In this document: in pieces, positions 1-64,000 of the stretch | Layout of the letters: each line of letters begins with the position of its first letter | Numbering within the stretch: position 1 is the first letter of the stretch | Source: Lytechinus pictus | Taxonomy: Eukaryota | Direction of reading: 5' to 3' | DNA: 64,000 bases | NCBI RefSeq assembly: GCF_037042905.1 | Contig: NC_087254.1 | Coordinates: 32,612,001 to 32,676,000 of the forward strand | Notes under the pieces: generated by a model | Seen by the model: only the letters and a program-made list of their open reading frames with translations | Databases searched by the model: none | Told to the model about the DNA's origin: nothing | Position numbers and translations under genes: made by a program

Positions 1-764
1 AACATTCTGATATGCAATAACTAAATCTGTTTTAAATATGCTTTGTTTATGTCAAAGGCTTTATCGAAATAAGATTATGCTATAATTTATAAATTACTGC
101 ATTTTGGAGCCCATTAAAATTCAAAATGAATCATATAGGGCAGTGCCACACCTTATTCACTAAAATAAAGGAGGGGTGCAGCTGAAAAATCTCATCAGCA
201 GGGGCAATAATTTTCACCGCCATTTCAATAGTACTATTAGATATCCTGAAAACACATAATTAAAATAAAATTAACTTTCTCTCAGGAAGTGCCCCTGTAT
301 ACTATTACAGCCCTTGACCAGTATATTCTCTCAAGAGGTTCAATAATTCCTTCTCTTCCCTTAATTGTAGAGTCGGTTCGGGTGCGAATGTGTCTGAAAA
401 AAATGATAAGCCAAAAAAAAAAGATCATTAGTAAAAATTGTAGAGTGAACAGAACATATCATTAAAAAAAAATGACAAGCAAAAACAAAGATTGATCTGG
501 CATTGGAAAATAAAAGGAAATTAATGAACACCGCCCCCCCCCCCCCCCCGCTTCAACATTTTTTGTTGTTTGCTTCTCCTGCTTACAACTTTATAACTTT
601 ACCTGATACACCATATATGGACCTTTCAAAACTTTTGGCTCCATTATCATGACTTTGCCACTGTTCAAGTATTATTTATTTGAAACCAATGCTAAGACTA
701 TAAGGTGAAATGAAATTATATAAAGAAAAAAAAAATTCACAAAGTATAAAATCATAATGATGTA

Positions 765-1265
765 GGTCATGTTGAAATTAGACCCTGGACTGGACTCAAA
801 ATTAGATCAAGTGTAGTGTAGACCAAATGTAAATTACACAAAGTGTAGACCAAATGGCAATTTAAAAAAATTAGACCAACTGGACATTTCGCAAAATGAG
901 GATTAGACCAAGTGTAGACCAAATGGGTTTAGCCCATTTGGCATTAGACTAAATGAGAAGTGGGCAAACTGCATGTAGACCAAACGAATATATACATATT
1001 TCACACTGTGGAACTGCATGATATAAAGCCAATTTTATGTACCGGTATTTGACAAAGTAAAAAAAATTGTAATTATGTAGGTTATGCTGAAATTAGACCA
1101 ACTGGACATTTCGCTAAATGAGAATTAGACCAAGTGTAGTGTAGACCAAATGGCAATTCAGTAGACCAAATGGGTTTAGCCCATTTGGCATTAGACTAAA
1201 TGACAAGTGGGCAAACTGCATGTAGACCAAATGAACATACACCATGTACACATATTTCACACTTG
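765..1265. repeat. Degenerate TAGACCAA-based tandem repeat with an internal ~240-bp duplication
   Basis: Many (t/g)tagaccaa units. The block 770-1010 recurs at 1075-1265 (e.g. gtagaccaaatgggtttagcccatttggcattagactaaatga twice). Confidence 0.7.
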
Positions 1266-2159
1266 GGACTGATAAAGAGAGCCGTAGCAGACGACGGAGA
1301 TGCGTACATGATCTGCGTCCGCAAATAACGTGCACGCATGTATGTACTAACATGAAAAACAGCATATGGGACGATCTTACAAAAAATTGCACATGCGGGG
1401 CTATTGGAGAGTCACAGCAGATGACGGCTAGCAGACGCCGATGGGCGCGCGCATTTAGCGAGCACATCGTGATCGTTTTAACTATCGATAGTACGTACAG
1501 TGTATTAAAAAGGTACCGCGATGTCTATGGCTTTTTCGGACCATGTTGGTGCTATGAATTTCCTTTTTTTTACAGTTTAAATGAATTTTACGTAAGTTTT
1601 AAGTGGTTTCACATGATAAATTAGATATTAAGGAATATTTTGATATCATTCTCTCGACAACAAACACATTTTGAAATTCTTGTTGTCCTGCCTACCATTA
1701 AAATTTGCGAATTTATGAGGAGTTTCATATAAGGGCGGGAGCTTTAGGTAGTTTGCTGTCAGTGCTGTGCAAGCCCTCGCTTGAGTAAAGGTTCTGAATG
1801 TCTACAATGCATTGTCACTGTACTAAGAAATTAAGAACGGCACATTTTATACGTGCTAGTCTTTGTGAAAAGACCCACTTATTTATCAAAATTTTTAACC
1901 AGGGTCTGTGCCTGCAGACTAAGAGTAGGGGACAGCATTTTGTTAATAGTCTTTTATTTCTTCTGTCATCAAACAAATTTAAAATATTACACTCATGAAC
2001 ATAAATTCAAAACGGTATTTCAATACCGTCTTGAATTTATGATCATGAATGTAATATTTATCAAATTACACCATAATTACAAAGCTTGGTTTGAACGTAC
2101 AATTATTGTGATCATCACATCCATGCTAATTCAATTTGTTCTCAAAATACCTGATATAC

Positions 2160-3050
2160 ACATTTTTTTTTTCTAACAAGATTGATTCCATAATTATTTG
2201 TATTTAAAGGAATATGTATTTTTTCTCTCACATTTATACACATACATGATAATTATATATTTTTAATTGAATATAAACATTGAAATGCAGTATAACCTAA
2301 AATAATTATTTACCATTCCTTGATAGTTGTATCACACACAAATCTTTGAATCCTGTAAATTATCAAAATACAATTAATAAGATTTTTGAGGGAAGATTTA
2401 ATATTCACAGTCCCCGGACCCTTCCCACACACTCACAGCCCCCCACCACACCAAACACACATTCACGCACGAACACCCCCTGCACACACACACACATCCA
2501 TCGTGATCAAATGCATTTCATCTGTCCGCATATGCATGTAATTCGGAACGCCTCGTCGTCATTAAGTGCAAAAATTTCCCACTTCTTCAGATGACCCGCT
2601 AATTTTCCACGTGCTTCTGCTAGTATTCTTTAGCATATACAAGTTCATATAACAATTTAAATTGAAACTCCCTTAACTTGTTATTTAAGATGGCTATCCT
2701 GGATTTTAAAAATATTGTACCATCTTTTTCGTAAAAATTATGTTCTTTTTATGTTTTTAACAGCGCATGAATTCTCAGATTTCATGTTTAACAAAGCCGT
2801 ATAGATTTTCTTATATGTAATATTAGCTAGTGTGTTCACATTTCCATGAAACATAAATTCGAAATTTAAAGCTGTGTCCCTGCATGTGTTTGTTTTCTTC
2901 AAGAGACATTTCCATGTTGCTGGAATATTTTCATATATTGTGTGGAGATATCCTATCTCATCTTCTTTTAACCCCATCCTCAGAAAGGCTCTAGATGATT
3001 TAAAATTACCCCTGTCATCAACTAGATGATGTAATTTATAAATATTTCAA
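2160..3050 (-). mobile_element. 3' fragment of an L1/Tx1-like non-LTR retrotransposon
   Basis: The minus strand near 2640-2690 reads NNKLREFQFKLLYEL, matching NKHREFQYKQLQ in the C-terminal part of the Tx1-like element at 42857-43591. It is followed by a GT/G-rich 3' UTR and an A-rich end like 43600-44240. ORF 2738-2977 (IPATWK...KKIY) fits the same region. Confidence 0.65.
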
Positions 3051-4154
3051 AGAAATAAACTTTCTTCAATGCTCCGCTACACTGATATCAAATCCAAACC
3101 GAACACAGCTAGGTATTACATTATTCTGATCAATCAATCGATTGAAAACGGTTTCGTTGATGTGATTGTAACTGTGAATAGTGTGACGCAATGCCAATCT
3201 GCGCTTCCAACACTATAAAGAAAAACAAATAATGCAAAAAAATATGTTCATTGGTTCAATGGTTCCTGTGTTACAAATATTTTAATGACTCGAACTTTGC
3301 ATGCCTTCTGTGTTCTAATATGTATGATTTATATAATGTTTTTACGTTGTATGTTTTTATCATTTGTATATACATGTTTTGTTTATATGCTTTTAGGGCC
3401 CCTTTTGATACCAGCTTTTGCTGAAAGGGCACCCTATTGAAATATTGTTTAATACATAATAAATTCGTAATTTTCAGTAACTTTTTATGTAGATTTCCAT
3501 TTGAAAAATATTAACTCTTTACACATTTGAAGTTTCATTGAAACAACTCAAACTATATTGAATCTGAACCATCTGGCAGGGGCGGCAAAACGGGGGGGGG
3601 GGCACTTACCCCCTAAAAACATTTCTTGTAGGAAAAAAAAATGGAAAGTGCCTCTTTTTAATACGAAATGTGCCCTTTTTAAAAATGAAAAACACTTTTT
3701 GAAAGAAAACAAAATACATTTCAGGTGAGAAAATCAATAATTTTGGGCTGGCGCTTTGCGCTCGCATCAATTATTATGTAGTAAGGTAAGCCCTATATAT
3801 CCATTCTGTTCTTGATTACGAATATGATTGGAATGTCCGGTTTTCGCACTTGGCGCTCTCGTCAATTCTTTAGTAAGATACCCATCTTTTTCATGACAAT
3901 AAAAATGCTCGAAAATATTTTTTTTCAAGTCTTATTACATGAAAATTTAATGTCAAAAATTTTAACTCGCGATTTGCGATCACAACATCTCGCAAGAATG
4001 CCCTTTTAACAGTAATTAGCGCCATAATTGACAAAAAAAGCGAGTTTTACAACTTCAGCCTAAAGGCTTTGCTTAACTTAATGACTAAAGAAAACAGACT
4101 ACTATATACACCACTTTATGCAGGTATTATCTGTAATAATTTCATGGTAAATGA

Positions 4155-4407
4155 AAAATCCATATTTTATTGTTCGAAATAGACATGAAATGAAATATTC
4201 CGAAAATTTGCTTTGCCCAATTGATCGTGGGCCCGGCAGCCGCTGTGCAGCGCCAGATCGACGCGGCTCTATCCCTTTAATCGTTGAACGCCAAACAGGG
4301 TAGCAGCAACTCCCATCTTTTAACGTCTTTTGGTCTGACGCGGCCGGGGTTTGAACCCCGACCTCCCGGTTGTGAGACGGACGCTCTACCAACTGAGCTA
4401 ACACACC
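4155..4407 (-). mobile_element. tRNA-derived SINE, central domain resembling Meta-type SINEs
   Basis: The minus strand starts GGTGTGTTAGCTCAGTTGGTAGAGC (A box)...GGTTCAAACCC (B box). It continues into a non-tRNA body GTCAGACCAAAAGACGTTAAAAGATGGGAGTTGCTGCTACCCTG. The superfamily assignment is from memory of SINE consensus sequences. Confidence 0.75.
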
Positions 4408-4824
4408 GGTACACCGGTATAAAAATATCCGTTTGCACCAATATGCCCATTTTAAAAATATAAGTGCCCTTTTTTGTCTTTGCTTCCCCAAACAAATTTA
4501 GTCTGGAGAAACTTATGATAATTTTCAATGAAAAATGCTTTTAAAATATATATTAAAAAAAACGATGTGAGAGAGGAAATGCTTGGGGAACCGCCCCTCC
4601 TGTCATTTTCAACCGGAATATGACATTGTAAATATAGACTACGTAGGTCGATAAATGAATAAGCAAGTGGAATCGGAACACATATTTTTGTGAATCTATC
4701 ACGCCTTTGCTTTCATTGGTTAGTTTTATTAGGCATATTAGTAGAGATAAACTGTCATTGATTAAATATATGAATTATAAAACTTATTTGCGTCATACTA
4801 CAGTGCTTAAAATCACGTCATTTA

Positions 4825-6065
4825 CCATGTTTACACTTGAAAAATTGAACGCGTGATTGATTTAAAAAATGAAAGAAAAAAAAAGAAAGTCCAATGGATT
4901 CTTGATAGTTTCTTTATCTATATTAACTCCCTTACTTGTTGCAATTTGTGATTCTGATACTCACGTTTTAGTGAAGAAAGTGTTGTATTTCTGTTACTTG
5001 CTTCAGACCAGTGGACCACAACGCCTCAGCCATTCATAAGGACTTCTTGAAGTAATGGCCGCTACGCCCCTTCTGGTACCTCCTAGGTAAGACTCGTTTT
5101 ATTCAACAAAATAGATTTAATTATACACCCATTGAACTGTAGCAGAACATGTCCTTAGTACATGCCAAAATATTGGATGGGATCATGCAAAAACTGTTGG
5201 AAAAGAAAGGTGAAAGAATCACCGTGGATGAAAAGGATTTACCCAATACTGAATAGAGACACTCGAAATATATTGTCACCCGTATTTGGTCCGATGATGG
5301 ACATTTAAAGAGATGGATATTCATTGTTTAGTTAATGAATTCACTAAGCTGTCAGCTGTGGCTGACAATGTCACCTAAATAACATTCTCCTCATATTTGT
5401 CTAGTCTGTCTAGTTTGATTCTTTGATAAAAACCCATTTGCGTTTCACAACGGCCTCAAATCCCGTTATTTACATTTGGAAATTGAACGTGTGAAAATTT
5501 TGCTTAAAGATTGAAAATAAAAGAAAGAAAAGAAAGTCCAAACGATTCTTGATAGTGTCTCTACCAATGGGCCTTTTCACACGTGAATCTTGAATCATCA
5601 TTGTAATGATGATTGCAATTCGTCTTTAGAATCATCGGACCTTTCACACAGAAAATTCGTACTGTAATTTGAGTGAAACTTAACTGGAATTTACCTCCGG
5701 AGTACAATTTGAATTCGTGATTGTGATTAGCGTTCGTGATTCTAGTTTGGTTTCACACTTGCTAAAAAATTGTCATTAGCCATATTTTTCACTGGAATCA
5801 TCATTCAAATTGCGATCTTTTTTACCGTGTGAAAGGGCGGTATATTATATTAACTCCCCGTTTATCTGTTGCAATTTGTGATTCTGATACTCACGTTTTA
5901 GTAAAGAAAGTGTTCCATTTGTGTTACTTGCTTCAGACCATTAGACCTCAATGCCTATAGCTTTGGGTATTGAATAGCCAGCCATCCTTAATAAACTTTA
6001 TAAGTCATGGAAGCGACACACCTTCTGCATTTCCCAAGATAAGAATCGTTTCATTAAACAAAACA
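4825..6065. repeat. Local diverged duplication (~4825-5110 vs ~5465-6065); the second copy is interrupted by a MITE
   Basis: aaattgaacg(c/t)gtga...aagaaagtccaa...gttgcaatttgtgattctgatactcacgttttagt...gttacttgcttcagacca occurs twice. Confidence 0.75.
5569..5839. mobile_element. MITE with short TIRs (possibly PIF/Harbinger-like)
   Basis: GGCCTTTTCACACG at the left and CGTGTGAAAGGGC at the right. It is absent from the paralogous copy at ~4915-4925. Confidence 0.6.
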
Positions 6066-6942
6066 AAAATATTACATGAGAATTGTCGTTTTACAAGAAT
6101 TTATTTCAATACGTTCCGCTTTTCCGTTCGTTTCGGACATGTTGAGTCCATAGGCATCCAGTCAGAAAAAAAGAGGGAAAGCGGTGAAATTTACTACAGT
6201 TCTGGCATGCACAATAATACCTTACACAAGTAAACTAAAATAAAAGTTCATACGCATTACTGAGAACTCACAGTACTCGCCTCTCTAAAGTGGCAATACT
6301 ACTTTCAAAATTTATATTTTGAGGTGCTGCTGGGTTTGTGCTCCTCCTGATCATGTGCACTTATACGTTAGTAGTTATTTGTTTGGAAAACCCTACACAC
6401 ACCAATAAATCAGTCCTCTCTCTGCTCCTACTAGTAGGAGATAGTCACAAAGAGTGGATGAAAGCTCGTATTATTAAAGTTGGTGGAAGCTTAAACATTA
6501 TTTTATGTTATTCACTTATTTTGGGGCTATTCTTGTTGAAACTATATTTTCGCGTGCTGAATCTCTTTAGGAGGATTCAAGAACAGAGAAAACGTATTAT
6601 CAGGGCCATTTATGACTGAGAACAACCAAGAAGTCTTTGTCGAAGACTCCTTTATACAGACATCAGAGGTACACGTATATAATTATATAAGATACAATTA
6701 AAAACCGAGGTGCTATACAAAATTTAGACCTCTGAACACAACCCCTATAAATAACCTTTATATTTACAATGTTGATACGCCTGACCATGCTGACTGTCGG
6801 GGCCTATACATGGAATAATGCGCAATTGTCGTAATAATGATTGCGGCGGTAACAAACAATACCGTAGGCCTATAATCGTGCACTAATGATGATTTTCACG
6901 TATAACCTTTGGTATTTTATTTTAACCCAAATCAGTCGCAAG

Positions 6943-9317
6943 ATGGTGGAGTGTACAGCACCCAAATTATCTGACTTTGGTCTGTCGACGTCATCCTATG
7001 ATGTTTTTACAAGAACTCAGGTAAGACAATACACTTCTTTTTTGGACAATTGGTCTAAATTCCCATGCTGTCAACATGATGAACTCATTTGGCCATTTAG
7101 CATATGTTATTCCTGATCTCTCTGAACAAGATTATTCTTAACAAAGAAAACTTTGTAATTTCTGGCAATTTTTCCAATTTGATGTATATCATTATAATGT
7201 TTGGAATGGCGATCTCCCCTCTGAAATTCAGCTTCAACCCCAATGTTTTTACTCACTCATGAGATCTATGATATCAACGACAAAGATCAAAGATCTCAAT
7301 ATTACAATGTTTACATCATAATTTATCTGACCTGATATTGATTATGGTCAATTTAATGCAAAATCTTTTCACGGGACGACCTGTGCAGTCTAATTAACAA
7401 TTATTCTTAAAACAAATTTCACCAATAAGGCTGAATTCAAGTTGGAATTCCTGACAAACTGGAATTCGACGATATTGGCTTAGACCACACGACAAACAAA
7501 TCACGTTCTTTATCTTATGATCATGTGGGATGATAACCAAAAGGGTAAGGGAGGGCCTTCATGCCCCTATCAGTGACAACATATTTTGTCCCAATAATCT
7601 TTACGAAGACACCTATTGTGATTGAATAAAAAGGATACAACCAATTTTGAATGTAGGCCTATATACTTTTAACATGTTTAAGAATACGCTTCAATAGTTA
7701 CCACTTTCCACAAAATTATTATTCCTAAAGCTACAATAATCTCCAATGTGGCCTATATTGTCGTTTTGTTACGGTAATAATTTCACCGAATTATTATTTT
7801 ATTCTTCGTGTCTCCAGTGCAGCTTTCCAAGAGCGGTGTTGCTGATATACCGATTCTTGATGACCGGATACTTCCTCGGTTACCAAATCTACTTGTGGGC
7901 TAACGTGTTTACCATCCATGATTACATCTTCATGACTGATTGGACCTATACGGTCTTCACTTTCTATTCCTTGATTGCTCTGATCAACCTTATAACGGAC
8001 ATGAGTCTTCAGAGATGCTATGACACGTCACATGCTTCCAACGGTGAGCCGGATTTCGTATACTCATTGTCATGATTGTATCCGGAAATCAGTGTAATCT
8101 GAAAATAATATTGCTAAAACAATGCAGTATTCTTATAAACAAAACTGGTTCCAAACTTAGCAAAGATATTTCAAATCAGTAAACCACCTAGTAGTATGAA
8201 TGGAGTAGTACGGAGCGTTGATGTGGCCCTGTGTATTAGTCTCCGGACTTTGAAACAGAGGGTCGTGGCCTTCAAATCCCAGCCATGGCGTAGTTTCCTT
8301 CAGCAAGAAATTTATCCACATTGTGCTGCACTCAACCCAGGTGAGGTGAATGGGTACCTGGCAGGAATTTATTCATTGAAATGCCGAGCGCTGGAAGGGC
8401 TGCTTGAGCTACAGCCGGGGTAATAATATCCAAGTCCTTTGGAAGCGATAGAGACGTAATTCATAATCTGTTATGCGCTATACAAGAACTGACTATTATT
8501 ATTATTTATTATTATTAATTCAGTTACTCGATCAATCGTTCAATTATTGTTGCTCAGTCAGTCGTGGAGATTTGGGGATGCCGTTGCCGAGTGGTAGAAC
8601 ACACCTGACTCTAGACTCATGAAAGTCCGAGGATCGATCCCTGGCCACGGCACAGTCCTGTGCCCTTGATCAAGGATTTTAATCCACAGGGCTCTTAGTA
8701 GACGATTGGTACCAATTATGTTTAGGAAAATCTTACTGTCATCCTTGATTTTCTTTGTTTAGTTCTTTCAAATAGCATTTGTCTTCCATACCTCCATATA
8801 TTTTCACGTGCATCAAAGTATTATCTGTATCTTTATTCTTATTTCAGTACTAAAAGGGCGACATATGATCCAGTGGCTTTTTTACAACGTCATCGTCACA
8901 TGGACATGCCTTGTTCTCGTTGTCTTCTGGGGCGCCCTCTACGATCCTCGATATCCAAACTGGATGTTTGACATTTCCTGTCACGCCTTACCTGGTGTGT
9001 TCAGTGTCCTTGAGCTTGCCTTCACTGCGACACCCTGCCGACTCGCCCACATCATCTACCCGATGATCTACGGGTTGCTCTATCTCACATTCACCCTTGT
9101 CTACTGGGGGACTGGCCATCCACCGATATACTCGATCCTCGACTACAGTGGCAACCCAGGATTGGCTACGGGATCGATCCTTGGTATGGTAGGGTTCATG
9201 CTGCTGTTTCATCCGTTGGTTTGGGGGCTCACCAAGCTCAGGGGTAGCGTTGCAGGAAGATTGAACTGTTCTCAAGACTTACACGGCGATCGACATGAGC
9301 TCATCGATAGAATGTGA
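6943..9317 (+). CDS. Protein rolling stone-like / FAR-17a/AIG1-family multi-pass membrane protein (~257 aa, 3 coding exons)
   Basis: Exons 6943-7020, 7818-8043 and 8848-9317, all GT-AG with compatible phases (774 nt). Motifs LSDFGL, LLIYRF, YIFMTDW, IQWLFYN, VFWGALY, CHAL, HIIYPMIYGLLYLTFT and PIYSILDY are typical of rolling stone-like proteins. Confidence 0.85.
8209..8517 (+). mobile_element. tRNA-derived SINE with (TAT)n tail, in intron 2 of the rolling stone-like gene
   Basis: Degenerate A/B-box head, central CCTTCAGCAAGAAATTTATCCACATTG...CAACCCAGGTGAGGTGAATGGGTACC, and a 3' GCGCTATACAAGA...TATTATTATT tail. The same tail appears at 63235-63340. Confidence 0.75.
8574..8700 (+). mobile_element. 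5' part of a tRNA-derived SINE
   Basis: GGGGATGCCGTTGCCGAGTGGTAG...GGATCGATCCCTGGCCACGGCAC...TGTGCCCTTGATCAAGG. Same family as 50868-51030. Confidence 0.65.
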
Positions 9318-9946
9318 CGTCACGGATTGGAAGAGCTACCGAATTAGAGCACGTCGATCCAAAGATAAACCGAGTAGGAGGCCCTCTAAGACGTTACAAC
9401 CACCCGTGATAGATCGCGATATAGCTATTGGCGATCAGCAACAAGTGATTCATGTCACCACTTGCCATGCTTGCGAAACGTAGCACGTTTTCGGCCTTCG
9501 CTGCTATTTGATAGTATTGTGAAATATTTAACACTGGGAGATAGATTAAACATGATCGAAGCTTCACCTGTACTGGCCGCACAGAAATGTTGTTAGCGCT
9601 AACAATGCGCTAACAGAGACCCTGTTACGACCGGTAATGTGGCAGCGATGCCTAATTTTTAAAAATGCATTAACTTACACATTGAAATCAATGTTTAGAC
9701 TTGAAAATCCGGAAGATGTGACTGGGCTTACTGCTAACGCTCTGTTACTTAGGCTAACGATGTTTCTTTGCGGCCGGCACTAGTCAATTGCTATAGTGAT
9801 TGCATGGCTATTAATTTGCTATCGGCATTTGCTATCCATACTTAACATGATATCATTTATGCAATAAACAAATAAAGTAAACAAATATTGTTTTCTAAAC
9901 ACTTTTAGTCACAGGGATGTAATTGGATCCAGATCGAATGTGCATG

Positions 9947-10160
9947 GTTCTTCTTCTTCTTCTTCTCGGGTCACTGCACAAGACCTGCCCAGTGGAGGGT
10001 ACAAGATCTGGCTTTGGGGTTAAAGGACTCCAGATCTTCGGCATGGCAAGGCTCTGGTAGGAGGGGGCAGACCAGAAGGTGTTGCATATCGTCTGATCCT
10101 CCCCACACTCGCAAGCATGTGAATGGTTACCAGACACACTCTGGTTGGTTTAAATCTGAA
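9947..10160 (-). mobile_element. 3' end of an RTE-like LINE with (AGA)n tail
   Basis: The minus strand encodes CECGEDQT...HLLVCP (C-terminal Cys/His motif, frameshifted) followed by an AAGAAGAAG tail. Confidence 0.55.
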
Positions 10161-11009
10161 TTCTAAGTCTTGTCAAAATATTGATATTTTGATAAAATAG
10201 ATAAAATATACACACTTGGAAGAAAATGGCAATTCTGTCCTCTTCAAATGCAACACTAAGAGCCCCTTTTGTGATACAACTGTGCACCCTAATACACTTT
10301 TTTGCACTTTAATGGAGAAGTTTGCTACATTTTTCAAATTTTCCGACGCATAGTTGATTTCCTCTTTAGGGAACGTGCATATTTGCACCTTTTGGACGCT
10401 AAATTATTAAGCACCCTATAAAGACTTGAGTTAAAATTTGCATCTTTATATAGGGTGCATTTCTGGGAGCAAAAAAAAAAGGAACAAAAGGTGCGTCCTT
10501 TGTAGGGTGCAAGATTTCACTGCCATAGTTTAATTCAGGGTTCAAAGTCTATTTTATTTTCTTACTGTGTAATACTCGGCGATCGTATTAAATTTTGAGT
10601 GACAATAATGCACTAATAATAGGCTCCACATTTGCTTTTAATGTGTGAATGGCAACACATGTATAAATCAGATGATGTTTGAAGGTTTGTATGGTGTTAT
10701 GAATCGCATAAATGGTTTACGGTACACCATGTATAAAGTCCTGGAAGGACTTAGATAAGAAAAGTGAATAGAAATGGAGGTGAAATGGAAAGTTGAGAAA
10801 GTGGAGGTTGGGAAGTAGAGTATTCTTTTCAAAATGAGTGCATTCATATAAGACTCTAAACAAGAAGGAGAAAAAGCTGAGTAGTTGGCAGAATGAGCAG
10901 ATAAGAGAAGGCTGGCTTGAGTCGGCGAATAGAAAATATAAATGGATATCATATAAGTAAAGATTTCTTTTTTTTACATCAATACATTATAATAGATGCA
11001 TAGTAATGG

Positions 11010-11680
11010 TCGAATTATTCTAGACAACCCTTGTGCGTGGCGTTTGTAGATTTCGCACAAGCTTTTGACAGTATAGAATTTCAGGGAGAAATAACAGCTT
11101 TACAGGTACAAGGTGTGCACCACAATTACATCAAACTCATCCAGGAAATGTATAGCCAAGTAACCATTCACCTGCACAAAGACAGTGAACTTCCCCATCA
11201 ACAGAGAGGAGTGCAGCAGGGAGATACCATTTCAGCCGAACTGATCGACACTGCACTGAAAGAAAGAAATCGTAAACTAGACTTGGAAAGTACTGGGCTA
11301 AACATTGAAGGTGAGGGTCACCGATGATAACACTCTAATCACTGAAGGTGGTCACAAGCTATATGCTCAACGATCTGAAAGTAACAAAGTAGGCCTGAAA
11401 ATCAATACGAAAAAGTAATGTTTAACAAATTTGCCACGGAGAAAAGGGTAATATTGGATAATTATGAAATCGAGACAGTAGATCACTATATCTACCTTGG
11501 GCAACACATCAGAATAGATCATAGACAACTGGAATAAGTTAAAAAGAAGACAATAGCTAGATGGAATGCTTTTTAGAATTTCAATGATATAATGAAGAGC
11601 AACATGCCGATTTGCCTTAAAAGAAAAGTCTTTAACCAATGTATTATAACGACAATGACTAAAAATACCTGAAACCAAAC
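11010..11680 (+). mobile_element. Degenerate RTE-clade reverse transcriptase fragment
   Basis: LCVAFVDFAQAFDS and RGVQQGDTIS RT motifs, then GLKIN..K and YIYLGQ, with stops and frameshifts. Confidence 0.8.
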
Positions 11681-12439
11681 CGATGTAATAAAAAAAAATT
11701 CACAATGATAAAACCGTATTCTCAATCGCTAAATTGACTTATGCAAGTATAAATCTTGCTCTATCATAAAAGGTGGTGAAATAAGTACAGATGATTTTAA
11801 TGAACTATTAGTGAAATGAGTGCAAAGTAGAACGATGAGCAAAAGATTTGAAATGAGCAAATGAGTGGAGCGGTGACCAATAAAGTATTAAAAAACAACG
11901 ATACTATTGATATAATAATTTGCATCACTGGGTATTTCGCTTGCTTTGTTGCCTCGAATGTATTTATCCAAAATATTTTCAATTCACTCAATGTAATAAG
12001 TAAGTATAAAAGTTCAGTCATATTTGACCGACTCCTATTGTCCTCGTAAAAAAGTGATAATAATTACGAACAGATTCGTAAAGTGACTTGACTAAATCTC
12101 TGATGAATAGGCCTATTTACCTATCATAAAGCAGAGCTATGGGGACAAAAGGTTATCAGGGTATATGCACCTTTGTAAGGTGGAGGGAAATTTTAAAATG
12201 AGAGAGGAAGAAAAAAAGAAAGCCCCCCTCCCTCAATTCCACCATAGAGCTATTATGATTCCACGATCAACCAAAGGGGCGTCATAAAACAAATGTAATT
12301 GGCGCAATTGGGAAACGGGGTGCAGGGATGCTCAAGAACTCTGTCAAGATTTTTCTGTAGGCTTTAAGCAGCAACCACTGGGAATGAGGTTGGTATGCTA
12401 TGATTTTTTTTTAAGATTGGGAAAATGAGGAAGCTACTC

Positions 12440-12530
12440 GACCAACCCACAGCTGCTAAACTTACTCATGCTGGCTTTTGCATCTTGATTACTGCAATTC
12501 TGCTCTTTCTGGTATTCCACTCTCACATTT
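12440..12530 (+). mobile_element. Short L2/CR1 ORF2 C-terminal fragment
   Basis: Reads AAKLTHA...LDYCNSALSGIP, the conserved (SR)LDYCNS motif. Confidence 0.5.
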
Positions 12531-13716
12531 ACGCCCACCAGTGATGGTATATATACGACGGAAAATAAAAAGAAATCTAATCTGAAATCTTACCTAATAT
12601 GTAATCCTGATTTATGTTTTTTATGGGGGCATATGTGTACACAGCGAAAACGATTGCAATAAAATTTGACCTATATTATTCCTGATAGTCAAATTCACAC
12701 AAGTCTTACCAAAATGATTAGATTTTCAGGTCAGATCATTGGAAATGACCAGAATTCTGATTAAATTTTATTCATAGTAAACTTCTGCTAATTTATTGTC
12801 AATTCTTTATGAATAAATCACTTTTAAGCCGATTACCTACCCCTTCAATCAGCGGCGTAATCAGCCCATGCACCCCTTCCCCCCCCCCCCCAAAAAAAAA
12901 GGGGGGGCTACAACATGGTATACGTAGGAAAATTTCGTCGAGCTTTTTTTGGAGGGCAGGGCACCTAAGCCCCCATGTGTACGCCATTGCCTGCAATTCG
13001 ACCATATTAGTATAGCCGAATCCATAATCATACGCGGTGGTGAATCTAGACTTCACATAAATAGACCCTCCAAAGTCATTAACACCAAGAATATGTAACT
13101 ATTTTTTTCATGCTTGAGGCCACCATAGACATCAAGTAACACATGCACTAATGATGACTGAGTCCTGTGTTCATAAATCATGATAATTTTTTTTTCAATT
13201 ATGTATTAAACAATTCCAATGTATCATACTTGTATTTGGAGGCGAAGTGTTTATATATGAAAATGTATTTATGCCTATATGTTTCATGTTGTGTAATAAT
13301 ATATTACTTTGTATCATGATATTGAACGCAGTAGTAAATTAAATAAAAACAAACTAGGATATTCACATGGGTCGAGGGTGGCAAATTCAGGTCAGTGGTT
13401 TGTTAATAAAATTGATTGATTCGGAACTTTAACCTCGTATATAGAGGACCAGATGAATAAACTAAATCCAGACAGCGAAAAAAAAAAACTCCATGAATAT
13501 TAAACACTTTGTTTGCAGGGAGTGTCATATAATATTGACGTCAAACAATTAAGCTTAACTCTTGTGTAATCACCAAGTCGACACCAGGACCCTGTTTCAC
13601 GGTACCTGTTGATGGGAATTTACAAGCTGCTGTTATAAGCTACCGAAATAATGCCTTTTGAATAAAGTATCAAGAACGTTTTGTGAAACCGGACACGGGC
13701 ATATATAACACATCAT

Positions 13717-13724
13717 TATATAAA
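13717..13724 (+). promoter_or_regulatory. Candidate TATA box of ApoD-like gene 1
   Basis: TATATAAA ~70 bp upstream of the ATG at 13791. Confidence 0.4.
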
Positions 13725-13790
13725 CCACAATGGCCATCTTAAGGTCCACAGATACGTTCCTATCTAAAGCAGAAGCAGAAAGAAACGAAA

Positions 13791-16700
13791 ATGGCGGCTC
13801 TGCGTCTTATCGTCTGTGTAGTCCTTTTAAGCTTGGTCATCAGTCAGTCTACTAGCTATCCTGTTGGATCGTTGTTTGGGTGCTTCGGGTCCCCCCAAAC
13901 CGTCAATGAACTCGACGTCCCTGCTTACTTAGGACGATGGTACCAGGTAAAAAATATAAAATAGTATCCTTACGATAATAACGTTAATAAGATTTCAGGA
14001 TAAGACTATATACTATTTAAAACAATTGGTAAAAATAACCAATTAATGCTTGAGTTAATATGTGTCCGACCGATAAAAGTGGTCAATTAATCAACCATTG
14101 GTAAGAATCGACCAGAATTTCGGTTGATTTTGACCATTTGTTCAAATAGATACATTCATGAACATATTGGTTACTCCGACCAATCTTTTTTTCCCTTTCT
14201 TGTTCTATTTCCTCGACTTAAAAAGGAAAGTAGACCCTGCATGACTATATAGTTCTATCCAAATCATATGCCAAACCATGCCCTTATACAACCAAATTGA
14301 AATGCAAGTCCCGACTTTGCAGGAAACTTTCAAGATTAATTCCTTTTCAATTTATTTTTTATATTCAAAGAAGCTAGATTTTTTAGGATGGGGTACTAAT
14401 TGAGTAAAAATAATGAAAGATATGACTGAAAATATATACTTTATTTCTGTAACTGGCTTACAACTGCATGGTTAAAAGATATTTCTTTTTTAAATGATTA
14501 GTTTTTTGTTATAAGCGTGGAAATCATATTGGTGTATATTTATTTTGTTTATCATGGACAGGTTTACACCGATCTTGTAGTGAATGTTACTTTTGAACGG
14601 AACGCACAATGTGTGACAGCCGATTGTAAGTATAGAGTCAGTTTAATAAAGCTGTTCGTAAGTTACGGACTATTTTTTTAGGAAAGACTGCATGGTGATT
14701 CTATCTAAAGAAAAAAATATGTATGCCCCCTCTCCCAAAAATACAAATGAAAATATTCAAATCAAGATAATCATGAATGTACATGCAGAATAGCAACAGC
14801 TACATCTGTTGTCAGGATATTCGCTGTGCGTTTTTGTTTTAAATATTTATTATTGTTATACCGAAATGATTTGGTGCTTTGTGATAAGGATGCTTCAAAT
14901 TGACACAAAACCATTATTAACCAGATAATGTATTTATCGGAATGTTGTACTTAAGATGATGATTATTACTAAAACCGCGGTTTTATTATGGTGCACACTT
15001 TATGTAGCAATTTCCTTTCGATAGCCTAATTATCAAGATCTATTGTTAATTTCGGATGACCTTGCACAAACACTTTCTTTTACAATGTCCACTGGATGCA
15101 GCATTATACAGGGACCACGGAAACGTGGGCGCTGAGAGGAATTAGCCCCCACTTTTTCAAAAATATGCACAAAAACGCACGTATTGAGATTTTTGTTTGT
15201 TTGCATGGTCAGTCCCCTCCCCTCTTTAAAACCCTACGGCCCCTGCTATATAATTCATTTATTTTTCTATATCTACATATACCTGAAGTAATTTACATAT
15301 TCGTTAGTTCACTCTCGATCTATCTATTAATTGATTTTATCAATGTACTTTTATATTTAATTGTTCATCACCTACTTTTTGATTTATCCTTTATCCATTC
15401 ATTTACTTGCTTACTATAGTAAATTAGTTATTTGTGTGTTAACCCATTGGCTAATGAAATCCGTAATTTCTATAGGCATTTGTATAGGATCTATGTGGTT
15501 CCAGTAGGCAGGGGGTTAATAATTTTTATCTACTTCTTTATCAATGTACTTATATTATAGATGGCTTGAATCCCGATGGGAGTATATCCGTGTTTAATGC
15601 GAACACTGTAGGCACACCAGATGGAAGGTTTAATACCATTTCGGGAAAAGCTACTGTTCCCGATGCATCCGAACCGGGACAACTCGTCGTAGAATTCCCG
15701 GGAGTCCCGGCACCAGGAGAATGTAAGCGTTTTGTTACATTCTCACTGGTTTTTTTCTATTGTATAAAATATTTCCTATTTCATTTTCCTCCAAAACTGT
15801 ATAGAATTTGGTATGATCAACATCATGAAGATTATTGAGATTTGTTCACGATCTCTCCTTTTTTAATATATCTATAAAATTTGATATTTCTGATATATAT
15901 TAATAAACATTGTGTGTGTGCAATGATATCATAAACTTCCTTATTTGTATACTATAAGGATAAGCACAATTATTTTGTGTAAAAAAACAAGCAAAATTGA
16001 AAAAAAATAACTTTCTCACTTTAAATCAGATTTTAATGACGAGTTGTAATATTATGGTTTTTTTTATTGTCTTCTACATTATTTCAAAACAACTTGCTGC
16101 GCGTGGAGAGTTTGCGAAAAGAATACAGATTTACTAATAGTTTTACTCCCCATGTCTTTTCCTGTCTTCAGTTAGGACCAAAGACGTTAACATATAGGAC
16201 ATAATTATGCTAATGCTCATGTAGGCCATAATTTCATTGACGTTTCGACACTGTAAAAACGCTGTTTTAGAGTTTTAGCCTATCACTCTAACTACTATTG
16301 TTAAAACTTTTAAATAATTGTTAAAATATTTAACAGCTTGTTTCATGCTTTTAACAACAGTACTAATCAATAGTTTGAATGTTTTTTAAAGTTTAAACTT
16401 GGGTTTAACAGTTTTAACAATAGTTGCTAGACTGACGTCGAGCTTAAACACGCGTTTACAATATTAAACATCGTTTTCATACAGTGTAATAACACTTGTA
16501 ATACACCGTGGTAAATTAATGATTCTCATTCGCTATTGATCTGTTCATTAATGTTGACAATTAATGCAAGTAATAATTTGTATTTCCCCCAACAGACTGG
16601 GTATTGAAGCTTGGCCCTATAGTCGATGGCAAGTACCAGTACGCGGTGGTGAGTGATTCGAGGAAGGTTACACTGTTCGTCCTGGCGAGGGATGCAGCAG

Positions 16701-16825
16701 CGTTCATGGGATCAGATGATAGGACAGAAGTTCTTGAATTCCTCCGAGATACCGGGTTCAGCTGCTTCTGGAACAAACCCCAAGAGACCTATCAGTCGGA
16801 CCAGTGCGAATATGTTCAACCTTAA
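13791..16825 (+). CDS. Apolipoprotein D-like lipocalin 1 (~203 aa, secreted, 4 exons)
   Basis: Exons 13791-13946, 14562-14625, 15561-15722 and 16596-16825 (612 nt, GT-AG). Signal peptide, lipocalin motif YLGRWYQ, CVTADY, YWVLKLG, YAVV, LFVLARD and a C-terminal Cys. Confidence 0.9.
16249..16486. mobile_element. CACTG-ended MITE family with TTTAAAC-rich interior (related copies at ~56925-57331 and ~57476-57665)
   Basis: CACTGTAAAAACG...TACAGTG termini. The internal tcactctaac / gttag motifs are shared with the copies near 57 kb. Confidence 0.5.
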
Positions 16826-19800
16826 TAGAACTGTTTGAAAGTTAGGGGGCGGAGAATAAACAGCGGACCAGTTCTAAGACTATTATAGTGGCTTAATAGC
16901 TATTCGAAAGGCTCTCAGCACCCACATAATAATTCTGCTGTTCATTTTTATGTGGATTATAATTATGAAATAAGACAATTTTTTAGAATCGTACATTTTA
17001 GCAGGACTTTGACATGATCAATGTAAAACACGATTCCTCTGAAAATCGTTATGTTTGGCTATGTTTACTCTGATTATGCTTATATTTCACGTCTTTAAGA
17101 GTTTCTAGTATACCTGAACATTATTGTGACATTTCAAAATGTCACATAAAAAAAGCAAATGTGCCTCATGAATTGCATACTGAAATAAAAGTATATGACT
17201 TGCAGTAGCATTAATTCATTCATTTTATTCTTATTTATGCCATTTATTTAAATTTTTGTTGAGGGCAGTTCGAGCCCCAAAACGCAATAAATCGTTATAC
17301 ATTAACGCATTCGTACAAATGACATATTGTGAGAGTCGTTTATTCTACATTACAAAGTCTATTGGTAAATAAAACGTATACAACACGCAATTGCAATCCG
17401 TATTCATGTGTAGGTTTAAAGGTTTCCTGATGTGGTATGATTTTTTTTATTGTATGTAATAATAAGTATTTATTAGAAAATATTGTAACATAATAAATCA
17501 ATTAAAAAAAAGAATTTGTTATATACGTATTGAGGGAAAAATTGAAAACAGGCCTTTCTCCTCCTTACCCCCCCCTAAAAAACTATGGGGGGGAGAGTGA
17601 AAACATTTATACGTTGAGCAAGCCGGAGACCTATTTTTTTTTTATGTATAGATGAATACACATCAGCGAAAGTCCACTCCCCCATTTGATTTTTTTCAAA
17701 CATGTTAGTGATTGTTTTACTTAATTGAATTAAGTTATTGTAACTTAATTTTCTTGAGTAAAATGGATACAAAGAAAATAAGTAAATTTTACTTAAAACT
17801 GCCAAACTCATAAATACTTTTTACCACAAGTTTATTGAGTAATTTTAACAATGTTTTTTTACAGTGTATAGCTGAGATCATGATATAAACAAACTGAAAA
17901 TTAATTCCGGTATGATTCTATTAATGATTGTACCTACCCAGTCGCGTTTCTTATTATGACTATTTTGCATTCTTATTCTCTCTATACTTTTCGTGATATA
18001 ATTGTATCAAAATTATGTTGCTAGAATGAAATAAAAACATTATAATACCGTCTATTGTTGTAATAAATCACAAAAGGAATCGGAGATGTTTATTTGTTGA
18101 ATTATTTGATGTTACGTAACGTCATTAGAGAGATACTGTCGTAATATTATTCGAATAGTCTCTGATATGGGTCCATTTCACACACCACCCAGGACATCAA
18201 TTATGATACATATCCAGCTATCAACATACTTATTCTTACCCCAGGGAAAACTGCATTTGAAAGGTTTTTCTCTCCTTAAAATGAAAGATGATCTGCAGTC
18301 ACTTTCATGTACTCAGATCATTTTCGAATTAGCGCTCATTATGTTTTATCTCATTTGCCTAACAACAGAAAAATGTTATTAATCATACCCTGACCTCTAG
18401 AGACCATCTTTACAATGTATAAACCTTAGAGAACACCACTTCCCTCGAATGTAAAATTCGATACAACAACCTACGGGAGAGGCCCCCCCCCCCCCCCCAT
18501 TCGACGGACAATATATCTCACGAAATTGCCACCAGTGATATACTAAGTATATTGTCTTGAAAACCGTACATTTTCGAGATGAAATCAAGTTGACAAAAGA
18601 ATGAGATATTTTTGTGAAAGTTTAGGAAAGTTTCAACATCTATAAAGGGTGTAAACATCATTGCCCATTTTAGCATAACGTTGTTACATTGGATAAATTT
18701 GAATGATACAATATCAGTAATAAATGGATAAACAAAAAAATAAATAAATAGATAAACAAATAGAATAAATGGATTATTTGATTAATGAATAAATAAATAT
18801 TTTTATCCTTCCTACTCTATATATATTATCAAAGACTCTTTAATTTTGCGAATGCATTTGTAATTCATCCTTCTAATGTGAAAATCCCTTCAAAAGCATC
18901 ATGGCAATATCATGGAATTGCCCTTTAGTTGAATGACTGCTGGATAATTTCTATTGCATAATTTATTGTGCGGGAATTGTGACCTATCTTGAGAAATGTT
19001 ATTCACCTACTGGGATATTAGTCTGTTTAAACAATTAAATATGATTTTCCTATTGAATTACCAATATAAGGACAGTTGCACCGACATGGCGGATATTTGT
19101 CCTGTGGAGCCTATATTTCCGATGCATGGTATTTCACCATCTATTGTATTATGGATACATTATGTACTATACATGTATAGGGCCAATCCTAGCAAACATT
19201 TTGCTCAGTCAACAAACACGGATCTTCTGGCTTGTATTGGCAAGAAAGATACATTTGACTTTGTGAATGATCTACAGTTTTATCAAGATTTCATTTGACC
19301 ATCAGGCCACGCAGGGCCCCTGTAACACGAACACAGGCAATCGATCAGGGTTGACTTTGCGTTCGACTATAAAATTTAATGATTAATTCGATTAATCTTA
19401 ACATCATGTTATAATTATTCGTTAAGTTTTGTGTAACAGGATCCTATAGAACTGTGTTTACTTTTCATTTAACCATCACGACCGATGATGCAACAAGGTA
19501 TGCTCTTGAGATAATTTTGTAAACAAAAGAGAGAGAGATAGAAATCAACCTTTTAACCACTGATCTCTCCCCTATCTGGATGGGAACAATAACGCTGATT
19601 GGCCTATTCCGTGTTGAAGCACCGGAAGTTGGTACATCTGCACCTCATGGAAAAGATTATTTGAATAGAGAGAAAAACCACACAATAATGCTGAAAATTT
19701 AATCAAAATCAGAAGTAAAATATGAAAGTTATGATATTTCAAAGTTTTACTTAAGCGATGAAGTTTTCGGTGTTATGCTTGTTTGATTTTTTTTTTTGGG

Positions 19801-20002
19801 GGGGGGGGGTGGTGGACTTAAATAAAAAGGGGTTTCAAGCCCATGCAGTGTTATAAGCCTGCATAACCTAGAAAGTCCTCGCCCTATCCCTAAGATGTTA
19901 TTTGGCAAACCTCCAAAATACCCCTAGACAATTAAGTCATCCATTCTTCCTTAGGCACCTTAAATATATGAAGTTTTGTATGAAAAGCAATACGAGCTTC
20001 AG

Positions 20003-20152
20003 CATTGGCGGCGGAAGCAAACAAATTTAGGGGGGGGGGCCACCTGAAATTTGTGGATGGACACAGGGAAAAAATTTGACAAGCCAAAAAAAAAAAAAAA
20101 AAAAAAGGTTATCAACCTAAATTTTAGGAGGGGATCGCGAAAATTTTTGACA

Positions 20153-20189
<37 letters not shown>

Positions 20190-20386
20190 TAATCAACCTA
20201 AATTTTAGGGGGGGGGGCCACAAACATTTCAGGGGGGGCCCAATTCAATTCAGGGGGGACGCAGGAAACAAAATTGACAAGCAAAAAAAAAAAAAAAAAG
20301 CCTTATCAACAAAAAATTTAGGGGGGGACCGTCCCCCCCACCTCAAATTTAGGGGGGGACAGGTCCCCCCGCTTCCGCCGCCTATG
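20003..20386. mobile_element. hAT-like MITE just upstream of ApoD-like gene 2
   Basis: TIRs CATTGGCGGCGGAAGC / GCTTCCGCCGCCTATG. Exact 8-bp TSD AGCTTCAG at 19995-20002 and 20387-20394. Confidence 0.85.
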
Positions 20387-20577
20387 AGCTTCAGTGTGCA
20401 GACAGCTATAGCGTATCGCTCACAATGCACATGCTAGTGGAGCGATCGCGTTCCTTTTGGGGGAACTGGTATGGCGGACAATAGAACTCGCGGGCTTCAA
20501 ACAAAGGACCCTCCCCGCATATCCAGTTAGTGGAGAGATCAGTGCTTTTAACAGCAGAGCTCATCAAAACGTTCAAG

Positions 20578-23500
20578 ATGGCGTCTAGATATGGTGTTAT
20601 GTTCCTGCTCGCTTTCTTGCTTGGAGTATCTTTCAACTCTGTAGAGGGTCGACCAATCTTTCCCAATATAAAGACAGTGACTAATCTCAACATTGACAAT
20701 TATGTCGGAAGGTGGTACGAGGTAATTATTATCATTCACCTCACAAACTATTTGATACAACTTATCTATCGATTTACTAATAAACTTTGCATAAATTATA
20801 GATTTAAAAGTTACAACAAAGTGATGGAGGTCTATCAGAAGATAGGCTATACAATTTGCAAAAAAATTGACGATAGTGAAGGATGCACTGTCAATATTTT
20901 ATACAAATCATTGTATATGAAATATATATTTGAGGTTTTACATGTAAGATTGTTGAGTTATAGAAATAGTTGTCAAGAACAAGTCATGAAAAAACAGGTG
21001 AAAAGTATTTTTTAAAGGACAATGAGATGGCATAATTTAGAAGGAGAAACGGAACAAAATGGATGGGGAAAAGGACATATTCGGAAAAGAAAAGGCATAA
21101 AAAGAAATGCTCTACAAATATCACTATCCTCAAGAATATGGTATAGCGGCTTATACGTTTTGCGGAAACCCCTTAAAAATCAAATTTCAGTTAGCACCCA
21201 TACATAAACCAGGCAAGGAAAGCACTATCAGTGAACAATTTAAAATAAAATCTAATTTATTTAATAAGCATATCAAGAGTTCTCACATAGCAATGTATAA
21301 TAATGTCGTTGAATAGCTTTTACGATCAAATTTTTTTTTTTTTAATATCATAATTATGTAGATGTACTCTGACCTTGTAGTGAAGGCCACATTTGAAAGG
21401 AATTCATATTGCACAACAGCCACATGTAAGTATAAAAATATAATGGTTTAAATCATACTCGCAAATGGCAAGGTAAACCTATACTTTTTCTCAAAATTTT
21501 TAAGTTCCCCTATTGAGCCAACCACCACACAACATACGACGCTCAATATCAAAAGATTTCGTTACTTTTGCATGCTTCTGTTTTATGTTTTTTTTAAATA
21601 ATTTTCTTGTAGCTTTCGGCCATCTAACGAAATTTTGCCTTTCGGTCACAACTTCTTTCTTGAATGTTATAGGCCTATATGCATAAATATTTATTTCACA
21701 TTTATCAAACAGTCAATGTCTAAACGAACCCCTCACTAATATAGTTCCATCCTTTCTGCAGTCTGTCTGTCTATGTTATGTGTCTGGCAAAAGGAAGAAA
21801 ACTATTGAAACGATCCTATATTTTTCATTTATTCTGATTTTATGTTCCGCGTACAAAGAATCTTGCTATATATATGATTGCTTAAAAATCAATCACTGTC
21901 TTGACAATAGTATTCCCCCATCATTCATCGCTCACGGTGATGCAATTCGTGTGTTCGTTGATCACTTTAGCCCCAAGAGTCATAACGCTTTGTGAATGAA
22001 TTTTAGTACGCTTGAAATACATTGCCGCCCCCCCCCCATTTGTGGTTTGGATATTTTTTTTTCAATTACGTGAATGACCACGTAAGCTTCATTTGTTAAA
22101 CCACAAATGAACTTGATTTATTTCCGCATATAAGATGGAGGTCATTCTATTGGTTTCTTTACATATTATGTTTGGACATTTTGAGTTAGTTCAAATCTAC
22201 CAAAGACATGATAACATAAATACCAGTTACGTAATGAGTCCCGCCCCCCCCCCTAAAAAAAAAAAACAAGGGGCGCAACATGGCATGTGAGGTAAAATCT
22301 AAATGTATGATATTTGTTATAATATTTCATTTCCATTTTTTTTTATGAAGATGGGAAAATTAACGATACTGCTGTGACAGTTTTCAATTCTGGTCGCCTT
22401 GGTTCTCCAACTGGCCAGCCATCTGAGATACGTGGCATGGCATATGTTGCTGACGCAGCTGAACCCGGTCAACTCAAGTTGAAGTTCCCTAATATACCTC
22501 TTGGAGATTGTAAGTTGGTATATATGCCTAACTTCAAGGTTATAGTATATTGCTTATTCATAAGGCCTAAGTTTCATTTAAAAAATCATATCATATGATT
22601 TGTTACATCATTACAAATGTAATTGAAAAAGGAAACTACAGACTTCGGGGGCAAGTGCCCCCTTCCAATCGGTAATTGAAGGGAAAAGAAAGTGGTAAAG
22701 GAGGAGAAAGGGATAAATAGAAAGAAACCTACTAGGAAGGGGGAATTATATTTTATGCAAACGCGCGTGTACATAGAAATTCGATGACAGGACGTAAAAT
22801 TGTTTTGTTAAAAAATGAAACTTGTCAATGATAGTAGTAGTAGACTAGTAGCAGTANNNNNNNNNNNNNNNNNNNNNNNNNNNNNNNNNNNNNNNNNNNN
22901 NNNNNNNNNNNNNNNNNNNNNNNNNNNNNNNNNNNNNNNNNNNNNNNNNNNNNNNNNNNNNNNNNNNNNNNNNNNNNNNNNNNNNNNNNNNNNNNNNNNN
23001 NNNNNNNNNNNNNNNNNNNNNNNNNNNNNNNNNNNAGTAATATTAGTAATAGTAGTAGTAGTAGTNNNNNNNNNNNNNNNNNNNNNNNNNNNNNNNNNNN
23101 NNNNNNNNNNNNNNNNNNNNNNNNNNNNNNNNNNNNNNNNNNNNNNNNNNNNNNNNNNNNNNNNNNNNNNNNNNNNNNNNNNNNNNNNNNNNNNNNNNNN
23201 NNNNNNNNNNNNNNNNNNNNNNNNNNNNNNNNNNNNNNNNNNNNNNNNNNNNNNNNNNNNNNNNNNNNNNNNNNNNNNNNNNNNNCCTTTATGATCGCAT
23301 TGTGTTTATAGACAGTTGGAGACGGTGGTTTCCTAGGCAACAGCCTACATATTTGTCTTATTTCCCTATAATCCTGAATTCCTCCGATCTCTTTTCAGAT
23401 TGGGTAATCGCACTGGGCCCAGTGGAGGACAACAAATACCAGTACGCGGTGGTGACCGAGCCTTTGATGCTACAGTTATTCATTCTCGCCCGAGACCCTG

Positions 23501-23646
23501 ACGAGTTCCGCCAGAAATACGAGGATGAAGTCCTCGACATTGTGAAGGATGCAGGGTTTACAAAATTCTACAACGAACCCAGAAAGACCGTGCAAGTACC
23601 CGACTGCATTTACCCGCCATCGAGCAAATTCGTTTATGAAAATTAA
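20578..23646 (+). CDS. Apolipoprotein D-like lipocalin 2 (~204 aa, secreted, 4 exons)
   Basis: Exons 20578-20721, 21362-21425, 22351-22509 and 23399-23646 (615 nt, GT-AG). Signal peptide, YVGRWYE, CTTATY, YWVIALG, YQYAVV and LFILARD. Same exon phases as copy 1. Confidence 0.9.
22835..23285. other. Assembly gaps / masked N runs embedded in an (AGT)n microsatellite
   Basis: N runs at 22857-23035 and 23066-23285, bordered by agtagtagt sequence, within intron 3 of ApoD-like 2. Confidence 0.9.
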
Positions 23647-26600
23647 TTCAATTGTCATACTTAGATGGAGATTACAACTGGAGAACATTTTTGTTACTGG
23701 TTGATATCTCATCATCATCACTACCATGATTTTATGGGCAATATTTCCAGGAATATTTTAGTCGTTTCATCAGTTGGACGATTGAGAGTGCCGAGAAAAT
23801 AGCATTGTAATCGGATTGTTAAGAATATAATTGTCTTTGTAAGTCTATTTTGGTTGTGCAGAGAGGGTATCTTATTCTTGTGTTGAGATCAAAAGTTTAA
23901 TAATTTGTTATTTTCAACCAACACAGATGAACTTTCATGAATGTATCTTATTTTTGTATTAATTTATATAGTACAATGCGGGGTACAATGTCAGAATCCA
24001 GTGAACGCAAAATCCATAATTTGGGGTATCTACGCCCTTCATACTATTTTGTTTCAATGGGACATATTCTTATATCTATCCACAACTGAACTCCCCGTCG
24101 TTTTTTTTTTCACAACAGGCAAAATGCCATTGATATATAGTTTTTTTGTTTTTGTTTTTTTTTACATTAGTTAACCTTTGATAATTTTCCCACTTGACAG
24201 TTTTAATGCATTAATATATTGCTGCCTTATTTAGATTTAAACCTAGAGCAGTTGACAATTAAAGACGAAACAACACAATGGTTTTTATCTAGGTTCTTAA
24301 TCTGTAATCGTTACTTCCCTTTGATGTTTCTAATAAATATGTATGAAATTATTACCAAACCAAGTCAAGAGCATCGTCATGATTGTAAGCTATGACCCTT
24401 TCACAGTATTGTATTTTCCTATTGCATCATTATAGGTGTTATGAACGAAGAGTATGGTAGCTCTCTAAAGTTTGATCAACTTTGGTCTTTGTGTGATTCC
24501 TGTAGATGGGGGAGGGGCTAAAACATGTGTAAAACTTGTGAAGTCAAAAACGTCTAACCTCCCTCCCCCCAAGACATCTACATCAATCAATCCTACAATC
24601 AAAGATGCTTGAAGCTTATAGCAGACCATGTACAAAATTTGCAATCAATTGTAAATATCAATTACATCTGTAATGTTACAGGGTCCTTTGATCTAACCCT
24701 CTTGATCAAACAAAATGTGCCATTCCTTTATTTTTGTCATACACTAGATCGACTAGAACACATCTATTTTCATCTCTTCCTTTGCTTGCTTCAATATCTT
24801 TGTTGAAACTTGAGTTGTGTTTTCTTTAAGTAAAGTTGCTAAATAATAATTTAAAGGCATGCTATTTAAGGATTAAAAACTCTCCATTCGCCTCCTTTCA
24901 CTTTCTCTTCTCTCCGTCTCATTCTCTCGTTTTTTTTTCTCTCTCTCTCTCTCTGTGCAGTGCTATCAACCCAGACTGATAAAGATACCACAAAGTCTAT
25001 TATGTGCATTTACAACTTTCTGGACTCTTTCATAAATTGCCTAGGAGGATTCTAAGCTGAATAACAAAAAACTGCAAAATTTCATTCTTCTACAACACAG
25101 AATATTTATAACTCTGAAAATATATGTTCATTCCATGTATGCTTTTATTTACAGCACTTTTTACAGGCCATGGTAACTGATCTTTATTCAATATATTATT
25201 AAATAATGTAACCTCTTCAATATCGATTCATGGAATAATTGAAAATGATATACCAATAACTTCTTGTTCTTTTACATTTTCTATCATGATTTTATTTGTA
25301 TGTTGTTCTCAAATTTAGGATTTGTGGAGAACCCTACGTTCAATGGAGCTGGCATTTCATAATGGAATGTTATCAATACATATAGTATACATGCATAAAA
25401 ATAATCAGGGCCGGTATTCAATACTTGGATTTATAAAATTACATGCATTTACCTAGTAAGAAAAAACTTGAATCAAATTCAATTCATACCTACAGTAGCA
25501 TTATATTTAAATAGGCTGAATTCAAGAAAAATCTCACTGAACAGCAATTTGACATCATATTGTCATTCCCAAATAATGCGTAAGTAAACTGCTGCATCAA
25601 AATGGCTATAATTCTGCAACACTCAGGATGCATAAGACCAACATTCTTACATTGGCTTTACTCTCATTGATACATATAGCTGTCTTAAATCAAAGGTGAA
25701 ATAATTATCTTAATTCATCATTCGAACATAAAATTTGCTAAGTATTTTATCAAAGTAAGTTCCTCAGTAAAAAGTAAAGAACTAAATTTCTACCTGAAGT
25801 CATGAATTGAATAAAGGTCTGGCAGAGCTACAATTTTAGTTACAAATTTTAAATAGGATTCTGTAATGCATTTGATGATTTTCATTGTATTTGTAATTCA
25901 AATCCTTTTGCCTGAAAACCTGAATTTTATGTGAAATTTTCTGTTTTACGTATCACAGAAAACAGGGGACTCTTTTCTAAGCCATAGCGGGTACATGTAA
26001 TACAACTGCACCAGTACATACACTGGTAAAATATGGGTAAAGATAAATAACATGCATATATATATATGAGCTGTACATAAATTAATTTGATATTATCTAC
26101 CAATCTAATACATATATACACTATTTTAAAGCCCACATCTTCACCTTACATTCAGAATTTATACTCTCTTCATTTGGGTAAAAAGCAGATAATGTCCTCT
26201 CAGCCTCTGAGTTGCAGACCAGTTAAGAATTAAATTCCATTGGCAATCATAAGGATTCAACAGCCTAAATTTACAAAGATGTTATGAATGGTTTGAAAAC
26301 ATACAGATTTCATGCATCAATAATACTTGATAATGCATATATTGATGAAGTGTCTGATAGTGATTGCATGCTTTTATAACATGGAGCTAAATTGATCAAA
26401 CCTATCTACTGAACCAATGAGCCTGTATATCAATCAAAAAGTGGACTCATTAATAATGTATTTAGTAACAAGCGCCAATTTAGCATCCTGTCTCAAAAGC
26501 ATGCATTCATTATTCTTTCTCAATAAACGTGCTGAATTAAAAGCATAAAATCTGCATAAACCATAGTTTCAAACAACAGATTCGAAACCATCATTGTGAT

Positions 26601-26818
26601 TTTGAACCATTGTGAAATATCTGTAAAATTGGATGGCAAAGTATCGCAAAAACTGAACCAAACTGCTGGCAAATCAAACAGCAAGATTTTGGTGTGCTGT
26701 CATCAGATCACATGACGAGCAGTAATCATCTCTCTCATTCAACTCGACTTCAGACTGGTTGAAGAGCAATGAGATCATAAGATGTATATATGGTAGGCTA
26801 TAAAAAAAAGGGGAGGTC

Positions 26819-40912
<14,094 letters not shown>

Positions 40913-41019
40913 GGTGCTTCCCCCTTTTTATTTCAGGCTGATTGTAGTTTTTTTCTTCTAATTCTCTTTAATCGCATTACTTTTTGTCGCAAGAGAGGGC
41001 GACATACCGGTATCTGAAC

Positions 41020-44000
41020 GTAAGATAAAAAGGAGAAGTGCGATTAAGGAGATTTATAATAAAAATGAGGAAACGGTGCGAGATTGCAAAGGTATTATAA
41101 AAATCATTCGGGAGTTTTATAAAAATTTATATGCATGTAAAAATCTTGAAACTAATGATGATATTGAAAACATGTTTTTTAGTGATTTACCCAAATTGAG
41201 TAAAGAAAATAGAGAGTTTTGTGAATATCCGATAACACATGAAGAATGTTTTCAGGCTTTAAAGGAAATGAAATGGAATAAATCGCCTGGCAATGATGGT
41301 TTTACCGCAGAGTTTTACTTTAAATTTTGGCCACTTTTAGGGAAAATCATAGTTGAAGCTTTCAATGAGAGTTTTGAAGTTAAAATGTTGTCAAATTCGC
41401 AGAGACAGGGGGTAATTACTCTAATTGAAAAAGAAGGCAAAAATCCTTTGCACATGAAAAACTATAGGCCGATAACTCTTTTGAATGTAGATTATAAAAT
41501 TTTGTCAAAAGTGTTAGCGACAAGGGTGAAAGAGGTCTTGGGAGATATTATTCATTGTGATCAAGTGGGTTATGTCAAAGATCGTAATATTGGGGAAGCA
41601 GTTCGGTTAATTGATGATCTGTTTTTTCAGTCTTTGTATCAACCCTTAGGTTTTTTAATTGCAGTGGATTTTGAAAAGGCATTCGATTGTATCTCTCATA
41701 AATTTTTATTCAAAACTTTAGAACATTTCGGGTTTGGGAAAAATCTGTGTTCTTGGGTCAAAACTCTTTATTATAATGTTAGTAGTTGTGTGTTGAACGG
41801 GGGGCACTCTACGGGATATTTTGAAGTTAATAGAGGAGTAAGGCAGGGGGATCCACTCTCTCCATATTTATTTATCATAGCGATTGAATTATTAGCTCAT
41901 TATATTAGGAGAGATGTTAATATTAAAGGGATAGGATTTGGGAAACGGGAAATAAAACAAGTTCTGTATGCAAACGACATTACATTGTTTTTAAAAGATA
42001 TGAACTCGATCCATAGAGTAAAGAAAATATTCTCAGATTTTGAAAATTTAAGTGGATTGAAGATTAATATGGATAAAACAAACTTTTTATGGTTGGGAGA
42101 AGAAAGAGATAGACCTGGTTTACCACTTCTTGGACATTGGTTACAACATATTAAAATATTAGGGGTATGTTTCGCACGGGATTGTAAAGTCAAAGATGAC
42201 TTGAACTATAAAGAAATCTTGAGTAAAATTAAAAGACTTATTGGTTGGTGGAAGCAGAGAGATCTTACGATGTATGGTAAAATAAAACTTTTGAAAATGT
42301 ATGCATTTTCAAAATTAAATTATGTTTCTTCCCTGATGACAGTCCCAAAAGACGTTTTTAAGGAAATAAAAAGAATTTCTTTTAACTTTATTTGGGGAGG
42401 AAGAGATAGAATAAAACGCAAGGTTCTATATCAAGACTATTCTGTTGGAGGACTGAGAGCTCCAAATTTTGAGGTCTTTGTTAAGACCCAACGAATAATG
42501 TGGATTAAACGTTTGCTGGATGGAGGGAAAAGTTCGGGTTGGAAAGCAACCTTCGAATATTTTTTTAGCTCTTTAGGTGGTCGAATCATATTTCTGTGTG
42601 ATTATGATACGAGTAGAATGAATTTAAAAGGTATACCATTATTTTACATAGATATGCTTAAGGCATGGCACGAATTGGATAAGTGTAGACATTTTGGAGG
42701 GAAAAGTAATCCCATTATTTTTTATAACAAGCGTCTATGCCTTAATAATAAGACCTTTTTTTATATTGAATTATTTCAGAAAGGTATAGTTAAGGTCTCG
42801 GATATAATAGTTGGAGGTAAATTAAGACCAGTTTCATACTGGTATAATCTGAAAACTTGCTCAAAATTCAAAAGATATTTTCAGTAATAACAGAAGAGTG
42901 GATACAAAATGATTTTATGGAAATGGATACAGACAACTTTGAAATTCAATTGATGATATGTGGGCATGTTCAGAAACTATGTGATATAAAATCTAGACGA
43001 ATATATGACCACTTCATTGAAAATTTTCAAATTGATTATGTATTTCATGTTACAGATGGGCAATCCGAATATGATTTGGGAATGGGAGAACTGAAAGAAG
43101 TATTTTTGAGACTGAAATGTGCAATGCTATGCAATAAACACAGAGAATTTCAATACAAACAATTACAAGGGGCTGTGTACACAAAAAGGGAACTTTTTAA
43201 ATTCGGTTTTGAGACAGATAATTTATGTTCCTTTTGTAAAAAAGAAGTTGAGTCTTACCAACATTTATTTTTTTATTGTCCTGAAGTTAAGCGATTATGG
43301 GAAGAGATGAGTAAAATATTTCAACTGAATGAACTTGGCAGTGACGTTTGGAAAACAATTTTCATGGGGATATCTGGAAATACTACAAGAGTAGCTTTAA
43401 TAAACTGTATTATATTCTTAATTAAGTATATCATTTTTAGTTCAAGAAAACAGGGAATATTGCCAACCGTACAGAAAGTGACACATTTGGTTGAAGAGTA
43501 TAGAGATACGGAATATCAAATAGCGTTTAAAAAGGGGAAGCTGGGGGTGCACTTAAGGAAATGGGAACAAATCAATGCATACCTTTCTTAATACTATGGA
43601 TGTATTGGTTGCTTCATTTTGTTTCTGTTTTGTTTATTTGTTCAAATACAGATAATTGTACCAGAGCAGGATGCATTGTGTGTGGGTGTACGTGTGTAGA
43701 TGGATGTGTGAGTTTTGTGACGGGGAAGAGGGGGGGGGGGGGGAGCTGTGAGTAGTGGTGGTTTGAAGTGAGCTTGTGTGAGTGTCTGGGGAGAGAGATG
43801 AGGGGGGAGGGGGTATGGGGGTAAGGTGAGTGTGTAGGGACGTTTTAGGATAACCTTCCTCTAATTAACCTTTAAAATAATATTTTATCCTTTTTTTTTT
43901 ATTTTTCGTACAATTAATATGTGCAAAAGAGATTATTTCTATTCTATTCAGGGAAAAAGTCATTTTTTACAAAGTACGTTTTTTTTTTTTTGTCGATTGA

Positions 44001-44242
44001 TACGGGTTTTTCCCCTCTGCTTTCACATTGTTATAGAAGAGAAATTTGGCAGTTTAATTTAATTTGTAATCATTTAAAAAATATTCGTAAACTCATTGAT
44101 ATTGATATATTTATTTGTTTGATTGTTTATTGATTGTATACATACAAAGAATCTTTATTTATATGAATTGTGATTGTAAACTTATTGATTTGAAAGAGGA
44201 AGAAAATAAAATATTATTCAAAAAAAAAAAAAAAAAAAAAAA
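41020..44242 (+). mobile_element. 5'-truncated L1/Tx1-clade non-LTR retrotransposon with poly(A) tail
   Basis: ORF2 remnant, GT/G-rich 3' UTR, AATAAA at ~44205 and a poly(A) run at 44220-44242. Confidence 0.92.
41076..43591 (+). pseudogene. Tx1/L1 ORF2 remnant (RT + C-terminal zinc-binding domain), frameshifted
   Basis: KSPGNDG, NYRPITLLNVDYKIL, DFEKAFD and RGVRQGDPLSPYLF motifs. The catalytic YADD reads YAND. A frameshift near 42850 joins ORF 42857-43591 (CSFC...HLFFYC). No endonuclease domain. Confidence 0.88.
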
Positions 44243-44256
44243 GTAGGGGTGCCGTG

Positions 44257-45909
44257 ATTGATTGATTGATTTTATTTGGCAAGTCACCATAACATATATA
44301 CAGTAGCATTACAACAACAGGCTTGCACAGGATGACCCACGAAAGCTCGAAAGCTTATTTCCAGTGGGGTCCTCGACATACAGAATTAAGATAATAAAGT
44401 GGTAAATTATACTATTTACATATTAAAAAAATGAAGAAAAAAAAATCAGAATTTACTATTACCAATAAATAAGATATATAGATAATATATACAAGAAAAT
44501 AAAGAAAAAGAAGAAAAGAAGGAGAAGAAGGAGGATGAATAGAAAAAGAAAGGGAGGAGGAGGAGAAGGAGACGGAAGAAAAGGATGAGGAAGACAAGGA
44601 GAAGAACAACAGCAAAAACGGCGACAACAATAACAACACGAAGAGGAGAATAGAAGATAAAAGAAATAGAAAGAATACAAGAAAGGACATATCGAAGCTT
44701 CAATCAAACTATGTAAAATAAATAATAATACCTGGTAGAGAAGAGAAAAGAACGTGGTCAGTGTTCAGGCTAAATCAACCGTATAACATATCATTTGCAT
44801 CTTCTCTTTGACTCTCAAGTGAAAGATATTCTTTCAATTTCCTCTTAAAATGCAAAAAGTTTCCTATTTCCTTTATATCATTGGGAAGGGAATTCCAATG
44901 TTTGATAGCATTGTAATAAAAGGAGTTACCAATACTACCTACCCTTTCTGGTAAGCAAAAGTTGAAATGGCTGTTTCTTGTATTATAGTTATGTAATTCG
45001 GTAACTAGATTAAAGTTTGATCCAATGTAATGATTCGATCTATTGTGATAGATTTTATGCACGTGGTGCAAAATAAGCTGTTTTGAACTTTTGTTGACTT
45101 CAAGAAAACCTGCTCCAGAGAGTTCGGTGTAGCCAACATGGGTTCTGGGACCAGAACAGTTAATGAATCTAACTATTTTATTCTGTTTAATTTTCAACTT
45201 CTTTTTATCGAGTTCGCTTATGCCACTAAACCAAGCAATGTTAGCATAGTCAAATAAACTCCGAATAAGAGCAAAACAGAGAATACGCCTTGCTTTTTGA
45301 TCCATACAAATTTGATACCTGTACAGAAATTTCAAACGGGCATTCGCCTTTTTCACAATTGAATACTAAAGATGAAAATGAAAGGGAGCTAGTCAACTTA
45401 ATGCCTAAATACTTTACAGATTCTTTCCTCTGAATTATCTTATTATTGTATGATACTTCAAATTCAAATGAAGTTTTATAATTACTTTTAGAACAAAACA
45501 GAATGCTCTCGGTTTTGCCTAAGTGTAACGATAATCTATTATCAGTCATCCAATCGACACAACAGCTGTTCGCTAAGTTTTTCCTCAACAAATTTTGGGT
45601 TGGAATTTGAACAAAGTAGTACGCTATCATCTGCATACAATAATAATTTACAGTCAGCTTTTATACAAATAGACATGTCATTGATATAAGTTGAAAATAG
45701 AATTGGGCCTAAAATACTTCCCTGTGGAACTCCACACGTTATAGGCATAATTTTGGAACGAATATCGCGAATAGCCACTACTTGATGTCGATTCGACAAG
45801 TAGGATTTGAACCATGGTACAGTAGCCTGGTTAAAACCCATTATTTGTATTTTTTTTTCAATAAGATGCCATGATTAACTGTATCAAATGCTTTTTGAAG
45901 ATCTAGGAG
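44257..45909 (-). mobile_element. L2/CR1-group LINE, 3' part (RT remnant, pyrimidine-rich 3' UTR, (AATC)n tail)
   Basis: DLQKAFDTV, GVPQGSILGPILF, LLYADD, KYLG, FDYA and WNSLP motifs across frameshifted ORFs 45542-45841, 45250-45636 and 44775-45356. The tail is AATAAAATCAATCAATCAATC. Confidence 0.88.
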
Positions 45910-46056
45910 AGTAGTTATGGGAGAGACCTCATACCTAATTGACCTTTGACCTTTGACCGCATGACCTTTGACCCCAACTTCCGGTCACTGTTGACCCCGT
46001 GACCCCACCTTCCGGTCAATCATGACCTTTGACCTTTGGGTACGCGGTAAACAGGA

Positions 46057-46300
46057 AATTGGATAATGGAGCGCGGGAAGCGATTTTAATTGGATAATGG
46101 AGCGCGGGACGCGATTTTAATTGGATAATGGAGCGCGGGACGCGATTTTAATTGGATAATGAAGCGCGGGGACGCCATCTTAATTGGATAATGAAGCGCG
46201 GGACGCGATTTTAATTGGATAATGACTCCGCGTGGGGACGCGATTTTAATTGGATAATGACTCCGCGTGGGGACGCCATCTTAATTGGATATGAGTCCAC
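46057..46300. repeat. Subterminal ~31-34-bp tandem repeat (about 8 units), mirrored at 50222-50456
   Basis: Unit ATTGGATAATG(G/A)AGCGCGGGACGCGATTTTA and variants. Confidence 0.9.
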
Positions 46301-46365
46301 GTAGGGACTCGATCTACAGGAAATTTAATTAACCTCCGCGTGGGGTGATCTCCCGCGCCCTCGCC

Positions 46366-46371
46366 TATAAA
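46366..46371 (+). promoter_or_regulatory. Candidate inward-facing TATA box of the element (mirror at 50142-50147 on -)
   Basis: CCTATAAA downstream of a GC-rich tract and of repeats each containing ATTGG (inverted CCAAT). Confidence 0.4.
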
Positions 46372-47057
46372 TGATGGGAGTAAACCGAGAACATGAACTT
46401 GGGATATCCTATTCAAGGTGAAAGCCGGCTCTCTCTGTCTCTTATTACAACAATTATTGGTAATCCAACATGTGATTATAATCCTGATAACAGTGGCATC
46501 TCAAACTCTACTCATTCCAGACTTTCCCCCATCAAAACTCTCTGACTTTTCCATACTGTTTTGTACATACCTCCATACTTTTCATTTTAACTCACATGAC
46601 CTGCACGGCTCTCTGACCCGCAAAAGTATACTATATTGAAACCCGTAGACGACTCCTTTCAATCAACTTCATTCATCCGCAGTACAGATGGTGATAACAT
46701 GAAACACTATACAGTCAAGGATGATTCTTTATTATTACTATCATTTATTCTATTCCATTTCAATGTAGATAGGTTCAATTAGTGTATAAACAGCAGATTT
46801 TGATACAAAGGTAAAAATAATGTAAGATATGTTCTCAAATTACGTTGTCACAACAAAATAATTAACTGTTCATTGTTAATATTAAAGTGAAGTTCTCGTT
46901 TTTTTTCTTTTCCTTCGCTTAACTTATTGGATTGTAACACATGTCTATGGATGGCATTCAGAAAATATGAACACAATGAAGTTCAAACTGTCATTTATGC
47001 CCGCATTTATGTTGACGGCGTTTTCTTGGATTATTCGACAAGCTGATGTTTGTGCCT

Positions 47058-47708
47058 TTAGTTGTAGGTTCCATCTTCACCCTCCGTTTCTTCTCCACCA
47101 TCATCATTATCGTCATCGTCACCTTGATACTGGAATAAACCATCGAATTGTGAACCATGCCTGGCTAACACTCTCTGTACGGCTTTCCGGAATTCCATGC
47201 CATTCTCTAATCTTTCCGTGAGATCGGACACGATTTCATGATTGATGTCAGCGTCTTCGAGGTACACGTTCTGCTGCAAGAACTGAGAGTACAGATCGAA
47301 AAAGATGCGTTTGACTGCCCACATTAGTTTCACGTGAGCCTTTGCTTTAGCGTCTTCTTCTTCCATTCCTTCTGAGATGTATTTCTGATATTTTTCGTCT
47401 CTCAAGTCCTTGGTGGCCGTCATGGCTTGCTCTAACCATCCTCGATAAGCGAGGTTGTCTTCAGTTTCTTCCATGTTTGCTGTCATTGACGATTCGTGTC
47501 CATCGCTTTCTGATACGCTCGTTTCGGAATCACCGTTGGATTCTTCAACTCTTTGCATTTGAGAGGATGGGTCGGATTCTTCATCTTCACTCGTTTCTTC
47601 TCCAGTATCATGCTCAATTTGTTCATGCCTCTGCATGTTATATTTCCTACTAAAAGTTTTATCGCATCGTGAACAAGCGTGACGGTTGGACATATCCAAT
47701 ATATTCAT
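47058..47708 (-). CDS. C2H2 zinc-finger + acidic + helical-domain protein, left copy (216 aa from first ATG)
   Basis: Intact intronless ORF with N-terminal C-x2-C-x12-H-x4-H (CSRCDKTFSRKYNMQRHEQIEH), an E/S/D-rich linker, a helical region and an acidic tail. Translation is identical to the right copy. Confidence 0.75.
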   Translation of the reverse strand: MNILDMSNRHACSRCDKTFSRKYNMQRHEQIEHDTGEETSEDEESDPSSQMQRVEESNGDSETSVSESDGHESSMTANMEETEDNLAYRGWLEQAMTATKDLRDEKYQKYISEGMEEEDAKAKAHVKLMWAVKRIFFDLYSQFLQQNVYLEDADINHEIVSDLTERLENGMEFRKAVQRVLARHGSQFDGLFQYQGDDDDNDDGGEETEGEDGTYN

Positions 47709-47800
47709 GCTGACTCGATGATTATTTGTTGGGAAATGAAGAAAATTAACGTTCAAACTTGTAATTATACGTAATCATGAAACGCGCGCGAAGGTACTTT

Positions 47801-48215
47801 GATTCTTACGGATTTTTACGCATTCTTACGGATTCTTACTCATTCTTACGGATTCTTACGGATGTTTACTCATTCTTACTCATTCTTACTCATTCTTACG
47901 GATTTTTTACGGATTCTTACGGATGTTTACGGATTCTTACGCATTCTTACGAATTCTTACTCATTCTTACGGATTCTTACGGATGTTTACTCATTCTTAC
48001 TCATTCTTACTCATTCTTACGGATTCTTACTCATTCTTACTCATTCTTACTCATTCTTACTCATTCTTACGGATTCTTACTCATTCTTACGGATTCTTAC
48101 TCATTCTTACGGATTCTTACTCATTCTTACGGATTCTTACGGATTTTTTACGGATTCTTACGGATGTTTACGGATTCTTACGGATTCTTACGGATGTTTA
48201 CGGATCCTTACGGAT
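47801..48215. repeat. 10-bp tandem array (TTACGGATTC / TTACTCATTC / TTACGGATGT), left
   Basis: About 41 units with 10-bp period. Confidence 0.95.
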
Positions 48216-48290
48216 CCACGTTGGAATGACCCATGCATGGGTCATTCTAGCGTGGATGAACATATTTTCCTTGAGATTATAGGAAAGCAT
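48214..48290. other. Central spacer: 44-bp loopless palindrome plus a short second hairpin
   Basis: ATCCACGTTGGAATGACCCATG|CATGGGTCATTCTAGCGTGGAT (48214-48257; 20/22 pairs, both mismatches G-T). TTTCCT-9 nt-AGGAAA at 48266-48286. Confidence 0.85.
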
Positions 48291-48296
48291 TGATTA

Positions 48297-48711
48297 ATCC
48301 GTAAACATCCGTAAGAATCCGTAAGAATCCGTAAACATCCGTAAGAATCCGTAAACATCCGTAAACATCCGTAAGAATCCGTAAACATCCGTAAGAATCC
48401 GTAAAAAATCCGTAAGAATCCGTAAGAATGAGTAAGAATCCGTAAGAATGAGTAAGAATCCGTAAGAATGAGTAAGAATCCGTAAGAATGAGTAAGAATG
48501 AGTAAGAATGAGTAAACATCCGTAAGAATCCGTAAGAATGAGTAAGAATTCGTAAGAATGCGTAAGAATCCGTAAACATCCGTAAGAATCCGTAAAAAAT
48601 CCGTAAGAATGAGTAAGAATGAGTAAGAATGAGTAAGAATGAGTAAACATCCGTAAGAATCCGTAAGAATGAGTAAGAATCCGTAAGAATGCGTAAAAAT
48701 CCGTAAGAATC
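48297..48711. repeat. 10-bp tandem array, right (inverted copy)
   Basis: GAATCCGTAA / GAATGAGTAA / ACATCCGTAA units. Unit order differs internally from the left array. Confidence 0.95.
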
Positions 48712-48803
48712 AAAGTACCTTCGCGCGCGTTTCATGATTACGTATAATTACAAGTTTGAACGTTAATTTTCTTCATTTCCCAACAAATAATCATCGAGTC
48801 AGC

Positions 48804-49454
48804 ATGAATATATTGGATATGTCCAACCGTCACGCTTGTTCACGATGCGATAAAACTTTTAGTAGGAAATATAACATGCAGAGGCATGAACAAATTGAGC
48901 ATGATACTGGAGAAGAAACGAGTGAAGATGAAGAATCCGACCCATCCTCTCAAATGCAAAGAGTTGAAGAATCCAACGGTGATTCCGAAACGAGCGTATC
49001 AGAAAGCGATGGACACGAATCGTCAATGACAGCAAACATGGAAGAAACTGAAGACAACCTCGCTTATCGAGGATGGTTAGAGCAAGCCATGACGGCCACC
49101 AAGGACTTGAGAGACGAAAAATATCAGAAATACATCTCAGAAGGAATGGAAGAAGAAGACGCTAAAGCAAAGGCTCACGTGAAACTAATGTGGGCAGTCA
49201 AACGCATCTTTTTCGATCTGTACTCTCAGTTCTTGCAGCAGAACGTGTACCTCGAAGACGCTGACATCAATCATGAAATCGTGTCCGATCTCACGGAAAG
49301 ATTAGAGAATGGCATGGAATTCCGGAAAGCCGTACAGAGAGTGTTAGCCAGGCATGGTTCACAATTCGATGGTTTATTCCAGTATCAAGGTGACGATGAC
49401 GATAATGATGATGGTGGAGAAGAAACGGAGGGTGAAGATGGAACCTACAACTAA
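48804..49454 (+). CDS. C2H2 zinc-finger + acidic + helical-domain protein, right copy (216 aa from first ATG)
   Basis: Same translation as the left copy. TATA-like GTATAAT at ~48742 and AATAAA signals at ~49764-49785. Confidence 0.75.
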   Translation: MNILDMSNRHACSRCDKTFSRKYNMQRHEQIEHDTGEETSEDEESDPSSQMQRVEESNGDSETSVSESDGHESSMTANMEETEDNLAYRGWLEQAMTATKDLRDEKYQKYISEGMEEEDAKAKAHVKLMWAVKRIFFDLYSQFLQQNVYLEDADINHEIVSDLTERLENGMEFRKAVQRVLARHGSQFDGLFQYQGDDDDNDDGGEETEGEDGTYN

Positions 49455-50610
49455 AGGCACAAACATCAGCTTGTCGAATAATCCAAGAAAACGCCGTCAA
49501 CATAAATGCGGGCATAAATGACAGTTTGAACTTCATTGTGTTCATATTTTCTGAATGCCATCCATAGACATGTGTTACAATCCAATAAGTTAAGCGAAGG
49601 AAAAGAAAAAAAAACGAGAACTTCACTTTAATATTAACAATGAACAGTTAATTATTTTGTTGTGACAACGTAATTTGAGAACATATCTTACATTATTTTT
49701 ACCTTTGTATCAAAATCTGCTGTTTATACACTAATTGAACCTATCTACATTGAAATGGAATAGAATAAATGATAGTAATAATAAAGAATCATCCTTGACT
49801 GTATAGTGTTTCATGTTATCACCATCTGTACTGCGGATGAATGAAGTTGATTGAAAGGAGTCGTCTACGGGTTTCAATATAGTATACTTTTGCGGGTCAG
49901 AGAGCCGTGCAGGTCATGTGAGTTAAAATGAAAAGTATGGAGGTATGTACAAAACAGTATGGAAAAGTCAGAGAGTTTTGATGGGGGAAAGTCTGGAATG
50001 AGTAGAGTTTGAGATGCCACTGTTATCAGGATTATAATCACATGTTGGATTACCAATAATTGTTGTAATAAGAGACAGAGAGAGCCGGCTTTCACCTTGA
50101 ATAGGATATCCCAAGTTCATGTTCTCGGTTTACTCCCATCATTTATAGGCGAGGGCGCGGGAGATCACCCCACGCGGAGGTTAATTAAATTTCCTGTAGA
50201 TCGAGTCCCTACGTGGACTCATATCCAATTAAGATGGCGTCCCCACGCGGAGTCATTATCCAATTAAAATCGCGTCCCCACGCGGAGTCATTATCCAATT
50301 AAAATCGCGTCCCGCGCTTCATTATCCAATTAAGATGGCGTCCCCGCGCTTCATTATCCAATTAAAATCGCGTCCCGCGCTCCATTATCCAATTAAAATC
50401 GCGTCCCGCGCTCCATTATCCAATTAAAATCGCTTCCCGCGCTCCATTATCCAATTTCCTGTTTACCGCGTACCCAAAGGTCAAAGGTCATGATTGACCG
50501 GAAGGTGGGGTCACGGGGTCAACAGTGACCGGAAGTTGGGGTCAAAGGTCATGCGGTCAAAGGTCAAAGGTCAAAGGTCAATTAGGTATGAGGTCTCTCC
50601 CATAACTACT

Positions 50611-50867
50611 TAGGAGTATCATCCCAACGAATTGTCCCTTAAAAATATTAGTTCTCAGATAATTAGTCAAGTGAATAAGGCATGTCTTAGTCGAATAGTC
50701 ATGTCGAAAACCAGACTGATATTCGTAAATCATTTCATTTTCTTTAAAATATTTTTCGATATGAACACATACCGCCTTTTCTAGAATTTTGGATACTATG
50801 CTTAAAACACTGATAGGTCTATAATTTTCAACAGCAGTTTTATCTTTCTTCTTATATGAATAGGAGT
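50611..50867 (-). mobile_element. L2/CR1-group LINE, 5' continuation of the RT remnant split by the Polinton-like element
   Basis: Minus strand TPIH..KDKTAVENYRPISVLS...YQSGFR..STKTCL...GMILL joins DLQKAFD across the TSD. Confidence 0.85.
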
Positions 50868-51030
50868 CCGGGGTTCTTATGAATAGGAGTTCGGGGTTCG
50901 ATCCCCGGCCGCGGCACCTATGCCCGTGAGCAAGGCATTTAATCTACATTGCTCTTTTATCCTGCTTTCAAATAAATGGAAATGCTATGTGCATTATTGG
51001 TAACTAGGTGTGCACTTGTTTAAAAAAAAT
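50868..51030 (+). mobile_element. tRNA-derived SINE body; head probably at 44246-44256
   Basis: GGGGTTCGATCCCCGGCCGCGGCACC (B box and 3' acceptor strand) followed by TGCCCGTGAGCAAGGCATTT. The complementary 5' strand GGTGCCGTG lies immediately outside the LINE tail. Confidence 0.65.
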
Positions 51031-51879
51031 ATATATATATAATAAAAATAAAAACAAGTATCTCATCTGTGCTTCGCACTCCCCCCTACTATTTTTTTTT
51101 CTTTCTCTCTTCCTTACGCTTTCTCATCCTTTCTCGAGCAAAATCAGCCACACACTCATGTAAACTGCCAAAGTGAGGTGTTTTTTTTATTGTGATATCA
51201 ACATGAAATAGAATAGTAGGGCACTATACAGATTCGAACAATCTAAATTTTACTTATTTTCAACCAACACAGATGAACTTTCATAATCGATTTGAACAAT
51301 CATTGTAAATTTGATAGCAATTTAAATCACATTATTTTTCTTTAAATCAAAGGAAAGATTTTATTCAAAATCAAACACGATATATTAAATCCAGTAATTT
51401 AACACAAATAAAGCATCAACTGTATAGCTGTATACTGATAAAAGGGTGATAAACTTCCTTAGTTACTTTAGAAACTTTTTTTTTTTGGGGGGGGGGGTCT
51501 TCTCAACATCGTGTTGTCATTCATCGCATTTGATTTTTTGATTAATTTGGTCTGACAGAAATCAATGGATATTTTTTGTTCACTTCAGAACTAATAATTA
51601 CAATTAAATTTGTATATTTCGCTTTTAAAAAGTTGATGTGAGAGAAACTTGTCTTGTTCATCCAATAAAATTTTAATATTAATGATCAAAAGTTTTGTCG
51701 ATTGTTGTACAAGTCTTTATCAGCGGGCTATTCCATAGTACCTGATCTTTGATGTCTATGTTTTGTTATCATTATAAGAGATAGATTAGGCGAGAATACA
51801 AAACCCATACCCTGCCTATAAGAACTTTAATGGATTGGTTTTTATTATGTTAAAAAAATAATAATATTGTGGAGTCATT

Positions 51880-53384
51880 CAGTGGCGTAACAGGCGGGGG
51901 GGGGCAATCTGCCCCCTGGCGGATTTCACCGGGAAAATAAAAAAAAAACTGGAAAAAGAAAAAAAGGAGGGAGAAAGAAAGGGGAAGGAAAGTGAAAAAG
52001 GAAAGGAGGAAAAGGAAAGGGAAAGGGAAAAGGGAAAAGAAAACGAAGAAAAAACCTTTTTTTTAATGGAAAAGGAAGGAAAGCGGGAAAATGTACGAAA
52101 GAAGAACATTTGAGAAAGAAAAAATCATTCCGAAATAGGCCTATGTAATGCACTATTACGGTGGGAAATAAATTAAAAGATGACAAAATGGCAATCAATA
52201 GCGGGAAACGAAGTTAGAATGTAATTAGTCAAAAGCTAAATTGGAAAACAAAGAAAAGGGAAGGGAAAAAAATAATACGACCGGGCTGCCGATGATTTAC
52301 AACATTGTGCTACAAGCATGCTAAATTTTACGCAAATAAGCTACCGGGGCAAGGGGGCTCTTCATTTATAACCTTCAAATGGCTCTATAACGCCCCCGTT
52401 CAATCACTGGCATACAGGCTGGTGGGGGGTCTTGGTTCCACACCCAAGAGGAAATAAAAGAAATTATAGGAGACAACGTATAATGAAAATGAATGGAAAC
52501 AATGAAATGTGTTATTTGCTGAATATAATGGAAAAATCTATCACATAATTAGAATTTAATTTCAATAGGCATTTTTTTTAGGCACGCTGGTGACTTTTTA
52601 CAAATTTTTCCCACATTGCTATGTTTTTCTCCCCTCAAAATATTTGGTTCATTACGCAACTGGGTTGAATAAATGTTTTGTGCAAAAGCTATATTCTGTA
52701 TATGCCCGCGATTTGATTAATATAGCGGCAATCTGCGAGGTTTAAATGGCTTTGATATCAAGAAGTTCCGGGGGCTCCGCCCCGGTCCCCAACAGCACTG
52801 CGTATGGAAGGGTTAGGCCATGGCCCCAAAAAGTTCTACAAACAAGAACAAAAAACAAGGAGGAAAGAAAAAGCAAAGGAAAAGTGTAGGATATGATTTT
52901 ATTTATTGAACATAATGTCAAAAAAATAGCTCAAAGTTAGATTCTCTGAAAAGGTGGTTTTTTTTCTCGCTCGCTTCGCTCGCTCGGGACTTATATAAAA
53001 CAGCTTTTTAGCACATGTGCTATACTGCGCCCCTCGTTTTTTTTTTTTTTACTCTTCACGCTACTGCCGCAAAAAATCCTGTTCACAGTGGCGTATAGAC
53101 CAAAAAAAAGGGAATCTAAAGAGAGAAGAGTGAAATATATTATTCTCTGGATATCATGTCAAAATATATCACAAAATTTGATTTTTTTTTATTAAAAAGG
53201 TCAGAATTTTTGCTCGCTTGCTTCGCTCGCTCGCAACATTTTTAAAAAGATAAATTCTGCCCGATACGCTATATTTGGCCTTCTCAAAAAAGTCGCCTCA
53301 TTACACCATTACGCCTGTTCATGACCGGGATATTTTTGGTTCTTGCCCCCCCCCCCCTGGCCCCCGACCCCTGTTACGCCGCTG
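51880..53384. mobile_element. Non-autonomous hAT-like element
   Basis: TIRs CAGTGGCGTAACAGG / CCTGTTACGCCGCTG. Exact 8-bp TSD GAGTCATT at 51872-51879 and 53385-53392. Confidence 0.85.
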
Positions 53385-54411
53385 GAGTCATTGTTATTTC
53401 ATTGACCCAAAACCATTCTCTCCGAGGTTTGCCAAATGTGTACTTTTTTATTCAAATTTTCCTTTATCTTCTGTACTAAAAACAATTTACAAAATTTTCA
53501 AACAATTTCCAAGCACTGCAATAAAAAATATGGATGCTGTATATTCATTTTCTGATATAATATATTCAGCTATATTCTCCGATGACCGATGATTATGTTT
53601 TCGAGAGCATATTTCTAATTCATTAATCATAAAGTTTATTTATTTCAACACGGTATTCACTCCAGCCTTCGAACTGCTATAAGCCCATGGCTCACGGGAA
53701 TAAACTACAAGAATAAATCAATTGTTGAATAACAAAAATCAAATCAGCAATCACGGTAAAGTAAAATATTTAACAAACATCATAAAGTTGGCCTATATAA
53801 CTATGAAGTATACAGAATTCAACAGCAAAACAGAAACTTTAAATAAATATTCTTCCTCTCATTCTAATAATCTCTTATACTATAATTGTGTCATTTTTTA
53901 ATACATATAAATATAGTGAAAACTATTATATCTACAAATGAAAGACACGGTAGTTTCTATCTGAAATGGAAGAGAATTGTTATTGCATGGGATGCCGCAT
54001 TGTTCAAATCTTAAGTATGATAAAATTTATCAACCTCAACCACTGATTAATAAAAATTCTCGAAAATAACGAACTTGAAATCCAACCAAACAGAAGTGCG
54101 CACTTTTTGGAACTTGTGTTTGCTGTCAAAGTAAGATTTGTGCAACCAGCCCCCAGTCCTCTCCCCTCAATCACACAGGGAGCATTTCAGGACTTGTCGG
54201 ATGATTTATCCCACAAATTAGTGTCTTTTATTCGACAGATGCATGGTATCATTACTTCTCAGCCAATCAAAATCAATGAAATCAAGCTGTCAAATCGGAC
54301 AACTTTGTCGGAAGACTAAAGTCGATGGAAAGATCCCCTTGGGCTTGCTTAAGATCTGATTTTTTTTCATCTAACATGATGAAACACACGGTAGCATACT
54401 GAATCTAAACA

Positions 54412-56717
54412 TCAGTCTGAGTATTCTGTCGCTTTTGATCGCGACTTGATCCTAACCACCCATAACGACAGAACCCATACGATGGCGACATTCCCGACAA
54501 GCACGGCGAGAAAAACACCAAAGGTTGACATGAATGTAGGCATGCCGTGCTGCTCAATGAAATCTGGGCGCTCCTCCAACTCCGCAAGAAAGGCGAGGTA
54601 ATGGCAGTAGCTGGCGAGACTACTCCCGATGTGGAAGAACTGATGACTGTGGCCAATGAAGTCGAACTTCCCAGGCGCTATGACCTCTGGGAATCTCGTG
54701 GAATAGAGTAATGAGATCCCGAATATGAAATAAAATTGCCACATTTGGAAGTAAAGAGCATCGCTGTCGCACCCCGTTGACTCGCAATAGATGAGGCGAT
54801 AGACTAAAGGAATTCTGAAGAAAAAAAAAGCATTTTAAAAATGATATTTTTTACAAATCAATCTAATAATCTCACCGCGCCAAGTTTGTAAGGGAAGAAA
54901 TTGCTTCAAAGTTGCGAGCGACCGAAGCGAGTAAGCACAAATTTTAAAATCCGACACAATTAAAATCGAATTTGGGATAAATATTGACCTAATATCCAAA
55001 GAAATTAAGATAGCATATTTCACCCTTTTCTTTCCTTTTCTTTTTCTTTTTTTTTCATCGGGAAACTTTTTTGGGGGAGGGGCATGGCTCCCAAGCGCCC
55101 CCCATCTGTACCCTAGTGGTTCGCCAATGATATCCTCGTGAATATTTCTTACTTGCACCAGATGTAAGGTATAGCAAACGCTGGCAGACGACCGCCATCT
55201 CGGAGGGGAGCCCAGGTGGAAAACCGGCTACAACATGCCAAGTAAGTACTTCCGAAGGCCGTTACCATAGCAACAGGGATGTATACATGGTAAAGAGGCG
55301 TGTCTATTAACTCCGGTGGAAATGAGTAGGTATAGCAAGCTGTGAACAGAAATAGAATGAAAATATTATGTCAGGGCTAAATATGAAGATATATGCCTAC
55401 TTTCATGAACTTATCACCTGCTTATTAAAAAAGAATTGGGAACCCCATATGAATTTACAAAATATTCGTAAAACTGCATGCATTCTTCTCATGTGCAACG
55501 GCTAATTTTCCACTTTGGTCTAAACATTTTGTTCCGTTTACACGCCAATTCAATAAAAAAATACTTGTATTCACTTGCAACGCATTCTCATTATAAACAC
55601 ATGATAACAAGTAAATCGTATTTATTGAGATATATGACAACAATGAAGGAGACATAAATCCCGAAAATCAAAGAAATTGTGATAGATACGATTGATCATA
55701 ATTTATAAAAATGATCATAGAAAAGTGAGCCTAATATCTTTTAATCGTTGAAATTCATCGGATGTTGTATGGTAGGCCAAATCATTGACCCTATCATTGA
55801 CTGTTTACCGAGGGTATAAGAATTAATTTCTTACCTAGACAAGTACCAAAACTGTACATACTAATCCCAAAATAGTCTATGAAGAAAAATGTGTATCTAG
55901 CACACTGGGACATGCTATTGAACATATGGGCAACGGAGCTGGCCATCGTGTAACAAAAGGTACCGAATAGGAAAACTATAACAGGCCACATTAAGGGATC
56001 GTGGGCAACACCGTGATCGTTGACGGCGACCATCCATGTAAGGCGAAGGAAGATGATGGCGGGGATGAAGTGAGTCCAGAAGTTGATTGTTTCGTTGGTG
56101 CGTTGGAGCGCACTAGCCAGGCAGGATGATGCGCTACTTTGACAGGACCGGTATCCCGAGATGATGAACGGCTCCCGAAAATCAGATGGAACCTGATGAA
56201 GAAGGGATATACAAAAGAGAAAAGGGTGAGGGAAGGAATGGCCATGAAGACACAGAAAGAGAGAGAGAGAGAGAGAGTATGAAGGGGGAGGGGCGAGAGG
56301 GGAATACAAATTTTTTCCACTTTGCGCAAATGTTGTGACACTCTATACAAACATTATCAATGCTCACTCAGGCATGAACAAGTATTGTCGTTTTGTATCT
56401 GATACATCTCATCTCATCTTGTCGATAGAAGTGATATTACAGTATCTGTCAACACTCACAGATCTGTCACATTTTGAAGTATCATTTAAATACATACATG
56501 TATATGTAACTTTTCTTTTGACTGTTTGATACGAACTGTTTACTCTTTAATTCATCACGAATTAATAGTTGTTGCTGGTATTAATTATTACTTCACTGAT
56601 ATCATTTACAATTTTATCTTATATGAATATTTTCATGAAAAAAAGACTTTATCTATACATTAAGTTGTTCCAGATTAAGCTTACCTGATCAAAACGAAGA
56701 AGTTTAAGCGTCCACAT
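54412..56717 (-). CDS. PAQR-family 7-TM protein, membrane progestin receptor-like (~326 aa, 4 coding exons)
   Basis: Minus-strand exons 56717-56685, 56192-55835, 55339-55153 and 54814-54412 (981 nt, GT-AG). Motifs QVP..FREPFIISGYR, NETINFWTH, SSVAHMF, DYFGI and PE...PGKFDFIGHSHQFFH. Confidence 0.9.
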
Positions 56718-56959
56718 GATGCCCGTCTGGTTGTGTCTCCTCTTTCACCCCGTCACTGTCAATTTAAACTGATGATCCTGTTGGATGAATGGAAATTATC
56801 CCTTTGATATGTCACAATACATCGTTAGTCTCTCACAATTCATTTTCACATGGCATACATGGTAGAAATAGAAACCGGACCTTGTTAACAGATATGGTTT
56901 ACAAATTGGTTGTTGTTGCTGTTGTTTTACAGCACGTTGTTTAAGCCTGTCACTCTAAC

Positions 56960-57290
56960 AACAAGTTGTTTAAACTTTTTCAACAACTTGTTTACATAGT
57001 TTAAACAGTTGTTTAAAATGTTTCAACGGTTTTTTAACAGTTTAAAAAGTTGTTTAAATAGTTTAAACAGTTGTTTAAAAAGTTTAAATAGTTGTTTAAA
57101 AAGTTTAAACAGTTGTTTAAAAAGTTTAAACAATTGTTTAAAAAGTTTAAACAGTTGTTTAAAAAGTTTAAACAATTGTTTAAAATGTTTAAACAATTGT
57201 TTAAAAAGTTTAAACAGTTGTTTAAAAAGTTTAAACAGTTGTTTAAAATGTTTAAACAGTTGTTTAAAAAGTTTAAACAGTAGTTGTTAG
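56960..57290. repeat. 21-bp minisatellite (TTGTTTAAAAAGTTTAAACAG)n expanded inside a CACTG-type MITE
   Basis: About 12-14 near-perfect units. Flanks match the 16249-16486 family. Confidence 0.85.
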
Positions 57291-58025
57291 AGTAGCGGGC
57301 TTAAACAACGTGTCTAAAGCGTTTTTACAGTGTTACTTATACGGCGAGTATCATTCAGCAGTGAATATTTGCGCCAAAACAACTCTGAAAAATTCTTCTC
57401 CTGTTTGGTCATTTTGCAACCTTGGGTCCCATTGAAGTTTGCTATTACAGTATTATCATCCAATAGTATTCATGCACTGTAAAGATTTTGTTTAGAATTT
57501 TAAGCACGTTGTTTAAGCCAGTCACTCTAACAACATAACATCAAGTGTTTAGAAATTTTAAATTGTGCATTTTTTAACAACTCGTTTAAAACCTTCAACA
57601 ATATGAGATGTTGGAGTGACGCGCTGAAACAACGTGCTAAACTTTTCAAACGGCGTTTTTATAGCATGTCATTACTATCATGACCATCCAGTGGTAACTT
57701 TCGAGGAATCCTTGATTTTTATCAACCGTGTTGAGGCATAATTCCAAAACTTCTTCTACTTCTTTCAGTTGTGCAGACACTGGTGCTGAAGTGGGCCTAT
57801 ATTTGTCAAGGTCAAATTGGCATATTTGCATGAATATACACACACATAAACACATCCTTACAGTGCAGTGTGTATTCTCCGTCTCTGACGATGATTTCAA
57901 TACTGACCAAAGTGTTTATTAATTATCATATAAAAGCTTTATAACACAGTATCAGTTAAAATCTCAACGTATTAGCATTTTATACGACATGGCTACAAAT
58001 GATATTCATACATTATACATCATTA

Positions 58026-58820
58026 GGGGAAGGCGGGGTAAGTTGAGCATAGGGGCAAGTTGAGCCACCACCCCCAGGCCAATAATGAATGAGTCAGACA
58101 TTGTGGTGGTGTCATGTATTGATGACCCATTACATAACCCTTTACCCCACCACATTGTTTTCGACTTGGAAACAAAAAGTACTTTTTCGAGGGAAAAATA
58201 AAAATTTCTGCCAAAAAAGTAAAAAAGGGTGCAAAATAGATCACTACTTTTTACTCACACACGTCTTTAAATATAATAAAGAAATAAGAACAATATTGTT
58301 AGTCCAGGTATTGATCTTCATTCTTGTCATTGTCTTTTACATGATGGATGCATAAGAAATGTGTGGATGTGAAAATATCGCATTAAGTTCGGACTGGTGT
58401 ACTTTGAGCCAGCCAACATGGGCAAGTTGAGCCATGGTAATTCGTATGGTAATGTATAATAAAAAAGAAACAAACCTTGAAAAGCCAATGATATGCAGAA
58501 AGGTGCAAATCTGCATGACAGTTCTTTTACTTTTAGAGGATGTTAGTATTTATAGAGAATAAGCAAGTGAAAAGACTTGAAATAAAAAATTGACATGCTG
58601 GTTCTTCCCGCATACTTTTTGTACATAGTTGTTGTGTATCAACTTACCCCACAAAGTGGCACAATGAATTTCAGTGTGGGGGTAGAAAGTTATATATAGG
58701 TGAAAAATATTTCGCAAGAATCAAATTTAAAGGCAAGGTACTTATTTCTACAATATTATTAGTCATATCAATTCTAACATGCAAAATGCAAAAAGTGTCA
58801 CAACTTACCCCGCCTTCCCC
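58026..58820. mobile_element. TA-flanked MITE (Tc1/mariner-pogo-like)
   Basis: TA|GGGGAAGGCGGGGTAAGTTG ... CAACTTACCCCGCCTTCCCC|TA, a perfect 20-bp TIR. Confidence 0.85.
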
Positions 58821-58919
58821 TATACTTCAGAAAAGAAATGAAAAGATACATTATGTTTCTTTGATTAGGAAAGGAATGTGGAAGATAACAAAGAATGACT
58901 GATATTATGTGAACCTACC

Positions 58920-61900
58920 CTATATTTGGATTGTTCAGGCCCGTTGAGTATCCAGATTCCAGCTAGTCCCTTCAGCAAGAACGCAGTTCCTCTATGCCAT
59001 GTCTGGGTTGTCTTTGGTATTTGGGTGTAATATGCAAACATAATACCATGGCCCCTTTGCATGCATTTGTCCTCATACATGTATATATGATATAGTTGTT
59101 ATGGAGCTAAATTATTATATTCGATTTGGTTGACTGACTGTGCCGATAGTGCTTTAATTGTATAGTCCACAAATAAAGTTAACAACTCACTGTCACGGTC
59201 TATTGGGGAAGAATGAATGTTTGACATTGAGAGGTATACCTTTTGTGGCATTCCACCAAGGGTGGAGGACACACCATCTGTAGGGTCGGGATATTCATTA
59301 AAAATCTCAAAACCTAGCTGGGTGAGGTGGTGGGAGGGTTTGATAAAAAAAAATCGATCAACGATACAGATGAGCATTGAACCATTTTGTTTTCGTCCAG
59401 CACTTTTTCTCGACGACATTTTGACGACATCATACACAGGGGATATAATATACATAATGGTTTGAAGGTGGGGGGCGGCCATGCAAAAAAAATCACAATC
59501 AGATGGTAGTTTTTACATTTTTATACAGGGTTTTGAAAAAAAAAGAAAATTGGGCTACCAGCCTCCGATTCCGCTGCTCCTGATACATTAATTCGCTAAT
59601 AAATACAAATAGGAACAAACATACCCCCCACTGTTCTCTCTCGGTGTCTCTGTCTTTCTGACTCTCGCTTGTTTTTCAATATCCAAATGATGATTTCATC
59701 AACAACAAAGTTACAAAAAATATTCATGTTTTCTGTTTCCATGATCTCAAAACAGACACAACTGGACTACCATTTCATTATGCAAATACGAAAATCTTGT
59801 AAATAAATCAAAATATTTAATAGGCCTTCCTCCGTCTCCAAGAAAAAGCGGTGATATTGATGTTACTGAGTATTACACAAACAGTATACCCGAGAAATGA
59901 ACATTGATCATAAACTGATAAACAGAAAATGTTAAGATGATATTTTTTTAAATCTAAAAAGTGCTTATGCTGCATCGCAATATAACCACCACTGGGTTTA
60001 GTAAGCATGATAAGGATGTTCAAATATATTTATATAGAAAATTGTTTTTCTCCCGTGTGAGAAACCAATTCATCAATTCAAATAAAGGGCCTTTATTAAG
60101 GAAAAGCTGAATGACCGATAGCCTATATACAGTAAAATCATGGACAAACTTAATGAGAGTATTCGAGAAGATAACTTTTAAGCACTTATCTATTAAAAAA
60201 AACACAGAACACAGTCATAGGATTGAAAATTTCTTTCTGTGGCCGTTGATGAAATACACTTTATCATTTTTATAAAACTGAGAATAGGTAATATAATGAA
60301 TAGATGATCTATGAAGAAAAATCTAATTCCGCGATAGAATTTCCTATCTATTATATATATATAGTACCTTAGTAGATGTAGTATATCATTTTATACAGAA
60401 AAAGTCTACTGATATAAAGAGTAATGACATGAATGATATGGAATTTTGCAAAATTTGCGTAATTAGACTTCATTATATATATATATATATGGTACTTGAA
60501 AATAATAAACAAAAGAGAAACCAATATAAACAACAATGATCGAGAAAGCGATAAAGAAAAAATGCCATGACGCGGTAGAATATGCTATCTATGTCGTACT
60601 TCAAATGAGGGCGCATGCTAGTTTGTACCAGAGTTAGTAATATGTATGCACTTGTCTTGTTTAAACAAATATTTAAAACAAGAAATAATAATACTTATTT
60701 ACTACGAACCTGTACTGATTTCAGGAATCATGACATATGGATGCTTGCGAAATTTGCACAATAGACCGCGTTACCTGAAAAAGCATTATAAAAAAGAAAC
60801 CCCGGAGAACTATAGAGATGATGATTAGATTCATATTAATTTTGTACATGTCTGTGAATAATCTGAATATAAAACAAAACTTAATCACAACTATTTAAAA
60901 ATCATAGTTTTCTTCGAAAGGCCATTGAAGTATTATCATAATCGTCGAATGGTACCGATGTATAGATCTAGTGTGTGGCATTGTACAGGCCCATGGAAAA
61001 TATTTTTTTTACGGGGGGTAAAAAAAGGGGTTTCATTAAAAAAAAATATCCCATTTTTGTTACCTTTCTGTCATTTAGCATACCTAAAAGATTTCCATGG
61101 GGTGCTGCCAATGGAAAATAACACACGCAGCACCCCGAAGGAAAATCTTTGGGTTGGGTTGCTTCAGCATCCCAGCACATCCACTTCCCATCAAGGCCAT
61201 GGTATTGTAAAGAGAAATAATTGGGTTGATGTATGTGAGCCTCCTTGTTCAAAATACTATTAAAAACATTTATTTTGCATGTTTTGCCAACAGCCTTCAT
61301 AAAACATGGGAACGGCTCATGTACATATTTGGTTTGGAATTGTTTGTTTGGTTCCATGTCATTTGCTCCGCTATAAATTCCACACACTAATCGCATGACT
61401 CTAACTTCAACCATAGATTCATTCTAACCCTTAACCAAACATGAAACCCTATTTGCAACAAAGTTTGACGAAAGTCCGGAGCAATTGTCGCAGGAGCAAA
61501 TGTCATGTCCCCCGATTCTTATAATTATCATCGACAGAGTTTTATTACCATTCAATCCGATGCGCATCATGTTCTTTCCATGTAAAAATATGGTCAGATT
61601 TACAAAGGTTTTTATTTACTCAGATTTTTCGTGTATTGACGGTTTATATTAAATTGTTATAGTTTAATTGTATTTTTCACATTTGTTAAATTATGTCATG
61701 AAAACCCTAAAATGTGTGAGGATTGCAGGTAGATCAATAAATTGTGAATCAAATTGAAATGTGTATTTCAGTCAAACTAAGTGACCCAGTCCCCATAAAA
61801 AGTTTAAGAGCCCCTAATGAAAGTATCTATCATTTTCGAGGGGGTATCAAACGTTTGGAAAGCCAAGGATCTCTTCATCATGACTTGTAATACAATAAGG

Positions 61901-62340
61901 GAATGAGGGAATCACGTTCACACGCGTTGATTGGTTCTCATTAAAATCACATTGCATGTATCTGTAAATATATAGTGCTATTTATATCTCTTACCTAAAC
62001 TCAAGCTGCTTCAGAATCAATGGTCTCACTTGTGAGCCATGAACTACGTACGTACAGTACTTAATAAGAATAGATCAAATTTCGCCCTTTCACTCCAAAA
62101 GATGAACAGGAAATGTTCTTGTTGAATACCACCGATTCCATAATTGAAGAGGCGCCACCTTTCTCATCTTCCCCGAATTTGACGACCCGGTTGACGACTA
62201 GTTGACCCATGTAAAGGCATGCTGTGGTAGATTTTAACATCGTAAAGGATTTATGTTCAACTTCATCGTGCGTGTTTTTGAAATAATGAAGAGAAAATGG
62301 AACATTGTAGGCAGTCAAATATGTTTGGATAGCTGTACGT
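58920..62340 (-). pseudogene. Probable multi-exon pseudogene of an unidentified protein family
   Basis: Three GC-richer, protein-like blocks on the minus strand (~62340-61995, ~61390-61063, ~59340-58920), each ending at a GT donor-like site. ORFs 59099-59482 and 58865-59080 are in frame across a single stop. Further stops and a frameshift occur in the other blocks. Confidence 0.45.
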
Positions 62341-62749
62341 CTGGGATATGCTGAAAGTAAGTAACTTACGCATTTTAAAGTCATTTTCCAGTGTTGCACT
62401 TATGTTGACATATCAAGTGAACCTCTAACATTTGTTCCGGGCTTGTGTATATAAACCTTTTATGTGTTTCTCACATAAAGCTAATACAACTTCTTGATTA
62501 TCATGATTTATATATCTCTGAAATAAAGTGTCCTTTCTAAAAAAGGTTCATAAGATAAGATTATTTTCGCCGTCGAAGTGAAAAAATGTAATTTGGAATC
62601 ATGAATTATGCACGTTAGTTGTTACAATGATACCATTCCCGGTTCATTACCATGTAGTATGGTTCTTTTGATACTCATGTTATTGTAAAAGCATTATGCA
62701 CTATATACTTGTCTGACCTTAATTACCGAATACTAACCATATTATTGAT

Positions 62750-62870
62750 AAATTATTATCATTATTATTGTTATTGTTATTATTATTATTATCATTATTG
62801 TTATCATTGTTATTATTATTACTATTATTGTCATCAATTATCATTATCATACACATTATTAACATCATTG
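62750..62870. repeat. (TAT)n microsatellite
   Basis: Imperfect tat/tgt/cat run. Confidence 0.8.
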
Positions 62871-64000
62871 TTCTATTTCAGATTTGTGTTACATACGGCT
62901 GAAGAATTGAAAGTCTTGCTATCTTCCTTATCTCTTCTCTGAATCATCTCTCCCTTTCTCTCTTTCTAGATCTCTTTTCCGCTTCGAGTTTTGTTTGTGC
63001 AAATACTTCCTTCGCCAAGTGAAAACAAACATAAGTTTATATTGAAAATCATGCATTATTAAAATAATAATGATAAACAGAAATTGAGTTTTAAGTGGTG
63101 TCTTCTTGCAATTACCAATTCTATCCAGATAGATTCACTTTAAATTACTGGTCATTCTCATCGGAATAACTGAAACGGATTTTAATGTAAGTTTTGCAGT
63201 GAATACAAAAGAAAACATGAAATGGGGATTCCTAAAGAGCTAGATGATTGCACAGCTAAACCCGGGGTAATAATAGCAGTGCTTTGTATCCCCAGGCAAA
63301 AAGCGCTTTATAAATCAAGCTATAATTATTTTTTTTATTACTATGATTCTGATTCTATAATTTTTTTTTACTTGTCGATTATTAGACCGAACGTTAATAT
63401 TTTTTTCCTCTTGAGAAATGATTTTTTTTTTAAATAATGCCTATTTACAAGTTTAAAACGATATATCTTAATGCGAAAATGATAAAAAGTATCAACAGTA
63501 ATGAAATTGGTATGAGTAACACATTTTTGTATTATTAATACCAATTTGTCACTTTGTAATTGTCTATACTTATGGTTCCAGTCAAAACAGTGTTGGGCTA
63601 ATCCTGTACTTTTATGAAAAACAATGAAATTATTATTATACCATTCATATTTTATGGACCTATCCAAGCCCTGCTTTTAATCTAGGTGCAACAACTTTTG
63701 CTTTTCTGCAGAAACCTCTTTTACAACTTAGTCATTGAGTAATTTGTTATTTTTCTTGACATGTATACCTTGTCAACTTTATAATGTAATCCAATTTACT
63801 TTGCTTATCATGTATGAGAAGAAATACCCGGAACAGGTAATAATTGCGCTAATGCCCTTTAGTTTGCCATTTGTCCTATTACCAGGTCCCTCGGAAAGAA
63901 CCTTAAAGGTCAAGCCCACCCCAGAAATGTTGATTTGAATCAATAGAGAAAAATCAAACAAGCGTAACGCTGAAACTTCATCAAATCGGATGTAAATAAG

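What the first reader, a model, noticed from the sequence alone, without database searches (positions are those of the whole stretch)
45910..50610. Whole-element palindrome with Polinton ends: candidate integrated snap-back/satellite genome of a Polinton (polintovirus)
Seen: a 4701-bp insert with AGTAGT...ACTACT termini and a perfect 6-bp TSD (TAGGAG). About 98% of it is two inverted ~2.3-kb arms, each running terminus, DR1-like repeats, ~31-bp repeats, one intact zinc-finger gene pointing outward, then a 10-bp array. No pPolB, integrase, ATPase, protease or capsid gene is present. Known: Polintons/Mavericks have AG(T)-repeat termini, 6-bp TSDs, protein-primed replication and TIRs usually of a few hundred bp to ~1 kb. 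Non-autonomous derivatives are normally thought of as internal deletions. Inference: this is one end of a Polinton copied back on itself, like snap-back defective genomes or self-complementary AAV. That gives a molecule with two functional origins/integration ends, mobilised in trans by a helper. The clean TSD shows the ends were integrated as one unit. A displaced single strand would fold into a full-length duplex with a ready origin and need no second-strand synthesis, which could make it an efficient parasite of the Polinton.
Basis: partly seen in the sequence, partly recalled or inferred. Interest (0 to 1): 0.93.

Follow-up and report, generated by a model that had tools for sequence, protein, structure and literature searches.

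The report
Palindromic mini-Maverick carrying zinc-finger genes
A 4.7-kb mobile element in a sea-urchin-like genome has the end signature of Maverick/Polinton virus-like transposons but none of their enzymes; it is almost a perfect mirror image of itself and belongs to a widespread family of small elements that all carry one conserved zinc-finger gene.

Summary
Window 45910-50610 is a 4701-bp insertion with AGTAGT…ACTACT ends and a perfect TAGGAG duplication, sitting inside a LINE reverse-transcriptase ORF. It has two inverted arms (2306 and 2315 bp) around an 80-bp spacer. The arms show no substitutions. They differ only in copy number of tandem units.

Each arm holds an intact 216-aa gene (one C2H2 finger, an acidic linker, and a helical domain with no known relative) pointing outward.

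The ends and the 6-bp duplication match the published Maverick/Polinton signature. Five complete relatives in other assemblies (Lytechinus pictus and unidentified ones) have Maverick-type ends, a different 6-bp duplication each, the same gene family and no polymerase or integrase. This is a mobile, non-autonomous, gene-bearing family.

The inner edge of the arms falls at different places relative to the gene in different relatives. That favours repeated copy-back of the gene-side end over a simple internal deletion.

Not shown: any autonomous Maverick sharing these ends, so "one end of a Polinton" and "parasite of a Polinton" remain inference. The mirror layout, including the central spacer, is shared with an L. 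pictus copy, so it is inherited and not made anew at this locus.

Verdict: real, and a new variant of a known kind.

The parts
45904..45909 (.). left copy of the 6-bp target-site duplication TAGGAG
45910..50610 (.). whole element, 4701 bp, (AGT)2 ... (ACT)2 ends
45910..45939 (+). left terminal unique 30 nt starting AGTAGT (putative origin and integrase end)
   Evidence: The first 12 nt and nt 15-20 are shared with the L. pictus copy L001.
45940..46039 (+). left subterminal TGACC/GGTCAAA-rich block (7-bp units; 'DR1-like' by resemblance only), including a 31-bp unit repeated 1.9 times
   Evidence: A similar GGTCAA block follows the AGTAGT end in L004.
46057..46291 (+). left 31-bp tandem array, about 7 units
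47058..47708 (-). left zinc-finger gene (216 aa plus stop), intact, pointing to the left end
47801..48215 (+). left 10-bp array (about 41 units), ending 92 bp upstream of the left gene's ATG
48216..48295 (.). central asymmetric spacer: a ~40-bp near-palindrome plus ~42 bp unique. About 60 bp of it is shared with the centre of the L. pictus copy.
48296..48711 (+). right 10-bp array (about 41 units)
48804..49454 (+). right zinc-finger gene (216 aa plus stop), intact, pointing to the right end. It has a C2H2 finger at residues 10-33, a disordered acidic linker at 39-76 and a five-helix domain at 86-192.
50200..50456 (+). right 31-bp tandem array
50474..50580 (+). right subterminal GGTCAAA-rich block (one 7-bp unit more than on the left)
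50581..50610 (+). right terminal unique 30 nt ending ACTACT
50611..50616 (.). right copy of the target-site duplication TAGGAG
44775..45909 (-). downstream part of the interrupted non-LTR retrotransposon (RT motifs; decayed, ORFs in several frames); the neighbour, not part of the element
50611..50850 (-). upstream part of the same interrupted RT ORF; the neighbour, not part of the element

Best explanation
This is a young copy of a non-autonomous Maverick/Polinton-type element, a 'mini-Maverick' that carries only a zinc-finger gene.

Shown:
- It was integrated as one unit by an enzyme that makes 6-bp staggered cuts.
- It carries the (AGT)2//(ACT)2 end motif.
- It encodes no replication, integration or capsid protein.
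- It belongs to a family present in several assemblies, each copy with its own 6-bp TSD.
- Its only gene is under purifying selection.

Inferred:
- It is replicated and integrated in trans by the protein-primed polymerase, terminal protein and integrase of an autonomous Maverick that recognises the same ends. The doubled terminal trinucleotide fits the slide-back or jump-back style of end regeneration known from protein-primed replicons.
- The mirror layout arose when the gene-side end of a small ancestor (TIR, array, gene, TIR, as in L002a) was copied back across the gene and its upstream array. That replaced the other end.
- The layout is then kept uniform because a displaced single strand pairs with itself (a panhandle taken to the extreme of a hairpin), so each new copy starts with identical arms that diverge only after integration.
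- The two outward genes are transcribed from the short region between array and ATG.
- The protein is most likely a DNA-binding adaptor or regulator that serves the element. This is the weakest step.
For: - Ends and TSD. They match the published Maverick criteria (PMC8097293; PMC10045372).
- Family: five further complete elements with the same gene family have AG-type ends and non-palindromic 6-bp TSDs.
  - L001, AAAGCA
  - L002a, GTAGTA, with AGAG..CTCT ends
  - L003, CATGGT
  - L008, TCTGTA
  - L010, AGCATG
  - In addition, L004 has a left AGTAGT end only.
- No core genes in or beside any copy.
- Gene under selection: dN/dS is 0.15 against L002a at dS 0.86, and 0.3-0.4 against the L001 copies. 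The protein has 270 relatives at E<=1e-3 with the same finger, acidic linker and helical layout.
- Copy-back:
  - The arm edges form a graded series relative to the gene.
  - L001 has a mirrored junction without a TSD.
  - Arm identity falls with apparent age: 100% here, 97% in L008, 92-96% in L003, 77-87% in L010.
- The shared central spacer shows the layout is inherited.
- The panhandle model for protein-primed replicons and 'homology-restoring mechanisms' is described in PMC11886824.
Against: - No autonomous Maverick with these ends or this gene was found. The genome itself could not be searched at the DNA level with these tools.
- Neither the gene nor two end patterns of 18-20 nt occur in the viral contig collection.
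- PMC11886824 itself notes that direct evidence for panhandles is lacking.
- Identical arms could also result from very recent formation or from gene conversion between arms in the chromosome.
- The finger's presumed base-contacting residues look conserved across lineages (read by eye) while the tandem repeats next to the gene differ. That does not favour lineage-specific binding of those repeats.
- The fold search gives no functional clue for the helical domain.
Confidence: 0.62

Rival explanations
1. It is a simple internal-deletion derivative. An autonomous Maverick in this genome already has ~2.3-kb TIRs that include the zinc-finger gene and array, and this element is what remains after the core was lost, with the 80-bp spacer as the remnant.
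For: - Non-autonomous Polintons are catalogued (family name Polinton-1N1 cited in PMC9341505).
- The conserved asymmetric spacer could be a remnant of internal sequence.
- TIR length varies widely among Mavericks.
Against: - Relatives with the same gene have it outside the TIR (L002a, L010) or only partly inside (L003, L008). The gene is therefore not a fixed part of a TIR.
- All seven contexts examined at the DNA level lack core genes.
- The longest TIR reported for vertebrate Mavericks is 1447 bp.
Confidence: 0.15
2. It is a foldback-type or cut-and-paste transposon of another superfamily (for example IS3EU/GingerRoot, which also make 6-bp TSDs, or an undescribed one). On this reading the likeness to Maverick ends is coincidental.
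For: - Long arms built from tandem sub-repeats with a short centre are the foldback hallmark, and foldback elements are reported from sea urchin (PMC4079207).
- IS3EU/GingerRoot give 6-bp TSDs.
Against: - IS3EU/GingerRoot termini are TA..TA or TG..CA, not AG..CT.
- All six complete elements and the L004 left end carry one of the two canonical Maverick end motifs, (AGT)2 or (AG)n.
- Classical foldback elements are not gene-bearing in this way, and, from my own knowledge, they make longer TSDs.
Confidence: 0.1
3. It is an assembly artefact: either a false palindrome from chimeric long reads, or a collapse that removed a >10-kb core between the arms.
For: - Palindromes and tandem arrays are hard to assemble.
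- The arrays differ between arms by unit counts, which could be consensus error.
Against: - Both flanks continue one interrupted RT ORF with a perfect TSD. A false palindrome would not give this.
- Independent assemblies show the same layout (L001 with the same spacer, L008).
- There are no N runs nearby.
- Unique spacer sequence sits between the arrays rather than an array-to-array join.
Confidence: 0.03
4. The zinc-finger elements are not dependent on a Maverick. They move by host enzymes or by an unrecognised activity of their own 216-aa protein.
For: - The gene is conserved down to ~25% identity and is always the only gene.
- The helical domain has no known relative.
- No helper was seen.
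Against: - A single finger plus a ~110-aa helix bundle has no resemblance to any nuclease, recombinase or polymerase.
- The end motif and TSD are those of Mavericks.
Confidence: 0.05

Closest known systems
Maverick/Polinton elements and their non-autonomous derivatives (Repbase-type 'Polinton-…N' families)
   Same: (AGT)2//(ACT)2 or (AG)n//(CT)n end motifs, perfect 6-bp TSDs and terminal inverted repeats. Dependence on trans factors is inferred.
   Different: - No pPolB, integrase, ATPase, protease or capsid gene.
- 3.5-6 kb instead of about 13-25 kb; L002a is 8.7 kb including a ~5-kb nested LINE.
- Arms of 2.3 kb covering 98% of the element, against a mean of 402 bp and a maximum of 1447 bp.
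- Carries its own conserved gene, which was never seen here next to Maverick core genes.
Foldback transposons (Drosophila FB, Galileo, Tetris; sea-urchin TU elements)
   Same: Very long inverted arms with internal tandem sub-repeats and a short unique centre. Such elements are present in sea urchins.
   Different: A 6-bp TSD with AG..CT ends, and a protein-coding gene duplicated in the arms. Galileo is a P-superfamily element (abstract listed). The TU details come from memory only and were not checked.
Panhandle or snap-back intermediates and defective genomes of protein-primed replicons (adenovirus, PRD1), and self-complementary parvovirus genomes
   Same: Works alike in the proposed model: inverted ends pair within one displaced strand, one end can serve as template for the other, and a molecule made of one end copied back keeps two functional ends (otherwise established knowledge).
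   Different: Those are extrachromosomal viral molecules. This one is an integrated, heritable family with its own selected gene. No single-stranded or extrachromosomal form has been observed.
Satellite-like dependants of larger viruses or elements (virophages, transpovirons, polinton-like viruses)
   Same: Small linear-type elements with inverted ends that are presumed to use another element's machinery.
   Different: Those encode several proteins, and often capsid or helicase-polymerase genes (PMC5499653). This family encodes one small DNA-binding-type protein, and it was not found in viral contigs.

Membership tests
Maverick/Polinton | 6-bp target-site duplication | tested here: met
   TAGGAG in the window. 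AAAGCA, GTAGTA, CATGGT, TCTGTA and AGCATG in five relatives. Criterion from PMC8097293 and PMC10045372.
Maverick/Polinton | 5'-(AGT)2//(ACT)2-3' or (AG)n//(CT)n end motif | tested here: met
   AGTAGT/ACTACT in the window, L001, L003, L008, L010 and the left end of L004. AGAG/CTCT in L002a. Criterion.
Maverick/Polinton | terminal inverted repeats | tested here: met
   Present but extreme: 2306 and 2315 bp, against 46-1447 bp reported.
Maverick/Polinton | encodes protein-primed family B polymerase and retroviral-type integrase (the definition of autonomous members, PMC5499653) | tested here: not met
   The only real ORFs are the two zinc-finger genes. It can therefore be filed only as a non-autonomous derivative or dependant, not as a Maverick proper.
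Maverick/Polinton | capsid, ATPase and protease module | tested here: not met
   none in the relatives either
Non-autonomous derivative of a given Maverick family | terminal sequence shared with an autonomous element of the same genome | not testable with these tools
   The sea-urchin genome cannot be searched at the DNA level here. The viral contig collection has no match to the ends or the gene.
Foldback elements | long arms made largely of tandem sub-repeats with a short or absent middle | tested here: met
   Sub-repeats of 7, 31 and 10 bp occupy about 0.75 kb of each 2.3-kb arm; the centre is 80 bp.
Foldback elements | TSD and termini of the mobilising superfamily (for example P-type for Galileo) | tested here: not met
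   A 6-bp TSD with AG..CT ends points to Maverick-type integration. The comparison values for FB and TU come from memory only.
IS3EU/GingerRoot | 6-bp TSD with TA..TA (or TG..CA) termini | tested here: not met
   The TSD length fits but the termini are AG..CT.
C2H2 zinc-finger proteins | C-x2-C ... H-x3-H finger matching Pfam zf-C2H2 | tested here: inconclusive
   The window protein scores 22.9-23 bits, below the cut-off of 25.2. However, 33 of 44 family members match at E<=0.01, and the model shows a beta-hairpin plus helix at residues 10-33 with pLDDT about 91.

The most novel reading that the evidence does not exclude
The zinc-finger mini-elements are an old, self-sustaining satellite lineage of Mavericks. 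On this reading they are a hyperparasite that keeps only the ends and one DNA-binding protein of its own. They repeatedly turn themselves into self-complementary (hairpin-capable) genomes by copying one end back, and they have switched between helpers that use (AGT)2 ends and helpers that use (AG)n ends.
Probability: 0.3. Interest if true: 0.8.

Novelty: new variant of a known kind. Interest (0 to 1): 0.62.

Why it matters
Mavericks/Polintons are seen as virus-like elements at the root of several eukaryotic DNA virus groups. Little is written about their dependants: one review passage mentions Tlr1 as sometimes viewed as non-autonomous polintons, a survey found none in a lizard genome, and a family name appears in passing.

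If the family is a gene-bearing dependant with Maverick ends that spans several animal assemblies, three things follow.
- These elements have satellites with their own selected function.
- TIR length in protein-primed replicons can grow by copy-back until the genome is a full palindrome.
- A perfectly identical-armed copy would mark very recent Maverick-type activity in a sea-urchin genome.

The chimeric L. pictus gene models that start with this gene's first residues also suggest that such copies drive transcription into neighbouring host genes.

Tried and rejected
- Search for an autonomous partner. The contexts of 12 protein look-ups and a Pfam scan of ORFs inside L002a, L004 and L008 showed only LINE or other retroelement genes and host genes.
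- Viral contig collection. No relative of the gene and no match to two end patterns of 18-20 nt.
- Metagenome scan. Only three short contigs.
- Exact look-up of the window protein. Not on record, so the source assembly and its other copies could not be reached.
- Function of the helical domain. Pfam, PDB fold search and viral fold search gave nothing beyond the finger.
- Cluster names for ten relatives. One generic name only.
- Kapitonov & Jurka 2006 could not be read. Its content is cited only through later papers.
- The first alignment (A1) was too diverse for the search for related loci.
- L002b, the second gene copy in L002. The inverted repeat around it has no AG-type ends, and the dN/dS values for it are meaningless because the copy is broken.
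- L009. No ends found.
- Rfam and tRNA scans. Nothing in the element.
- Rejected: the 'TSDs' found inside arms by my scan are palindromic hexamers that any inverted repeat produces. Only the outermost, non-palindromic ones count.
- The third large protein search was left unused because no query available to me would have found the helper.

Full report
**1. Observation**

- Window 45910-50610 is 4701 bp. It begins AGTAGT, ends ACTACT, and is bracketed by TAGGAG at 45904-45909 and 50611-50616.
- Aligned to its own reverse complement it gives 4610 matches and 22 mismatches. Every mismatch lies in the 10-bp arrays or the centre.
- The rest of the arms (about 1.9 kb each) has no substitution. It differs only by one 7-bp GGTCAAA unit and one base of a homopolymer.
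- Written as strings of unit variants, the two 10-bp arrays have the same order apart from three unit-level gains or losses. The arms therefore differ only in tandem-unit copy number.
- The arms are 45910-48215 and 48296-50610. The 80-bp spacer holds a ~40-bp near-palindrome plus ~42 unique bases.
- From the end inward, each arm holds: a 30-nt unique terminus; a TGACC/GGTCAAA-rich block; about seven 31-bp repeats; roughly 750 bp of non-coding sequence; a 216-aa ORF on the outward strand (47058-47708 minus, 48804-49454 plus); 92 bp; and about 41 units of a 10-bp repeat.
- No other ORF in the element is credible.
- The 26-nt terminus occurs nowhere else in the window, with 0 expected by chance. 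No arm sequence recurs in the window.
- The only N runs are at 22857-23285.

**2. It is an insertion, not a local duplication or an artefact**

- Read separately on the minus strand, the right flank is a non-LTR RT ORF ending ...GQFVGMILL and the left flank resumes LLDLQKAFDTVNHGILL. The repeated LL is the duplicated hexamer.
- A false palindrome or a collapsed assembly would not restore a single interrupted ORF with a clean 6-bp duplication.
- Independent assemblies show the same architecture (section 4).

**3. The gene**

- The 216-aa product has one C2H2 finger at residues 10-33. Its Pfam score is 23 bits, just under the cut-off, but 33 of 44 relatives match at E<=0.01.
- It then has a disordered acidic linker, a confidently predicted five-helix domain at residues 86-192 (pLDDT about 95-98) and an acidic tail.
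- The helical domain has no Pfam family and no structural relative in the PDB or among viral models at E<=1e-3.
- The family is large: 270 cluster representatives at E<=1e-3 and 69 at E<=1e-10. Most are about 150-250 aa with the same layout. Among the closest hits the only named organism is Lytechinus pictus; the rest are unnamed ENA, JGI or Logan contigs.
- The closest proteins are from L. pictus at 92% and 70% identity. The window therefore comes from that species or a close relative. The exact protein is not on record.
- The gene is under purifying selection. dN/dS is 0.15 against the L002a copy at dS 0.86, and 0.3-0.4 against the nearly identical L001 copies.

**4. Relatives**

Every relative for which DNA could be fetched and whose ends lie within the contig is a short element with Maverick-type ends and its own 6-bp duplication.

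| Locus | Source | Element | Length | Ends | TSD | Arms | Gene copies |
|---|---|---|---|---|---|---|---|
| L001 | L. pictus CM073244.1 | 6638-12779 | 6142 bp | same terminus as the window | AAAGCA | composite | one nearly full-length copy plus two partial |
| L002a | L. pictus CM073242.1 | 3884-12561 | 8678 bp | AGAG…CTCT | GTAGTA | ~0.68-kb TIRs of 54-bp repeats | one intact, near the right end and pointing to it, preceded by a TACGGAT-type array |
| L003 | ENA ERZ25073789 | 8634-12153 | 3520 bp | AGTAGT | CATGGT | 92-96% identical; inner edge in the gene's 3' end | one, 26% identical to the window's |
| L008 | GCA_949826985.1 | 7683-12576 | 4894 bp | AGTAGT | TCTGTA | 97% identical | two divergent: one full-length with one frame change, one cut at its 5' side by the arm edge |
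| L010 | ENA ERZ25073802 | 8060-11897 | 3838 bp | AGTAGT | AGCATG | ~0.9 kb, 77-87% identical | one, central |
| L004 | GCA_029980105.1 | 4620 to contig end | more than 3974 bp | AGTAGT (left end only) | not available | not available | one |

Further points:
- Most of the L002a interior is a nested LINE.
- In L004 the AGTAGT end is followed by GGTCAA repeats, and the contig stops before the other end.
- None of these loci, and none of the gene lists of four contigs without DNA, holds a polymerase B, rve integrase, packaging ATPase, protease or capsid gene.
- Each lineage for which this was examined (window, L002a, L003, L004) has a tandem array immediately upstream of the gene. The unit sequence differs: 10 bp here, 21 bp in L002a, CTGCTCATGA in L003 and 42 bp in L004.

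**5. What kind of element**

- Barreat & Katzourakis (PMC8097293) used 5'-(AGT)2//(ACT)2-3' or (AG)3//(CT)3 plus perfect 6-bp TSDs to recognise vertebrate Mavericks. They report TIRs of 46-1447 bp (mean 402) in elements of 12.7-24.6 kb.
- PMC10045372 gives 6 bp as the characteristic TSD of Polintons. It notes that the only other eukaryotic groups with 6-bp TSDs it lists, IS3EU and GingerRoot, end in TA..TA or TG..CA.
- All six complete elements meet both Maverick criteria. The family even uses both canonical end motifs.
- The elements fail the definition of an autonomous Polinton, which requires polymerase and integrase (PMC5499653).
- The correct filing is therefore a non-autonomous, Maverick-ended element. 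Such derivatives are catalogued: the family name Polinton-1N1 is cited in PMC9341505. I found no description of a gene-bearing, palindromic lineage.
- What I could not test is the key link, an autonomous Maverick with the same ends in the same genome.

**6. How the palindrome arose**

Three comparisons bear on this.
- First, the ~60-bp asymmetric core of the spacer is shared between the window and the centre of L001, which sits at another locus with another TSD. The mirror layout is therefore inherited and transposes as a unit. It was not generated at this site.
- Second, across the family the inner edge of the arms falls at different places relative to the gene. It is outside the gene in L002a and L010, inside the 3' end in L003, near the 5' end in L008, and beyond the gene and its upstream array in the window and L001. 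In every case the copied end is the one the gene points to. This graded series is what repeated, independent copy-back of one end would give. It is not what inheritance of a fixed long TIR from an autonomous parent would give.
- Third, L001 contains a junction that joins the middle of the gene to position 5 of a terminus. The junction is present on both sides as mirror images, not as a direct repeat. It was therefore formed once, at a short microhomology, and then mirrored. This is direct evidence that a mirroring process acts on these elements.

Arm identity falls from 100% here to 97%, 92-96% and 77-87% in copies that otherwise look older. That is as expected if arms are identical when a copy integrates. 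For protein-primed replicons the classical way to obtain this is pairing of the inverted ends within a displaced strand. This is the panhandle model, also invoked for 'homology-restoring' repair. PMC11886824 stresses that it lacks direct proof.

**7. Mechanism, with status**

Shown:
- integration as one unit with a 6-bp stagger
- Maverick end motifs
- absence of enzymes
- family mobility
- selection on the gene
- a mirrored junction
- inheritance of the layout

Inferred:
- trans-replication and integration by a helper Maverick
- hairpin or panhandle pairing as the source and keeper of arm identity
- outward transcription from the 92-bp region between array and ATG
- a DNA-binding adaptor or regulator role for the protein

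On the last point, I expected the finger to co-vary with the neighbouring repeats. By eye, its presumed contact positions look conserved across lineages. If it binds DNA specifically, the site is therefore more likely something the lineages share. This stays open.

**8. Rivals**

- Simple internal deletion of a long-TIR Maverick: 0.15.
- A foldback or other-superfamily element: 0.10.
- An unknown self-sufficient mechanism: 0.05.
- Assembly artefact: 0.03.

Reasons are given in the Rival explanations section.

**9. Novelty and score**

- Its reading is right about the kind of ends, the non-autonomy, the family test and the mirror-copy idea.
- It is unproven about a Polinton parent and a parasitic life style.
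- It is corrected on one point: the copy-back happened in the family's past, and probably on an already tiny zinc-finger element.
- I rate it a new variant of a known kind, with interest 0.62.

**10. Declaration of a slip**

One search printed tblastn segment bounds by reading frame for the right gene copy of L008. Those bounds bracket the place of its single frame change.

The consensus lines printed by the alignment tool were not used.

Noticed in passing
L001:6638-12779 (L. pictus CM073244.1): A composite relative. Each half contains a junction of mid-gene sequence to position 5 of a terminus, present as mirror images without a TSD. The right half also has a tandem duplication of a ~680-bp unit (gene part plus terminus), and the two halves carry different internal deletions.
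   Followed up: partly
proteins P0012, P0015, P0070 (L. pictus gene models): These models start with the first 43-92 residues of the zinc-finger protein. P0012 continues as a sialyltransferase-like protein and P0015 as a hydroxylysine-kinase-like protein; P0070 (642 aa) carries no name. They look like chimeric models, which suggests that copies of this element drive transcripts that splice into neighbouring host genes.
   Followed up: no
window 46366-46420 (and mirrored near 50100-50155): A TATAAA box downstream of the 31-bp array is followed by an ATG and a GT donor-like site on the inward strand. An inward transcript would be antisense to the near gene and sense to the far one, so it could fold into a long hairpin RNA.
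   Followed up: no
L002:3884-12561: A sister family has the same gene but different ends (AGAG…CTCT) and 54-bp TIR repeats. It carries a nested LINE of about 5 kb. A second, broken gene copy lies at about 17.5-19.1 kb in the same locus, without recognisable AG-type ends.
   Followed up: partly
window 41076-43591 (+): A second non-LTR retrotransposon: an RVT_1 ORF of 603 aa followed by a zf-RVT ORF. It coincides with a strong positive GC skew at 42-44 kb.
   Followed up: no
window 4336-4407 (-): A tRNA-Val (CAC) gene, found by both ARAGORN and Rfam.
   Followed up: no
window 8808-9317 (+) and 55794-56309 (-): Host-like coding pieces: a Rolling-stone (Rost) family match and a HlyIII/PAQR family match. 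They are probably exons of host genes.
   Followed up: no
window 22857-23035 and 23066-23285: Two N runs (179 and 220 bases). They were left as they are, and are far from the element.
   Followed up: no
L004:7940-8030: A stretch downstream of the zinc-finger gene looks tRNA-like on the reverse strand. It was not scanned.
   Followed up: no

Follow-up and report, generated by a model that had tools for sequence, protein, structure and literature searches.

Polintons, or Mavericks, are thought on the basis of their gene content to replicate in the manner of adenoviruses, from a protein primer and by strand displacement, and adenoviruses themselves give rise to incomplete genomes that are large inverted duplications of one end. 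To our knowledge, Polinton replication has been proposed but never observed, and we know of no telomere-resolving enzyme in the superfamily. A second group relevant here, the foldback transposons (Drosophila FB, Galileo, Tetris; sea-urchin TU), has been assigned to the MULE or P superfamilies; its members combine very long terminal inverted repeats (TIRs) and internal tandem repeats with a short middle domain. Foldback elements have been reported from sea urchin, and foldback target-site duplications (TSDs) measure 7–10 bp (PMC4079207). Polintons have been summarized as having a 6-bp TSD, a 1–3-bp terminal tandem repeat and a racket-shaped single-stranded intermediate (PMC4196379). Maverick ends carry 6-bp motifs, in which AGT trinucleotides are commonest, and (AGT)2//(ACT)2 or (AG)3//(CT)3 together with a perfect 6-bp TSD have been used as recognition criteria; the TIRs of vertebrate Mavericks span 46–1447 bp, and the Polinton core gene set lists no protelomerase, Rep or resolvase (PMC8097293). 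TIR lengths are elsewhere quoted generally as 100–1500 bp. Finally, snap-back defective genomes, in which one end is duplicated head-to-head, with identical replication and packaging signals at both ends and a short or absent turn-around that leaves a highly symmetric palindrome, are documented in AAV (PMC8235507; reviewed in PMC13506859).

The Lytechinus pictus window analyzed here (the whole stretch of DNA, 64 kb in length) contains a long inverted duplication whose centre had been singled out, in a sequence-only reading, as a structured palindrome possibly joining the head-to-head halves of a Polinton-like replicon. The inverted repeat extends further outward than called by the repeat finder, and the true termini lie at positions 45910 and 50610. 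The left end reads AGTAGT and the right end ACTACT, the 26-nt termini being identical in inverted orientation, and the whole is bracketed by a duplicated hexamer:

45904–45909, no strand: left 6-bp target-site duplication, TAGGAG, the hexamer being repeated directly after the right end
45910–50610, no strand: whole fold-back element, 4701 bp, a non-autonomous Polinton/Maverick-type insertion, delimited by the inverted identical 26-nt termini, the TSD and the arm alignment
50611–50616, no strand: right 6-bp target-site duplication, TAGGAG, a perfect match to the left copy

The insertion site lies in a LINE reverse-transcriptase ORF, of which a reverse-transcriptase motif is split exactly at the duplicated hexamer: on the minus strand, TAGGAG encodes the LL of the interrupted motif, these leucines being the last residues of the right flank and the first of the left. 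The two flanking LINE pieces were compared separately rather than joined; the host LINE is broken by the insertion and also contains several stops or frameshifts. The TSD, the termini and the split motif altogether establish that 45910–50610 is the clean insertion of a 4701-bp mobile element.

Several features link this element to Polintons/Mavericks, as the sequence-only reading had implied. The ends correspond exactly to the (AGT)2//(ACT)2 motif, i.e. to an AGT reiteration, and a 6-bp TSD is found in three independent insertions: TAGGAG in the window, AAAGCA at a second L. pictus locus (L001) and GTAGTA at a more distant one (L002). In addition, subterminal tandem repeats are present in the long TIRs. 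In the gene listing of one contig, the gene for P0029, a homologue that is 36% identical to the zinc-finger protein encoded by the element, is separated by about 4 kb from a PF03175 protein-primed DNA polymerase B (PolB) gene and is oriented away from it. The remaining homologue contexts that we examined list no Polinton genes, and no autonomous Polinton with the termini of the element was recovered. Within the element, the zinc-finger gene is the sole conserved ORF and we detected no PolB, integrase, capsid, protease or ATPase gene; neither Polinton genes nor any other part of the element are present elsewhere in the 64-kb window. The lack of PolB and integrase means that only a non-autonomous derivative comes into consideration. 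The element also departs from described Polintons in that it is 4.7 kb long, versus 13–25 kb, without core genes, and in that its inverted repeats, which make up 98% of its length, reach 2.3 kb, versus quoted maxima of 1.4–1.5 kb, with an intact gene in each; a literature search retrieved no description of a Polinton derivative with such a fold-back design. We file it as a putative non-autonomous Polinton/Maverick derivative, the PolB link coming from a single contig; more specifically, the 4.7-kb unit is most likely a head-to-head (fold-back) derivative of a sea-urchin Polinton/Maverick element.

The main features of the arms and of the centre are as follows:

45910–46050, plus strand: left terminus, a 29-nt unique end from AGTAGT plus a cluster of TGACCT/TGACCC half-sites (GGTCAAA 7-mers on the other arm)
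46057–46291, plus strand: subterminal 31-bp tandem repeats, about seven copies (mirror copy at 50200–50456)
47058–47708, minus strand: left zinc-finger gene, 216 aa, intact, transcribed away from the centre
47801–48213, plus strand: left 10-bp array, 41 units, variants of TACGGATTCT and TACTCATTCT
48214–48257, no strand: 44-bp loopless palindrome, 20 of 22 positions paired, axis at 48235/48236, made of the innermost 22 nt of each arm
48258–48296, plus strand: asymmetric segment in the right arm only, 39 nt from palindrome to array or 41 nt from the shared GGAT, carrying the TTTCCT/AGGAAA stem-loop
48297–48711, minus strand: right 10-bp array, 41 units, unit-level indels being the sole difference from the left array
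48804–49454, plus strand: right zinc-finger gene, intact, identical to the left copy

From outside to inside, each arm comprises (i) the 29-nt unique end, (ii) the TGACCT-type half-sites, (iii) about seven 31-bp repeats and an inward-facing TATA box (TATAAAT, 46364–46372, after the subterminal repeats), (iv) an outward ORF, (v) a TATA-like box with a conserved leader and (vi) the 41-unit 10-bp array. The left arm was compared with the reverse complement of the right arm, and both arrays were then written as unit strings. Starting at the terminus, the arms can be aligned nucleotide by nucleotide as far inward as the central 22-mer, without any substitution outside the centre; they differ by one 7-nt unit, by which the mirror of the left terminus region (50470–50610) is longer, by one base in a T-run and, within the arrays, by four unit-level indels, as well as by a replacement of 41 nt versus 10 nt. 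This last difference lies beside the centre: inward from the arrays, an additional 10-nt array unit of the left arm stands opposite 41 nt in the right arm, after which both arms enter the 22-mer, whose two copies differ at 2 of 22 positions. Given this continuous alignment down to the axis, the 44-mer forms the innermost part of the arms rather than a separate module, and the halves noticed earlier are an inverted duplication of one end. The offset of about 39 bp on the right between the palindrome axis and the axis of the arms, which had seemed at odds with a single fold-back, is real and is accounted for by the 41-nt versus 10-nt replacement in one arm.

The palindrome itself is as initially described, with CCCATG and CATGGG meeting at the axis. 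Both mismatches are transitions; they form G-T pairs on the plus strand, as had been stated, and A-C pairs on the minus strand. When the whole 64-kb window was scanned for loopless palindromes with a half-length of 22 and at most two mismatches, 48214–48257 was the sole match, and the same scan on 20 shuffles gave none; a sequence search disclosed no second occurrence of the 44-mer or of its 22-mer half in the window. We considered and rejected the idea that the 44-mer is a micro-MITE: in the window and in the fetched relative loci, the 44-mer and its half occur only at the element centre. An exact-pattern scan of the JGI metagenomes with the centre sequence returned nothing. Folded as single-stranded DNA, 48150–48360 adopts a three-way shape in which a 20-bp hairpin, closed by a loop of 4 nt, and a small stem-loop branch off the long arm stem, and the 101-nt centre by itself reaches –22.5 kcal/mol (z = –6.7). 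The Y/T-shaped cap with two ears that had been predicted is therefore seen as a three-way fold, but its second ear is marginal: the stem formed by TTTCCT (48266–48271) and AGGAAA (48281–48286) exists, yet its stability is only –2.9 kcal/mol and 7 of 200 shuffles are equally stable, so that it does not rise above chance. A single strand of the element would form a hairpin of 2.3 kb that has the centre at its tip; this disposition is a consequence of the architecture and not evidence of a telomere or resolution function.

The two zinc-finger genes of the window are free of breaks. Their 216-aa product combines one C2H2 finger, a disordered acidic linker and a C-terminal domain that is confidently helical in the AlphaFold model. 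Pfam annotates the finger alone and a PDB sequence search returns fingers only; a Foldseek comparison of the model with the PDB and BFVD gave no match at E ≤ 0.001, and protein-guided scans of IMG/VR and the JGI metagenomes gave no matches. The protein belongs to a family of more than 60 members, every named one of which is from L. pictus, and the comparison of the window gene with its L002 homologue gives a dN/dS of 0.15. Upstream of the gene, the window element shares with L001, L002 and a third relative (L003) an ACGG-unit tandem array, a TATA box and a conserved leader, which indicates that gene and array belong together.

L001, which lies at another locus in an independent L. pictus assembly, is the closest relative found, with an arm divergence of about 4.6% from the window copy. 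Its ends read AGTAGT as in the window element, and its two arms are identical within the copy. At its centre, the 63 nt right of the axis, including the counterpart of 48258–48296, are kept about as well as the rest of the element, and the left array abuts the axis directly. L001 has a single half of the 44-mer and no palindrome, and its centre folds no better than shuffles; the second stem carries one uncompensated substitution. Note that L001 is a rearranged composite, in which the rearrangement junctions on one side exactly mirror those on the other. Among the four arm units of L001, the gene is intact in one, truncated in two (one of them with an internal deletion as well) and mostly missing from the fourth, owing to two deletions, of which one is the same event as in another L001 unit. 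The composite is not a nested canonical insertion, given that the inner copy lacks the first 5 terminal bases on both sides and that the flanks are inverted and not direct; nor is it a simple inversion by recombination between units, which, worked through by hand, does not reproduce the arrangement.

The other relatives are more distant. L002 is an 8.7-kb element with AGAGAA//TTCTCT ends that is not a fold-back: its TIRs consist of about 620 bp of tandem repeats and a single gene, whose ORF has 75% nucleotide identity to that of the window, lies just inside one TIR. L003, an ENA contig that encodes a 57%-identical protein, is a fold-back with arms of at least 144 nt at 97% identity, the length being a lower bound given that this '1x' contig ends inside the inverted repeat; its centre, about 100–122 nt long, is unrelated to that of the window and its centroid fold is unstructured. 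The window centre shows no significant similarity to the sequences upstream of the arrays in L002 and L003, and hence cannot be shown to derive from internal sequence of the parent. In the contigs of four further homologues (P0005, P0016, P0019 and P0029), the gene listings show no second, divergent zinc-finger gene upstream, the view covering 10 kb on each side of the gene for P0029. With the short TIRs and single gene of L002, these lone genes make the fold-back state look derived. The parental TIR probably corresponded to the outer 0.4–0.6 kb of the present arm.

The window copy and L001 share the 63-nt centre and its junction, and hence descend from one fold-back ancestor. The copies differ by about 4.6% while the arms are identical within each of them, which implies that the arms have been corrected against each other: arms drifting independently would have accumulated within a copy a divergence at least equal to that between copies. 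The differences between the two palindrome halves (2 of 22 positions) fit correction tracts that end at the 41/10-nt heterology, and suggest that both 22-mers are old and do not stem from a recent local duplication. Note that the contrast between these two substitutions within 22 nt and arms of about 2.3 kb free of them requires an extra assumption, namely that correction does not cross the indel. As to where it took place, the chromosome or a folded single-stranded intermediate are both compatible with the data.

Our preferred explanation, to which we give a probability of roughly 0.6, is that the centre is the junction scar of a snap-back-like duplication of one Polinton end, later made asymmetric, and that it has no dedicated function. 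The parent would have been a Polinton with ordinary TIRs of about 0.4–0.6 kb and the zinc-finger gene just inside one TIR, behind the tandem array and transcribed toward the end. One end (the terminus, the gene, the array and about 63 nt more) would then have been duplicated head-to-head, the likely mechanism being a strand switch in strand-displacement synthesis (snap-back), with a turn at the short self-complementary CATGCATG. The product would have been a perfect palindrome with two identical, integration-competent ends. Later, in one arm, the 41 nt beside the central 22-mer would have been swapped for a single 10-nt array unit, a replacement that would have shifted the apparent axis and cut off the two 22-mers from the remaining arms. 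The family would have spread, presumably with enzymes supplied in trans by autonomous Polintons, its long arms being kept identical by arm-to-arm correction, while the isolated 22-mers would have drifted by two transitions and one of them would have been lost in L001. The earlier suggestion that the palindrome is the site at which the fold-back was created comes close to this explanation; the dedicated self-priming function attached to it is not supported.

A different history, which we regard as unlikely, is that the parent could already have had 2.3-kb TIRs containing the gene and the array, and that everything between them was lost, for example when a polymerase jumped across the base of the racket stem, the 44-mer being made of the joined inner boundaries of the TIRs. 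A jump of this kind also predicts a loopless junction, and the recurrence of the fold-back in L003, at only 57% protein identity, may mean that long gene-bearing inverted repeats are ancestral; moreover, the P0029 view, limited to 10 kb on each side of the gene, could miss a second copy at the far end. However, L002, a nearer relative than L003, has TIRs of about 620 bp and its one gene just inside one of them, the P0005, P0016 and P0019 contigs list no divergent partner gene, and published TIRs stay within 46–1447 bp in vertebrate Mavericks (PMC8097293) or 100–1500 bp generally. The palindrome could instead be secondary and unlinked to the origin of the element, if the ancestral centre was an asymmetric spacer of about 63 nt and the window lineage copied its first 22 nt inverted beside itself. 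Short inverted duplications made by template switching are a known class of mutation, and L001 is in exactly the state expected of the ancestor: array, 63-nt unique segment, array. Yet the halves of the 44-mer differ by two transitions and the 2.3-kb arms by none, so that such a duplication would not be recent and would predate much of the family history; and L001 is a rearranged composite with other deletions, in which a simple 25-nt loss accounts for the difference equally well. We hold a local template switch to be decidedly improbable.

The sequence-only reading had seen in the centre a possible functional site, acting in self-priming, in resolution or as a hairpin telomere or turn-around, of a replicon that would be a linear half-length duplex with one protein-primed end and one closed hairpin end. 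The 44-mer does fold strongly and would occupy the tip of the hairpin formed by any single strand; a hairpin intermediate could help explain the concerted evolution of the arms, and the mirror-image junctions of L001 suggest that something symmetrizes these elements. A site of this type is expected to be conserved, however, and the palindrome is not conserved in the copies compared, one close but rearranged relative and one distant relative: it is reduced to one half in L001, which may reflect decay late in the history of a dead copy, and has no equivalent in L003. Besides, the halves of the window palindrome carry uncorrected mismatches, and the second ear, already at chance level, is weakened in L001 by its single uncompensated substitution. 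The zinc-finger protein is the only product of the element, whose ORFs include no resolvase, protelomerase, telomere-recombinase or Rep-like gene, and the window contains no resolvase or recombinase; integration proceeded through two ordinary ends with a TSD, and the arrays differ between the arms, so that the copy is not a freshly unfolded hairpin. As judged from the centres of one close and one distant relative, the hairpin-telomere or resolution-site reading is not supported, and we consider a dedicated function of the centre very improbable. As for an assembly artefact, such as a fold-back chimeric read or a collapsed inverted repeat, long inverted repeats do assemble poorly and the L003 contig breaks inside one; but the arms differ by several indels and the 41-nt segment, unlike a mirrored read, both flanks continue one LINE ORF with a clean TSD, and an independent L. 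pictus assembly has the same architecture at another locus. An artefact is scarcely conceivable.

Compared with the systems described at the outset, the element resembles snap-back defective genomes most closely in its inferred origin and foldback transposons most closely in its architecture. It shares with snap-back genomes the head-to-head duplication of one end, with arms that are collinear from terminus to axis and meet at a short self-complementary turn; in L002 and around P0029, the gene occurs once and is located toward one end. However, snap-back genomes are transient in virus stocks, whereas the element belongs to a heritable, integrated family, about 5% diverged between two copies, and keeps an expressed-looking gene that appears, from its substitution pattern, to be under purifying selection. 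Like foldback transposons, it has very long TIRs, internal tandem repeats and a short middle domain, but it is distinguished by its 6-bp TSD, its Maverick end motifs and the intact conserved gene in each arm. The likeness to hairpin telomeres, protelomerase sites and poxvirus concatemer junctions lies in a loopless palindrome of comparable size where the halves of a head-to-head duplex meet; here, in contrast, the palindrome is imperfect, is not conserved in a relative and has an axis that is not that of the arms, and no gene for a cognate enzyme was found in the element. Parvovirus/AAV termini likewise form a three-way junction resembling that of the centre folded as a single strand, but here the structure is internal, its second arm is at chance level and its stem is 2.3 kb of coding DNA, and the element is devoid of a Rep gene, a Rep-binding repeat and a nicking site. 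The repeats that flank the palindrome are the 10-bp arrays; relatives without a fold-back likewise have theirs upstream of the zinc-finger gene.

The central palindrome can thus be explained without any special function, and the interest lies in the element rather than in the 44-mer. Two inverted copies of one Polinton end are an expected by-product of protein-primed replication, and their presence here constitutes indirect sequence evidence for that mode. Furthermore, the family defines a minimal retained set, made of the terminus, the subterminal repeats and the zinc-finger gene with its array, for which other genomes can be searched. A broader and tentative proposal, which we consider possible but well short of probable, is that the family is a heritable parasite of sea-urchin Polintons, akin to a defective-interfering genome: it would have been born by snap-back in protein-primed strand-displacement synthesis and would cycle through a self-complementary strand, i.e. 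a 2.3-kb hairpin with the 44-mer at its tip, in which mismatches between the arms would be exposed, keeping the arms identical. If this is correct, the mirror-image junctions of L001 would be a second footprint of the same symmetrizing step, the retained zinc-finger gene together with its 10-bp array would represent what a parasite of this type has to preserve, and the family would provide a first sequence-level footprint of Polinton replication in animals.

The fold-back element is inserted into a degraded LINE, and the window carries, on either side of it, the following features:

8808–9317, plus strand: host-like exon, match to the 'rolling stone' family
41076–43591, plus strand: first non-LTR retrotransposon remnant, with RVT_1 and zf-RVT ORFs
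44775–45841 / 50617–51000, minus strand: second non-LTR retrotransposon remnant, the degraded LINE that was the target of the fold-back insertion
55794–56309, minus strand: host-like exon, match to an HlyIII/PAQR-type membrane protein

Given these host-like exons, the element sits in ordinary gene-bearing sea-urchin DNA. Low-complexity purine-rich tracts lie beside both retrotransposon remnants (44546–44606 and 51962–52053), and the N count of the whole window is 399.

Each arm encodes one copy of a zinc-finger gene:

47058–47708, minus strand: left-arm zinc-finger gene
48804–49454, plus strand: right-arm zinc-finger gene

The family to which these genes belong (members P0002–P0065) comprises more than 60 proteins, and every member with a named source comes from Lytechinus pictus. 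All share the same build, namely a single C2H2 finger plus an acidic linker and a helical domain, the last being well predicted by modeling and having no detectable relatives. With a dN/dS of about 0.15, the family is under purifying selection. In the NCBI gene models of L. pictus, pieces of the family appear fused to host genes, or it is named 'dentin matrix acidic phosphoprotein 1-like'.

The outer part of each arm contains two further features:

45939–46050 and 50470–50581: subterminal clusters of TGACCT/TGACCC half-sites (also L003:4388–4746, in a distant fold-back relative)
46364–46372, mirrored near 50150: inward-facing TATAAAT box

Several of the densely packed half-sites are in the arrangement GGTCAAAGGTCA, which, by its sequence, resembles a nuclear-receptor element of the direct-repeat-1 type; in L003 this motif is found again within 157-bp repeats located at the contig's end. 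The TATAAAT box lies directly internal to the 31-bp repeats and points at the 3' end of the zinc-finger gene, which itself faces outward, an opposition that makes convergent transcripts from each arm conceivable; both arms together could then give rise to a long self-complementary RNA.

The closest relative found, at the L. pictus locus L001 (6638–12779), is a composite of two fold-back copies. The inner copy, which lacks the first 5 terminal bases at both sides and is accompanied by a 4-nt filler, occupies the place of the central part of the second, oppositely oriented copy. Its junctions on both sides are exact mirror images of each other, and no direct target-site duplication flanks it; around the outer copy there is a regular 6-bp duplication, AAAGCA. 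The four units are nearly identical (0–1 mismatch per 300 bp), and one identical internal deletion is common to the left-inner and right-outer units. None of the mechanisms that we tried explains this arrangement.

As for other palindromes, the unrelated center of L003 includes a perfect, off-center 14-bp one with a CATG core (L003:173–186), which may be a coincidence. In the window, the only further short loopless palindromes of the 12–14 bp half-length class are at 28062/28063 and 30662–30668.

Upstream of the gene lies a tandem array, also found in L003 and in L002, a related element with a single gene copy:

47801–48213 and 48297–48711: arrays of the window
L002:9786–9928: array of L002
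L003:390–488: array of L003

The array unit differs by subfamily (TACGGATTCT/TACTCATTCT in the window, TACGGATCTACGGATTCG in L002, CTACGGCGTTGCGGCGTTCCA in L003), and the L002 motif runs in the opposite direction relative to the gene. All three nevertheless keep ACGG as their core and repeat roughly every 10 bp, one helical turn. This combination of a changing unit with a constant core and period suggests that the units are putative binding sites co-evolving with the finger protein.
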